Shown here one piece after another: positions 1 to 64,000 of a stretch of DNA of 64,000 bases. The first letter of the stretch is position 1; each line of letters begins with the position of its first letter. This DNA comes from Trichoplax adhaerens (lineage: Eukaryota; Animalia; Placozoa). The notes beneath the pieces were generated by a model. It was not told the origin of the DNA and made no database searches. It worked only from the letters and a program-made list of their open reading frames with translations. A program made the position numbers and the translations under genes. Location: the NCBI RefSeq assembly GCF_000150275.1, contig NW_002060960.1, positions 1 to 64,000 of the forward strand, given 5' to 3'.

Positions 1-448
1 TTATATGTCATTGTATATTTAATATACCAATACAACGATACTTACAGTCTGCAATATTCGTATGATGTGTATGATTGATATGGAATTATGCGATGATAGA
101 ATAATAGAGTTTATATAGTATTGACGTATAGTAAGACACAAGTAGAGAAGAGTAGAGTAGTAATGGTAATTTGTATTGAATGACGATTGAATGGCGATTT
201 AGTGTATAAGCATTGCAGTGTATTGGTGGTTTTAGTATACGTATATCCGTATAATAACCATACGATAATCATTCCATTCGATCATTGCATATATGTACAT
301 ATCCATTCCATAGTAAATCGCATTGTCGATCCAATAGAAAACCATATATATCAATCAAATCATATAAATAATTTTATTAATAAGAGTAAATGTATTAATA
401 AACGACAGTAATAATAATCACTTTACAATTTGCTGTTTCTAACTTTAC

Positions 449-752
449 CTGGATTATTGGCCATATCATGTAAAAGCCAACCGAAGTTTTTTGTTGCAGG
501 ATCTAATTGCAAACATAACAATTGGCAAAAGGAAGTCATTTTTGTTTTATCTTCTTTCTTGGACTTTAACATACTGCACAGCGTTCTGTTTTTTTGTTGT
601 CGAGATAACTTTGAATTGATCACTTCGTACTCCTCCTCTGATATTAAATTCTCATTCTTGATATCAGTTAACAACTCTTCTATAGGTAAATGATCGCAGA
701 GATGATTTTCATAAAAGCGTAAAGCGTTGTCAATATAATTCCATTCTTCCAT
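449..752 (-). CDS. N-terminal CARD/death-fold domain exon of a gene that probably continues leftwards beyond the window (Apaf-1/NLR/caspase-type or adaptor)
   Basis: ATG at 752 just after a cag acceptor (~767). Translation MEEWNYIDNALRFYENHLCDHLPIEELLTDIKNENLISEEEYEVINSKLSRQQKNRTLCSMLKSK...SFCQLL has the CARD pattern (L..lis.eeye.I....sr.qk.r.Ll.mL..k....F.q.L). AG|GTAAAG donor at 448. Confidence 0.7.
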
Positions 753-3131
753 TATATCCAATCAGCCTGTGTGGAGAGTCAAGAATATGGCTATATTTAG
801 TTTTAGCTATTTCGGTTTTCCATTTTTCACTAGCACAGTATTACGTGCAGTAGACAACATCGTAGCAGTAATAAGCTATCACAGCACTTTCATTACAATC
901 CTATTACTCGAGTCCATTTCTACTGTAATGTATAAGTAACAACAGATTGTTGCACTCCATCTTGACTTGAACGCCTTCAAATTATAGTTTAGTAGTCAAA
1001 CAAGGACTCATTGTCGGTATACAAGAAGGATTTACAACGTTGCGACATGGAATAATGTGCGAGTATTTCAATATGTCATTGATATATTCGTAAAGCGATT
1101 GCTGCTGTATCGTAATCGTCAGGTATAGCCTATTTTTCATCGTCCGAGTAGTTTATTCCCTCTTGTAGGCTAGTGTTATTTGATAGTAATAGGATGAATG
1201 GAAGAAATAGGCATCATCGTTTTTGAAACTACTGGCATGGTTTGTTTCTAGATGTCATCATGCAGTTTCATATTACTGTATTATAAACACAAGTGAGTCA
1301 AGGACTATCAGTCAATAATTATGAAGACAACATACGTCAATTTAGTACGAGTGAAAATTGGGACAATCACCTGCATAGCCATGACTAAATATGGATTAGA
1401 TAGTAAATCAAATTTGGACAATCTGCTGATGAAGTATGTGAAGGAAATGCTCTATTCTGTACACTCATTGACTCGTTTGATGGCAGCTATCTACCTGTAA
1501 GAGTATCATTGAATTGAGTGATCTGTGAATGGTGTATTGATCTGATCAATGACAGGCTTACCAGACTGATTGGAGTTGATGGCCAGTGGATATCGGTGGT
1601 GATCTCCCTGGTTGAAATAGCAGATAGTCGATCAACGATGGGATGGATTCCAGATTAATTGCATTACACGGTACTGGCTATTGGCTAAGCAGGAGAAAGG
1701 CAGAAAACGAAAGGGAAGAAAACTGCAGCAAGGCCCGTCAAGATAGCGCAATCAACTGAGGGCTATGTTGGCTACGTTCTCCAAACTAACTTAGCAGTAC
1801 GTTTCAGCAGCTGGTTGACATGGGCAAGGTAGACAGTGCAGTGTAACGCGTCAGACATGCGATCTACTTGAAATGACTCAAGAATCAGCCTGCACATCCT
1901 TAGTATTAGAGATGATCGTCTCTACTAGTCTACCTCATGCGATGACAGTCATAAAGAAGGACGGACATCTTGTTTTATGACTACAGTACTAGAATTAGCC
2001 AGGCCCTTCTCCAGTTCTCCTACTTGTACCAATCATGTCCTTCGAGTAATTATGATTCCATTTGAAATTGGGAAAATGGAATAATAATAAATTAATATAA
2101 TGTTCTCTTCTATTGCATTGGAAGCGAGACAAGCGTGACACAGTGATAGGATTGCATTGGTTTGGAGACGACGGTGTGCCATAGGTACTCTTAACAACCC
2201 TTACAGTAATAGCAGGGCGAGCTTTCTTCAACGTTTTACTTCAAGTATCTTTTAAACTACTGTAAGTACCAGTATACAGTGTAGAAGGTAAGAAATGGGC
2301 CTAGTTACTTTGTTGATAGCCTGCCTGCCTGTTATCCAATACTCCGCTACGATATATGATATTTTGTTAAAGATTGAAATGATGCAGGAAAGATGCAAAT
2401 TATGCTATGCAATGCAGCAACTTATTTCACCCGTTTTTTTTACCCTTCATAAATAAAAAAAAGAGTCGTTTCCTTCTAACATAGAACCACTGATTACTTC
2501 ATCATTACCTTGTTCTTACTCTCCAAACGTGATATAAACAGTAAAATTCTTACATTGTATAACTGATTGAGGTAATCATTGGAGTAGGGTAAAATCTAGT
2601 CAATGCAATAGCACTCTTTCACTATTTTGAATCCAACCTTTCAAGAGTCAATAGTACAACAATTGGTTTTCGTAGGTACATGATCCGTTATGACGATCAT
2701 CTCCACTTACCAGGTTAATTGGAGTTAATGGCAAGTGGATATTGGTGCGGATGTTCCTAGTTGAAATAGAGAATACGATAACGGTGCTTGGAGCGCACAC
2801 AATCCTCCAATCGTAGCGGATCGTTGATGAAAGATGGGATTGAGAAAAGAAAACTCCAGCAAAGCTCGCCAACTGAGAAGAATGTTGCCAATGTTCTTCT
2901 GTATAGATGCGATCAATAGTCTACAGTAGGTCATCCAAAGTGGTGTACAATACACTATGCTGCACTCCACGCTAATAACGCTTGCAGTGGTTGTTTTGGC
3001 GCTCAGCGACGGCAAGTAGGCAGTCGGTAAATTACTTTCAGTACTAAATAAGGGTGAGGGCGATCCATTTTCTCGCTCATTCGACTCTATCAATGCAAGC
3101 GTTTACCAATGCTGCTCGAAAGCAACTGAGC

Positions 3132-3295
3132 TATGCGAAGAGGCGGTCCGTATCTACGGATCGGAAGAAATATCTCAATTTCATTGGTTCCTTCTTTTTA
3201 TTCACAATGGAAAGCAATAACCTATCAAATTGAGTGAATGGAAAGAAGGAACCAATGAAATTGAGATCTGCAGTGTCGCACTGCCTCTTCGCATA
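3132..3295 (+). repeat. Long inverted repeat / fold-back hairpin
   Basis: 3172-3197 is the exact reverse complement of 3242-3267 (26 bp) and extends to 34 bp with two G-U pairs. Outer stem 3132-3147 pairs with 3280-3295 (16 bp, one G-U). Confidence 0.9.
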
Positions 3296-3770
3296 ACGCC
3301 CTTCCCTTAGTAGCACGTTCTCTTCCATTGCATAGGAAGTATTAGAAGTGAGCGTGACACCTTGACAAGATTGCTTTGCCTTGGAGACGACGGTGTGCTA
3401 TAGTGCGCATTGGCAGTGGTTGCCATGGTCACTGCCTTAGTAGCAGCACGGGTACTCGTTTTCACCTTCTGTAGAAACAAGCATACTGCGTAGAACCAAT
3501 GAAATTGAGATCGATCTTCCGATCCGTAGATGATCCATGAGCAGTGTCGCACTGCCTCTTCGCATAACGCCCTTCCCTTAGCAGCACGTTCTCTTCCATT
3601 GCATAGGTAGTATTACTTAGAAGCGTGCGTGACACCTTGACAAGATTGCTTTGCCTTGGAGACGACGGTGTGCTATAGTGCGCATTGGCAGTGGTTGCCA
3701 TGGTCACTGCCTTAGTAGCAGCACGGGTACTCGTTTTCACCTTCTGTAGAAACAAGCATACTGCGTAGAA
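3249..3770. repeat. Near-identical tandem direct repeat (units ~3249-3494 and ~3493-3770)
   Basis: gcagtgtcgcactgcctcttcgcataacgccc...ttcaccttctgtagaaacaagcatactgcgtagaa occurs twice almost verbatim. This explains the duplicated peptides in ORFs 3307-3552 and 3462-3833. Confidence 0.95.
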
Positions 3771-4611
3771 GGTAACCAATGGACCTACAGTAGTTACTTT
3801 GTTGATAGCCTGCCTGTTATGATTGTTATTCAATACTCCGATACGAGTATCTGAACCATGTTGACTGCAAAGTTTACAGAGAGAGTAGTTACTACTTAGT
3901 CTTAATCCGTTCGTTCGATTGCAGACGTAACGGATGATTGAACAGATTTTTGCACTTTACCATTCTCAAATCCAATTAAGGATAGCATTGCTACATTCTG
4001 TAATCATGCTTTGTTGTATTTAATTGTCAGCAATCGCATACACTTAGTTTCCTTGCTAGATTAATTCATTATAAATGGCATGATCCTTGAACTGAAACCA
4101 ACGTATCCAATACAAAATGCTATTTTGTTCAAGATTGTAATGATGTAGTAATCAAGATGGAAATTGTGCTATGGAATGCTGTAACTTACTTTACATGTTT
4201 TGTTTCAACGTACACGTCTTACTTTATATGTTTACTTAACGTACGCATATAAGAAATTAAAATAGAGGAGTCGTTTTCTCCTACAAAAGAATCACTGACT
4301 GGCCAATGTTCCTTCATTGAATACTGTACCATCGACAATATTTTTATCAATATTAATATCCAGCACAAAATGATATTTTGTTCAAGATTGTAAGGATGTA
4401 ATCAAGATGGAAATTGTGCTATGGAATGCTGTAAATTCACACGTTTTTGTTTTTTCATTAACCAATATTCCTTTTCTGATACTGTCCTATGGATATGATT
4501 GTGCTGGATAGTGACGTATTTGCACAATCATCAATTCGTTGGAAACTTATGTACTTACCCTTTTCTTTCTACATCCAAGTCAATCTGTTTTTTTTAATCA
4601 ATGGTAAGATT

Positions 4612-4761
4612 AAACAGATCTAGTTTACGTTCATAAATTCATTGGATACTTAGTTTCTCACCTATTTCTCTCTACACTCTACACTCTACACGCACAATCT
4701 TTTTTTACAAATTGTAGGATGAAACAGACCTAGTTTACGCTCATAAATTCATTGGATACTT
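4612..4761. repeat. 40-bp direct repeat
   Basis: aaacagaYctagtttacgYtcataaattcattggatactt at ~4612 and ~4722. Confidence 0.85.
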
Positions 4762-7700
4762 CAAAAGACAGATCATTCGCTTGGTTTTAGACACAAATCA
4801 ACACAAAATCTGCTGTATATTGACTGCTTGAATTGGACTGGGATGACAAGAAGCATCCATTCTGCTGCCCTATTTTCCACTCAATGTTAGTATACACGTC
4901 GTATAAGCGTACGAGGACAGACAGGATACAGCACTGATCTCATTTATCCAGATCCATCACATGATGACTTGTAAAGGAGAAGCTCTACAGACTCTTAATT
5001 CTCAAAAGGCTAAAACTCTGTCATAGTTTACTTCAATCTTCGATTAAGTTATTATGCTAACTGTACGTTTGGCTTATTGATTTCAATCGTATTTGTTTTA
5101 TACTGCATACAGTATACCGCCATAAATCTCTTAGAAGAATACTCTACCTATTACTGATTACTTCATAATTACTTATTAATCATTCTGCAGCATATCTGGT
5201 AGGATGCCACTACTCGTGGATTGGATATTTTTAATTTGCATTGATCACTTTAGACACCATTCCTCATGGAATTGATAAATGATTAGAACTGTAATTAGCC
5301 ATAAACCTGTATCAATTGCATATCGATAAGTACGGAAAAGAGGAAAAACGATCTGAAAATTACCTAGTACAGGTTACTACTTGAGAAATCTGTTTTCGTA
5401 TCGTAAAGCTTCCAAAGCCTCTTGTAGGACGATGGAGGATTGACTAAAAATTTTACACTAAATATTTAAATGAAATATATAGCCTATATACTGCATTACC
5501 AATATCTCTTCCTCAACGATTAGGCTTTGACTTCATCAATTTGAAGGCAGAAAATCGATAAATCTTCATCCAAAGACGAATAAAGGATAGTCAAGTACTA
5601 ACTACGAGCGTAAAACTTAAACGGATGAAAGCTTAAAGTAAAGTAAAGTGCTTTACAGCACTAATGCACTTCTAATTACGATTTCATAATACCATCTTTC
5701 AGAAACGAAGTAAATCTGATCTTATTATTACTCCTATGATGAAACTGATATCTCGCCCAAGTCCCAATCATTACTTATTTTATACTATAATAAATATCTA
5801 AAATATTGAATTCTAAGAATTAGCTAGTCGTATTACTCGTATGCCTAATTAGTAAATAAATAAAACTACACTTTTAATTAACTTCAAATTTATAAATTCA
5901 TCGTACCGATGAACAGTAACTCAAATATTAGTTCCTAACGAATTAGAAGAGCTGGAAATATTAGCATCATTCCTATCCTAAGAGTTAAGGTCTCCATTAT
6001 AATATCATAGTTAGATGGTTTTATTATTGCATTTCCTGAAATAATTTGGAAAATACTACCGTCCTTAATTGTAATTGTCAAATGATTACTTAATAAAGAC
6101 TAAAATGCACGACTTAAGTTCTCATTTATACGATTAGCATCGATTTTCTGACAAACTGCCAACGCTTACCTACTAAGAATAACAGCCACAAGCATGAATC
6201 TGTGAAAATAAACTTCACCTTGCTACTGCATAACCATAATTACTCTGCCGTCGTTTTGAACAAGTATTTTATTTTACTTCTTAGTAGTAAAATGAATATC
6301 ACGAGAGAATAGTGTTCTAGTGACACACTACTAATGAGAAAAATCTCCTTATTCAGCGTTGTATGCTTGTACATTTTCTGTTCTATCTAGCTCACTTTAC
6401 ATTTGACTTATTTTAAAATCAGAATAAGCTAATGGAAACGATAGCATTAAACTACCTTCTACTCGTGCTGCAGGTAACATCTACTATTTAAACTAGAAGA
6501 TCTTGATTGCATGGAGTGTAAAACTGTAGATGTTACTGTGTAAAAGCCAGTCTTGAATCATCGTAAATTAAAATTCTATCGTCAAGAGCATATTCTAATT
6601 TTACATATCATTTAAATTTTTAGTTTATCCTATTCCTACTTCACAATTACAATTAAAAAATATAATTTAGCACGCTAAAGTTGTTTCCATTTTATTTCAA
6701 TTCTGTTCCTTTAACTTACATAGCGTTGCATATATCTCTATGAAAACTCGCAAACACTGACAATCTTTTTCACCTTTCTTAGTGAGCGTATTGGGATACA
6801 AAGTCCGCCACTAACCGACAGTAGAATTTAAATCAATGATGTTAGTTTAGTATGTGTAATTGTGTAAGTGATCATACAGCCTGAAATTTTGGCTATAAGC
6901 GTATCTTGTCAACTTATCAAAACTTGAAATTTTTGTATGGAATCTTGTAGCTTATTTCAGATAATTTCCTTAACGTAGAAGCTACTGTACTTAAGAGGGA
7001 TGTATTTGTAGTATTATCAATCTAGCTCTTACCTATCATAGCACTTTTTCCCCTTCTAGACATCAAGTATTAACCAATTTTAATGTTTTAGCATACCTGT
7101 AGGATAAAATTGATCTATTTCAGTGATCTATTTGTACCACTGCAAATTGATTGGATATCAGTATTTCACTCATGTTGTCCTGTGCATAGATCAATCTTCC
7201 TTATTGCTGTAAGATAAAACTGATTTATTTCACACATTATTTACTGTACATCATGATAAATTAATTGAATACTTGACGGATCATTGGCTTTGTTTTAGAT
7301 ATAGATTAGTATAGTAAAGATGCGCTGTGTACTGATTCTACTTACATTGGCTAATCTTCGTTTCTTAATAATTGTGGGGGGGGGGGGGGAGGAAGGAATA
7401 GTGTATCATGGCAATACAGTACTGCAAAATAATGATCCGTAGTGGCATCAACTAATAAATTATTTATAATTCGTACAGTCAATAAATCAATTAATGAAGC
7501 TGGTATTTTATGCAACGAGTAATATGGCGCTATATAAGTTGCATAAAGGATGCTTTAATGTAAGATCCAGTAAAGGAATTATAACTCCCAAGTATCCGAT
7601 TCTTTTACTATCGCAAACAGTTAAACTAATAAAGTAATTAAAAGCGTTTAATTTTGACGAATAACTTGAAAAATAGGTAGAGTTAATAGACAATTGCCAC

Positions 7701-9295
7701 TAACTGTAGGCTGTCCTACTATTTTAGAAATGACAACTTAATGCTTCTTCTCCACAGTTCTCTAAAACACGTCCTCTTTTGTACGCCTTTACAAAACACT
7801 TAGTCGTAGACGGTTGGGCAAGATATCATCTCAAAATAGTCAGCCGATCCTAACATACTATAATCTTAACAGTATATCTAAGTTATCACACCAGATCAAA
7901 GATAGTGGGATCTCCTAATTCGTGAAAATGCTGTCTCACTCCAAAATAACCGTTACGAATTTAACAACTCCATCATCAAAACGAGTCTATTTTTCTTATA
8001 AAACAAGTCAATATTACATATAAAAATACTTAAGCATAACAACTAATAGTCTAAGCATATTGCAATAAACATTCAATTACATTTACAATTACAGATGAGA
8101 AAAATTAATCGACTAAAAGTTAAAATCATAATTTTGATTGATACTAAAGTTCGAATATATCATTAATTAGGAAAAATAAAATTAACATTTCAGCAATATA
8201 TATTATTAATTCATTGTCCTATCGTAGAAGCGTTTAATATGAATGATTGTGAAAACTTTGCAGGTTATTCGTTATTGTAAAAGCGATAATCTACAAATTC
8301 TTCCTAATAATCCGTTTAACTTTATCCGGATAATCAGTCCTGAGAATCGATATTTATCGAGCCTAAACCTATAGCAGGGTTTCATTTTTAAGTATAGCAA
8401 TATTATTTTCGTATAAGATATGTTAATAAAAATATAAATGAAATGTATTGCTATTTGTACAACCATTTCTGTACATAAACTTAACTCAAAGATTAGTAAA
8501 TGTACCTGTAACGCTGATTTATGTTAATAAACATTCTAAAATACTAAAAAACGCCTATCTGCCTGATGCAATTACAAAATTAAGAGCTTATGCAACAAGC
8601 TTAACACAGTTCAAAACATAATAAAATATATTAAATCTCAACTTTACAAGTAATAAGGTTTATACAACGGCAAATTTTACACTGTTTTACATTTAAATAT
8701 CATCAACGATAGCATTAGAATGAGTTAGCGTATGTTAGGATTAAGAGGTTTATAGTGCAACAAGCTTCAGACAGTTTCATGTGGGAATAGATCGAATTGT
8801 GTCGTATTAGAATTAATCTAGATAAAGTTAATTTTAGTATCATATATGAAATCAAATTGAACGTGCATACTCTTCCAAATGCAAGGAAAGATATTATCTT
8901 TGGGCTTTATAGTATCATAGCTATAGAGCGATAAATTCCATATAATTCAATATAATCCTAATAAAGAAATGTATCGAATTTTACTGTATAACTATGTACT
9001 CGTTTGCTAATATATTTTGAAAAGTAATTTTGATAATTAATGAACTTTACAAATCTGAATTTATTGTATCGCAAAATAATTCATTCCTTATCAAATTCCA
9101 ATACAGATATATATATGGATGTGTTATGTTAGTAAAACATTCTATTACGTTGTAAGAATCGTACTGGTAATGCCTAGCTATGATTTCTATAAGTTATTAC
9201 ATTAATTCTATACTGATCTCTTTATATAAGATTTAGCATAATGTCGTACAGATGTTGTTTTTATTATTGCTATGATTGATCAACCTCGAGCGTTA

Positions 9296-10417
9296 TGTAA
9301 GTGAACGTCTCGAACGAGACTAGATTAGGCTAGACTTCCACAAAGTTCTACTAGGCTTTCATTAGATCTTCTCGAACACTCATTTACGAATGAAACTACT
9401 AGATGATTATACTGTTGAAAGAACTATCACTATTACTATAACTGAATTCGTAATAACGGCTTGGTCTCTAAACTTTAGCCATTTGTAATAATTTAGCTTT
9501 ATTTTGCTAAGATACACTAAGGTTGGTGACACTATGAACCAAGATAGAGATTAGGGGAACAACACCAGTTTATTTAATATACTTTACTTTGTAAATTAAA
9601 AAGCCGTTTAAGTGAGTCTTGCAATAGTAACAGGTATAACAATACGGCTGAACACTATATGAAACTAACAAGCGAAATGATCTATAAAGTTTACCAAACA
9701 AAACAACTTACGATCTCTTCTTAAGTTATACGACCTCTAGTGGTTAGGACCACGACTTCGATTAACACCAAGAACTACAAACAGGACTACAGCGAAGAAG
9801 ACTCCACTGAAAACAAGACTAAAGTATTCTCGATTATATCACCATTTTATATGCTTCGCAGAGCAGTAGGTGGTCTATTAACTATGAATCATCAATCCTA
9901 AAGTATGCTAAAAGTAGTTACAAACTACAATACTAGCAATTAATCGGACATATCTTAGAACAGATTACACCTTACGATTCCCTCACATAGTACAAATAAA
10001 GTTAACCTTACAAGTCTACAGTAAATGAATACATAATCTTCTCACTTAAAAGTCACTAATAGTTACAATTATAATTCTACAATGAGATACCGACAATCCT
10101 TACATATGACTCACAGACGTCATTCACAACTTAAGGACGCGGTTCACATAAACATTACAAGGATTTTTTTAGATTAGTAATCAACAACCTAAATATGTAA
10201 CAACGATTACAAATCAAACACTTAAATAGTATTAACTATATTAACTACAGTGGACAGGTTCACATTATACTATCTGACACAATCCTTCCACTATCATCTA
10301 CACTAATTTGGATATTACTTGCAAGTCCTATACTAAAATCTTAAATCATCTTACAATACATTACTAAATAAAGAAATATTCTATGAAGGAGAATACTAAA
10401 TATTAACCTTCATTACA
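9296..10417 (-). mobile_element. Non-coding solo-LTR-like / short-TIR element (~1.12 kb)
   Basis: TG...CA ends with imperfect inverted termini (tgtaagtgaa / ttcattaca), strong A/C strand skew, minus-strand TATAAAA (~9850) upstream of AATAAA (~9570). No ORF, and the target-site duplication is not clean (cgtta/cattt). Confidence 0.4.
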
Positions 10418-10421
10418 CATT

Positions 10422-10930
10422 TGTTAATCCTTTGATTCAATTTTTAGATTTTAATTTTTGGAAAATGTTGTAAGGGTTGATTTTTGAAATTTGAACTTTT
10501 CGTTGTGAATTTGAGATTTTGATATTTTATAACGTGACATGAAAGTTACATTAGGAAAATTTAATTGAGAAAATAGAAAATAAGATGGCAAATGACAGAG
10601 GTTACGTTGATTGTTAAGTAGTTAGAGTGTTATTTTTATGACTAAATCTTGATGTTTAAAGGTTAACTTTTAGACTTCTATAATGTATTGATGATTAGGA
10701 ATTACGTTAGAAGTGAAGTTTGATGTATTTTGTAGTAAGATTATTGGTTTTATAGTGTTTTGTGAGGGAATCATGTGGTAAATTGTAACTGAACTTAAAA
10801 TAATTTTTGTTTTCTCAAGTGGTGCAAAGTAGTTTTTTAAAGTGAATCTTAAGAGCGATTGGTTAATAAATGTTTAGTTTTAAATACTACTGACGGCTCT
10901 GCAAAGCCTATAAATGATAAGAGGTTCTAA
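10422..10930 (+). mobile_element. Inverted, diverged partial copy of the adjacent element
   Basis: Opposite (G/T) skew. tgtgagggaatc at 10761-10772 is the reverse complement of 9976-9987. ctctgcaaagcctataaatg at 10897-10916 approximates the reverse complement of 9843-9863, with similar spacing. Confidence 0.45.
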
Positions 10931-13029
10931 AAATTAATTCGTTACAAAGGCAGTGCTATTAAATCAGAAAATTTAGAGTAATGTTAAGGCCTACAGCTAA
11001 TCCTTGACACCGCAAGTCCTCTTAGGTCTAGAGCCACCATCACTCTTACGATTATTCAGGTCTCAATGTGGAACTTATTTTCTACAATGATCAACCACAG
11101 TAATCGCAATTCTATACCTCAAAATTTGACTTGACAATAGCTAAGTAAATCTCTAGTGTGGCATAATCACGGTAATTAGCTGAAACAACTAAAATAATCC
11201 TTACGGAACAGCATCATTGGCGCTTATAAAGTACAGATAAGAGCTTAGATCTATTTAGCAATGGCAACATACTAGGCTACAAAATTAAAAATTTTCACTT
11301 TATTTGCATGCATGAGTATACCCCAAGTAACATGCCATCTGGTATATAAGATATACTACATGCGAAATGTACAAGTACATATGTATATAATAGCGCTGAA
11401 ACAGATTGCTAACTGAGAATTAATTAAAAAGAAGAATGGTATAGATAGATGTATGCATTCATCTTCAGTAATTTCCACTATGATAGATAATATGTCTAGG
11501 ACAAATCATTTGCAAAGATTAACGGCATTGCGTCGCAAATAATATTATTCACCTGGAATCAAATTGATAACTATAGAATTACAGCATCTTATAATCAATG
11601 TATTTTGAGGACTCTTATGGTTGTTTCATAGAGTGGCTACAGGAAATAGCATTTGAAGCTGCGAGATTAAGATATATCTCGGCTATTATTAGGAACAAGC
11701 AAAATCGAATTGTTATTATACGCGTAACACTACTACTTGAGCTATCCTGTCTTGAGGGGTATACGAGTATAATATGCTGTTAAATAAATTCATTTGTCTA
11801 GATTAAATCCAAAAGTTAACATACATATCGAGATGTCGAATGAATGATATCAGTCTAGCATGTGGATAAATGAAATTGACGATTTATCTTGGTTCAGTAG
11901 AGAGTAAAAACGTCATATTGATCTGATTAAGAACATAGTGCTAGCTAGAAGTTGATATTGAACTGCATTTGCCAACAATTGAATCATCATAACCTATAAG
12001 ACTTAAAATTCGATATCAATGCTATTGATTTAAAGATTTAGCGCCTATAATCATATAATATAAACTACATGGACGTAAAATTAATGTATGGTTTCGCAAG
12101 ATAATAAAAATTGAAGATGATTCAATGCATTTCCGTCAGCAATACGTTAAGTATTGAAATGTTAATGAAAGCACTCCTAATTGTGTCAATAAAAAAATCT
12201 CTGTTTTTTTATCTTTATAGCATGTTGACAAGTTCATTAGGTAATTTGTTTCCGTGCCTATATTGTACCGTAATAATTTATTAAATGGAATTGTATTATG
12301 AATTGAACTGAAGCGAAATAAAAATAGAATACATTACCACAAATTCTATTGACAATATCTATCTTTTACGATCATCGTAGCTATCGCTTAAAATCAATAT
12401 AGCCAAAGAAAACAAGTTGAATATTGATAGAACCGAGAAATCTAAAACTAAATTTGTTAACGAAATTTCTGTTTCCTTTAAATATTGCCGGTTAATAAAG
12501 TATATCTACGTCATACTAAATTTTAGCAATGCTTCAATCTGATATGAAGCTACGAATAAGATTCACAAGCTCAAAGCTAGCCGTTACAAGCCCAAACAGG
12601 AAATATTCTTTGTATTATTATGGACTGCATTCGATTAAGGATAAAACAAGTGAATAAAAATCAGCTTGCCATTAAATCAAATAAATAAGCCTTGGTAGCC
12701 GTCCTATGGCTAATTTTGAAATTAACTTTGTAATGTTGCAGCTGTGATCGGCTTTTCCACAACCAACGCACGGCATGACATGTATGGAAGATGAAATCAA
12801 TACGATTGTCATCTTGTCATAACAAATCAATTATCTTCAAGATCTAAAGTTATTATTTTTTATATTTGTTATCGAGTCTAGGTTGTCTTAGTTCATATCT
12901 CGGCCAATTCTTTCACTTTATCACTATGTCAATAAACCAAAGTTATATGTTTATGTTTATCACTGATCAAGTACTACTTGCTGTTTTAGCTTTGGAGAAA
13001 TGCTAATTGTAAATAAATTGCATGGCGAT

Positions 13030-13830
13030 ACGATACCAAGGAGAAAGAAATAGGTTGTTCTTTCTGCACATTATAGTAGCGCATCCTCCTTTACATCATA
13101 TTACAAAAGGGAAGAGAAACTCAATTTCTTCTGTACAGCTATTCCAGCACTTGTAATGCTGCAAGTGATAAAATACTAAAGAGAAAGAAATGTCAATTTT
13201 TTTTCTGTATCAACGTCGTATGTTTTAGCTCTGTTTTATGATTTACGAGCGCCTATAATATCGCTTTAAAAAGATTAGTATTTTTTTTAATGAAATCACA
13301 GGTTAATACCGAATTGTATCGTCTCTACGCGATAATAACACACGTAAATGGACTCTTATCTGGATTCATTTCCACATATTATTTTCTTAGTAGCATATAG
13401 AGTCAATTTCGGTCATGGCTATCAAAATGTGTAGCGATATAAAGAAGTGGATGATTCTTTCAGTATATTATCGAAATGCATCCTACTCAGCGTTCAATTG
13501 CAAACCAAAGTGAAAGAAATACTAGATTTCTTTCTGTGCAATTCATCCAGTATTGCATAGTGATGCGATGCGAAAGAGAAAGAAATGTCAGACTTTTTTC
13601 TGCGTTAATATTTTCTACTATAATTCCACTTTATGATCTTTATGCAACGTTATTTTAAAAAGATCAATATTCTTGTATAGTAAAGGCATCCGTTGAAAAA
13701 CAATGCCAATTTATATCATCATTACGCCATATCAATTGATGGGGTTATTTTGGGATTTATTTAGATTTGATATTTTAATAACATATGGAGTCAATTTTAA
13801 CAATGGCCATCAAAATAGACGAAAGTTCAA
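13030..13830. repeat. Diverged tandem duplication (~400 bp) with internal gagaaagaaat...tttctg sub-repeats
   Basis: aaagagaaagaaatgtca at ~13178 and ~13573; taaaaagat.a.tatt at ~13267 and ~13656; catat.gagtcaattt at ~13394 and ~13782. Confidence 0.7.
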
Positions 13831-16800
13831 TATTAATGAAATCACTATCGCCACAAAGGTTACTATGATAGAAAGACAATACACAATTTGTAAAATATAC
13901 AATACTATTCTAACTCCACGTTTTGCTTATTATAATTAATGCTGTTACTACTTTTCTACTCCTAGTGATTGAAAACAAAAATTCAAAATTTTATTTTATT
14001 GTAACATAAGCGACATTATGATGAAAGTATATATATATTCATATACATCTGCTAAGGTTGCTGGAAACAGTCATAAAATAAAAACTGTAATAGTAGAAAA
14101 ATACAGAAAATCGCACTGATTCCAGTCAAAATTATGATGAAATTTAATCAACAGCTATAACCAGCCCTTTCTGTTTAATTAAATGAAGGCATGTCAATGA
14201 ATATGACCTAGTGCAAACAAATATTTTGAAGGAGATACAATATAAAGTTCTAATATTGAGATGGGAGTAGATTATTTAGGTATCGCATGTTGGTACATCT
14301 GATTTCGATGCAACAAAATGAGATAGTAGTGATGGAGCTACTAATATAGACGATCATGTAGCGTGCGATAAATACAATTGAAACATTTTTTATTTCCTTA
14401 GCAAAACCTAGTATAGAACAGAGTAAATAAATGATAACATGAACATGAGATAGCCTCAATACCGGCCGTGAAAACAGAAGATATCACATCATACGCATAC
14501 AGTATCTTGATGGCAGTTCAAACAAAAGGACTAAAGATTATACATGGCTGATTCTCAATAAATTTTTTTAGAAATTGCATATCATTCTATCAAATTATCT
14601 TATTTATTCCCCTCTAAAAATAAATTCTTAAAATCGATACGTGATAGTAGTAAGATAGAGTTTATAACATGTGCTTTATTCCTCAAAGCAAGTATTCCTC
14701 TATGGTGGTTAAGGTATACCACCATTGCTAAATTGTGTTTGTAGGAATACCTTGCAAATCAGACAATCATCTAATTATGATTACAATTCCGAGTTTACCC
14801 ACTATAAACTAGTTCAGGTAGATGAAATGATATTTATATTATGGAATAGCGCCGTCTTAATCCATGCATCATTTAATGGCAACAATGAAGAAAATGGATA
14901 TAGAATCAAGAAAAAATTACCATTTTTTGCTTACACGCCTATGTCAATATTGCGCTGATGAATACAGTTGGAAAAGTGAATCTTTGAAGAATTGTTTTAC
15001 ATTAGGTAATAACCGTTTTGAAATGAAAAATGATTATTGACTTATAGTTAGCTATAGAAGGAAAAAATGCCTGACAAAATTATCTTTTTTCAGCCGATAT
15101 GACAATCACGACTGAAAAATAATTGTTACAATCCGGTCGGATTAAATAGAGTTTAATATTAAGAAATAATATCCAATCCTAGTACTCCTATGCTTCTGAA
15201 GATCTCATCAGTTGCTTGTTGACGTTATTGAAGGTTTCTAATTCCATTTCGTATAGGATAAGGTTTATTCTCTCTAGCAAAGATTCATAAACAAGAGATG
15301 ATGCAGTCTAATGAAATCAGCTAGCAGTCACCAAGGTGCGTGCATATAGGACTCTTCTTGCTATGAGTACTTTTGTCTGCCTCATACATTTCTACCATTA
15401 TACATTGATAGCACAGACTCTATTCAGGATTAAAATGGAAAATTTTTATTCTATTCTAGCATTGATTCTATGTTTTCTCAAGACTTTGATCTATACAAAA
15501 TCTCACATCAAACAGTATCAGTTATGCTAAAATCCAATAGGCAATGATGACAATGTCACTTTAATAATATTTTAATTATACGATCAGAATGTCCATGATG
15601 TATTAATAGAATACCGCTGCAGAAGCAAAATTATGATGACCAATATCCTGTAGGCTAATGATACATGCAAAATTCATAATTTAATATCCTGCATATGTCG
15701 TCATGGAGATAAAGGGCCGTAGGAAAGACTTCATTTTCTAATCGGATAAGGCGATTATATATTGAACAAGAATACCATACACCATTGAGCAGGTGCCAGT
15801 GGGCATTATTTAGGCTTTATATAGAGGGCCAAAGTTCTTGTTTATATGAATATAAAGTTGATAATGAGCAGCCCAGAAACAATTTAAAATATTGACTTTA
15901 GCTATAGAATATAACCAAGCTTGCTGTGTAGTGTATAGAAAAAATATAAAATTAATTAACTATAAAACAAATGGAACAGTAATAATGACAATGCTGGTTT
16001 TCACGGATGCTGGAAATATGCAGGAACTGCCATGCCTTGTCTTATTAGTCATTTCCCTGCATTTAGAATTGAAGAAATGAAGGGCATCGATAGAGAATAC
16101 TTGTGAAAGTGAAAGTCAATTTTTTTAGATACTAATTGAAGATAACAAGAAGAAAAACAGTAAAAATTATTTACATATTGCGGTGTCATGTAAATAACAT
16201 GGGGACGGCTACAAAAATTTTAAAAATTTTTGTAAAAATTTTTGTAGGATAGATTGCATAAAGCTATGATCTTAGGCTTAATATGATCGAATTTAGTTCA
16301 GTTACATAGAGATAGAAAAATCTATTGGATGATGTATTTGGATTACCTAAGATTTTATGCATGAATATATGAACAGTAATAGAGTTGCCATAGTCTACAA
16401 GCAATCAGTGAGGAGTAAGATAAACCAAGACATAATTATTCAATTACGTACGTAAACAAGTTTACAGAAATCATACGATATTGAATCAGTACAGCAATAT
16501 AAACATCATAAAATTTTTCATCCTCAGCAGAAAAAATTGCTAATCTATATATGCAATCAGTCAATTAAAACACTGCAAGCTAGTAGTTTAAGATATCATA
16601 AAATAGTTTATGCAAATTTATTACAAAGGTCCAATCTACTAATAGTAATTTCAAATTTGCTTTCAAGGACCATTATACTTCCGACTGCTATGTTGCAATG
16701 AAAGTGCTTAAAGCTCTATTTTTGCCGGAGATATTTAATATTTCGTGCAAAAAACGAATAAAAGAATAATTTCCATTAAATAAAGTGAAGGCAAGTTTTG

Positions 16801-17283
16801 TAACGAAGCTGTCCATCTATGTCCTGCAGCTAACAAGGGCCAAAAGATTTTGTTTCGTCTCATGCTATTATGGAAGAAATTTTAGCTTAACACGAATCCA
16901 TAGGATATTGCATGCAAAAGCTTTGATAATATCTATCTTAGTGGTTGCCACTGCTAGTCTATAATAGGCTCAACCTGTACGCCATTTATTCAATCATTCG
17001 CGCAATATAGCCGTAAAAATATCTTCATAGTTGGTTTAAATCAATAGCCAAAAAATGAATATGATCCATTTTAGGATTATTTATGATTGAGATGACAGCA
17101 TGCAGCTGTGAGAACGCCCACCATTTCATTTTTCATTTGCTTTATAGATACTAGAAAATACAACAATTTTTCCCTCCAAGTGTTGATGATAGCTCGTTGA
17201 ATGTCTACCAATTCATTTTCAGTTGATTTTTGGATACCTAAAAATACAAAAAATTTCCTTTCCTATAGCTAATCACATCCATT

Positions 17284-18249
17284 TTATGTGGTACTACTAT
17301 CCTTCTGATTGTTGACGGCAATTCGTCGAACATCTTGTACGCTACTACTACTAACGGGTATTGGTGATACTTTAGTTAAAGATCGGCCACGTATCCGACG
17401 ACAAAAATTGGTTAAAATTTTACGAAAGGTACTTCTAAACGTGGAATTCATCAAGTTATATATGAAAGGATTAATGCACGAATTAAAGTAGCCAAAAGCG
17501 ACTAAAACATTGAGCGGTTCGCGCATACTGTCGGAGACGGATTTGTCTGTATATTGCATCAAAAAAATGCCATAGATTATAGCAGCTGGTGACCAACATA
17601 ATAATAAACAACAGACAACTAACATAATCATGATAAATGCTCTCTTTTCTTTCTTAATTCTTGCTTGTTTTAAATGACGTAAAGCTCCAGCGACATCTTG
17701 ATTATGCAAAACAATATTCCTCCAGATCAAGGTATAACATATAATGGTGATAGTAGCAATAAACCAAAACCAGTAGAAATGAATGAGTGCAAATCGAATA
17801 TCGTGTGGCCAGTTGAAAACCACTAGGCAAGTTTCCGTAATGGCCAACAACCATAAGGGAGGAACGATATATTTAACTTCCTTCCATGTTAGACGCGGTT
17901 TGTCTGGATAAACGATGCCTCTATAACGATCAATACTTATTACAGCGAGTTGAATTTGTGAAGACGACACCCCGGATAAGGCCAATTCGCCAGCTAAAAG
18001 GGCTGCACGGGGACGAGGATCTTGGAATAGACCAATTAAGGCGATAGGAACCGTAATATCGCAAACGAGTAAATCGGCAATAGCAAGTGATAGGATAAAT
18101 CCATTGGTAGCCGTTTTTAATTTGCGATTGGTTAATATAGCAATACAGACTAAGATATTGCCAATAGTGCCAAAGATGAAAGTAAATGATAATGTCGGGA
18201 TAAGGATTACTTTACTGGTTAAAGATAGATTTCCTGCTACGAGAACCAT
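17284..18249 (-). CDS. Intronless class A (rhodopsin-like) GPCR, 321 aa
   Basis: TM1 GN (GTIGNILV), TM2 LAIADLL, TM3 DRY, TM6 CWSP, TM7 NPFIY, helix 8 FRSTFRKIL. First ATG at 18249 (MVLVAGNLS, N-glycosylation sequon); the ORF-track start is a GTG. Confidence 0.93.
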   Translation of the reverse strand: MVLVAGNLSLTSKVILIPTLSFTFIFGTIGNILVCIAILTNRKLKTATNGFILSLAIADLLVCDITVPIALIGLFQDPRPRAALLAGELALSGVSSSQIQLAVISIDRYRGIVYPDKPRLTWKEVKYIVPPLWLLAITETCLVVFNWPHDIRFALIHFYWFWFIATITIICYTLIWRNIVLHNQDVAGALRHLKQARIKKEKRAFIMIMLVVCCLLLCWSPAAIIYGIFLMQYTDKSVSDSMREPLNVLVAFGYFNSCINPFIYNLMNSTFRSTFRKILTNFCRRIRGRSLTKVSPIPVSSSSVQDVRRIAVNNQKDSSTT

Positions 18250-20589
18250 CTTGGAAATGAGCTTGTCTTGATGAATAAAAAGGGTAGGAAGGATTTCAAG
18301 CACTTTTATAACGGTTTCTGCTCGAGAATAAATCTCCCAATCAATGACCGCGACGAACTACCTTAGAATGAATCAAATTGGTGATCACCACCTAATTCCT
18401 GTTGCGTAATCTGTTGAAGAAGATAAATGTTACTATGAAAGGCAGTCAATATTTCCCTGGGTAGGTTACGTAAATATTCTTGCGGTCTTTTATCGTTTAG
18501 CCGGTAATATTAATTGTATTAGGACTGATAAGAATTTATTTCTGTATATGTCAATTGAATGAGACGAAAGCAAAAATAAAATGACTTGAGCTGGATTAGA
18601 GAGTGGAGATAAGAAACTGTTCATACTAAAATTGACGCAGTCATGTTAAGATTATCAGTACCTGAAAGTTGACTGTTTTTAATAGTAGCAAGTAGACAAA
18701 TTGACGAGATGATGCTATTCAAATTGCTATTCGTAATCGCATTTACTGGAATCTTGGTGACATAGGTGGTAACCATCAGACAGATGTTAAAAATTATATT
18801 GAACTTGAGGGCTTGCAATCGCTACGACGGGAAGTTTAGTAATCTGTATAGCTGTATAGCTGTATAGCACCCTTGAGAAAGCGATGCGATCAATCCGTGA
18901 CAAGCTAAACTAGATATGAGATAATTTCAATCTGTTTAAGCTAATATATAGTTAAAAGAGGATAAATAAAACATTAAAGGTAAAAGGGTAAAACATAATT
19001 TTTCCATCTAATTATGATAATAATGTAAGAATAAAATTACTTCAACGGCATATTCATTACAGATCTAAAAATATCATCTATTCACTTTATTGTCTTCATT
19101 GAATGGGAAATATAACGATGGTTCAATTCTAACCAATTAAATTAATATTAAATAAAATCATGTAGGAAAAGAAAGGATAAAATATTCATTTTAATAGCTA
19201 TTGAGAGTAGATTTTAATTTTTCAACTGGTTTTCGGGCTAATTGATGGCCAAACAATGGCTAATTAATTAAAATGGAAGTGAACAAGGCGAAGAGGCGGT
19301 CTTTGATGCTATCGATTTTTAAAGCCAAACCTACTCTATAATCAGCTGGACAATATATTATTTATATCCACCTATTCTATTATGATAAAACAATATAGCA
19401 GAGACAGATTGGATACCCAGAGTATGATTCAACCAATTCATATTCTGGTAAAATCAAGTTGAAGTTTTATTGATGATTATAATAAAAATGAGCATGATCA
19501 CCTAATGACAGTAATTGGCGTTGGGTTAAAACGTAGGCTAGCCTTGTTTTACACGCATTGAAATATTATTCTTGTTCATTAAGCTTATTCTAGTTCGTAA
19601 AGCTTACTCGACAGAAATATCGTCGTTGAATTAAGTCTGTTACTAAATCGATCAAGAAGTAAATAAAAAAATAGTATCCTACCATTGAAAAAGTATCTAG
19701 TCATTTGGGAAACGGAAAATAAACCGAAAGTAAAACAATTTATACCACAACGACAAATCAGTTTTCCATTGAAATATCAACATGTCATTCAGATTTTAAT
19801 CTACATCTCATTCGTTCCCTCATTATTGTAAGGACTTTTCATATTCCTTATTTCGTCAGCTGAGGAAAGTAAACTTGTCTTAAAGTTATAGATTAACACT
19901 AATATCCGTAAGAATAACAGTAAGCCTAAATCCAGTTCTGATAACTGCAAAAAGGGGGAAAAAGCACTTTATTATCGTAATTGTTCTTATAAAATCATCA
20001 TCAGCTGCGTGTATTAATTGTTACTGATGGATTATAATTCTACTCAAGCGAATAACAACAATTTTCATGTGATTGGATAATAATAGCGAATATTCAATGG
20101 ATTGAGAGTGTGCCTCTTAATACTACAATCAAATCTTCAAAGTTATACAATTATTGAAGAAGATCATGATCCACTTGGATGATCGACATTATTGCATAAT
20201 TGTAAACTATTCACCTTAGCCATGCTGTTACAACTGTAGCAGATCCTTCTGAGATTGGATGCTGCACTGTCCTCATCGGACAAAGTAATATTCATTTTAA
20301 TTAATATTTTAAGGCCTAAGTTTACTGTTACTGAATAGTAACAGTACTCAAAGGCAATCAATAGAATGTTGGCCTGAAATAAAGCACTATATTTATTGTC
20401 ACTATAAACGTTCTATTGCTCTTAAACGTGCTAGTGATTTATTAATCATTTGCATAAAGCTAACAATTCAATACTGTAGCTTAGTTAACTGATCTAAGGC
20501 AGAGGAGATGGAATATCAATTTCTTCTTCGTTTTTCTTAACAAGAACAATTTATTTCATCCAACAGTATACTATAAAGAACCATGAAAT

Positions 20590-21150
20590 GCTATGAGTGT
20601 AAATAATGATACATCATATCTAAATTATATATAATTTTAAAATTAAATATTTGAGCCGATGATTCTCGTTTGACATCCGCATTAAAGAGAATATTGGTGT
20701 GTTTTTCACGCTAGCACATTCATTTCCCCTCAGTATATGATCAAGAGCAAATTATTTCATTTAATAGTATAATAAAAAGAGTTATGGCACGCTATGGGTG
20801 TAAATAAGGAAATATTATATATAACTTATTTCTGATTTCAAAATTGAATAATATTATTAAGCAAATGAGCCTCGTTTGATATTTGCTTTAAAATGAATAT
20901 TTGCGTATCTCTTCCTGAAGGTATATTTATTTTTCCGCAATGTATGATCAAGAAAAATTAATTCCATCTCATAATATACTAAAATAGAGCTATTGAACGC
21001 CATGGGTGTCAATAAGGATACATCTAGGTAAATTATTTATGATTTTAAAATTGAATATTGGAGCAATTAATTCTTTCTGGATGTCCGATTTAAAATGAAT
21101 ACTTGCATGCTCTCTAACGATAAGTTATCCATTATCTCACTATTTATGAT
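20590..21150. repeat. Three diverged ~205-bp tandem units
   Basis: gcYatgRgtgtMaataa at ~20590, ~20791 and ~20999, each followed by aaaattRaata...taaa..gaata.t.g...t.tatgatca. Confidence 0.85.
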
Positions 21151-24100
21151 CATTTAATTACAAAAAATTTATAACGAAGACCGCAATTTAATGGCATAGA
21201 CACCGTTAGAAAATAAGTATTTCCTACCCTATTGATATTTATCGTAGATTATAAATGACGAAATGATGCCTATAAACGAAGGGAAATTACCCAATAAGGA
21301 AACAGAATGATCCTATATTGCTCAATCTTGATTGACAGTACGATAATATTTTGTCGCAGTTGCATCAATATTCTAGCCTACTCCTTTTGATCTATTAAAA
21401 TAAACTTTTTGTTATTATCAACCGTAGTAATATTACCTGATAGAAAATGACTCAAAAGTATCTTACGTTTTGAGCTGACCATTCTAAGTTAGTGTCAAAA
21501 TATGTAAAATGGGTATTATTAACAATGTTAATTAAAGGTATATAATAGAACGAGACAGCCTTTCATCGATTACTCTATGAAAGGTGGTACTCTAGGAACT
21601 CAATAAGATGGAGATAGATCAGTGTTTAGATAAATTGAAATTAGGCTGCTTTAGTAGTCACGTACGCGTTGTAATCAAAGAGATTGAGATAATGATTGAG
21701 TTGGCCTAGTGGTTATTTAATAAAATCATCACTGGCTAACTATGGCCAAGATAGCTTGCAAATAGGCATAGAATTAACCACACGCACAATCAGTTATAAA
21801 AGTGGGAATAACTTGGTATTTTGTTTTCATCGTCATGCGATCATTGATATATATTAAAGAGTAATATAATGTATTGATCGCACGCGCTTAAAAAATGCAG
21901 TTATTATTACTTTTAGAGCAAGAAATGCGGTAATAACTTCATTATTATTTCGCAAGGCTTTCTAAAGATTATTCCATCTTTTATGCTATCCATAGAGTAA
22001 ACTATTGAAATTTATGATTTTTTTTGTAGCTCCACCGATTCATCAGGCGGCGTTAAAAGTACTGTAATACGCTCATTGTATCAAATTTAAATTATTAGTG
22101 AGGGGATATTTCTAGTTGAGGTGACACTGAAGGTAAATAATCTTTCACTATAATATTGCTGTTGTTATGGAAATAACGATACTCTCATATGCATCAATAG
22201 TAATACTTTTAATATGGGAATATTGAGTAATACTAAAGGATGCCAGGCATGGGTTATTGATTGTTGACTGGTATAATAATTAAATATTAATAATTAATTT
22301 GCACTTATACTCATGCATGATAATTAAATAGTAAGATTGGTAAAAAATACTTTATCGCAGTCTATGATCTATTAGCTAGAAATATGATTAGTGCTGTCTA
22401 ATGAGAATGAAAAGTGTCAGCAACAGTGATAATTTTCAATAAATTAGGATTGGTAAAACCCAAAATCGGGATCAATATTACTTCTCTAAACTTCTTAATC
22501 TCGGATTTTATACAAGTAAATAATATTGAGCAATAATTTGAACTTGTATCTCGTTATGCAAATATGAAGATAATAGAAACAAAGGCATACTAGTATAGTA
22601 TAGCTAAATTACAACTAGTTCATCTAACGAAAACAATTTATATATTTAGACTGCCTAGCAGATCATCAGATACTCAGAAAATCAGCATATTCTAAATACT
22701 TTTTCATCGTTAGTTTTAACAGTGTAAAGTCTTAGCTAGAGTATTCTTGAAACATTACTTTAAGTAATAAATTGGTTTACTTATTAAACTTTCAAAGGAA
22801 CAAACAGAAAGAATTGAATAAAAAGTTGGAATTTGCTTACTTTAGTGGGCTTTTAGGTTAAGTATAGACTAGCTGCATCTCTTTCCAGAATTGCGGCCTA
22901 GATATTCAGTTTAATATTATTTTTACAAGATTTTGTATCATTGAATAAGTATTTTATCGCTAACTTTAAATTTTAATTTATTTGGTAGGTTAATTATGCT
23001 ACTATTGGTTACATATGAGTATCTAAGCTTGTATTTAAATGCCCAATTCTATGGGGTAATATTTTGTATCATTTTTTAAATCTTGTTGACAATTTTATCA
23101 TCAACATAATATTTACAAGACCATAAAAGATTGAATGGATATCTGCTATGCTAATAATAATAAACTAGCTACGTAGATGTTATTTTACACAACTAAATAC
23201 GTTCATAATAAAAATAAAAGCTATTACGTTCCGATTTAAGAAGAAAATATAATATCAGCTTATTATAAATAACTCTTGGTTAAGAGAAATTCTATTTCGG
23301 TTAGTTATAAATGTTTTAGCAGTGAGGCTTATTACGGTACCTATCATTTCTACTATATACATAACTCTGAGATTCATAGAAATCAGTGATTCTGTCATCG
23401 TTGACAGATACTAGGTATCAAGTTACTAAATTGCGATAGATGTATTTTTAAAACGTTCATATGGCTCTTTAGTGTAGTATAATTTTCTTCTGTTAACTTG
23501 CAAATTAGACTATTTTAATGGAGTAGTATTTGGCTCATGTATGAAATTGTACAGTAACGTTAATATTAAAGTTTCGCGTACTTCTTCTAATCATTTAAGT
23601 CATGTTTTAGGAAAAAATACTTTTTATTACTCTATTTTTACTCTATTCTGACGGCCAAGTGTTATACTAAGTTAGCTATGATAGGATTAGCAGATTTCAA
23701 TTTGTAATATTTCCGCTCTTAGAATCTCTCACTAATTTGTTCGGTCTGTAATACAACTGTATTGGGACGTGATCATACTAGCCTTGGAAAAAAATAGGAG
23801 TGGATGATTAATAAACTCAAGTATCTAAAATGTAATAAAAGCTTACTATTAATATTTTAATTTCGTCAGACGTGATATGAGTATACCTATCAAATCTTGA
23901 ACTATACGTAAGATTTCAAATTCGTTAAAGACAGACAGCTGAAATCAGAAGCACATTTCGTATAAAAAAGTAATATCTTAATGGAATAATATTAAACTTA
24001 ATTATCTAGAATACTGAGATGGATCATTTTAAGAGCAGTTTCCTTAAAATTGATCTTTCAAATAGAAATCTTATAAGACCGAATATTGGTCAATGGCAGA

Positions 24101-26419
24101 TAGACAGACACTAGATCTAGCACTATATCACATCCTTATTAGTAAACCAAATTGTCAATATCTCGAAATTGTATAACAGGCTGATATTCTGTAAGTAACA
24201 TGATTTGAATCTTAAATTTACTCTGTAAAGGATCAGAAATATTTGTTGACGATCGGTAATAATCTTTACTGTAAATAGTATTACTGCATCGAAGTATTTT
24301 AAATTAATTATTAATTATTTGACGGTATCCTAAAGGAGTCATTAGTAGCCATACCATTTCAAGATACAACATTATGTTTATATGTATTTACAGATTATAG
24401 AATAACAGAAAGAAGATAACTTGTAATTACTGCCCCATATCAAAACGGCATAAAATTAACATCAAGTACTTAAGAAAGATAAATCGATTGATTTAAAATA
24501 ATGAGTTGACTAGACAGAGAATATACGAACCTTAATGTTAATACTATCATTGATTGGATAGATTGTATGAAATATTTCAATTACATTACTTATTAATTAG
24601 TTTTGAATTTATTGCAGCAATTATTGCATGACATGAAGATTTGATCAATTTTATAAATTTAATTTTAATATCTCTTAAATTAAATTTAACCAAAGTAACA
24701 TTCAGTCGGTAATGTATTGTACTTGTCTATTTATAAGCATATCATCATCAGCCTATTTTGGAGTAGAATTCTTGTTACCATACTAAAGATAGCTTTAATG
24801 AAAAAATTTGAATACATTATAATTATAATTTTTACGCAAATTTGAATGCATTGATGGATATTTCATACCATACTAATAATAAATTAGATTAAGGTAGATA
24901 TGATTTTGTACATGTACTAATTCAAGTTTTTTGGGAATTGTTTAAGATACTATGGCTTAGCCTTTAGACAATTTTACGTGAAATGAGAAATGTACTTATA
25001 CGCAAAGGCTATAAACAATGAGCTACAGTTGGCAGTTGGGATAACTTCAAGACAATTCAGTTCTAGAAAATTTAGATAGGCATATTACTGAACACTACTA
25101 TTAGAATTTATTGACTAATTGCTTACATTTAGCCTAATTACTATTAATATTACTTCTCCCTGTAACCTAAAAATCTATTTATATAAAATAGTCTCCACTG
25201 CCATAATTTAAAACTTGCAAATTCATTTAGGGGTGTAATGATGAACAACTCAATTTAGTTGTATTAATTTAATTATTACTGATGAGACAAAATTAGATTT
25301 ATTAAAATTAATATTCTGGCCTGTCATGGCATAATATTATCTAAATTACGATTATTATTTACAAAACCATCCAAGGTCACCCTTTGAATAGATTAGATAG
25401 TGATAACATTATTCGATTAATTTAGTAATAGAAAATTTCATATTAAAATTATTGCATCAAAGCTTACATCTTACCGGTTTAATTATCTATCAGTATAGAA
25501 ATGCATCTTTAAGTTTTACATTTAATACGGCGATTCTCATTAGAAATACTAAACTTTCATTAAAATGCATTGCATAATATACCTCAACTTTACTATATCG
25601 TCCGGCCGCCTACACATTCTGTTTCGGGGAAAAGCTGCCAATATCAATGCAAGATTTAATTAATATTCAATATTAAGACGGTTTGTGATTTAGTATCTTG
25701 TACCGCCTCTCTTTGACTTGATAATACCAAATAGCACATCCGTAAATGAAAACTATCTACACAAAGTTTTGATCCTTTAACGTTATATAGTCTGCCTTAA
25801 TTTACTAACGACCATAAACTTCAGATTATTTGCAATATTCACCTTTTACATAAAATGATAGGTATAATGTAGGTATTCTCTCAGTATTATCTCCCAAATT
25901 CACTAGCAAGAGAATTTCTGATATTCCCCATATTCACATTAATAACATATCGTACCTAGCAAGAGTTTATATTTGTTTACTTGCATTTTATTACAAACTG
26001 CATTGATACATAGATATTTACAATAGATTGATCGCTTTACTGTCAATATCAATCTTTAGCAGCCGCGCTTTTCTATTTGTTTGCACTAGCAGCTGCTAGA
26101 GAGCATTTCTCATAATCAATTTCGAAGCCGTAGCAATTCCTAATACATCAGCAAAATATTCACTGCTCAAAGTCTGTTTCTAGCAGTAGGTACGTTGCTA
26201 TTCAACTACTGTTGCTATGCTAAAGCTAAAGGACACAGCATCGATAGGTCAGTTAACGATACTTTTAAAATAAAAAAAATGTGGTATATAAAACCCTTTC
26301 CAAAGGAGAATACTTTTAGCAAACGACCACCAAAGATGATGATTAAATACTATGTGATGCCTGACATGAGCTTGCATTATAGTCTATCAACTGTCGTCTG
26401 TTGACTGTATAACCAATTT

Positions 26420-27938
26420 TTATATAACATGATGATCAGTATCACATTTGATGCAGCAGCCATCTTGTAACATACCACACAAAATAGCTGCTAAGTTTTC
26501 GGCGCGCTGGAAACCATGAAGAAAACGGCCCTCATACGCTATCTGAAATTTATGTAACATGTCTGAAATAGTTGGAAAACGATGATAACCATAACATTTC
26601 CGGAAAATAATAGGCAAATCTATCCAATGTTCAATCCATAGAGGTATTGCTACTTTTTCCCTTCTACATTGCGTCAAAAATAGCTCGATCGTACCCTTAC
26701 ATCTATAATAGTAGCATAAATTGAAAATCAGCTTAAAAGCTGCCTTTTACTATTGACTATTTTCTGAGTATTTATATTTTAGTGTTTCCAAATGCTTTAC
26801 GGATATATTAGATGCATGGATAATCGTAGCCATATTAAAAGCTATTTATACATGCCAAATAGCGCATGCAGTATAAACAAAGACTGGACTTACGAACTGG
26901 TGACCATTGAGAAATTATTTCTATTACTGGTAGCGTTGCATAGCCAATTGAGAAAAAGATGATGTACTGTTGCAAAGTCACTAGCTTTATCGACCACTGC
27001 CTTAGTAGTTAAGCGGTTAAATCAGTTCTAAAGCTATAAATTATCCTATACTTTTGATAATCATCACAAGGTAGTTGTACTATAAATGTTGATATGATAA
27101 ATCAGATATGCTACATAATGCTTTCATTAAATAATATCAGCCGCTACCAATAAAGGTAGCAAATTAGCAATTGAGTGCATAACTGAACATTTACTAACAT
27201 CCATGGATCGATGCTCTGATTTCAATGACTGGCTTACAAAATAAACATTTCATTTTAACGACTGTAAGCTAAGTTATTGCATTCAAAAACTGTATAACTG
27301 TGTAATAATTACACAGCAGCGATACTGTAAATAATCTTTTCTATTACATTATCTAGCATAATCTTGTTCTTTTACAGCAGTATCCCTATAGCCTTGGATT
27401 TATCTAAAAGGAAAGCTTATGCTTCCTAGGCATCATGAAATTAAACTTGTCTATAGATTAAGATCAGTTTGCTATAGATTACTTCTTTTTGCATAATCTA
27501 TGACGATCAGAAATTACGTAATGAGGGCTGTTAATCTGAATAGAATAGTACGTATACGAAATAATCTCGCTTACAACGAAGGATTAAGATTAATACGTTT
27601 AAAATGATAGTATTTCCATGTCAAATTAAATGCAGTATTAAGTGTTTATCTTGTTATTAATAGTATTAAGTTACTACCTGTACAACTCCTGTTGTCTCCT
27701 GGCAGTATTCGCTCAAAATTGGATAGATTCTAGGGCGACAATAGGCGTGAAATTCTTCCTCTTTTAAGCAATTACGGCTATTTATTAAAATTGCTGAGTA
27801 TTCAATCACTTCAGGTATAAATGTAGGCGGCTGCTGAGGTAAGCATGATCCTTCAAGGTAAAAGATCACGTAGCAATCAAATTGATTGGTAGATTTAATT
27901 CCGTTCTTGGCTCTTAAACGTGCAGATCTCTCCGACAT
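26420..27938 (-). CDS. ERI1-family (ERI1/2/3-like) DEDDh exonuclease-fold protein, predicted catalytically dead, 216 aa
   Basis: Exons 27938-27678, 27000-26894 and 26702-26420 with GT-AG introns and an open frame. Family motifs EVIEY, EFHAYCRP.I.P.LSEYC...TG, QC......P.W...WIDL, YEGR..HG...A.N.A.IL..MLQDG are present. ExoI D>Y, ExoII D>G, ExoIII H>L and D>R. Confidence 0.85.
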
Positions 27939-28379
27939 TGTTGCGATCCTACAAATAAAAATTATCATTGATGTAAAGACGGAATAAAAGATAATGTAAT
28001 TTATGGACGGATTAAATATGATCAGATAACTTGTGCTATGATAATACGTAGAGTAGTAAAGCTGCTAATGAAGTTTTTTTCATTTATTGCGATACAATAC
28101 TAATTTCTGACCTAAATTTCATCAGCAGATGATAGATGATCTAGAAATGAAATCATCAATGAACGTTCTGTTCTTTATAAACAGCAGACGTAACCGCGTA
28201 AGCCTAGACCGATTAGTTTCCTTGCCATAAAAGCTATCGAGTATTTGTCGTCATCAATGCAACGCCGTCAACTATGAAATTGTTCGAAATGGTCATTTTA
28301 TATGTACAGGCTGATGCCAGAGTTGATATGAATAAACTGATACTTATCGTGATTTTTTAAATCGATCATTAAGCTTCAT

Positions 28380-29040
28380 ATATACTTCTGATGGCAATAA
28401 CTAGTCTCGTAGCAGCATTTCGAAAATCCTATACTGTATAATCACAGTTCTAATTGAAGTTACAACCAATTTAATCGTTTCGTCGGCTACTGACGTTTTA
28501 ATAACTAGCCATTTATGTCCATTGAAACCATAATCGACGTACGAGGTGTTAATTCCAAATCTTGTTGTTTCTGATGGCAGCGACTTACTTTATGTTAGCT
28601 ATATTAGAGCAATCTTTATCGTAGCATAAATTAATTTTACAATAAGTACGATCTTATCATCAGCTGCCGGTAAAAATTAAAGAGGTCTTAGACTCATTCT
28701 GATATCTAGACATTTATGTACATTGAACTACCGCCGTGAATACTCATAAAGTACATTCCAGATATAGCTATTTCCGATTGCAACAACTGAGTTTTATTAT
28801 TGGAGCAATTTAATCACAGTAGCATTTGAAATCACAACCAATATAAGGTAGATTGTTACTGTCAGCTATTCACAAATTACGAAACAGCATGGGATTGATT
28901 CTAATATGTAGATATTCATATACATTAAACTGTAATCAACGTATACGATCTTAATTCCAAATTTTATTGTTCCTGAAGGCAACAGCTTACTTAGTATTAG
29001 CTATATTAGAGCTATGTAATCGCGATAGCAATTCTAATTA
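28380..29040. repeat. Diverged ~400-bp tandem duplication upstream of the ERI-like gene
   Basis: ttaattccaaat.tt.ttgtt.ctga.ggca.c..cttactt..t.ttagctatattagagc at ~28549 and ~28951; acaaccaat at ~28462 and ~28834. Confidence 0.8.
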
Positions 29041-31677
29041 CTATCGCATACAATCATTATTATGATATGCTTATAATGGAGATTAAATTTGGCTTTACCC
29101 TAATTCAGATTGAGAGGTAACAATGTTAAAATTCATGACATGACTGCTTCTATAAGATAGCTAGTAACACTAATCGTAGACGTTAGAGAACAGATCTGTA
29201 AGTAACTTCAAATAGCTGTGCTGCATATAATTTTCTGCCTTGGCACAAGATGAAGATACGAGATTCAGAAATACTAATCAGGCCAATTACTGCTAGTCGC
29301 CTTAAACGATGTTTTAAAAAATGCAAACGTAGTATACCAGCAACTCTTCTAACTTGATATTGCAATATTGCTTCTATGTGCTAAAATTTAGGAAAATTGT
29401 AGGCGCCATTAAATATACCATTAAAGCTGTAACACAAAATCAAGTGCGATCATGTTTTTTTGCAGACGTCAGTAACTTCTCACTGTAATTAATACGATAA
29501 AAAATCTAATTCCAGTTCAGTTCAGCATGTTTTATTTAATTTTATTTGGCTTTATTAATCAAGAAAAGAATCATTTTAAGTGGCGAAATCTCATATATTA
29601 ACTGAATAATGTAATGTGTAATGAGTAAATAGGCTATGAGAAATGTATGCGAAGGGCAAGAATTTGAAAATTGCAATGTGATGGATGGCGTTGGTGTTTA
29701 TTAAAACATATTGCTAAACATCAGGGACAATAATACAGTACATGCAGCTGATATCCATTTAATGACATAAAGGAACATAAAATAAGTATTATTCATGACA
29801 ATTTCAATTCGAATGAAATTAAAACTATCTCTTAATTTTGGTTTTCTAAATGAAATTGTATTGATAATTATGTCAATCTATACTCGGTTTCAAGAATTAT
29901 AAAACTACATGACCAATAGATTTAAGATTGGCCTTTAAAAAGCGCACTTTAACATGTGTATGAAAAAAACATTTTGAAATTGCAAAGTCATAGATCATGT
30001 AGTCTAATCTGAGACCATTTTACAACAATCACTGACTATTCCTGTTTTTATGCTGTCTTAACAGCATAAAGTACCTTACGATAACTACAGTTTGCTAACT
30101 ATAAAAAGAATTAGTATATCTCTTAATTTTAACTTTTAAGACTGTATAACATCATAAATACTTACATTTGTGATTAGTTCCTAATATTATTTAGCTCGTA
30201 CTTTGAAGAAGATTAGGTAATTAACCTTGAAATGGGTTCTTTCCCTAGAGTAACTGGCAATTTGATTCATATCGATACATGTGAAAGAGTAACTGCAGCA
30301 CTGGCGCAGTCTTGGCATCAGTAATATCATATAGAACTACAAAAAGGTTTTTCAGAGCGCCTGTGATCGCAATCAGCATGCAGTGCTGTAAATGGAACAG
30401 TTGACAACGTGAAAATATGCTATGATCATAAAGACTGCTAAAATAACGTGGATGAAATAAGAATCGTATTGCTATAATTTCTAATCATGATCGGTATGAA
30501 AACGAACATAGCCCTTTGCGGTAAGTGTACAATAAAATTTCTTATCGTTACTGAAATTTACAAAGTTTTGAGTTGAACTAATTTGCTTCGCTAAATTAGA
30601 GATTCTCTTCTATACCTAGATAGTACTATCGGATCAGCCTGTAGATCTTTTTACTATTTCAAAATTATACATGCTGTTGTACAGTATAATAATCAATTGA
30701 TAATAATAATAAATGTCAATAATAGCTATAATTAATGTCAATTTCAATGAATTCGCGGTGAAGATATAAGGTAGCAAGAAAAGGTGAGATAAATGAAGGT
30801 ATAAAGTATTTTTGACGTAACTGTTTCTATTCAGTAAAAGCGAATCAGAGAACAGTGGCATAAATGCTTGCTTGCTTACTTAGATCTTTACCAAACTCGT
30901 TCATGACTCTAAAGTTTAATCTAAACTCAATATTGGATTAGCTTTGTTACTAGCAAAATGTAATTAAGTAGTTCTAAGTGATTTGAATCGAATATGCCAA
31001 TCTGAAGATCAGGTGAAAATCGAATCAAATCACAATAATAAGCGTGTTGATAGAGGTTATCGTAAGATGTTCATGTGTGCTTTCTATTTCTGCCAATAAA
31101 GATAGTCTAGCTCACAAAACTTTACTTATTTTTTTTTCATAGTGCCTTTATCTGAGAAATCATATCATTTGTCGCACAGAATTTTAACTAAAATTCACTA
31201 GATCTATTGAAGTGGTAATAATCTCGGGTATTGCATCCAATCAATATTAGGATTGAACATACCACAAGAAATATGGCGTTTATTATCAAACAGTGGTAAT
31301 TAGTAATACAGTGAATCAGTGACCAGGATGATTGATGTTAGTTTAATATTTCAAGCGTTTAATTATGATATATCGTAGGCAAATTATTTTACTTCTTTTG
31401 GAAGCTCATCAACATATCTAGATTAATAAAGACATTACAATTTACATTTCACTTTCTACGATGAAGATAGTGCAATCGATTAATTAAACAGCATCATGAG
31501 TTGGATAGCAGAACATAAAGATTAAACATATGCGAAGGGGGATCTTACGACCTATCTTGAACCATGCATTTTAGAAATAATACTTGTCTATGGCAACAGA
31601 ATAACAGAAAAAATTTAATGCTCATGAATGAATAGATTTGTGTTCGGATAAACAGCAAATCACATCAGCAAAGGTAG

Positions 31678-34282
31678 TTAGATCGAAGTATCACTATTAG
31701 GGGTAATTTCATAGCCGTCCAAAATTAGTTGACATAACACATTAGCAATATTTTGAACATCATCTTTTCCACGATGCCATTGACCCTTAAAAATCTATCA
31801 TCAAATGTTCCAGCATCACCGGTAATCTTGGTTGATAATGGAGGTTAAAAATACGTTTGAAAGCTAGTTTTAAGTCGATCCACTCGCAAGTCCACGAAGG
31901 AAACGGAACGTCACTCAATGCACACTACCGCTTTAAGTAATATTTAACATCAGTAGGAGTGCACGTTACGTAGCCATATGGTGATTTCATATAAGAAAAT
32001 AAAACAGAAATGGGATTATTAAATTTTTAGCCCTTGCTTAAACGTTTGGCATATTACTATTAACAAAGAATACTATCAAAAATGCTCTTCATCTTACCCA
32101 TCCGTTACTAAAATAAAGCTCTTGTTTTCCTTCACAGTATTGTCGTTCAACCAAGCTTCGAAATCGTTAAAAATGTCAGGAAAAGTATCTGCACAACTGA
32201 CCAATTCCTACTCACATACGATTGGTTATTTACAAATTATAAGGATTAACGAACATTAAACAGATTCTAATTGATATCCGAGACTATCGCTATGCAGTAG
32301 CCAGGCACCAAACAGTTGTTCAGTAACAATAGTAATCGATCAGCTTCTTAAATACTTTACGAATCATATTGTATTGGAATGTTGGTGATTCATTTTAATT
32401 TAGTATACAATTATAAGGTAGGCAAACATAGCTTAAATTGATTCTTAGGTAAGTAATACGATCACTTGTGCATTAAAATACCGTACGCAGCAAATTTTCT
32501 CTTCTTGAATTTCATATAAGTATTCGCTTATGAAAGTTGGCCGAAAATAAATTTGGCATCTTATTAATCAATTAATTCCAGTACAATAAATACTTTTGCT
32601 TCAAACCATGCTCTAATTTTTATAATTGATTTTGCTTCAGGCAGAATTGAGATCATTATTTCGTGTTAATGTTCACTCATTGAGTTTGTCAACAAATAAA
32701 TTAGCATTTTTGCAATCAAGCAATACCATCATACTATATCATAAGGAAAACTGTAGTGTCAAACCGTCCCATAAATTTTTAAAACTAATTTAGCTTGAAA
32801 GTAGGATTAAGATCTTATTTCGAATAATGTTCGTATATGAAGCAGGAAAATTAAAAATGAATTGACATCACTTCAATAAATTAATATCTTTATAATAATT
32901 GATTTTGTTTGGTGCTGTACTGTAGACTTTTGATTTTATAATTAATTTAATTTTTTTACTTTAAAGTAGAGCTGAGACCTTATTTTTGAATTAATGTTCA
33001 CTCATAGAATGGGTATCAAAATAAATTAGTACAAGCAATCAACCCATTCAGTCAAAATTTTGACTTCAAACCTTATTACACAATCATACCGTATATTTAT
33101 AGTAAGAAAATTGTAATGCTTGGAGCTAAATTTAACAGCATGTCTTGACTACATTGTCTACACAACAAATAATTAAATATAACTAAACATAGCGTCATGG
33201 CTTTTTCCATAAAATTATTCCGGTACTGGACCAAGTGCCATTGTTATCTCACCAATATTAATATTTTAGGTGTCATAATGAGCCTGTAAGTAAAAGGGAA
33301 CGAGCTCATACTTTTACGATAGAAACTAGTTTTGAATTTAGTCGACTTATAGATTGTAATTATTGGATAGATATTATGTATTAGTATGACGTAACGCTAG
33401 CTAAACTAAATTGATTTTTCACACTTGCATTTTTATTACCTTTGCAGATAACACAAGCTGCTATAAGACTTTGTGAATATGTGAAAATGGAAAAATTAAA
33501 ATAATATTTGGAGGATTTGAAATCCCCAATAGTCCTTAGTTCATTCGTTTATGTTAAGTGACATCTATAGAGATAGCTAATTTATAATAATCACGAATCA
33601 CAGGCCTGCTATCAGCATCAGATTTGATAACTAAATTATAACAAAATATGCATAATTTTATATCGACAGAATGTTATTCAGCTGTAGGCTTGTATATCAT
33701 TGCTGTATTGGATAATATTAGATGATATTAGTAAGAAGGAAGACGAGGAGACTATACGATTATTACTATGGAGCTGCTTGCGCTTTGCTACTCCTACTTT
33801 ACAGTAGATTACCATGATGAAAATTACTTGTAGATGATTCTATTGATTGAGACGAGTTGTATAATCAAGAAGAAAATAAACTTTTAGTGTGTTTAGCTCG
33901 TATGGAGCAGTTAGTCATTAAAGCATTGCCTACTTGCCTGAGATATTCCAGTCAGTCGCTTACAGAATTTACTTAAAGTTCGATTGATCGTAGGTCGAAC
34001 ATACGAATGAAATTCGCTGAAAACTTCTAGCGTGCTAGCGTCAATTAGTAAGGCTGGGAATTCAATAATTTCTGGTAAATGGTAGTCTCGATACTTTGAT
34101 TTGGTTGTAGCTTCAAAATCGATGACAAGATAAAAATCTACAAACGATTCCAGTTTTGGTGGACAGCTTTGGTCTGTTGGATATCTTCGATATATTGGAC
34201 AATTTCCATGTGTTACATGACTTTGATATGTTGGATGGCTTCGGTGTCTTCGATGTCGTCTTCTCCCTCTAGAATTTCTCAT
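31678..34282 (-). pseudogene. ERI1-family DEDDh 3'-5' exoribonuclease, disrupted in its last exon
   Basis: Exon 34282-33938 (YLVIDFEAT, EIIEFPA, EFHSYVRP; GC donor), exon 32207-32098 (..FILVTDG), exon 31958-31678 (PTDVKYYLKR*C...WIDLK...IDF/KGQWHRGKDDVQNIA...DG). Lesions: acceptor CAC instead of CAG (31959-31961), in-frame TAG at 31925-31927, +1 T frameshift at 31789-31793. Confidence 0.85.
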
Positions 34283-34948
34283 TTCTGCAATAATAAATCA
34301 GCCTGGCGTAATCGCAGTCCTGTGATCAATCAAAAGATTTTTAAATGACAGAACTTTAGAAACAATTGCGTTTCAATATCTGCGAGCTGAGATGTGCTAG
34401 AGATAAGTTTTTTGGATTTTTGAACCGATTCAACAAAAACTATGTAATTGATGGATGTTCTTTCCACCTATCTTAATACTGAAAAGTGTGAATCACGTGA
34501 ATAATGCCAATCCATATAAAGAATAAATAAGAAATTATTGGCTTGGTGTTGCGACTCTCTGCCAACTTACGTTATTGCACTACTATTGTAAGCTTGTGTT
34601 AGATTTGCTCAAAAGAATAGTGTCAAAGTGACTAAGAGTAGCAATAAGCCTTACAGTCTTCATATTTGATTAAAGACTAGTAGCTGGACCTGATGCAGCT
34701 ACTATCCATCTTAAACTAAACAGTCTAAAAGTCAAGCTTTATAAAGTTAAAATGTCATTACGATCGAGCACGATACGGAATTCGTAGCTTATCGCTTAAC
34801 ATGCTGAGTACTACCCTTAAGCATTAATCTTTACAAAAAATAAGCATTTCTTACCTTTAAAACCTTGTAAAAGACTAATAGATAGTACTAAAGCAACCGG
34901 GTAACGTTCATCTTGTGCGTTTTTCAATGACGGCTCGTTTGGAACCAC

Positions 34949-34956
34949 TTTCCCGC
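34949..34956 (+). promoter_or_regulatory. Candidate E2F site upstream of a putative 5'UTR exon of the ERI-like pseudogene
   Basis: TTTCCCGC matches TTTSSCGC. A minus-strand AG|GTAAG donor lies at 34854 and a cag acceptor 2 nt before the ATG at 34282. Confidence 0.3.
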
Positions 34957-36025
34957 CGGGTAAAATTTATTGTTTATACATTATAATTATTACAAGCCTT
35001 TGCACCAGGGCAGAGGTATGAAAATTATATGGATTTGTATTGAAAACGGGTAAAATTTGAATGTTTGGAAGTTAGAAATTCCATGTACTGTACTTATTTA
35101 TATTTGTTTTCTTTCATTCAATTTTTTTTTTTTGGACTTCAGTATAATGAATGTATACTGAACTTGTTTATTATTCGCTTGTAAAAAAGAGGTCGAAATG
35201 ACATTTTTATTTTAAATCTGTTCCAGGTTATGCCCAAAATTGAAGTATTGCTTTATTTTTCTGCTTTATGGGTGTCGCACACCTTGACGGAACGACTATT
35301 ATTATCCAAGCTTGAATGATTTCTAGACGCAAAATTTATATTTACAAATCACAGAAAATTAATTTAAATTCATACCTATTTCAAAGATTCGAACATCTTC
35401 CCTGTACAGGAGACAAAGTCACGAAAATACATAAAGGTAACATTAAGCTGAAAAAAGGAAAAAATAATCGCCTTTAAAGGGTCTTCGTTCTTACCAGTTT
35501 AGTATGCAAATTAGCTTCAAAGCAATCAAGGTGGTTCAAATACTCCAAATAAATATTGCTACGATAGGCTGCTGACAGTTATAGCCGTTGAAAAGCTCAA
35601 AGTAAAGTATCGCGTAAGCGCCTCCTTTTCTACAGCAACTACAGTAGCATGAAATAAGCAAACTATTGAATCCGATGAGCTTGCTGACACTTCTAGGTGT
35701 TAAAAAGTAAACATCAAAATAAGCGCCTTCTTTTCGACAGGAAATTACAGAACAGTAGCCGGAAAATAATCAAACTATTTCATCACTAAAAGGGGGAGGA
35801 GGGACTTGAAGAACACCAAACGATCCATTGGAAAAATGAGATGCGCAGACTCAATATACAGTGCACCGTGCCACTATGCAGTACAATGTACTGTACACTG
35901 TACTACTGTACTGTACGTATACTGTTCTATTTATTTTGTTGTTCATTATAATACTGTAATAAAATCTCACTATACTGTGCCGTACCGTACCGTACCGTTT
36001 TTACTGGCTTACAGTAATTGCGCTC

Positions 36026-36110
36026 TGTTATTAATTATCATAGGGGTTAAGGCTAGCCGGTTAGGGTTAGCCGGTTAGGGTTAGGGTTGTTATTATTAAT
36101 TCTCATAGGG
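36026..36110 (+). repeat. Interstitial telomere-like (TTAGGG) tract flanked by ~20-bp direct repeats
   Basis: TTAGGG at 36061, 36075 and 36081 plus degenerate units, between tgttattaattatcataggg (36026-36045) and tgttattattaattctcataggg (36088-36110). Confidence 0.75.
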
Positions 36111-36233
36111 TACTTGTACACTGTACACTAACTGTATAGTGTAGTGTACAGTATAATAGACGTTACAGTACTATAACGTACCTAACATGACCTGGACTAG
36201 ATTGTACTTTCAATTACTGACCAGATCAGTCTC

Positions 36234-36247
36234 GTACTCATAGTAAC
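36234..36247 (+). promoter_or_regulatory. X-box (RFX-binding site) upstream of the ciliary gene TTC26
   Basis: GTACTCATAGTAAC fits the X-box consensus RTHNYYWTRRNRAC at all 14 positions; IFT genes are classic RFX targets. Confidence 0.6.
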
Positions 36248-36733
36248 TCACGGTGATGGCAAGTCCTAATGATTCTGCGCAAAATGGCCAGCAGTTGCTT
36301 AGCGACAGTAAGATGTCATACTCTTCCTTCATGTTCAGGTAAAACGTCTCTCAATTAAATTTGGATAGCCAGCTTGAAGAAGGAACGTATTTTTCTTCGC
36401 CAAGTAAAAGATAAAATCTCGTTAGGAAGAAAGCTAATGCCAACGGTCCAATTACTGCGCAAGATTGATCATTGCCTGTTGAAAGAGAATTATAACGTAA
36501 TTGCCTGATTCAGATCATTTTATCGCCCAAGTAGGTAGCGTTCAGGTAGGGTAATGATAATTAATGAAACGGCAGAATCGGTAAAGCCAAACATAATATA
36601 ATAAGAGTATAGCTAAATAATAAGGATACTTTTTACCATCTAAAAATGTTATTATTTCTATAACTTGGACTAGAAGATTGACCCAGTCTATTGATTGTAA
36701 CTACTTAAACCCAAGACACTTAACGCACTGAAA

Positions 36734-39700
36734 ATGGTAAGCTAGCTGCCAACTTTATTATTGCTGTATTACAACCGTTTTTTTCCTTTCTTCATTTTGT
36801 TTGACTATTAATCAAGTCAAATCTATCATGAAGTGGAACAGGCATAAACTTAATAAAGAATAATTAGAAATAAATTATAAGTTAACCGAGTTATGTTTTA
36901 AAAGTGTCGGACTCTTTATTCCCAAGTTTTACTTATCATAATAAAGTTAAGATTACATTCAATCCTATTATCAGGATTCAAATTCTGGCTGCTATTAATA
37001 CGTTGTAAACTGCTGTGGACATGATAACATCTAATGTGCTTTAAAATATCCCATTAAATTAGTTACTATCAAGAGCAAAACCAGTAACCGCTCAAGAGAA
37101 AGAGACTAAGAAAAAGGAGCAACAAGTTCCTCAATTAGACGACTTTCTGAACAAGAGAGACTACACTGGAGCCATGACTCTACTAGAAGTAAATCAGAAT
37201 ACAGTATAACGTATTAAATTCATATAGTGCAGCTATATTATTATTCCATAATAGTCAATGCATTATATACAAGTACCTTATTTTATTTTAATCGTTGATA
37301 TCATTTCTCTTTGGGGTATAAGTTCGATAGAGGAGGTGGTAAGGGAAATGATGAAGTCAGTTTGTGGATAGCTTACTGTGCATTCCACCTTGGGGATTAT
37401 AAGAAAGCTATGGAGGTATTGTTTATAATGTTCATGAATTACTTACTTGAAATAATCAATTCGGTATAAAATTCGGAGGCTATTGAAAAAGATTGATACG
37501 AAATTGTTACTTTCCATACGATGTTTATAGGAATATCAAAAGCTTACATCAAAAGTAGGCTGTAACCCAGACTACTGGTGCTATTTAGCATGTTGCTATT
37601 TCCTACTAGGAATGTATAAAGAATCTGATGCTGCAGCTGATAAAGGTAACTATATATTCGATAAAGGCAGCTGTCCTTAGGAATGTACATCGCCAATGCC
37701 ATTACAAAATTTTATCCTGTATAAATGCTTAATAATAAAGTCTAATTATTTCTTGTAGGTCCTAAAAGTAAACTACAAAACCGATTACAATTTCACTTAT
37801 CTCAAAAGGTACTTTATTCTAAACGCCGGTATAATTATTTAAATGATGTGCTCATTCTCTTCTATAAAGAAGACCTCAAAATTTAAACAAATTCTATGTC
37901 ATAAAATTTCTTTTTGGTTTAATCTTTCAGTTTAATGACGAAAAGCGTCTAATGCATTATCATCAACAATTACAAGACGTCATACAAGATCAAGTAAAGT
38001 GGATTTAAACTAATGTACTGCATCTTCAATTAGTTACACACATTTATAACTGATATCGTGTTATACTTATTTATACTGCAGCTAAGCCTTGCATCAATTC
38101 ACTATTTAAGAAGTCACTATCAAGAAGCTATAGATATTTATAAACGAATCTTACTAGAAAATAGGTATAGGGCAGTCGTCAATCATTATTCTATTTTAAG
38201 TTGATATAGCTTTGTAATTTGATCACAACTACAGCATTAATTTTGGATTGATCTAATTTTATCTCCGAAACTGATAGGGATTATTTAGCTTTAAACGTAT
38301 ATGTGGCCTTATGCTATTACAAGCTAGACTACTACGATGTTTCACAGGAAGTTTTGGCGGTTTATTTGCAAAATAATCCAGATAGGTAATCTATAAATGC
38401 AACTTAGAAGCTACGTTTCTAAAATATTATTTTTAAATAACTACGTACAGCTTTCGATAGGTAATACATATTCATTATAATATTCATATGCCTCTTGTAG
38501 TGTAATAGCTTTAAATTTAAAAGCCTGCAATCACTTCAAGCTTTATAATGGAAAAGCAGCAGAGGTAAGTAAATATGACTTATAATCTATATCAATATCA
38601 CCATACTTCATCTATCTCTAAATTTAAGCATTTATGTGAGTAATTATGCTATTATAATGATATTCCATGTATTAATTGTAGGCTGAATTGAAGAACCTAC
38701 AAGAAATGTCATCGCCAAGCCTAGTTTTTGCTAAAGACTTGATAAAACACAATTTGGTAAGCTTCTAATCCACTAAAGCGTGTAGTTTCAAATCTGTAGA
38801 ATATCCAGTAGCTCTTTTATTGAGTCCAAAATCTTTACATATTCATTTCTAACGCTCCTTTATTAATTGTTTTAAAGGTTGTCTTCCGAGGAGGTGAAGG
38901 AGCGTTACAAGTTCTCCCACCATTAATAGATGTTATTCCAGAAGCAAGACTTAATCTAGTAAATTTTTTAACTGGAACTGCTAAATTGCGATACATTTCA
39001 AATTATTTAAATAGTCTAAACTTATTAATTACCCCTTATTGGACCTTCAGGTCATTTATTACCTGAAGCAAGATGATATTGTAGAAGCTTATAAATTGAT
39101 TAAAGATTTAGAACCAACAATTCCACAAGTAAGTTTAATTTCTCGATCTGAAAAGATTCATCCTTAGCGATTGAAATTTATGAGCTCAAATACTGAAAAT
39201 GTATTACTTATTTCTAGGAATACATTTTAAAAGGTGTTGTCAATGCAGCTCTAGGTCAAGAGCAACAATCGGTTAGAAGAAAAATTAGTCACAAATATTC
39301 TTGTCTAATTGCATTGCTAGCCACAGCAGATTAGAAAAAAATTAATAATAATTTTTTTCTACTTATTATTTATTTTCATTTTACGATAGCGCGAGCATCT
39401 TCGTATTGCTCAACAGTACTTTCAACTAGTTGGTGGATCAGCCAGCGAATGCGGTAAATTTACTTGCACTGTCAATTATAGTAGTGATAGTTTGCATACG
39501 TGTAATCGAAAATGAAAATAAATTATGCATTGTAATTACATTTAGATACAATACCTGGTAGGCAATGTATGGCAGCTTGCTTCTTTCTTCTCAAGCAATT
39601 TGAAGATGTCTTGATTTATCTAAATTCCATTAAGGTAAACAAATCATAAGTTTTAAGCTTTTCGAATTTGTAAATATTATATCTGATTACTGTTCGTATA

Positions 39701-40691
39701 TCATTAATAAACAGAATTCTTCAATATAGTAATCTGTACTTATATTTTGCCATTATATGTTTTATAGAGCTACTTCTATAACGACGACGTATTCAATTTC
39801 AATTATGCACAAGCGAAAGCAGTTGCAGGAAATTATAAGGAAGCTGAAGAGGTTATTTCTAATTACTGTAGAGATGCTCTGCTTGTATTATTGTATTATG
39901 CTTAATTTTTTTCGTAAAGTTCGCTCAACAATTAAATAATTCTGAATCTGCTTCTCTCTTGATTAGATATTTCTCATGATACAAAGCGAAAAAATCAAAA
40001 ATGATTACACATATCTTAGTTGGTTAGCTCGATGCTGTAAGTTTCAATAATTTATTAACCATCTAACAATAGCTAGATGCAATCACTCTCGTACTGTATT
40101 ATTCTGTGAATTAGTGGTATATGGGATAATAATGGTAGGTCTATTTTTCCTTTAGATATTATGAATAGAAAATCACGATTAGCATGGGAATCCTATCTCA
40201 AAATGGAAACATCATCAGAATCTTTCCAACTATTAACTCTTATTGCTAATGAATGTTATAAGGTATGGAATTTCTGAAGTCGATCGGATTTATTTCGTGT
40301 CGAATGGACAATAAAAACGATGAAATAAATCTTTTAGATGGGACAATTCTACTATGCTTGTAAAGCTTTTGACGTATTGGAGAGGATGGATCCTAATCCG
40401 GAACATTGGGAAGGTAAAAGAGGGGCATGTATTGGCTTATTTCAACTAATTATTGCTGGTCATGAACCTCGGTAAGTAGTTGCACAAGGCAGGTTGATAA
40501 AATATATACAATACATCGACATAAAACTGTGTAAGTTATCGATTGCTAACTACATTTTATTAAATTTAACCTTCAGGGAGACGCTAAGAGAGTTATTAGC
40601 TATTCTTCGCAACACTGCAAACCCACAAGTTGAGTACATAATTCGAATTATCAAGAAATGGGCGAAAGAAAAACGAATTAACTTGAATTGA
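36734..40691 (+). CDS. TTC26: Intraflagellar transport protein 56 (TTC26/DYF-13), ~20 coding exons
   Basis: ATG|gtaag at 36734-36736, then exons reading LLSRAKP...[12 protein letters not shown] (37063-37188), [112 protein letters not shown], ending [12 protein letters not shown]. Confidence 0.97.
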
Positions 40692-41666
40692 TTGTAAACC
40701 TTAAATTGATAGTTAGTTATAGTTAAAATAAGATAATTCATGACGCCTGTTGTACTGTAGTTATGTGGTCAAGGTGACAGGAATATAACTGTTGCTGTTC
40801 CAAAATTCTATTTAAAACTTTAAAATATCATACGATATTACTTAAGATCAGACACTACCATATCCATTACTGTACTAATTTGTTTTATTCCTTGGAAGGA
40901 TTTTCGAAAAATTGTTGTAACTGCATTGCATTTACTTCTAATTGTAGATAATTAATTCATTTTAGAAACGGATAATTCCAATTGCGATGTTTCAGTAATT
41001 CGAGTACAAAAATCGAAAGATATATTAAAGGGTACAAAAATTGGAAAGCTTAAACACTATTGCGTAATCTATGGCTGCTGTAAATATTTTCGTACTGTCA
41101 ATAAGCTCTCACTTAACAACAGACATAAACAAGCAAATAATATTCAATACGTTCATGATAACAGCGAGAATTTTTATTTGGATACATTACAGTACAATTT
41201 AAACAGAGATTCAAATCTTAGATCAACCGCGAATACAAACTACAAAGAAAAATGATAGTAATTTCAAAGCTATATGTAAGGTGCATAGTAATTACAATAT
41301 CCACGAAAAAATTTTCTAATACTGTATAAAAATACATGAATGAATGATTAAGGCGATAGTAATTGATAGGATAACACGTACATACGACATGCGGCATTGC
41401 CCAAGAAAAGATATGTGATCATCCTTACCCATTTACCTAGTTAAACCAGCTATGCCTCAGTTATGTCTCGGGTTACGACATAGTACTACGCTGCATTGTT
41501 GAAGTGCATGGCGCCGTGAGCATGTAATAATCATCAATGTTCATTTTATTATTACTATCATGAAATAACAATAAAACTAATGAAGCAGATGCCATATAGA
41601 CATTTGCAACTGCTGAAATAGTAATGCACTAAAATTGGCATTCTAGTAAACACAACTTTCCAGAAA

Positions 41667-44081
41667 CTAGGCAATTTTTAGTCCGGCTATGGATTGTTCC
41701 AGCGACTATATGAACAAGGAACGCAAAAAGTTTATTTCTCTTTGTTGCAATTCAGTAGGAAATAAAAAGGAATAGTATTTGCATGTGTAAGCATCAATAT
41801 ACTCATAATCATTTTTCTAATGCTTACCTTTAAATCCCAATCTATAATTTTACCGTCCATTCCAAAGGTAGAAAATACCGCACAGTCTTTCTTTGTACCT
41901 CTAGCAATAGCTACGCCCCTAGAAATGGATATCGATAATTTCATCAATCGATGGTAATGGTTTGCATATTAATGTGTGAGCCTCTTACTTGATGGCATTT
42001 TGATGAATAGAATTTAATGATGTGTTGCTTCTGTCACTTTTGGTAGAACCCAGTCTATCTAGATCTCTGAATTTATTTAACGCACTGAAAGAAAACAATA
42101 AGTTTATAATGTTAGCCCTTTCTAAGCAAAAAGAACCTACTCAATAAGTAACAAAGATAGAAACGCTTGCTACTATTACCTAAAAACGTTTTCAGACTGT
42201 TTTTTCTCCTTTTTATCAAGTGCATCACGAAATGTCAGATTTCCAGCACCATCAATACTGAACAGATACGGAACACAATCGTGGCCAACACTGACAATAC
42301 TATTCGATGAAATCCAGGTACATGAAGCGAAGGGTAAATAAGTACTCTTCACAGTCAACAAAATGTTGTCTCTTTCAGAGTCAACAACTGATATACTAGA
42401 ATCATGGCCAACCCATGCAACTTTTTTACCATCGAATGAAAAAGAAACAGAATGTACCCATCCACCTAGAACAAATAACAAGCATGATAATTAGTGTTTG
42501 TAGGAGATATACTTCTACGTGAAAGCCTTAACATTGCGTTGGTTACCGATCAGCATAAGCTATCAATTCAAATGTCAACAACGAAAGTTTATAAATACAA
42601 TAAGCACCTCCAGAATTAGAAAACTCGTGCATGCAAGCACCAAAATTCATTTTGGAGCCCCAAGATGTTGGTGATGGTTTACTCTCGATTTCTTTTATGT
42701 ATGCAGAGAATATTCTACACTTAAAATCGCACGATCCAGTTGCTAGTAAAATATTATTGGGATGCCAATCAACTGATAACACAGTCGAGTTGATTTGCTT
42801 CTTGATATGCTTGCTGACCCACCAATCATTTTCTTTCTCAAAATAACAGATGGAAACCAATTTGGCGCCGCATCCAACAGCAAATTTGTTCTCTACATTA
42901 TCACAAAAATAATAAGTCCTACTATAATCCCAAGTTATTTTACATCCCCGATAAAAAGCTACTGAAATGGCGTTACTGATGTATTACCACAGTACTGCAG
43001 TCTAAAGTTTACTTTTGCTATCTACTCTATATTAGAATAATCATCATACCGTCTGGTGACCATTTAACACACGTAGCCGCACGATTCATCCGGAGTAATA
43101 CCAAAGTTGGCTTCCAATCATTCCCTTCACGCTTCCATACGTAAGCATTCCTATCCTAATTAGCCAACAAGCCATCACCATAGTAAGATTAAATCCGAGA
43201 TAATAAAATAATCCTCATTACAGATTCCTACTGACGAATAGTGATGTCATGAATCAACTTACCGAACTACAAGTTACAATTTTATCACTTTCAGAAGCCC
43301 AATCAATGCCGTTGATAATTTCTGTGTGCTACAATAATTCAAAGTAGAGTGTAAGGTCAATAACGGATGATGAAGTTCATTACCGGTAAAACACCTTGAA
43401 AATAGCTCATAAAAATTAGGAATAACATCCTATACATTAGATTACTACATGAAGCCGAAATTGAAAAGTAATGGTAAGAAAATAAAGATTGAAGTTTTAT
43501 CCAAACTATCATTGATGAAAACTTTAGTTTTGGGAATAACCTCTTTCAGAACTTTACTTAAACTCCAGCTTGCTCCCTTCTTCACATAAATATGTACTTC
43601 TTCATTGTTAGGACAAAGAGCCAATTCTACAACATCAACACGAATCCAATATTAAAAGAGGAATAAACTCAGTAAAGTTTTACTTGACTAAATAATGAAG
43701 AGTGAGAAAGTAGGAAAAAAAATTGTAGTAAGTCGTGAATGTGGTGAGAGTACGCTAGGTCACATGATTGTCAACCTAGTTTGATGGTGGAACCACACCG
43801 ACATACTGTCACTACGGAAGAGCAATGCTTTCGCCTATAGAGCAAACTATTTTCTCTTGAATTATTGCAGTTTCCCTTCAACAGACATTTACAATCTCTA
43901 TTATAACTATGACTACACAAGAACATGAGATACAGATACTTGATGATGGGAAGTCAACGGCAACGCTGGGACGGGGAGCATGGAATAACTATCGCTAACC
44001 CTCTATGAACTTACGACTTCTATCGCTATTGAAGGCACAGCAAACGACGGATGAAGAAACGGTGTGATAAACTTCTGGCAT
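41667..44081 (-). CDS. ARPC1: Actin-related protein 2/3 complex subunit 1 (p41-Arc, WD40), ~9 exons
   Basis: [22 protein letters not shown] | [13 protein letters not shown] | [15 protein letters not shown] | DRNAYVW...[21 protein letters not shown] | [17 protein letters not shown]...[20 protein letters not shown] | [10 protein letters not shown] | [16 protein letters not shown] | [12 protein letters not shown] (TAG at 41667-41669). Confidence 0.97.
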
Positions 44082-44513
44082 TTCCAATAACCTGGCAATC
44101 AATAATGAGACAATAGAGAATGGAATAGGCAATCCAACATTCGAATCAAGTGTTAAAATAGGTTGAGAGAGAGGGAAATGGAACAATTTTCCCTGCGATT
44201 TTACCAACGAAAGTTGCGCCTCCCTTTTGACGTCTGTAGAAGACTGTACTGAAGATTACAATGTAGACTATAAGTAGTCGGGCTACGGCCAAGCAGAGCC
44301 CAGTAAGGGACAATAATAAGTGTATCTTGGCGGCGAACGCTGTACAAACTATGCAAAAGCTATGTCACCTATTGGAACTCGATGGTGTGGACACACTGAG
44401 TACAGTGTACAGTGTACAGTGTACAGTATAAAGTGCCCATACTGTACTGTATAGTACTGTACACCGAGAGAACGTGCAGAATTGATAGCATTTCCTTGAT
44501 CATTTTACTCAAA

Positions 44514-44885
44514 CGAAAGTACTGTACTTGAAGCAAAATGACGAGCAAAAAGAGTTAATCGGACTCCACAAGTCCACATTGAGACTGTACACTACGGATC
44601 ACCATCGAATGGGACAACTAAAATAGGAACGGATTGCATTATCGTTAACACGTGTAGTACAGTCATGGACTTCTAAAGTTATGACAGGATTTCGCCGATC
44701 ATTTGACTCTACCGAAAGTACTGTACTGTACTTGAAGCAAAAAGACGAGCAAAAAGAGGTAGTCGGACTCCACAAGTCCACATTGAGACTGTACACTACG
44801 GATCGCCATCGAATGGGACAACTAAAATAGGAACGGATTCCATTATCGTTAACTCGTAGTACAGCCATGGACTTGTAAAGTTATG
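44514..44885. repeat. Two highly similar ~200-bp tandem units upstream of ARPC1
   Basis: cgaaagtactgtac...tcggactccacaagtccacattgagactgtacactacggatc...catggactt.taaagttatg at ~44514 and ~44713. Confidence 0.95.
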
Positions 44886-47800
44886 GCTGTTCACAGCATA
44901 AAGTTCATTTCCTCTATGGATGGACTTAGCCATACTGTTCTGGGCGAGGCCATTTCTGTAATAATTTGCTTGGGCCAGGACTCAGGACGTCCGGACAATA
45001 TTTTGTGTGCGAGTTACGGACGCTAGGACAGCTAGAAGCGTAGAAAGAAGGGCGTTACAATAACAGAGTTTCTCTTGAACGCTTGTGGGTCTCGCAGTTA
45101 TGGCTAATTCTCAAGGCCACCCATAAAATGATTACAACAGCCAGCTACTGTCAGACTTTGTACTCGATGCTTCATATTCTGAAAACGGAAAGATCACCTA
45201 GATAATTAGATATACATTAGTCCTTGTGATATTCGTATGGTACGTGGAATATTGTTCTTTTAGTAGGTACATGGACTACATTGTACAAGTGTACAATAGA
45301 CTCCGCAAGTTCATGAAAAATGCTTACAATTTACCTTACTACAGATCACTGTCTGGCAAAATGAATAGGGAAGTTTACTACGTTTGTCAATTTTGTATAA
45401 CAGTGATTTACTGTATAATGGTGCCCATTAACTGTCATCGTGTGTGTTTACAGCATTAGTCCTGTTATAGTGATATACGTACTCGAACTGACATCAGAAC
45501 GCTACGGAAACTGTACAGTAATTGAATACCTGTTCTTTTCTATGTGCATCTAACAGTGGATATCTCATCCAGCCAGCTATGCTGATAAACTATTATGCGC
45601 TGTTGCAGATAGAAGGTTATCTGATCTCCGGCGATAGGGCATTATTATTGTCAACAAGAGGATTTCTTTCATTTGGGGATAATTACAGTAATACGCGCGA
45701 TTGAAAGAAAGAACCTACGTAACATCATGCATTTGTAATAAATGCGTCTCAAAAGAACTATCTTAGTCAAATGTTATTTTCGAAAAGACTTTTATTACAA
45801 GGTTTTAAAAATAGTAGAGCAATGATCAATTACTACTAGAATCTAGTGTAAAATCGAGAGTATTCCGAGCTCAAAGCGAAGTGAAGTCTCTTCTCCTATG
45901 TAAACATTACGTTAAATCCATTTATGGCAACTTGATTAATCTACAATCGGACATAAGTCATCAAACAAAATACTTTTCTCTAATAGTACATCATTATTTT
46001 ATACAATCTAAATCATTCTACTTAAGATGTCAATACTCTTCTATTAACATCTAGGCCCTTTCTCCGATGGGCATCTTAACAACTACGATGTTTCTAGCTA
46101 CATAAATCTTGTACCATAATTAGTCAACTGGCTACTATTAGTCATCAACAATTTCTAATATAGAAGTTAGCAATCATCTAATATTAGCTTCACGATAATA
46201 TCTATTCAAAGCAACCTAACTATATCAAATATAGCTATCCGTTTAATCAAACATGGGTGCATCAATACAGAATTACAAACAACAAGTCGTAGTCACATAT
46301 TCTACTTTGATTGAGCTGGCTTCTAGCAGCGTTTCATAGCTAGAGCGGCTAAAATAGGTTACAAAAAAATTGAAATTGGTTTGCTAGATAACTATTTTAG
46401 CGTCTTTAAAGTTTAAATAAAAAAAGTAGTAAATACTATGGTGAAATTGGAGCATTTCTAAAGTAACGTTGTCGCCACACAAGTTATGGCATAATAGCAT
46501 AATGTTCACTATCTGTACTAAATCCCGTCGATCTAGCAAGTCTAGCCTCCAATTCACTATTATTCAAACCATCTTTCTAGCCGTAGCTTCTTCATTATGC
46601 TACCATTTTATCTGGTAGATAACATTAGATCAGCACGGAAATCCTTACTTTAGGCAGCTTTAGGTGTTTCTGCGACAAAGCAAGGCACCATTTCATTCAA
46701 TGCGATCCATGAGCAGAAAGAGATTCACTTAGTGTAAGCGTATTATTTAAGTTCGTTCTCTTATGCCAACAATAAAACAATACCTTGTACCGTTTACTCT
46801 TCAATGAAACCTGTGAGAAAATGAAAATCTATGCAGTTAATAATTATCTCTTGCTACCATGATAGTCTGCTAGAGTTCTGCTACATTTTCATCAATAGGT
46901 TAGAAAGTTTGAGCTGAATGTCCCCGGGAGCTGCGCACATTTCTATATGCAAAATTTATTCCTTTATTATGCATTTTATAAACTCACGAACCCTGTCAAT
47001 TAGGGTATACTTTATGATATGCAGGGCATGTCATGATTCATTCTGCATTCTAGTTCGCATATTTGCTTAGTTTCTGATGAATTTCTAGCCATTAATGACG
47101 AAACGCTAGGGCACTAGTGCTAAAGTAACCAGACTTGTCATTGAGCAAAATGTAATGCAACATTGTTACGGGCTATGTATGCCAAACGGGCAACATATAC
47201 GATGCTCGAGGGCAATGTAGATGTTATGGGCCATGCATATATGACGATCACGGTTAGATTAAAAAAGGTGTAATGAAATGGTGAAGTTCATTAGCTGCAA
47301 TATCCTTACCTAATTAAAGCCCTTAACATGACTTGGTCAGACACCTTGTCACACACCACTAGAGACAAAGTAAATCTACACAAGTAACGCTTAAGAAGAG
47401 CGCCTCTGACTGACTTAAAGAGACAAGATTAGCTATATCACCAAATAGTTCAGTTCCAACGTCTGAATACTATAGCATAGTTATAGCGTTACTGATAGTG
47501 TAGACAAGGTAGTTAGAGAATCGCAGCTATTTATTACTGAAGAAATCTTGACAACCAAGATTGTAGTCTTGATAATTCAATAGCGATTGACAAACTAGTT
47601 GTCTAACTAACCGACTAACTAACTAACTAAAAAGTGGTCTAGTAATTAGAACAAGCGTCCGTATCGTAATATACCTTTATAGAAATTGTGCAATAGCGCA
47701 CAGCAATATAGAATGTAATTAATGACTAACAACGGCTATGATAAAAACATATTCAGCTACCTTTAATTAATGGTGTAATTTAAAATTATTGTTCATATTT

Positions 47801-49198
47801 GCCTATTTAAAATGGAAGTCTGTCTATAATATATTTACAGCTGGAATCATCCATAAAAGTACCTAAAGTATAATCTGAAATAAATCTTCGTCTAATGAGT
47901 ATCCTCTTCATCTATTAACATAACGTAACAATAAAATAAACGTGGTAAAAACCGATAGTATGCATGACAAAAATAATATTATCAAAGTACCAAACTCACA
48001 AAGAAATTGTTATTTTTGAAATTCGAAAATAATGATTAGGTACGCCAGGGATCTTAATTAATCATATAATGTAACGATCGAAAAAATGATATAAATTTTT
48101 GCCGATTTTCTGTGCTTATTAGCGTGCTATTTTATTATTAAAAGTAAAATAATTCGATAGAATGATTATCTCTGACCGTATTCCTGACAACGTTAATCAC
48201 TACCTATTATTACATTTAATTTCAAAAGAAAAACTTTACAAATGGCTACAAGTTATAGACGTAATATCCAGTAGAAGAGATCATCTTTATACTAGTGATA
48301 CTTATAAAATATGAGTTATTTATTTACTGTCATTTATTCCGGAGGAAAAGGCAGACGTGCTATCATAAATAAGAAATATTATTGTAAAAGGAGCGCAAAA
48401 TATCCCTATTTATATTTGTTTTAGTTAAGAAATAAACTTTGATATTATTTAGCGTCCTTGATATCTAGCCCGTGAATACCAAATTACTTCTAGCAGTTTC
48501 AAGTACAACATGTTACTGTAAGTTGTACGTGTAATTACGCCATCGTATGCATAGATGGCAACAGTTATTATGGTCCACTCTGCTGATTGTCCATTACATA
48601 CTGTAGCTGAATTTGACAAAGCTCGCCTTTACTTAGGTACGAAATTACTCGCGTCTTGCGATAATTGCTCTTCCCTAGCTGTGATCAAATCCTGGCTGAT
48701 TTTAATTATGAAATAATTGATACACATGATTATTTTAGTCACCATCTTAGTAATAACGATAGCTGTAACAGGAGTTTTTTCTTTCCATTCTCAGCCGATT
48801 ACCTTTGAGTCAATAAAGTATGGAGTGGCTACTCCAGTGCATCTTGGCTTCCAGCCGATCTTGCTCTATTCGGTTTGAGACTAGCTGCTAACTTCATGAT
48901 CTATTACCAATTTTTTATGAATACTGTACTGTTTTTATATCATCTGATTTTCCATGACCCCCATGAGACATCTTAATCGCTTAGTCATTGTATAAATATA
49001 GAAGGTATTACCGTACTAGGCGGTCAATGGTGTTCTGCTGCGAGGCAACAATCAGCCATCTTATTTAAAAAGACGGGAAGCAAAAGCCAAGGTATTACAG
49101 TTCTACTACATAATTGTATCAACGTTTACTAGCAGTAACTTCGATATTAGAATTTCTCTCTCTACTGAAACTTCAAGTTAAAAGAAGAAGCTTTCATA

Positions 49199-50880
49199 AT
49201 GATGAAAGTGGTTATTTTGGTCTTGTTATCCACCCTACTCTTTACAGGTAAAAGGGGAGAAACATCTGCCATAAAATATCAAAATTTTATGAGTTTCTCG
49301 AACTTCATGTTTAATTCGCTGCTACGGTAACTTTAATATCAAATAATAAACTCCAAGGATTCGCAGATTGCATCCCAGTACCTAACACTCATTAAAATTT
49401 ACGACCAAGCAATCTACATATACATAAAATAGAAAGAGATTTTTTCATGTAATAAACTACACAATAAATTGTATTGTGCTATTAGAGCCAAGATACGTAT
49501 AATTACAAATTTTCAAACCATGTGCATTGTAAAGCTAGTATACTCATATTATTATATTTTGCAGTAAATTAGCTAGTAGGCATACACGATAGAATTAAAT
49601 ATTTAGTAAAGTTATAATTTGATAATGAATTTAATCTTGTTTTGCTGTAGTTGTCATAGCCGACAACGCTAGGAGAAGTAAACATTGTAATAGCTGTATA
49701 AAAAAAATTCAAGGAGGAATTGCCTACATGAACAGGACGTCAACAAGGGTATCAATTTATAGCTATAAAGATGATACTTACCAACAATGCATACAAATTA
49801 TTTAAACCATTAATTTCGAAGATAGTCTACTAGTAAAGAAATCATCGACATAATAAATATTACTAAGCTATTAGGGAAGAATAGTTACAGGGTGAATTCA
49901 TTTATTTGATTTATACCGTACAGTTACTTTCCTACTTAGCATTACAACATTCAATTTTAGTCTGCTTCTAAAGCATCATTTGCTACTATTAATGTGTCTT
50001 CGATATTATGATTTTAATTTTTTTTAGAACTTATTGTGGCAGATACTATTATTTTAAGCTAATTGCAATTATCTAAGTCAACTATTAAGTACCGTATAAA
50101 ATGATAGAGCTAGCGAAATCTTCTGTAAATTATTTACTGTTTATACTTTCAGAGCAGTATCAAGAAATTTTTGACCAATTTTTGCTCTACATCGGGACCT
50201 TATAAACGATTGGTATTGATATGTGATGATTGCAGCTAATTTACGGTGGCAATATGTGTTGAATTTGTAATAGTAGTAAGAAGTACTCGTATATGTGCCA
50301 CATCAGAGATATGCTCAATGTTAAATAACTCAAAATATGAGTTAATAATAGCGAACTTAAGAAAATGTATTCATTACATAATAGCACAAAATGTATCAAT
50401 TGAACGATTTTATGCAATTTTCAATTATTTAGATGCATGATGCCTTATTTTATTGCTTACAATGTTTCTGATTTTCAGTGCGATAAATACGTAATAAAAT
50501 ATTTTTCAAAGGTAATTACGACCATCAGTGATTCCTTGGTAAGTGAAGAATATCTTCAATTTTACTGGATATAATAAAATCACTTAATGAATCTCTTCTA
50601 GCTCTATCTTTACTAAACATCTACATTTCGCTTTTGGCCCTTTAGCATAGCATAGTCAGTAGTCATAAATCAAAAAGTTTAACCGTGCAAATACGAGAAT
50701 TCTAATATAGCCTACGATAAGGAGAATATTAATGTTCTGTTTTAATATTCTTGTCAGAATCCGCTCGTTTGGTGCCAGAATTGGGGAAGTTGTGCCAGAA
50801 GTTCAAACTTAAAAATGGTGCAGAATTTAATAGAAATTATGTCTCATGACCCATCATTAATCGGAAACGATCGCAATTAA
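49199..50880 (+). CDS. Secreted saposin-like protein 1 (single SapB domain; NK-lysin/amoebapore/caenopore type), 129 aa
   Basis: Exons 49199-49247, 49651-49748, 50153-50212, 50479-50538 and 50758-50880 (all GT-AG, in frame): MMKVVILVLLSTLLFTVVIADNARRSKHCNSCIKKIQGGIAYMNRTSTRSSIKKFLTNFCSTSGPYKRLCDKYVIKYFSKVITTISDSLNPLVWCQNWGSCARSSNLKMVQNLIEIMSHDPSLIGNDRN. Signal peptide plus six Cys in SapB spacing. Confidence 0.9.
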
Positions 50881-50916
50881 ATTCATTTTATCTAGTCTAT
50901 AATCTAGATTGCAAGC

Positions 50917-50980
50917 ATATTCACTAACTTTTCTTTCTATGATATCATATTCACCAGCTTTTCTTTCTATGATATCATAT
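50917..50980. repeat. ~30-bp tandem duplication in the SAPLIP-1 3'UTR
   Basis: atattcac.a.ctttttctttctatgatatc occurs twice. Confidence 0.85.
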
Positions 50981-53900
50981 GCGAATTCGAGTAATATAGT
51001 ATTGTTGCAAATAACTGAAGTAATAGTTTAACTATGACTAATATTAGCAATTAGGAGTTTAAGATCACGAATTGAAATTAGGTGTTGCAGAAAATTGTGT
51101 CGCTACTTTACTAAGTTCTTTACAGTGGGTGAATTTTAGCAGTGCTTGCAATACAAAAAAGTAGAAAAGAGCATTTACATCAATCATAAAATTGGATTGA
51201 TACATAAATAATCACATTCTTTCTAATTCATTTTGTTCCTTATTCGTCATTTGATTACTTAAGGCATTTTAATGAATAAAAATTCCAATTTTGCAATTTA
51301 GAGATGACTGCAATAATACATATTTCTTTGTCTCAATTTTATTTGGAAAATTCAACATGATAGTCTTACTGAGTCCTACCGTACAAAATAAAAGCTTAGA
51401 CAATCAATAAAGTCTTTCTAGTTGTTTTAAACACACTTTATTAAAAGAATCGGTATTATAATAACAATCCAGAATTAGAACGTGCAGTTTGAAGGTATAC
51501 TATAACTTACATGTTCGGTCAATTACCAGAACATTTGAAAAAAAATAGTAGACATGGTCTAAAAATAGTATTTAAACTGTTGGAATGAAGATAATATCGT
51601 GGACGTTAGTGAATAGAATTTATCTCATAGGAAATTCTACCTCTAGAGATACGAATGGTATAGCATTTATAAGATATTTAAGATCAATTACTAGTAATTA
51701 TGAAACTATTTCAGGTCTGCATCGCAAGTACGATACATTGTTATTCTCTCTTGAATGGGTTCTTCATAATTATATTAAATAAATATCTGAAAAGTCACTG
51801 TAATAAACTGACTGATAAATATCGTAAACAGCAATTAATTTAGTATCAACGAGAAAAGTACATGCTGAAGTAAGCGATTAAAGAGACTTTGCTCTGTAAT
51901 CCCCTTAATCAGTAGTAAGAAAAAGCCTGTTTAATGCACACGTAAATTTATAAAATTATAAATATAGTGGCAGTAAATTGACTATATTTTTTTAAAACAA
52001 TTACAAGTGCAGCGTTAGTTCTTTCACTGATATAAAGGATGACATAATATTATTCGCTAGCATGTACGTATATAAATGAGGTCGAGAAATAAATAATTCT
52101 ACATAGAAAATAAAAGATGGCATAATAGACTACAGCGTAGCTAAACCAGAAATTAAAAATAGCTCCCTGAAACTAATTTACTTTACAAGCAATGTGACAA
52201 AATTAACCTCCATAGAATAGTTTGTCGATATACCTAGATTTATTTATGATTGTGAGAAGATAGTTTTTCAAGTTTATCTTGGTAAATAAGAAAGCTAATC
52301 GAAAATTAAAGCTACTATAATAACAATTTTTTACTGTATAAGCGTTCAATATAACTAATTCACTCTAAATTTGATAGTAAAGGATTAGTTTTGTTATATT
52401 TCAGTTGTATTTATGAAATATAGCTTACATTCAAGAAAGGAATATGATACTGCGAATAGCATATTCTTTCTTTAACACCATTCAGTATACGCACCAGAAG
52501 ACATTTATGGCGACTTAATAAGCTTAATAAAAGTTGTTATTGTTGGTATTAAGGTGGCTTTAGCAATTAAAAATTTCAGTAAATCATAAGTTAGACTGCT
52601 AAAAGAAAATGTTTTCCTTATTTCATAGTCCTATGCATTAGTCATCCGATAATCACAATTACTACCCACTAAAAACAGCAACCTAAGCGATTGCTGCTGT
52701 TGCTAGTAACTTTATTGTATAATATCTTATAATATTTGTCAAGTGAAAATTTCCAGTTTGATACTTGTATCTGACTATGCAAATTTAACTTCAACAAAGT
52801 GCCGCAGGAGGCTAAGGTACTTAATTATGCAACATACCTACGTTATACTGTACAAGGCTGTAGAAAAATAGGTTCTAGAGGTGAGATCCTGATAATTATA
52901 AATAACATAATCATGAATAAGATGGCGGCGCTAGACCTGACCCGGAATGGACCAGCATGGTCGACGAAACTACATTTAGGCGTTAGAATAATTAAGTGCT
53001 AGTAGTGAATAATTTTGGAGACGATAGCCGTAGCTTTAAGTGAAAATGTAGGAGGGAGTTCGAGATCTAGCTATGAGTACTTTATTTGGTTTAAGTTTTA
53101 CTGCTATAATATTCAACGATAATTTTAAGTCGTAAATCGTTTTTTATCAGCTAACATTGAGAGTCATTTACTTAGTTACCGTTTCATAGTAGGGATGGAA
53201 ATCGTACTTTATTACAAAAATATCACCTCTTGACCTGCTATTGAGTAATCCTTCACTTTAGCCACTACCTTGCTTAGTTTTATCGTTAGAATCTACATTA
53301 ATGGCAGACTCTTAAGTGATTCAGTCCCTACCAGGAACGCGAGGAATGCATTAAGCATCTAATTTTTTAAAATCGTCCTGATTCTTTATAAATGTTCAAT
53401 TTCACCGCCGCAAAGATACCTGAGTTTCTCTGCCTTATTCTGCAAAGAAATGCTCTTCAAAAATCTATACTGAATTCTTAAAGACTTATTTAAACGTATT
53501 AGAAAAGTAAAATGATGCAACATTATACCCGAACGAAAAAGTAAATGCCCAAACGAATTGCAAACTGCAATCCATGGTTCTTAACTGCCTTTATTCTATT
53601 AATTGCTGTTTCTCAATCACAATTCTACTATCAGTTTCCGCGATTTCTCAAAGTAGACATCTTCACAAATACAGTAGAACATTGAACAATCTACTATAGG
53701 GTTCATGGCCTCTTTATTAATTTCTGCAAAGCCATTCCCGTACTTTGTTACCGTTGATTACGTTCTGCAGCTAGGTAGTAAAGTATATGGTATCTATCAT
53801 TGCATTTTCAGTAATTATGTTATCGCTATCAATTAATTGAGTCAACCAGAATGTGTAAAGTTGAGAAAGCCTTCTTGATTAATCTAAATTAAATCAATTT

Positions 53901-54614
53901 CTTAACTAAAGATAAAATATTTCAATAATTTGCCTATTAAATCAATTACTTGATTAGCCAAATTTGCTGGAGCCGTTACTTAAGTCATTAGATACTGCAC
54001 TGAAGTAACAGCATGAATTGATGAAAATTCATCTATGATTACAAGTAAGGGATAAGACATCCAAAATATTATTCGAATTTTTGCCATTTCTTTCTATCTT
54101 TTAAGTAGTAGCTTGCCGAAAGTAGCTCGCCGAATTACCAGCATTGATAGTAAACAAATGGGCTTGCTTCTATTGAACACTTTTATTAATTCAACTATTT
54201 TTAGGGAAATAGACTGTTGATTTTTGGTTTCACTGTAAAAAGGAAATAATGCCACATACAAATAACAACCCTAGCGTTAAGTAAAGCTTTTGTTTTTAAT
54301 TTGAATGAGCATTAAAGTCGCTTTGCTTGATTTGTAAGGAATCAGCAGCCATTTATCCCGCGAAAATTATGAATAGGGTAAGTAGTAAAATAAGTGAATA
54401 TTAGTTTTACTAAGGTTTCTTTGTTAGTGTAATCGATTTTAATTAGAGTATAGGATTGTATTTATTTTATATATTCATTAAATGCTGTTGAAAGCAATAT
54501 GAATACATTACGAGTAAAGAGGCACTAGGAACCTATAAGAAGAGCAAATAAGAGTCTATTCTGACATTTTTTCTTTTGGTTCACGGAAGATCCAAGTTGG
54601 GAACGATTTAAAAA

Positions 54615-56388
54615 ATGATGAAATCGATCATTTTGACTCTCCTATTAACTATTTTCTTGTCAGGTAAATTTAAGGCCCGTTAAATTTCTATCTCTAAAGC
54701 AAAACCAGTTCCTTTTCCGTTGTACAGGAAATTATATAAATTTAAAAGTCCAATTTTTAACTCAAAGTGTTTCACTGAATGTTTTCTTAGAACTTTTATG
54801 AATATAATTGACATAAATTACTATAACGTATTATCGCATTTAAGTCTAGTGAACGTAAAATTGAATGAAATTGTTATGTTCATGCATGATATTTATTGCT
54901 GATGTAATGGATAACGTTAATATTAATCATCCAGATTTAGATAGGATTCTTTATATAGTGTGATGGTCTTAAATTAGTAATCGACACTCGAACATGAATG
55001 CCTAAAAGCTAGAGAGAGAGAGCTAGCGTAAAGTTGTTGATTCGATTTGATCTCGCTGCTCGTTAGGTAGCTTAGCGACATTAATGTAGTTTTGTGTTCA
55101 ATTACTCGTTGGTAACTTTTAATCATAAATAAATAAATTATGACAAATCTACAAGTTTGATTTATTATTAATTACTTTGTCTCAACATCTATTTGATTAA
55201 TTCTATACTCCAGTGTACTACACTTGTAGACCGTGCTACACAAATTTAGAAAATAATAGTCTATAATGCATATCGTATGCTCTAGCAAATATATCCCATT
55301 TAAATGTCTACAATGTTGATAAATGTGGTTCTATCTGAAGTTTAATATCCATTTTGTACGGAATTGAATATACTGAAGCCGTTATGGCCGACAAGGGAGG
55401 AAGAAGTCCGTCTTGTGAAAAGTGTATCCACTCAATCCAAAATGCAATCTCGTACCTAAACAAAACATCGACAAGGGTACATAGTTACTGGACCAAAAAA
55501 TAATTTATTTACTATAATTCTTGATTAGTAATACACGAAATAAAATGCTTTTTTATCAAAAAATGTACTGATAAAGTTATTATTACGCTGTTATGTGATC
55601 ATTTAATAGATAGTGAGCTTGTAACTTGCATATATTTCATAGCTTCATTTTGAGATAATTTTATTTAGTCTGATTTATTCTAGAGTATCTCGAAATGTTG
55701 TAATTATCTTCATTAATGACTGAATATTTATCATAAAAACAGTATCTTTTATCACGTAGTGCAGCATTGGTAATGATTAAAGTTTTAAAAGTGTATTTTA
55801 AATGTACGAAATGTCGAGTGCATTTCGTAACAGTTAAGGAAAGTAAAATAAATATATCGTAATTGCTTTATATATCAGGAAGAAGTTCAGAAATTTTTTA
55901 CCGATTTCTGCTCTACCCTCGAACTTCCGGAGCGAATCTTTGTAAATAGAATATTAAATTGCTTGATTGGGATTTAGATCCGTTTTAGAATATTTTCCTA
56001 TGATGACAACGCTATTTTAAATCGTTTTAGTGCATTCCTTATGTAAAGAAGTATTTTCCACGGATAGTAGCTGCTGTAAACAAAATCGTTGTATGTAATA
56101 AATATTCAAAATTTAAGCTAATGTATAATTTAGTTTTGAACGCCGTCTGTATTTTATGATAAAAAATCCCCAAGCTTCATTATTACTTCAATATATAGCT
56201 GGACACCGCGTTTTGAATAATGTTTCCTTTATAGTAATCATATTACTATTTTTCCTGCATTATAGAATCCACTGGTCTGGTGCCAAAGTTGGGGATCTTG
56301 TGCAAAATCTGTAAACTTAAAGCAGTTTAAGAATATAATTGAAATTCTATCACGTAAGTCATTCATCGAGCAAAATCAGCGAAAGTAA
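54615..56388 (+). CDS. Secreted saposin-like protein 2 (paralog), 130 aa
   Basis: Exons 54615-54663, 55379-55476, 55879-55941, 56031-56090 and 56266-56388: MMKSIILTLLLTIFLSAVMADKGGRSPSCEKCIHSIQNAISYLNKTSTREEVQKFFTDFCSTLELPERIFCIPYVKKYFPRIVAAVNKIVNPLVWCQSWGSCAKSVNLKQFKNIIEILSRKSFIEQNQRK. Same exon phases and near-identical exon lengths (49/98/63/60/123) as paralog 1. Confidence 0.9.
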
Positions 56389-59300
56389 ATCTGCTATGTC
56401 TAATCTACAGGCTAATTCGTACATATAAATGTTAACTCTACCAAATGACGGCGATATTATAGAAACATAAGTTAAATGTATTCTTGATAACGATAGCAAA
56501 ACTTTCCGTTAAAAACTGCTTAAGATTGCTTTTGATGATCAGAAGCTAGTTTACATAATCTTGAATAAAGATCCGTATTGTAGTAAATTCGCACATCCAG
56601 CTACCTTATCCATTTATTTTTTATAGCCATTTAAACTTACTGTTCTTGAAATAAAAGAGCAGTGTAAAGAGATTTTGTCCTCCTTGCGGCTTTCATGCCA
56701 TTGGATTACTAGATTTTATCATTAATTTCCTGATATTATCAGTGTTTTCACTTATGATAAGATAGAAAATCATGTTATAGTTAAGCAAAGCAATCATAGC
56801 GCTTGCAATACCTCTTCTGATTTCGGCGTTCTAGGAGTAATCGTAATAAAGCAGATTCTAAACTAACGATTCATTAAAACTATAACTTCGATGTGTTTAG
56901 AGTTGCATGCTTCAATAAAGCTGTATAATTACGAATGATCAATGTAATTTAGAATTATAATACGCAATTATAGTCAATCTTTTTCTTACATTAGCGTTAC
57001 TTGAGCTCTAATGATTACTGCTCAAAGCAACATCAACTCAAGTAGTCATTGTTCATAGTAATAAAAAAATTGAAACGATTATTAGGCAAAGAATAGAAAT
57101 TGCCTTGTTGAGATCATTATAGATTGATAAGAATGGGCAATAAAATAGTTATTAATTTCTAGACACTCTTCGACCAGTTTAATATAGAATTTTGTATGCA
57201 GCAAGTGCTCATATCGTATCGTGTTAGAATAGTGTCCGTAGCTAATTTACTGCAAAATGTTCGATGAAAGAGAAATTCCGGATTTTAAATGAACAGTAAA
57301 GTAATTACTAAAATTTTTGATTCACCTTGATAATATCAATACATATTTTATAGAGATCATACGGAATCAATTCCATTAATAAAAGTAATTTTTCGTAACT
57401 ATTACTTTTGCCAAAGTTCCAGTTTACTATCGATATCGAGAAATTATATATATTTTGATGCATCAAGGCGAAAATCAATAAAGTTATTTTTCCCAGTAAT
57501 TTTATAACAAGGTATGAACACTTAGCTTGTTGGTTTGAATAACATTTGTTAATATATCAGGATTTCGATCACAAGAATCTAATATTATCTGATTGCATGT
57601 CTTACAAATATAGTATAATTTCATAGAAATTTGACGATATTGATATTAGACACAATTTAAAGATAAGATCAAGATAAAAGATTGATGCTAAGTCGTTAGT
57701 TTGATTAGACGCAATTTCCTCGACAGAAGTATTGCCATTATCTAGATGAAGTAAATATTGCATTTGGTTAAGAGGTATTCAATTATTCATATTGTTGAGC
57801 TTGTAAATTTACAACAGTCTACGATAAATATAAGGTTGTACCAATAATTATAGGTCACTGTAAAATTTAATTCAATGGTCGAGGTTACCATCATACAAAA
57901 TCGGTAGCATAAGGTGATGAAATCAAATGCTATAAACAAGAATTTAGATATCAAATGTTTAGGCTCTTTAGAATTTGTGAAAATGTACTAAGGAAGAGAT
58001 AACGCTACAAATATTAATTACGTTGCTAGATAGAGTAGCGATGATGTGCTGTTTTTAAGTGCTTTGTGTAGGAAAGCTAATTGGAAATAATCCTCAAAGC
58101 TGAAGTAAAATTAATTATGTTACTGTATAGGTACACAATATTGCAAACGATCATTTGCAATAAATCTCTTTTGCCCTATTACAGTCTTTTTTACAGAATT
58201 TAAGATATTATTTCGTTATTTTTTTATCTGATTCGTTAGTAATAATTATTCAAAATTCAGTACCAATAACATATATATCTACTTTACTTTTACATCGGTT
58301 AATTCTAGGAAATCTCAGATACTATTCATATTTGATGATAAATAGAAGGAGTCCCATTACAAATATTTAACATTTGCCAAGAAATCAATAGTTACATCAA
58401 GATTTAAATTTCCTAATGATGATATTACGTATTGTTGTATTCCATCGCCCTTAAGTTCATTAAAAAATACTATTAGATCAAAATTTTTAGGAATGATTTG
58501 AAATGAAAATATATCAAAGCTTAGTTTCACCAATAATCCTTTGACACTTTCTTATCAAATTAAAAAAAGTTAAAAAAACAAAGTCGTATTTAGCAGGATT
58601 TATTGGCGTTACAAAAATTATATAAAAAATAAATTCTTAAACTGTAAAATAAATTCAGAATTCAAAACATGTATGCCAAACAATCAAAAATATAAAAATT
58701 TAAAAGGCCAGCAAGCATGCATGATATTGATTACTTCCCATATCAAAAATCATTAACGCTCTAGCTATATTTATATCGTTCCTTCCGTAACGTAGCATAG
58801 TGGTAAAAATTTCTTTAATATTTAAAATTAAATAGGCCAATTGAAATGTAATTTTTAGATGTTCATTTCAGATCAATGATCTGGAATTCGATTTCTACAT
58901 AATACGAACCACTTAAGTTGAAATAGAACGTACTTACAGTTTACTGTCTGGCTATGAGAGATTTAAAAGGCTGCACATGGTTTAAGCGTTCAACAATTAT
59001 TACACCCATGTTCAAAAAATTTTCATTTCCTAATAGTCTAGCAATAAACACATTTAATGCAAAACTTATATTCAACTGATTCAATAAATTACTATATGCA
59101 CAGTAATTTTCATATTATAAATTTTTATATAAGTTCAACAATATCAAAGACAAATCCTCAGCACTAGGTCTACAGGTAGGCCATGGCATAAAGGTTCTGT
59201 AATGTATTATATATTCAGCTTGTTGTATTTTTTATCAAGGGGAAATAAACAGATATAAAACAAGCTTAGAAATATTGAGCAGTTTTACATATATTCTACC

Positions 59301-62300
59301 ATAATAATCTGTAAGTGAAGTAATTTAAACTTACTAGCCCAATTCTCTAATCATCCTTGATCTCAGTCATCTTAATACTTTATTCATTAGATCACGAGAT
59401 TATTGACACACATTTACTATATTCTAAACAGTAATATTCTCCAAAATCTTGGCTTTATTTGCGTTTACTGTGCTTCAATTATTATTGTAGTAATTATTCG
59501 ATACTGCTATTAAATTGCTAATATAATCTATAGAATTTTAGTACTTACCAACACAAAGGGATCTTTCTCGATTTTATTGCATTCTTAATTATTATGCTAA
59601 AGTTAAAGCCTGAGCCTAGCGCTACGGTGACAAGATTCTAAAGCTGAAACCCTATGGGTTATTTAAGGGAGCATAACGTGCTTTCCATGGCAGCATTAAC
59701 CGATTGTTAAATTATGCATCTTAAATGCTATCGATGAAATCTGCAGCAGTTTGCTTTCATCATTTCTCGATTTTATGCATTCTTAACTAGTATGGTAAAG
59801 TTAAAAATAAAGCAGAAAACAATCTGAGTATGGATCATGTAGTCACATTAATCACCTATATTTGGTATTGAACTATAAATTCGGTAAGTGATATCAATTT
59901 AAGATTCCACTTAATTCAAATGTAACAATCCTGTTGAAGGTAGAGATGACATATTAGCCATATTTGATAGTTCTAAGCTGACTAAAATTATTTATTCACA
60001 TCTCCTGCCAAATGTCATCTTCTCATCGTTACTTTCAATAAACGGCGCTACTCATAATTTAAGCTATTTATGGAAAAAGTAATATCAAAAGTTTACCTGA
60101 ACTGGCCCTGAAAATTAACTTTTAATCTCGGTAGAGTGGCCTAACACTCATGGGACTGATGGTAGATGATGTTTCATTCTTATGATGTTACCGATAGAAA
60201 TTTACTAAGTGAACATCTTAAAAGATGGTATCAATATCTAATCTTAATCTGCATAGATAAGAAGAATTTTAAAACAATCTCACATGCGAAAAATAAATGG
60301 TCGGCTCTTATGATGAAAAGAACATGCTTACATTTTTTTAGTTATAATATTACATAAAAAATACGTTGGCAGTACAGTAGGGGGGAATTTATCCTAACTT
60401 GGATCGGAAAAAGAGCCTATGGGGTAATTTGTGGCAATATTAAAGTTAAAATTACGACTTGATTATAACCATTTCGTGCATACAATTAAGCAATTGCAGA
60501 CAAATTCTGCACATTTAAGATTAATTATTATATTATTAAAGATTATTAGTAGTATCAGTTCGTAATTTTATCAAGCTAACGGTCTCTCTACGGATGATTA
60601 CGAATGTCATTTGGTAAGTTTTTACTCGGGCCGCTCTACTAGTTATTAATTTTGACCTCATACAACGAAAAGACTGCTTTCAGCCAATTTTTCATACCCA
60701 TTTTCCTGACTAAATTTGCCATCTTTTCTAGCTGCTTGGCATTTAATGACTAAATATAGACCATGGCTATAGCCGAATACTTTTAATTATCTAATTGGAT
60801 TGTTAGTTGCTATTCTAGACTGTCGTTATGCGATATACCATAAATAGCTCTTGATTGTGGCAAAGAACGTGCCATTGACCTAATAAGTAATATATTTTTG
60901 TTGGCGACGGCTTCTGTACAATCGTAAGACAAGTTAGGCGTTAGCTAGGGCCTACCTTTGATGATAACTTGTGCCACTTTTTGCTTAGTAAATATGCCAT
61001 TAAAGCATGTATTCTGTAATGACTAATCGTCAGATTTGAAAGATTTCACTGGCAGAGTGAAGATCTTGATTCACAAATTCCAAATTGCAAGATAGAGGTA
61101 AGTAAATATTAAATTAATTAAAAAGCGACATTCTTCCATCGAATATAGGGTAATTAATTTAAATTTCCGTTGTTTTCACCTTGTGCAACGGATTTGGTGT
61201 CAATTTTGTGAAGATTTTTGTACTAGTATCGTATCATGAATAAATATACTGCTACAGCAGTCGTAGAAGTTCATTCAAAATAGAATTAACAAAGGCTATC
61301 AATATCTCACATTGTTTTTATTGCTGATCATGAAGTTATTGAAATGATGGATAGAGAACAGATTAGGAGATGGACGATTGATTTATGAGAGAAAATCAGC
61401 ACTATCGTCATGTCATCCATTTAAGGCTGCAGAGGATACTTACTTTCTCTTGTTACACTTAAAGATTTCCGTCTGCAGTCGATTAAAAAGAGTCCGTTAC
61501 TAGATAGTTTCAAAAATCTAAGTATTATAACAGTGCCTTAAAAACTATAGTGCTTTAATCTTTGTTTTATCTTTGAGACTTCTTCTTACTTAAATTTGAG
61601 AAGAATTTGAAAGGGAACTATGCGTAACACTGAAACAGATATCGAAGGATACGTGTACGACTATTTCGTAAAATGTTTCATTTCCTTCAATACTCTAACA
61701 AAAAGAATTCTTAATTCTGCTGTTGGAGTGTAAAATAAATGCTGTGCTACTGTATAATTTATATCATAAATAGAATGTAGCCACTTAGTCTACCTATTCA
61801 TGACAACTGTTCTTCATCCAGAACAGTATCATCATGGAATAATTAGACGCGAAAAGGATATAATTAATTTATTAAAATTGAACGTTAATTATCATTACTG
61901 TTGGCCTAGACTCTTAAAACCTTTATCATTTCTATACTGCTTTACTTAATATTACTAACCTTACTTTCATGGGGATCACGTATATAGAGAACTATCAATA
62001 GCCGTGATTTTCATCCGAAATTTTATCATTTCAACGTAGCTTATCAGCAGTGCTATGATATATTATAAAATCAGAAGAGTTTAACTAACTATGCAAATCC
62101 TACCTCAGTTAAACAAGACGATCTCTCGTTACGGTTTTAATAGGCATATACTAATGACATCCTAATTTATGCAAGTTACGCAAATTGACTTAATTAATAT
62201 TATGATTTATAGCCTTAAATGTCAACTTTCTGCTTTTAAATTGCAATTTTAACTGTAGTAGATAGCAGCCATATTGCTATCCGTATTGCTGCACCTAGGG

Positions 62301-62722
62301 AGACTTACTGTAAAATTCCAACTTTGTTTATAGTCGTAGGCTCATTGATATACAGTATCATAAAACTATCTCCCCTAGGATTATAATCTTCAAGAGTCGT
62401 ATCCAAGCCTTGAATTCAGTATTTTATTACAATTTAAACGCTTTATTATATATTTTTTATTGCAGTACTTGCAATTGCATGTATGCAAATCATTGCACCA
62501 ATTGATTAGATCGAATGCAATTACTGCTGCAATTCGTACACTGCCATTTTATCACGACTAGGATTTGATTCATTACCGAATTTGTTCCTGATAACAAATA
62601 GTAACTTTTCTGCTACTTTTAAATTTACATTTTATCCATGTATTGCTTCTGGTGTTGTAAAGAGCTAAAACAATTTGGTTTTGTCGTAGGCACCTTCTAA
62701 ATTGCGCCTTTCTACTAATAAA

Positions 62723-64000
62723 ATGAATATTATGATTCCACAAATGGCTGGAAAAGTGAAAATCGATAAATGGTGTTATACGGAAATGAAAGTAGATCGC
62801 TATACTTACGTATGGAAAATAGAAAACTTTACTTACTGTCCGCTAAAGACGGGAGAATTCTTAAAAAGTTCAACTTTTGTAACTGCTAGCTCTGATAAGC
62901 TACAATGGTAAGGAAAATAATTAGACTATCAAAATCAACCTCTAATTCATGTATGATAATTTCTGCCAACTACACTAGCAATATGTTAAAAGTGAATATC
63001 GTTAATAGTTTTTACTTGTCATGGCTGCTGCCTATTGCTTTGTAGGTGTATGAAAATTAACCCAAGAGGACTGGATGAAGATTGTAAAGAATACTTATCG
63101 ATTTACTTGGTATTGCTTAGTTGCAATAAGAAGGAGGTCAACGCTAAATTTAAATTTTCCATCTTGGATTCTAATGAAATGGAAAAACGATTGATGGGTA
63201 AGCTATTCCTCCTCGAACAGAATCAGCAAAAGACAAGTCTGTTTGGGGCAATGTCTCAATGCCATACAATTACTGTGAACGATAAAACTCAAATATGTGA
63301 AGAATTTTTATCATAATTCCATAGGCATACGTGGGCGATACAAAGATTTTAGTGGGTACAAATTTTAATTTTTTGTCTCAAATCCAGCAGCAATTTATTA
63401 AATCTATCATCAATTTTACATTCTTGTCGAGTTCCAGATTAATATCAGCAGTTTTCGGTTTTAGCTAGCTGGGCGAATAGTTATTACGAGCAAGATACGG
63501 CCGTTTTAGATATATTTATAATCTTAGATTTTGCTGAAAGCGTTTTAATCTTTACAACTTCGGAATAAGTTATTGCCTATAGTGTTTCCATAGCCGTTAA
63601 ATCACATTGACCAGTATTAGTTGCTAGTGGGAAATGAATGTTGCAATTATATTTTTCTAGCAACCAAAAATGAACTATTATTAAATTACGGTATGAAACT
63701 ATCATCTATGGCCTAAAACTTGTCTTATGAAACTTCCAATAGAAAGTCAACGTGCCTACAGTTTTATTCAAGGCAAAGATTGGGGATTTAAGAAATTTGT
63801 GCGCCGCGATATGCTGATGGATAAAACGAGTGGATTTTTAACAGATAACCGTCTAACACTCTGCTGTGAGGTATGTTGCTAGTAGGATATTGATATTTAA
63901 ACATAGTAGGCCTTTAATCTTGATTTATATCATCGTGAAGATAGCTCAGATGATTTAATCCTAATTTTTCTTTCTAGATCAATATTGTCTCAGATCCGAT
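62723..64000 (+). CDS. SPOP: Speckle-type POZ protein-like (MATH domain; BTB expected beyond the window), partial
   Basis: Exons ~62690/62723-62907 (WCYTEMKV...WKIENF...LKSSTF...DKLQW), 63046-63197 ([21 protein letters not shown]...AKFKFSIL), 63742-63870 ([23 protein letters not shown]...LTLCCE), 63979-end. The start may lie in an upstream exon because the frame is open back to the acceptor at 62689. Confidence 0.9.

What the first reader, a model, noticed from the sequence alone, without database searches (positions are those of the whole stretch)
26420..27938. Intact ERI1-family pseudo-nuclease: open 3-exon ORF with 4 of 5 DEDDh catalytic residues replaced
Seen: the exons splice into a clean 216-aa ORF that aligns without gaps at the motifs to the neighbouring paralog. 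ExoI YVIFYLE vs YLVIDFE (D>Y, E kept), ExoII TSSCKG vs TDGPTD (D>G), ExoIII GRFLHGFQR vs GQWHRGKDD (H>L, D>R). Structural motifs (EFH.Y.RP, LS..C...TG, QC, WIDL, MLQDG) are retained and the protein is Cys/His rich (C-terminal GCCIKCDTDHH). Known: ERI1-family enzymes trim histone mRNA, 5.8S rRNA and siRNAs, and dead or re-purposed DEDD folds act as RNA-binding factors (Exuperantia, Maelstrom, EXD1). Inference: loss of catalysis with a preserved fold and frame suggests selection for a non-catalytic RNA-binding or decoy role, a possibly undescribed RNA regulator.
Basis: partly seen in the sequence, partly recalled or inferred. Interest (0 to 1): 0.85.

Follow-up and report, generated by a model that had tools for sequence, protein, structure and literature searches.

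The report
Expressed catalytically dead ERI1-like gene, Trichoplax
Trichoplax carries a transcribed, correctly spliced copy of an ERI1-type RNA exonuclease that keeps the enzyme's fold but has lost four of its five catalytic residues, so it is probably a non-cutting binding protein: a modest new example of a known kind of dead enzyme.

Summary
On the minus strand, exons 27938-27678, 27000-26894 and 26702-26420 join into a 216-aa ORF. RNA contigs from three studies show both predicted junctions, plus an unnoticed 5' exon (joint 27948|28112) that adds an in-frame upstream ATG.

The protein is letter-for-letter identical to a Trichoplax sp. H2 record named "3'-5' exoribonuclease 1". The T. adhaerens public model TRIADDRAFT_4552 is a chimera of the neighbour's first exon with this gene's exons 2 and 3.

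Alignments to solved ERI1, ERI2 and ERI3 and to 28 relatives confirm D>Y27, E29 kept, D>G126, H>L184 and D>R189. The predicted fold is confident (pLDDT 91) and lies on human ERI1 at 1.5 A.

The gene sits on a branch 3.6 times the median length, only 34% identical to its nearest paralog. In neutral simulations no ORF stayed open at that divergence (0 of 2000). This argues for selection on a non-catalytic protein.

No orthologue turned up outside Trichoplax, so dN/dS could not be measured. RNA binding or a decoy role remains inference.

The "active" neighbour is intact in H2 and broken three times in H1.

Verdict: a real, lineage-restricted DEDDh pseudo-exonuclease. It is a new member of a known kind, of moderate interest.

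The parts
28112..28138 (-). Known 3' part of a 5' exon (transcription start unknown). It holds an in-frame ATG that would add MKFRIAT before MSERS, with a TAG stop six codons further upstream.
   Evidence: An X4 contig joins 28111/28112 to 27947/27948 with GT..AG ends.
27949..28111 (-). 5' intron (163 nt, GT..AG)
   Evidence: Joint 'skips 163, CT..AC (cut +1)' in X4.
27678..27948 (-). It carries the degenerate ExoI motif IFYLEGSC (D>Y27, E29 kept) and the retained EVIEY, EFHAYCRP and LSEYCQETTG motifs.
   Evidence: RNA contigs X6 (27677-27933), X8 (27677-27843) and X4 (27732-27947) cover it.
27001..27677 (-). Intron (677 nt, GT..AG, phase 0 after Q87). It holds 5 H1/H2 substitutions.
   Evidence: Joint seen in X6 and X8. 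Substitutions. The intron position is shared with two paralogs.
26894..27000 (-). Coding exon 2. It ends in TSS, where the family has TDG.
   Evidence: An X6 contig spans it with both junctions.
26703..26893 (-). Intron (191 nt, GT..AG, phase 2 in the codon aligned with the G of TDG)
   Evidence: Joint 'skips 191' in X6. Position and phase are shared with the paralogs.
26420..26702 (-). Coding exon 3 with the TAA stop. ExoII is CKG in place of PWD (D>G126) and ExoIII is GRFLHGFQR (H>L184, D>R189). QC, WIDL and MLQDGC are retained.
   Evidence: RNA contigs X6 and X8 cover it.
26125..26419 (-). 3' UTR, at least to 26125
   Evidence: X8 contig 26125-26660 and X6 contig 26283-26549.
31690..34200 (-). 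Context: the neighbouring paralog, which keeps all DEDDh motifs. It is intact in Trichoplax sp. H2. In this genome it is broken three times: acceptor AG lost at 31959, TAG at 31927-31925, and a +1 frameshift near 31788. It is still transcribed, using a cryptic acceptor at 31931.

Best explanation
This is a real protein-coding gene of Trichoplax (Placozoa). It is a fast-evolving duplicate of the placozoan ERI1/3'hExo-type DEDDh exonuclease, made by DNA-level duplication because the intron positions are kept.

The protein keeps the RNase T/ERI1 fold. It has lost both ExoII/ExoIII aspartates, one ExoI aspartate and the general-base histidine. It therefore cannot hold the two catalytic metal ions and is almost certainly not a 3'-5' exonuclease.

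It is kept by selection as a non-catalytic protein. The most likely way of working is binding without cutting. It would occupy RNA 3' ends or stem-loop substrates of the ERI1-type pathways, or a protein partner of those pathways, as a protector, competitor or adaptor.

Shown: gene structure, transcription and splicing, residue replacements, predicted fold, long branch, restriction to Trichoplax in available data.
Inferred from family knowledge: loss of catalysis.
Inferred from ORF survival and the conservation pattern: selection.
Speculative: RNA binding or a decoy role.
For: Transcription and splicing:
- One X6 contig carries both coding junctions.
- X8, a declared RNA-Seq library from another study, carries the 27000|27678 junction.
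- X4 carries the 5' intron joint. All joints have GT..AG ends.
- The genome holds only one copy of these exons, so the spliced contigs come from RNA.

Family and fold:
- Pfam RNase_T is above its cut-off.
- phmmer against PDB finds ERI2, ERI1 and ERI3 at 1e-10 to 1e-7 per exon.
- The AF2 model has pLDDT 91.1 and pTM 0.86.
- Foldseek against 1w0h gives TM 0.83/0.90 and rmsd 1.5 A.
- The Atlas's own predicted model of this protein has pTM 0.83.

Dead site:
- Four of the five DEDDh columns, invariant in 28 of 28 relatives, are replaced.
- No acidic or histidine residue restores the motif by a one-residue shift.

Selection:
- The gene is only 34% identical to its nearest paralog, on an end branch of 3.31 against a median of 0.92.
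- Under substitution-only neutral simulation, 2.2% of ORFs are still open at 80% amino-acid identity, 0.1% at 60%, and 0 of 2000 at 50% or below.
- It keeps 30 of 48 strongly conserved family columns. These include the structural ones C32, E43, E46, P69, C79, T83, G84, Q87, W106, C135, P143, W149, G181, G186, N192 and G204.
- The non-conservative changes cluster in ExoI, II and III.
- H1 versus H2: 0 of 651 coding differences against a 0.62% background and 5 of 677 in intron 1.
- Meanwhile the catalytically complete neighbour took three disabling hits in H1.

Origin:
- Intron positions and phases are shared with the neighbour and with the canonical copy on contig C1407.
- The three Trichoplax copies group together at UFboot 85 / SH-aLRT 88.
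Against: - There is no orthologue beyond the H1/H2 pair, so there is no dN/dS.
- The zero H1/H2 coding differences are weak evidence (P about 0.017). The whole stretch 25807-27188, non-coding parts included, also has none.
- Contig depth of the transcript is low (about 2-7, against about 35 for the neighbour).
- AF2 with an alignment of active relatives tends to return the family fold.
- Domain charge is ordinary, and no RNA-binding evidence exists.
- The focal row keeps fewer conserved columns (62%) than most control rows (81-94% for four of the five; the gap-padded C1413 row 71%). This also fits relaxed constraint.
- Placement on the tree is unsure because of the long branch.
Confidence: 0.55

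Rival explanations
1. It is an expressed but dying gene. A duplicate lost catalysis, is no longer under selection for its protein, and has by luck not yet acquired a stop or frameshift.
For: The branch is very long, and only 30 of 48 conserved columns are kept. Contig depth is low. Gene death does happen in this cluster, as the neighbour in H1 shows. No orthologue was found outside Trichoplax.
Against: Replacing 4 of 5 invariant catalytic residues by drift implies divergence at which no simulated ORF stayed open, even with indels ignored (0 of 2000). All three coding exons, four splice sites and the frame are intact and in use. Structural invariants are kept while active-site motifs are replaced. 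There are no coding differences between H1 and H2.
Confidence: 0.13
2. It is a non-catalytic subunit or regulator that works through protein-protein contacts, for example with the active ERI1-like paralogs or their partners, rather than through RNA.
For: The fold is kept and the active site is dead. The domain is not basic. It sits next to a paralog. Some DEDDh relatives such as CRN-4, TREX1/2 and RNase T work as dimers (general knowledge).
Against: ERI1 itself acts as a monomer on the histone stem-loop (general knowledge of PDB 1zbh and 4l8r). The neighbour is dispensable in H1 while this gene is unchanged. No interaction was tested.
Confidence: 0.2
3. It is still a nuclease, using an alternative active-site geometry built from E29, H185 (shifted by one position), E129 and perhaps the new Cys residues.
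For: E29 is kept. A His lies one residue after the canonical position, and E129 lies one helical turn after the lost ExoII Asp. The domain has 12 Cys.
Against: From established DEDDh enzymology (RNase T, the epsilon subunit, ERI1), single changes of any of the five residues abolish activity, and here four are gone. R189 and Q188 replace the DD pair. No comparable active variant was seen among the relatives found.
Confidence: 0.06
4. It is a non-coding or mis-annotated transcript, and the ORF is incidental.
For: The public T. adhaerens model for this locus is a chimera. Expression appears low.
Against: A random 216-codon frame of intron-like composition is open with probability about 1.5e-8. 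All three exons show clear homology to ERI1-3, and the intron phases are conserved.
Confidence: 0.03

Closest known systems
ERI1 / 3'hExo, with ERI2, ERI3 and CRN-4: the ERI branch of the DEDDh (RNase T, PF00929) exonucleases
   Same: It is homologous over the whole nuclease domain. It has the same fold (TM 0.83/0.90 to 1w0h) and shares the ERI-type motifs EIIEFP-like, QC, W(I)xL and MLxDGC. Its intron positions match those of the canonical Trichoplax ERI1-like gene on contig C1407, which has a SAP-like N-terminus and an intact DEDDh set.
   Different: Four of its five catalytic residues are replaced (Y27, G126, L184, R189). It has no SAP domain or other N-terminal extension: only about 20-27 residues precede ExoI. 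Its branch is very long, and it is known only from Trichoplax H1 and H2.
Exuperantia, the RNA-binding pseudonuclease of Drosophila (Lazzaretti et al. 2016, cited in PMC5785220 and PMC13659232), and the Exo-like domain of Egalitarian
   Same: These have a DEDD-type exonuclease fold whose catalytic residues are missing or unnecessary, and the fold is used for RNA binding in mRNA localisation.
   Different: They arose independently from other DEDD branches and are multi-domain proteins. For them RNA binding has been shown. Here it has not.
PML PXL domain (PMC13659232)
   Same: It is a DEDDh-type fold that lacks the catalytic residues, has no nuclease activity in vitro, and binds nucleic acids. 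It is a vertebrate example of the same evolutionary route.
   Different: It is related to TREX1/PML-like exonucleases, not to ERI1. It is one domain of a large protein. Its ligand preference (G-rich, polyUG) is known.
ESRP1 N-terminal exonuclease-like domain (PDB 7wrn)
   Same: It is the next structural match after the ERI1, ERI2, ERI3 and CRN-4 chains (TM 0.73, 16% identity). It is an exonuclease-like domain inside an RNA-binding protein. That it lacks catalytic activity is my recollection, not tested here.
   Different: It is fused to RRM-type domains and widely conserved in animals. It is not an orthologue.

Membership tests
DEDDh exonucleases, ERI1 branch (Pfam RNase_T PF00929) | Sequence match to the RNase_T domain above the curated cut-off | tested here: met
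   P0075, identical to the window's protein, scores 32.3 bits against a cut-off of 24, E 1.8e-7. Exon 1 alone scores only 13.2 bits.
DEDDh exonucleases, ERI1 branch (Pfam RNase_T PF00929) | Fold superposes on solved ERI1, ERI2 and ERI3 nuclease domains | tested here: met
   The AF2 model has pLDDT 91.1. Foldseek: 1w0h TM 0.83/0.90, rmsd 1.5 A; 7n8v TM 0.83/0.84; 7k05 TM 0.81/0.88.
DEDDh exonucleases, ERI1 branch (Pfam RNase_T PF00929) | The five catalytic residues D, E (ExoI), D (ExoII), H, D (ExoIII) | tested here: not met
   Only E29 is kept. Y27, G126, L184 and R189 stand in columns that are invariant in 28 of 28 relatives.
DEDDh exonucleases, ERI1 branch (Pfam RNase_T PF00929) | N-terminal SAP domain (ERI1/3'hExo proper) | tested here: not met
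   Pfam finds only RNase_T, and ExoI starts at residue 27. The canonical Trichoplax copy on C1407 extends N-terminally into a region that aligns with the part of the reference ERI1-like protein just upstream of its nuclease domain, where a SAP domain would lie. I did not scan that copy against Pfam.
DEDDh exonucleases, ERI1 branch (Pfam RNase_T PF00929) | Common descent with the canonical ERI1-type gene of the same genome (shared intron positions and phases) | tested here: met
   A phase-0 intron after the Q of TG(I/V)xQ and a phase-2 intron in the codon aligned with the G of TDG occur in this gene, the neighbour and the C1407 copy. The three group together at 85/88 support.
DEDDh exonucleases, ERI1 branch (Pfam RNase_T PF00929) | 3'-5' exoribonuclease activity | not testable with these tools
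   This needs recombinant protein. Family mutagenesis (general knowledge) predicts it is absent.
DEDD-fold pseudonucleases (Exu, Egl Exo domain, PML PXL, ESRP N-terminal domain): a functional class, not a clade | DEDD fold retained with catalytic residues lost | tested here: met
DEDD-fold pseudonucleases (Exu, Egl Exo domain, PML PXL, ESRP N-terminal domain): a functional class, not a clade | Maintained by selection after loss of catalysis | tested here: inconclusive
   ORF-survival simulation and the conservation pattern favour selection. The H1/H2 comparison is too shallow, and no distant orthologue was available for dN/dS.
DEDD-fold pseudonucleases (Exu, Egl Exo domain, PML PXL, ESRP N-terminal domain): a functional class, not a clade | Binds nucleic acid without cleaving it | not testable with these tools
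   The only proxy is charge: pI 6.4, net -2, which is unremarkable.

The most novel reading that the evidence does not exclude
A placozoan-specific pseudo-exonuclease under selection binds ERI1-type substrates without trimming them. These would be histone mRNA stem-loops, the 5.8S rRNA 3' end, or small-RNA duplexes. It would act as a protector or competitor that tunes RNA 3'-end processing or small-RNA pathways in one of the simplest animals. It would have become more indispensable than its catalytically complete neighbour, which Trichoplax adhaerens H1 has just lost.
Probability: 0.25. Interest if true: 0.55.

Novelty: new member of a known kind. Interest (0 to 1): 0.35.

Why it matters
Dead enzymes reused as binders are a recurrent source of regulators. 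Examples on this fold are Exu, the PML PXL domain and the ESRP N-terminal domain. This would be an independently arisen case directly within the ERI1 branch, in an early-branching animal whose RNA-silencing and histone-mRNA machinery is little studied.

There are also practical points:
- The Trichoplax sp. H2 record is named as an active exoribonuclease purely by homology.
- The T. adhaerens record TRIADDRAFT_4552 is a chimera of two genes. It makes the protein look as if it had an intact ExoI motif.
- Both records would mislead comparative counts of ERI-type nucleases.
- The H1/H2 contrast, with the active neighbour freshly broken and the dead copy unchanged, offers a natural experiment on which copy is needed.

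Tried and rejected
Orthologue hunts, all blank beyond Trichoplax H1/H2:
- Exhaustive HMMER of exon 3 against 1.84 billion representatives. One hit fell below 1e-10, the gene's own model, and the rest were canonical ERI relatives at 1e-8 or weaker.
- Word-indexed searches with P0001 residues 72-189, with P0075, and with exon 1.
- JGI metagenome contigs.
These blanks do not show absence from other placozoans, whose genomes may not be in these collections.

Other steps that led nowhere or were left out:
- A metagenome scaffold (L009) carries an orthologue of the neighbour's last exon (GQWH signature). It shows no copy of this gene in the 3.7 kb downstream. In Trichoplax the gene would start at about that distance, so this is uninformative.
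- H1/H2 divergence (0.62%) is too low for a selection test.
- X5 contigs cover introns and intergenic DNA, so I treated that run as DNA-like and did not use it as expression evidence.
- Three long repeat proteins among the hits (P0006, P0007, P0043) are false positives.
- The idea that TAA/TAG might be sense codons (a ciliate-type code) was dropped once the organism and the H2 comparison were in hand.
- I found no paper holding both 'Trichoplax' and 'ERI1'.

Handling of the joined model. Exons were searched one by one by reference. Whole-protein steps used the database record P0075, which a local script showed to be identical to the window's spliced model. The joined model was assembled from coordinates only inside local scripts.

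Full report
**What is in the sequence**

The window is AT-rich eukaryotic DNA, about 32% G+C. On the minus strand between 27938 and 26420 three open stretches join through canonical GT..AG introns:
- exon 1, 27938-27678 (87 codons);
- exon 2, 27000-26894;
- exon 3, 26702-26420 (including TAA).

I sent each exon to the search tools separately, by reference. Whole-protein steps used the database record P0075, which a local script showed to be letter-for-letter identical to the window's spliced model.

**Organism and public records**

- The genome is 105.6 Mb in 1414 contigs.
- Exon 3 finds XP_002116859.1, TRIADDRAFT_4552 of Trichoplax adhaerens (P0001, 189 aa, partial).
- That model is a chimera. 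Its first 71 residues are exon 1 of the neighbouring paralog (window about 33935-34150). The rest is exons 2-3 of this gene, joined through a different donor and acceptor, which explains its single A-M-V versus A-V-V difference.
- Trichoplax sp. H2 has a 216-aa record named "3'-5' exoribonuclease 1" (P0075, GCA_003344405.1).

**Transcription and splicing**

- One X6 contig of 527 nt lies on 27677-27933, 26894-26999 and 26561-26702. It therefore carries both coding junctions with GT..AG ends.
- An X8 contig, from a declared RNA-Seq library of another study and another organism label, carries the 27000|27678 junction.
- A longer X8 contig covers 26125-26660, which gives the 3' UTR.
- An X4 contig joins 27948 to 28112.
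- In the joined form an in-frame ATG lies seven codons upstream (MKFRIAT-MSERS...), preceded by a TAG. The protein may therefore be 223 aa.
- The exons occur once in the genome, so intron-less contigs must come from RNA.
- No contig supports the chimeric public model.
- Depth is low, and contigs cannot rank expression.

**Family and fold**

- P0075 matches Pfam RNase_T above its cut-off.
- Single exons match solved ERI2, ERI1 and ERI3 chains at 1e-10 to 1e-6.
- An AlphaFold2 model built on 35 aligned relatives has pLDDT 91.1 and pTM 0.86. Only the N-terminal 20 residues and the last few are uncertain.
- Foldseek ranks human ERI1 first (1w0h: TM 0.83/0.90, rmsd 1.5 A). ERI2, ERI3 and CRN-4 follow, then the exonuclease-like N-terminal domain of ESRP1, then TREX and DnaQ.
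- The ESM Atlas holds the same sequence with a confident model of its own, and its nearest clusters are all RNase_T.

**The active site**

| Motif | Family consensus | This gene | Change |
|---|---|---|---|
| ExoI | (V/I)DFEATC | IFYLEGSC | D>Y27, E29 kept |
| ExoII | TDGPWD | TSSCKG | D>G126 |
| ExoIII | GRxHSGxDD | GRFLHGFQR | H>L184, D>R189; also S>H185 and D>Q188 |

- The four replaced catalytic columns are invariant in all 28 relatives compared.
- Among the true relatives found with exon 3, only this gene lacks the ExoIII H and D. Three other motif-less hits are repeat-protein false positives.
- From established DEDDh enzymology, each of the five residues is needed for the two-metal mechanism. 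Loss of four makes canonical activity very unlikely. That step is inference, not assay.

**Origin**

The genome has three other ERI-type loci:
- a canonical copy on contig C1407 with an intact DEDDh set, which extends N-terminally into a region that aligns with the part of a reference ERI1-like protein upstream of its nuclease domain, where a SAP domain would lie (a second small contig carries the same sequence);
- a multi-exon copy on C1413;
- the neighbour in this window.

This gene, the neighbour and the C1407 copy share both intron positions and phases, so they arose by DNA duplication, not retroposition. In a maximum-likelihood tree the three Trichoplax copies fall together (UFboot 85, SH-aLRT 88). 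The focal-neighbour pairing itself is weak (78/19). The focal end branch is 3.31 changes per site against a median of 0.92, and its best identity to anything is 34%. Long-branch effects make the exact placement unsure.

**Is it under selection?**

No orthologue beyond H1/H2 could be found, so I could not measure dN/dS. The indirect evidence is as follows.
1. An open 216-codon frame of intron-like composition has probability about 1.5e-8. In substitution-only neutral simulations from an intact frame, 2.2% of ORFs remain open at 80% amino-acid identity, 0.1% at 60%, and none of 2000 at 50% or below. Losing 4 of 5 invariant residues by drift implies divergence of that order.
2. The gene keeps 30 of 48 strongly conserved family columns, including the buried or structural ones. 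Its non-conservative changes cluster in ExoI, II and III. Four of the five control rows keep 81-94%; the gap-padded C1413 row keeps 71%. Constraint is therefore altered and partly relaxed, but not absent.
3. Between H1 and H2 (0.62% divergence over 21 kb) the CDS has 0 of 651 differences and intron 1 has 5 of 677. This is weak evidence, because the non-coding flank down to 25807 is also unchanged.

**The neighbour**

- In H2 it is intact: an AG acceptor gives TDG|PTD, the codon in KRQC is CAG, and there is no frameshift (model P0012).
- In H1 the acceptor is lost (31959), CAG became TAG (31927), and a one-base insertion shifts the frame near 31788.
- H1 RNA still covers it at higher contig depth and uses a cryptic acceptor at 31931, which runs into a stop after four codons.
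- X8 carries the H2-type letters at 31959 and 31927.
- The "role reversal" noted elsewhere in this scan is therefore true of H1 only, and recent.

**Mechanism**

My best reading is a selected pseudo-exonuclease that works by binding. RNA 3' ends or stem-loops of the ERI1-type pathways are most likely, and a protein partner is the main alternative. Nothing here tests binding. The domain's charge is ordinary (pI 6.4, net -2). The extra cysteines (12 against a typical 6) are unexplained, and the CC..C..HH tail is predicted disordered. Known parallels are Exuperantia, the Egalitarian Exo domain, and the recently described PML PXL pseudo-exonuclease. I found no paper holding both 'Trichoplax' and 'ERI1'.

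**Verdict**

This is a new, lineage-restricted member of the known class of DEDD-fold pseudonucleases. It is already in databases under a misleading enzyme name in H2 and a chimeric model in H1. Interest is moderate.

Noticed in passing
window 31690-34200 (minus strand): The catalytically complete neighbouring ERI paralog is intact in Trichoplax sp. H2. In this genome it carries three disabling changes: acceptor AG lost at 31959, CAG>TAG at 31927, and +1 base near 31788. It is still transcribed, using a cryptic acceptor at 31931 that gives a stop after four codons. Six of its H1/H2 differences fall in the 270-nt last exon, about 3.6 times the background rate.
   Followed up: partly
window 26894-27000, 26420-26702 and about 33935-34150: The public T. 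adhaerens model TRIADDRAFT_4552 (XP_002116859.1, partial) fuses exon 1 of the neighbour to exons 2-3 of this gene. No RNA contig supports that junction. The H2 model is the correct one.
   Followed up: yes
window 27949-28138: There is a previously unmodelled 5' exon and a 163-nt intron upstream of the annotated ATG. The joined mRNA has an in-frame ATG seven codons upstream. The transcription start is unknown.
   Followed up: partly
L009:579-896 (ENA metagenome scaffold, ERZ23499115): A 4.6-kb metagenome scaffold encodes an intact orthologue of the neighbour's last exon. It shares the unusual GQWH..DD form of ExoIII at about 50% identity. This suggests DNA of another placozoan-like animal in that sample.
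   Followed up: no
window about 31069: Trichoplax sp. H2 has 526 extra bases here, between the neighbour's 3' end and this gene's 5' exon. This is either an insertion in H2 or a deletion in H1. I did not examine its content.
   Followed up: no
G000:C1407:1043217-1044552 and G000:C1055:409-636: The canonical ERI1-like gene appears on a large contig and again, with an identical exon-1 translation, on a 2-kb contig. The second copy is probably an unplaced haplotype or an assembly duplicate.
   Followed up: no
window 26125-26419: The X8 contig (organism label B) differs from the window at 26208, 26245 and 26361 in the 3' UTR, where the H2 assembly is identical to H1. X8 therefore represents a third haplotype or lineage. 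It shows no difference in the 241 coding bases it covers in exon 3.
   Followed up: no

Follow-up and report, generated by a model that had tools for sequence, protein, structure and literature searches.

For amoebae, nematodes and the killer cells of vertebrates, single-domain SAPLIPs have been proven to act as lytic effectors, and NK-lysin and granulysin carry a high net positive charge, a property shared by the two proteins described here; the lysosomal saposins A-D are acidic. In placozoans, the lytic components of the feeding secretions and their targets are, according to Mayorova et al. (2025, PMC12013895), still to be identified; acidification brings the feeding groove to a pH of about 6 (PMC12855814). 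The window analyzed here, a stretch of 64,000 nucleotides from Trichoplax adhaerens, contains two tandem genes that, as the best explanation of all data, probably descend from a prosaposin-like gene and encode secreted, cationic one-domain SAPLIPs perturbing anionic membranes. Both genes are newly recognised members of a well-known family. One Trichoplax annotation missed these genes, and the other contains faulty models of them that lack a domain; as putative lysins, the pair are concrete candidates that can be tested cheaply.

Both genes are located on the forward strand and are composed of five exons, gene 1 extending from position 49199 to 50880 and gene 2 from position 54615 to 56388. The exon sizes are 49/98/60/60/123 nt in gene 1 and 49/98/63/60/123 nt in gene 2; the coordinates of the initial annotation, which had proposed two five-exon genes with exons of 49-123 nt, were recovered exactly, with GT-AG boundaries at all introns and intron phases that are identical between the two genes. 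Exon 1 (49199..49247 in gene 1 and 54615..54663 in gene 2) provides the start codon and the hydrophobic core of the signal peptide; in gene 1 it ends in phase 1 at a GT donor, and its product has a mean Kyte-Doolittle value of 2.29. The 98-nt exon 2 (49651..49748 and 55379..55476) specifies the end of the signal peptide, V-I-A in gene 1 and V-M-A in gene 2, each followed by D, and continues with Cys1-x2-Cys2, an NRT or NKT sequon, respectively, and a terminal TSTR. Cys3 is encoded by exon 3 (50153..50212, 60 nt, and 55879..55941, 63 nt) and Cys4 by the 60-nt exon 4 (50479..50538 and 56031..56090), together with the motif C-x2-Y-V-x-K-Y in gene 1 and C-x2-Y-V-x-K-Y-x-P in gene 2. Exon 5 (50758..50880 and 56266..56388) comprises 123 nt including the stop codon and encodes NPLVWCQNWGSC with Cys5 and Cys6 in gene 1 and NPLVWCQSWGSC in gene 2, together with a tail of 28 amino acids that is basic in the latter. 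No open reading frame of at least 60 amino acids covers any exon of either gene in the window, and to this extent the pair is hidden, as had been suggested; however, the annotation of Trichoplax sp. H2 contains models at both loci, TrispH2_010046 and TrispH2_010045, although these are mis-modelled "hypothetical proteins" without a domain call.

The deduced precursors comprise 129 amino acids for gene 1 and 130 for gene 2, and both display a hydrophobic N-terminus, a V-x-A site followed by D, six cysteines, an N-x-T sequon and the 28-residue tail beyond Cys6. Cysteine spacing, charge and the dN/dS ratio of the two genes were computed by summing over the exons. The gaps between consecutive cysteines are 2/27/9/24/5 in the gene 1 product and 2/27/10/24/5 in the gene 2 product, and the mature proteins have net charges of +11 and +9, respectively. 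Neither product contains a cysteine beyond Cys6, the total being six in each, and neither carries a KDEL-type ending, the C-termini being DRN and QRK. The sequon and the common motif NPLVWCQ(N/S)WGSC were both noted in the initial annotation and are present in the two translations, and the architecture of both gene models, a signal peptide and a single SapB-type domain, is that of the lytic single-domain SAPLIPs. With the signal peptides judged from hydrophobicity and the V-x-A rule, both proteins are probably secreted; three disulfides per domain are predicted, and the sequon could carry an N-glycan where helix 1 ends.

In a genome-wide search (105.6 Mb) with exon 5 of gene 1, the only match besides the query itself was exon 5 of gene 2 (E=1.8e-10). 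The exons of the two genes share 52-69% DNA identity, whereas the introns are of unequal length and do not align. Between the genes, pN (0.33) is lower than pS (0.575), and the dN/dS ratio is approximately 0.4 at a dS of about 1.1. A contig of Trichoplax sp. H2 matches the region with 98.8% identity, in agreement with the placozoan host considered earlier, and the H2 copies of both genes are intact, with every splice site and every cysteine preserved. The unique match of exon 5, the restriction of conservation to exons, the excess of pS over pN and the intact H2 copies argue against a chance resemblance, and these data clearly indicate that gene 1 and gene 2 are real protein-coding tandem duplicates. 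When a profile of exon 5 was compared with 1.84 billion proteins, the two H2 proteins were recovered along with P0003, a 1283-aa repeat protein that was matched through ten weak stretches and was rejected as spurious. The only genuine matches at the sensitivity used were thus the two H2 proteins, and a word-based protein search with the H2 protein P0002 recovered this protein alone. By the profile search the family looks restricted to placozoans, which bears out the lineage-specific family proposed initially.

The H2 proteins P0001 and P0002 served as database queries in place of the window genes, P0002 being TrispH2_010045, the orthologue of gene 2. A phmmer search of PDB with P0002 yielded the N-terminal domain of SP-B (7mbk, E=1.3e-4), saposin D (5u85, 3.6e-4) and prosaposin (9i63, 3.8e-4) as well as 2r0r, 3bqp and 2r1q, altogether six distinct chains with E-values from 1.3e-4 to 6e-4; saposin-family chains accounted for 15 of the 16 PDB matches listed. 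The alignments of P0002 with the saposin D and prosaposin chains were ungapped and paired all six cysteines, and the family profile gave a best E-value of 8.3e-5 against PDB chains, again with the SP-B N-domain. The nearest clusters in the ESM Atlas carry SapB_1/SapB_2 (score 0.88, 194 shared features), and the Atlas model itself (pLDDT 0.63) reached TM values of 0.62-0.65 against prosaposin-like clusters, which we regard as a lead only. A search with the Pfam models SapB_1 (PF05184) and SapB_2 (PF03489), as recommended in the initial annotation, gave no match at E<=10 for single exons or for P0001 and P0002, and the locus of the pair was absent from six-frame scans of the genome with both models. 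SapB_1 and SapB_2 are short half-domain models that are split further by the introns of these genes. The six-frame scans also detected other saposin genes on contigs C1393, C1403 and C1412. The structure obtained for P0002 with AlphaFold2, including fragment rows, was poor (pLDDT 44.5), with helices at residues 51-68, 73-86, 91-112 and 116-129; a Foldseek search with this model returned no PDB entry at E<=0.001 and placed saposin D at rank 2 with a probability of 0.87, a result that carries little weight given the quality of the model. The PDB matches, the cysteine spacing and the related gene on contig C1403 support the assignment of both proteins to the saposin-like family, and thereby the earlier description of two tandem genes, each for a signal peptide and one six-cysteine saposin-type domain; the details of their fold are inferred.

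A genome-wide search with the exon-2 profile matched positions 148208-148285 of contig C1403 (E=1.7e-6). This match belongs to a prosaposin-like gene on a contig other than that of the pair (G000:C1403:147597-151000, locus L026), which encodes three SapB domains and a SapA domain. The exons of its first SapB domain comprise 98/63/60/123 nt, with sizes and phases as in the pair, and its signal-peptide exon comprises 52 nt versus 49 nt. Shared motifs include C-x2-C, NKTSTR at the exon end, KFF..FCS, C..FV.KY.P and NP..CQ..G.C. Beyond the 123-nt exon the C1403 gene continues in phase 0 into two further SapB domains and the SapA domain; these later exons exceed the Pfam thresholds of SapB_1 and SapB_2 and just reach that of SapA, and the first domain attains only 13 bits with the Pfam SapB models. 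The first unit was also considered as a separate one-domain gene, as there is a second signal-peptide-like open reading frame immediately after the 123-nt exon, and this was rejected since only the GAG/gt donor leads in frame into the following SapB exon. In contrast to the C1403 gene, the window genes end at the last codon of the 123-nt exon, where the donor site has been lost, and their proteins have tails without recognisable likeness to the parental linker, Trp residues flanking Cys5 on both sides and more positive charge.

On account of the matching exon sizes and motifs, the pair appears to stem from a partial duplication of the prosaposin-like gene at its 5' end, followed by a tandem duplication. 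This origin in domain one of the prosaposin-like gene is a new result that the initial annotation had not seen. The 5' part of the gene, comprising the signal-peptide exon and the four exons for the first SapB domain and the linker, would have been copied; the last codon of the formerly internal 123-nt exon would then have become a stop in the copy, and the stopped one-domain copy would finally have been duplicated in tandem. The locus also provides a clean example of the birth of a stand-alone SAPLIP, in which the five first exons were copied and an internal exon was turned into a terminal one.

With respect to function, membrane activity of both proteins is suggested by their high positive charge and by analogy. 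The proteins would enter the secretory pathway and be released, or stored in granules, as small cationic helical bundles with a net charge of +9 to +11. They could then bind and perturb anionic membranes in the manner of NK-lysin and granulysin, which are cationic SAPLIPs with a single domain, and thereby act in defence or in the breakdown of prey or microbes in the feeding groove. A more specific role, in which the pair belongs to the membrane-breaking components released into the acidified groove to lyse algae and cyanobacteria, as an independent placozoan invention of the NK-lysin/amoebapore type, appears unlikely at present. The candidate lysin of lipophil cells described by Mayorova et al. 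was considered for identity with the pair and rejected, as that lysin is Ta 63996, a protein of 346 amino acids; besides Ta 63996, no other highly expressed secreted protein was found in lipophil metacells by these authors.

The most serious rival to a membrane-perturbing function, to which we assign a lower but appreciable probability, is that both proteins handle lipids and are no lysins, either by solubilising or transferring lipids in lysosomes or in lipid-rich acidic secretory granules, or by assisting the digestion of membrane lipids after lysis. This reading gains its weight from the direct descent of the pair from domain one of a prosaposin-like gene; moreover, the top solved matches include saposin D and prosaposin, with the N-terminal saposin domain of SP-B ranking first overall, and in the alignment the N-x-T sequon is displaced by two residues from the NST site of saposin D. 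On the other hand, the strong positive charge differs from the acidic character of the lysosomal saposins, single-domain proteins have no need of prosaposin-type processing, and the fast amino-acid divergence fits effectors better than housekeeping activators. If the pair were unexpressed or merely lipid-handling, all that would remain is a corrected annotation of an ordinary member of the family.

Absence of function was considered as well, namely that the genes are decaying, truncated copies of the prosaposin-like gene with little or no expression and near-neutral drift. The exons differ between H1 and H2 by 1.5%, compared with 1.2% in the surrounding non-coding DNA, and about nine of the 12 exonic changes are nonsynonymous, 2-3 being synonymous, with five out of five nonsynonymous in gene 1. 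This divergence looks nearly neutral, and the pattern fits both relaxed constraint and diversifying selection. Furthermore, no T. adhaerens protein for either gene was found among the database matches of the profile, sequence and word-based protein searches, the accessible parts of the literature and supplementary tables yielded no transcript, single-cell or proteomic support for the pair under the H2 gene ids or saposin terms, and a literature search for placozoan saposins or these ids returned nothing relevant. Decay is nevertheless quite improbable, as copies as old as a dS of about 1.1 still possess open five-exon frames, eight intron boundary pairs, six cysteines, the sequon and the signal peptide, the dN/dS ratio between them is about 0.4, and the H2 copies are equally intact. 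A MANF/CDNF-like or Canopy-like saposin-fold protein acting within the ER is far less probable still. This identity was raised by the cysteine pattern and by ARMET_N, the top Pfam match of P0002, which is sub-threshold (E=0.048, 14.5 bits versus a cut-off of 26.9), and an ARMET_N cluster also occurs at rank 13 of the ESM Atlas list. It was rejected, since the genome has a canonical ARMET_N gene at another locus (C1414:9690435-9690797, 84 bits), the C-terminal SAP-like domain with its CXXC motif is absent from proteins with six cysteines in all, the C-termini are not of the KDEL/RTDL type, and the nearest relative within the genome is the prosaposin-like gene.

The deduced proteins of the pair resemble the SapB domains of saposin D and prosaposin (5u85, 9i63, 2r0r, 3bqp and 2r1q) over approximately 75 ungapped residues with six aligned cysteines (E 3.6e-4 to 6e-4), in the conserved C-x2-F/Y-V-x2-Y-x-P stretch past Cys4 and in having a glycosylation sequon close to where helix 1 ends. 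Unlike these domains, they are encoded by stand-alone genes and are not excised from a polyprotein, are strongly basic and not acidic, extend by 28 amino acids past Cys6, carry the sequon shifted by two residues and have no Pfam SapB match. With the N-terminal saposin-like domain of the SP-B precursor (7mbk, 6vyn, 6vzd) they have the motif NP..WC..WG.C at Cys5-Cys6 in common, whereas the SP-B domain belongs to a vertebrate precursor with three domains; it is mainly this motif that gives 7mbk its high score, since the other SP-B entries are far weaker (E 0.008-0.2). NK-lysin/granulysin, amoebapores and caenopores, none of which appeared among the PDB sequence matches of P0002 or the family profile, likewise combine a signal peptide with a single six-cysteine SapB-type domain, and the window proteins differ from them by the potential N-glycan and the long C-terminal tail. 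Since the pair appears to derive from a placozoan prosaposin-like gene, any similarity in role to these lytic SAPLIPs would be convergent.

The region 49000-56600 was read with short anchors to place exons, and a tandem pair of genes was obtained on the forward strand at 49199-50880 (gene 1) and 54615-56388 (gene 2). The exons of gene 1 are located at 49199-49247, 49651-49748, 50153-50212, 50479-50538 and 50758-50880, those of gene 2 at 54615-54663, 55379-55476, 55879-55941, 56031-56090 and 56266-56388, yielding exon sizes of 49/98/60/60/123 nt and 49/98/63/60/123 nt, respectively. All eight introns are flanked by GT...AG with identical phases in both genes, and the two five-exon structures with exons of 49-123 nt that the initial annotation had proposed were thereby recovered. 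No open reading frame of at least 60 amino acids covers any of the exons, and the pair is therefore invisible to a plain ORF list, in agreement with its described absence from the ORF track. The deduced precursors comprise 129 (gene 1) and 130 (gene 2) amino acids. Exon 1 of both genes is hydrophobic, specifying M-M-K and 13 mostly aliphatic residues, and the translations continue with V-I-A (gene 1) or V-M-A (gene 2) followed by Asp, a C-x2-C motif, the sequon NRT or NKT, TSTR at the exon end, a single cysteine in exon 3 and another in exon 4, and NPLVWCQ(N/S)WGSC with 28 further residues before the stop codon. The six cysteines, the sequon and the distinctive terminal motif noted initially are thus present in both proteins, with cysteine gaps of 2/27/9/24/5 in gene 1 and 2/27/10/24/5 in gene 2; these spacings, like all charge and substitution counts, are sums over separate exons. 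Two tandem repeats are located nearby: a 204-bp unit in 1.8 copies at 44519-44885 (93% match), which lies upstream of gene 1 and also occurs in the contig of Trichoplax sp. H2, and a 30-bp unit in 2.2 copies (94% match) at 50916-50980, 36 nt past the stop codon of gene 1 and presumably in its 3' UTR.

The genome assembly searched comprises 105,631,681 bp in 1414 contigs, the window belonging to contig C1397 with about 32% G+C. The sole other genome-wide match of gene 1 exon 5 was exon 5 of gene 2 (E=1.8e-10). Paired exons share 52-69% DNA identity, whereas intron lengths are unequal (403 versus 715 nt and 266 versus 89 nt) and intron sequences do not align above the AT-rich background. With pN of 0.33 and pS of 0.575, dN/dS is approximately 0.4 at a dS of about 1.1. 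These data indicate an old duplication after which both genes kept an intact reading frame together with all of their splice sites and cysteines.

A comparison of window positions 44459-64000 with the H2 contig NOWV01000219.1 yielded 98.8-99.0% identity, which identifies the host as a close placozoan relative of H2, most likely T. adhaerens H1, in line with the placozoan host considered in the initial annotation. Both genes are intact in H2 with unchanged exon boundaries. When 1.84 billion representative proteins were searched with a profile built from the exon-5 peptides of both genes, two real matches were detected, P0001 (TrispH2_010046, 221 aa; positions 4187-6512 of the H2 contig region L025) and P0002 (TrispH2_010045, 154 aa; 10001-12021). 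Both are named "hypothetical protein", lack Pfam domains and are singletons in their 90% clusters; no T. adhaerens protein was among the matches of this and related protein searches. When judged by the structure common to the paralogues, both models look mis-modelled. P0001 carries a 104-aa upstream extension, probably a read-through of the 5' UTR, and, because an internal AG is used, lacks 33 nt of exon 4 and with them 11 residues, Cys4 among them. P0002 lacks the signal peptide because exon 1 is read in a different frame from an upstream ATG and exon 2 is extended by an acceptor 36 nt upstream. A further match, P0003 (1283 aa), was rejected as a family member: it matched through ten weak stretches (C.YLGVCAKTGNGK), contains a unit of about 95 aa in at least ten near-identical copies, and its match was judged to be due to chance, boosted by this repetition.

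Since P0002 spans the mature part of gene 2 in full (113 residues, four substitutions), it served as a proxy in the search for saposin similarity. The expected assignment to Pfam SapB_1 or SapB_2 was not borne out, as neither the individual exons (no Pfam match at all) nor P0002 matched these profiles, and six-frame genome scans with both detected other loci but not this one. These scans also revealed many half-domain matches on contig C1393 (454700-456300, 550400-550900, 558800-559000 and 566000-577000), which seem to represent either a number of multi-SapB genes or a single large array. The top Pfam match of P0002 was ARMET_N, below threshold (E=0.048); the canonical MANF/ARMET_N gene of the genome is located on the reverse strand of contig C1414 at 9690435-9690797, its two exons scoring 84 and 34 bits. 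A phmmer search of all PDB sequences gave the N-terminal domain of SP-B (7mbk, E 1.3e-4) as best match, followed by saposin D (5u85, 3.6e-4), prosaposin (9i63, 3.8e-4) and 2r0r, 3bqp and 2r1q (4.6-5.9e-4); 15 of the 16 PDB matches listed belong to the saposin family. The saposin D and prosaposin chains align ungapped over about 75 residues with all six cysteines paired and share C-x2-[FY]-V-x2-Y-x-P after Cys4, the P0002 sequon being placed two residues off the NST of saposin D. A family profile search (E 8.3e-5) likewise supported saposin membership. As leads only, the nearest ESM Atlas clusters by features were SapB_1/SapB_2 (score 0.88, 194 shared features), and the Atlas model of P0002 gave TM values of 0.62-0.65 against prosaposin-like clusters. 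AlphaFold2, given an alignment of effectively two sequences, produced a poor model (pLDDT 44.5) with helices at saposin-like places, for which Foldseek returned nothing significant, murine saposin D being at rank 2; both outcomes carry little weight here. The saposin evidence is accordingly mixed, yet favourable on balance.

An exon-2 profile detected one further genomic match at C1403:148208-148285 (E=1.7e-6), within a gene extending from about 147597 to 151000 of that contig (region 146500-152500). A candidate signal-peptide exon of 52 nt (147597-147648) is followed by exons of 98, 63, 60 and 123 nt with the phases of genes 1 and 2, encoding in order C-N-S-C ... NKTSTR, KFF..FCS, C..FV.KY.P and NPSTLCQTLGMC. 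The first domain is too divergent for Pfam (13 bits). The downstream pieces score 36.3 and 34.8 bits for SapB_2 and 30.1 bits for SapB_1, in each case above the cut-off, and 22 bits for SapA, at the cut-off; these scores identify the gene as prosaposin-like, composed of three SapB domains and one SapA domain at the C-terminus. Its 123-nt exon ends GAG|gtatgt and is joined in phase 0 to the exon starting the second SapB domain; a signal-peptide-like ORF directly behind the 123-nt exon was discarded, as it permits no in-frame splicing. In genes 1 and 2, the 123-nt exon closes precisely with the stop codon, and no donor GT is left; the stop position and a tryptophan pair around Cys5 are common to both. 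Their tails have no recognisable similarity to the C1403 linker, so that tail homology rests only on equal exon length. We regard the exon-2 match and the shared structure as the decisive link to the saposins and to the origin of the pair. In the simplest history, exons 1 to 5 of the prosaposin-like gene would have been copied, the last copied exon would have turned terminal, and the copy would later have been duplicated in tandem. The pair very probably represents real, conserved, one-domain saposin-like genes of clear prosaposin-like origin that were missed or mis-modelled by annotation.

In placozoan feeding, lipophil-cell granules lyse algae and cyanobacteria, and Ta 63996 (346 aa) has been proposed as a possible helical pore-former; besides this protein no highly expressed secreted protein was reported in lipophil metacells, and the lytic components are still to be identified (Mayorova et al. 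2025, PMC12013895). The feeding groove is acidified to about pH 6 (PMC12855814). The literature search found no paper on stand-alone saposin-like proteins in placozoans and none naming TrispH2_010046 or TrispH2_010045; genes 1 and 2 are mentioned neither in the supplements of Mayorova et al. (PMC12013895) nor in the consulted portions of the placozoan cell atlas supplements (PMC10580291). The pair adds members to the already known family of saposin-like proteins and offers placozoan feeding biology a testable candidate for one of its open questions.

Past V-x-A, the mature proteins comprise 109 (gene 1) and 110 (gene 2) residues with 17 versus 6 and 18 versus 9 basic (Lys+Arg) versus acidic (Asp+Glu) residues, corresponding to net charges of +11 and +9. 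All of this charge resides in the domain in gene 1, about half in the tail in gene 2; the amphipathic-helix signal of the tail is weak (matched by about 10% of shuffles), and neither C-terminus carries an ER-retrieval ending. Between H2 and the window, 12 differences occur in 783 exonic nt (1.5%, versus 1.2% across the whole aligned 13.5 kb), about nine being nonsynonymous and two or three synonymous; in gene 1 all five are nonsynonymous and three lose a positive charge in H2. This pattern would fit diversifying selection on an effector and relaxed constraint equally well, the counts being too small to separate the two, and these differences count against, or at least not for, a membrane-perturbing role. 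Set beside the retained frames, splice sites and cysteines, the reading of the genes as functionless relics, though a live rival, is improbable, and a lipid-handling function is a more serious rival, if still rather unlikely. Membrane lysis or antimicrobial action is a plausible role, albeit a tentative one. NK-lysin and granulysin, unlike the acidic saposins of lysosomes, are single-domain SAPLIPs of strongly basic character and act against anionic membranes; by analogy with these two proteins a secreted, membrane-perturbing role would be the most likely single reading of genes 1 and 2.
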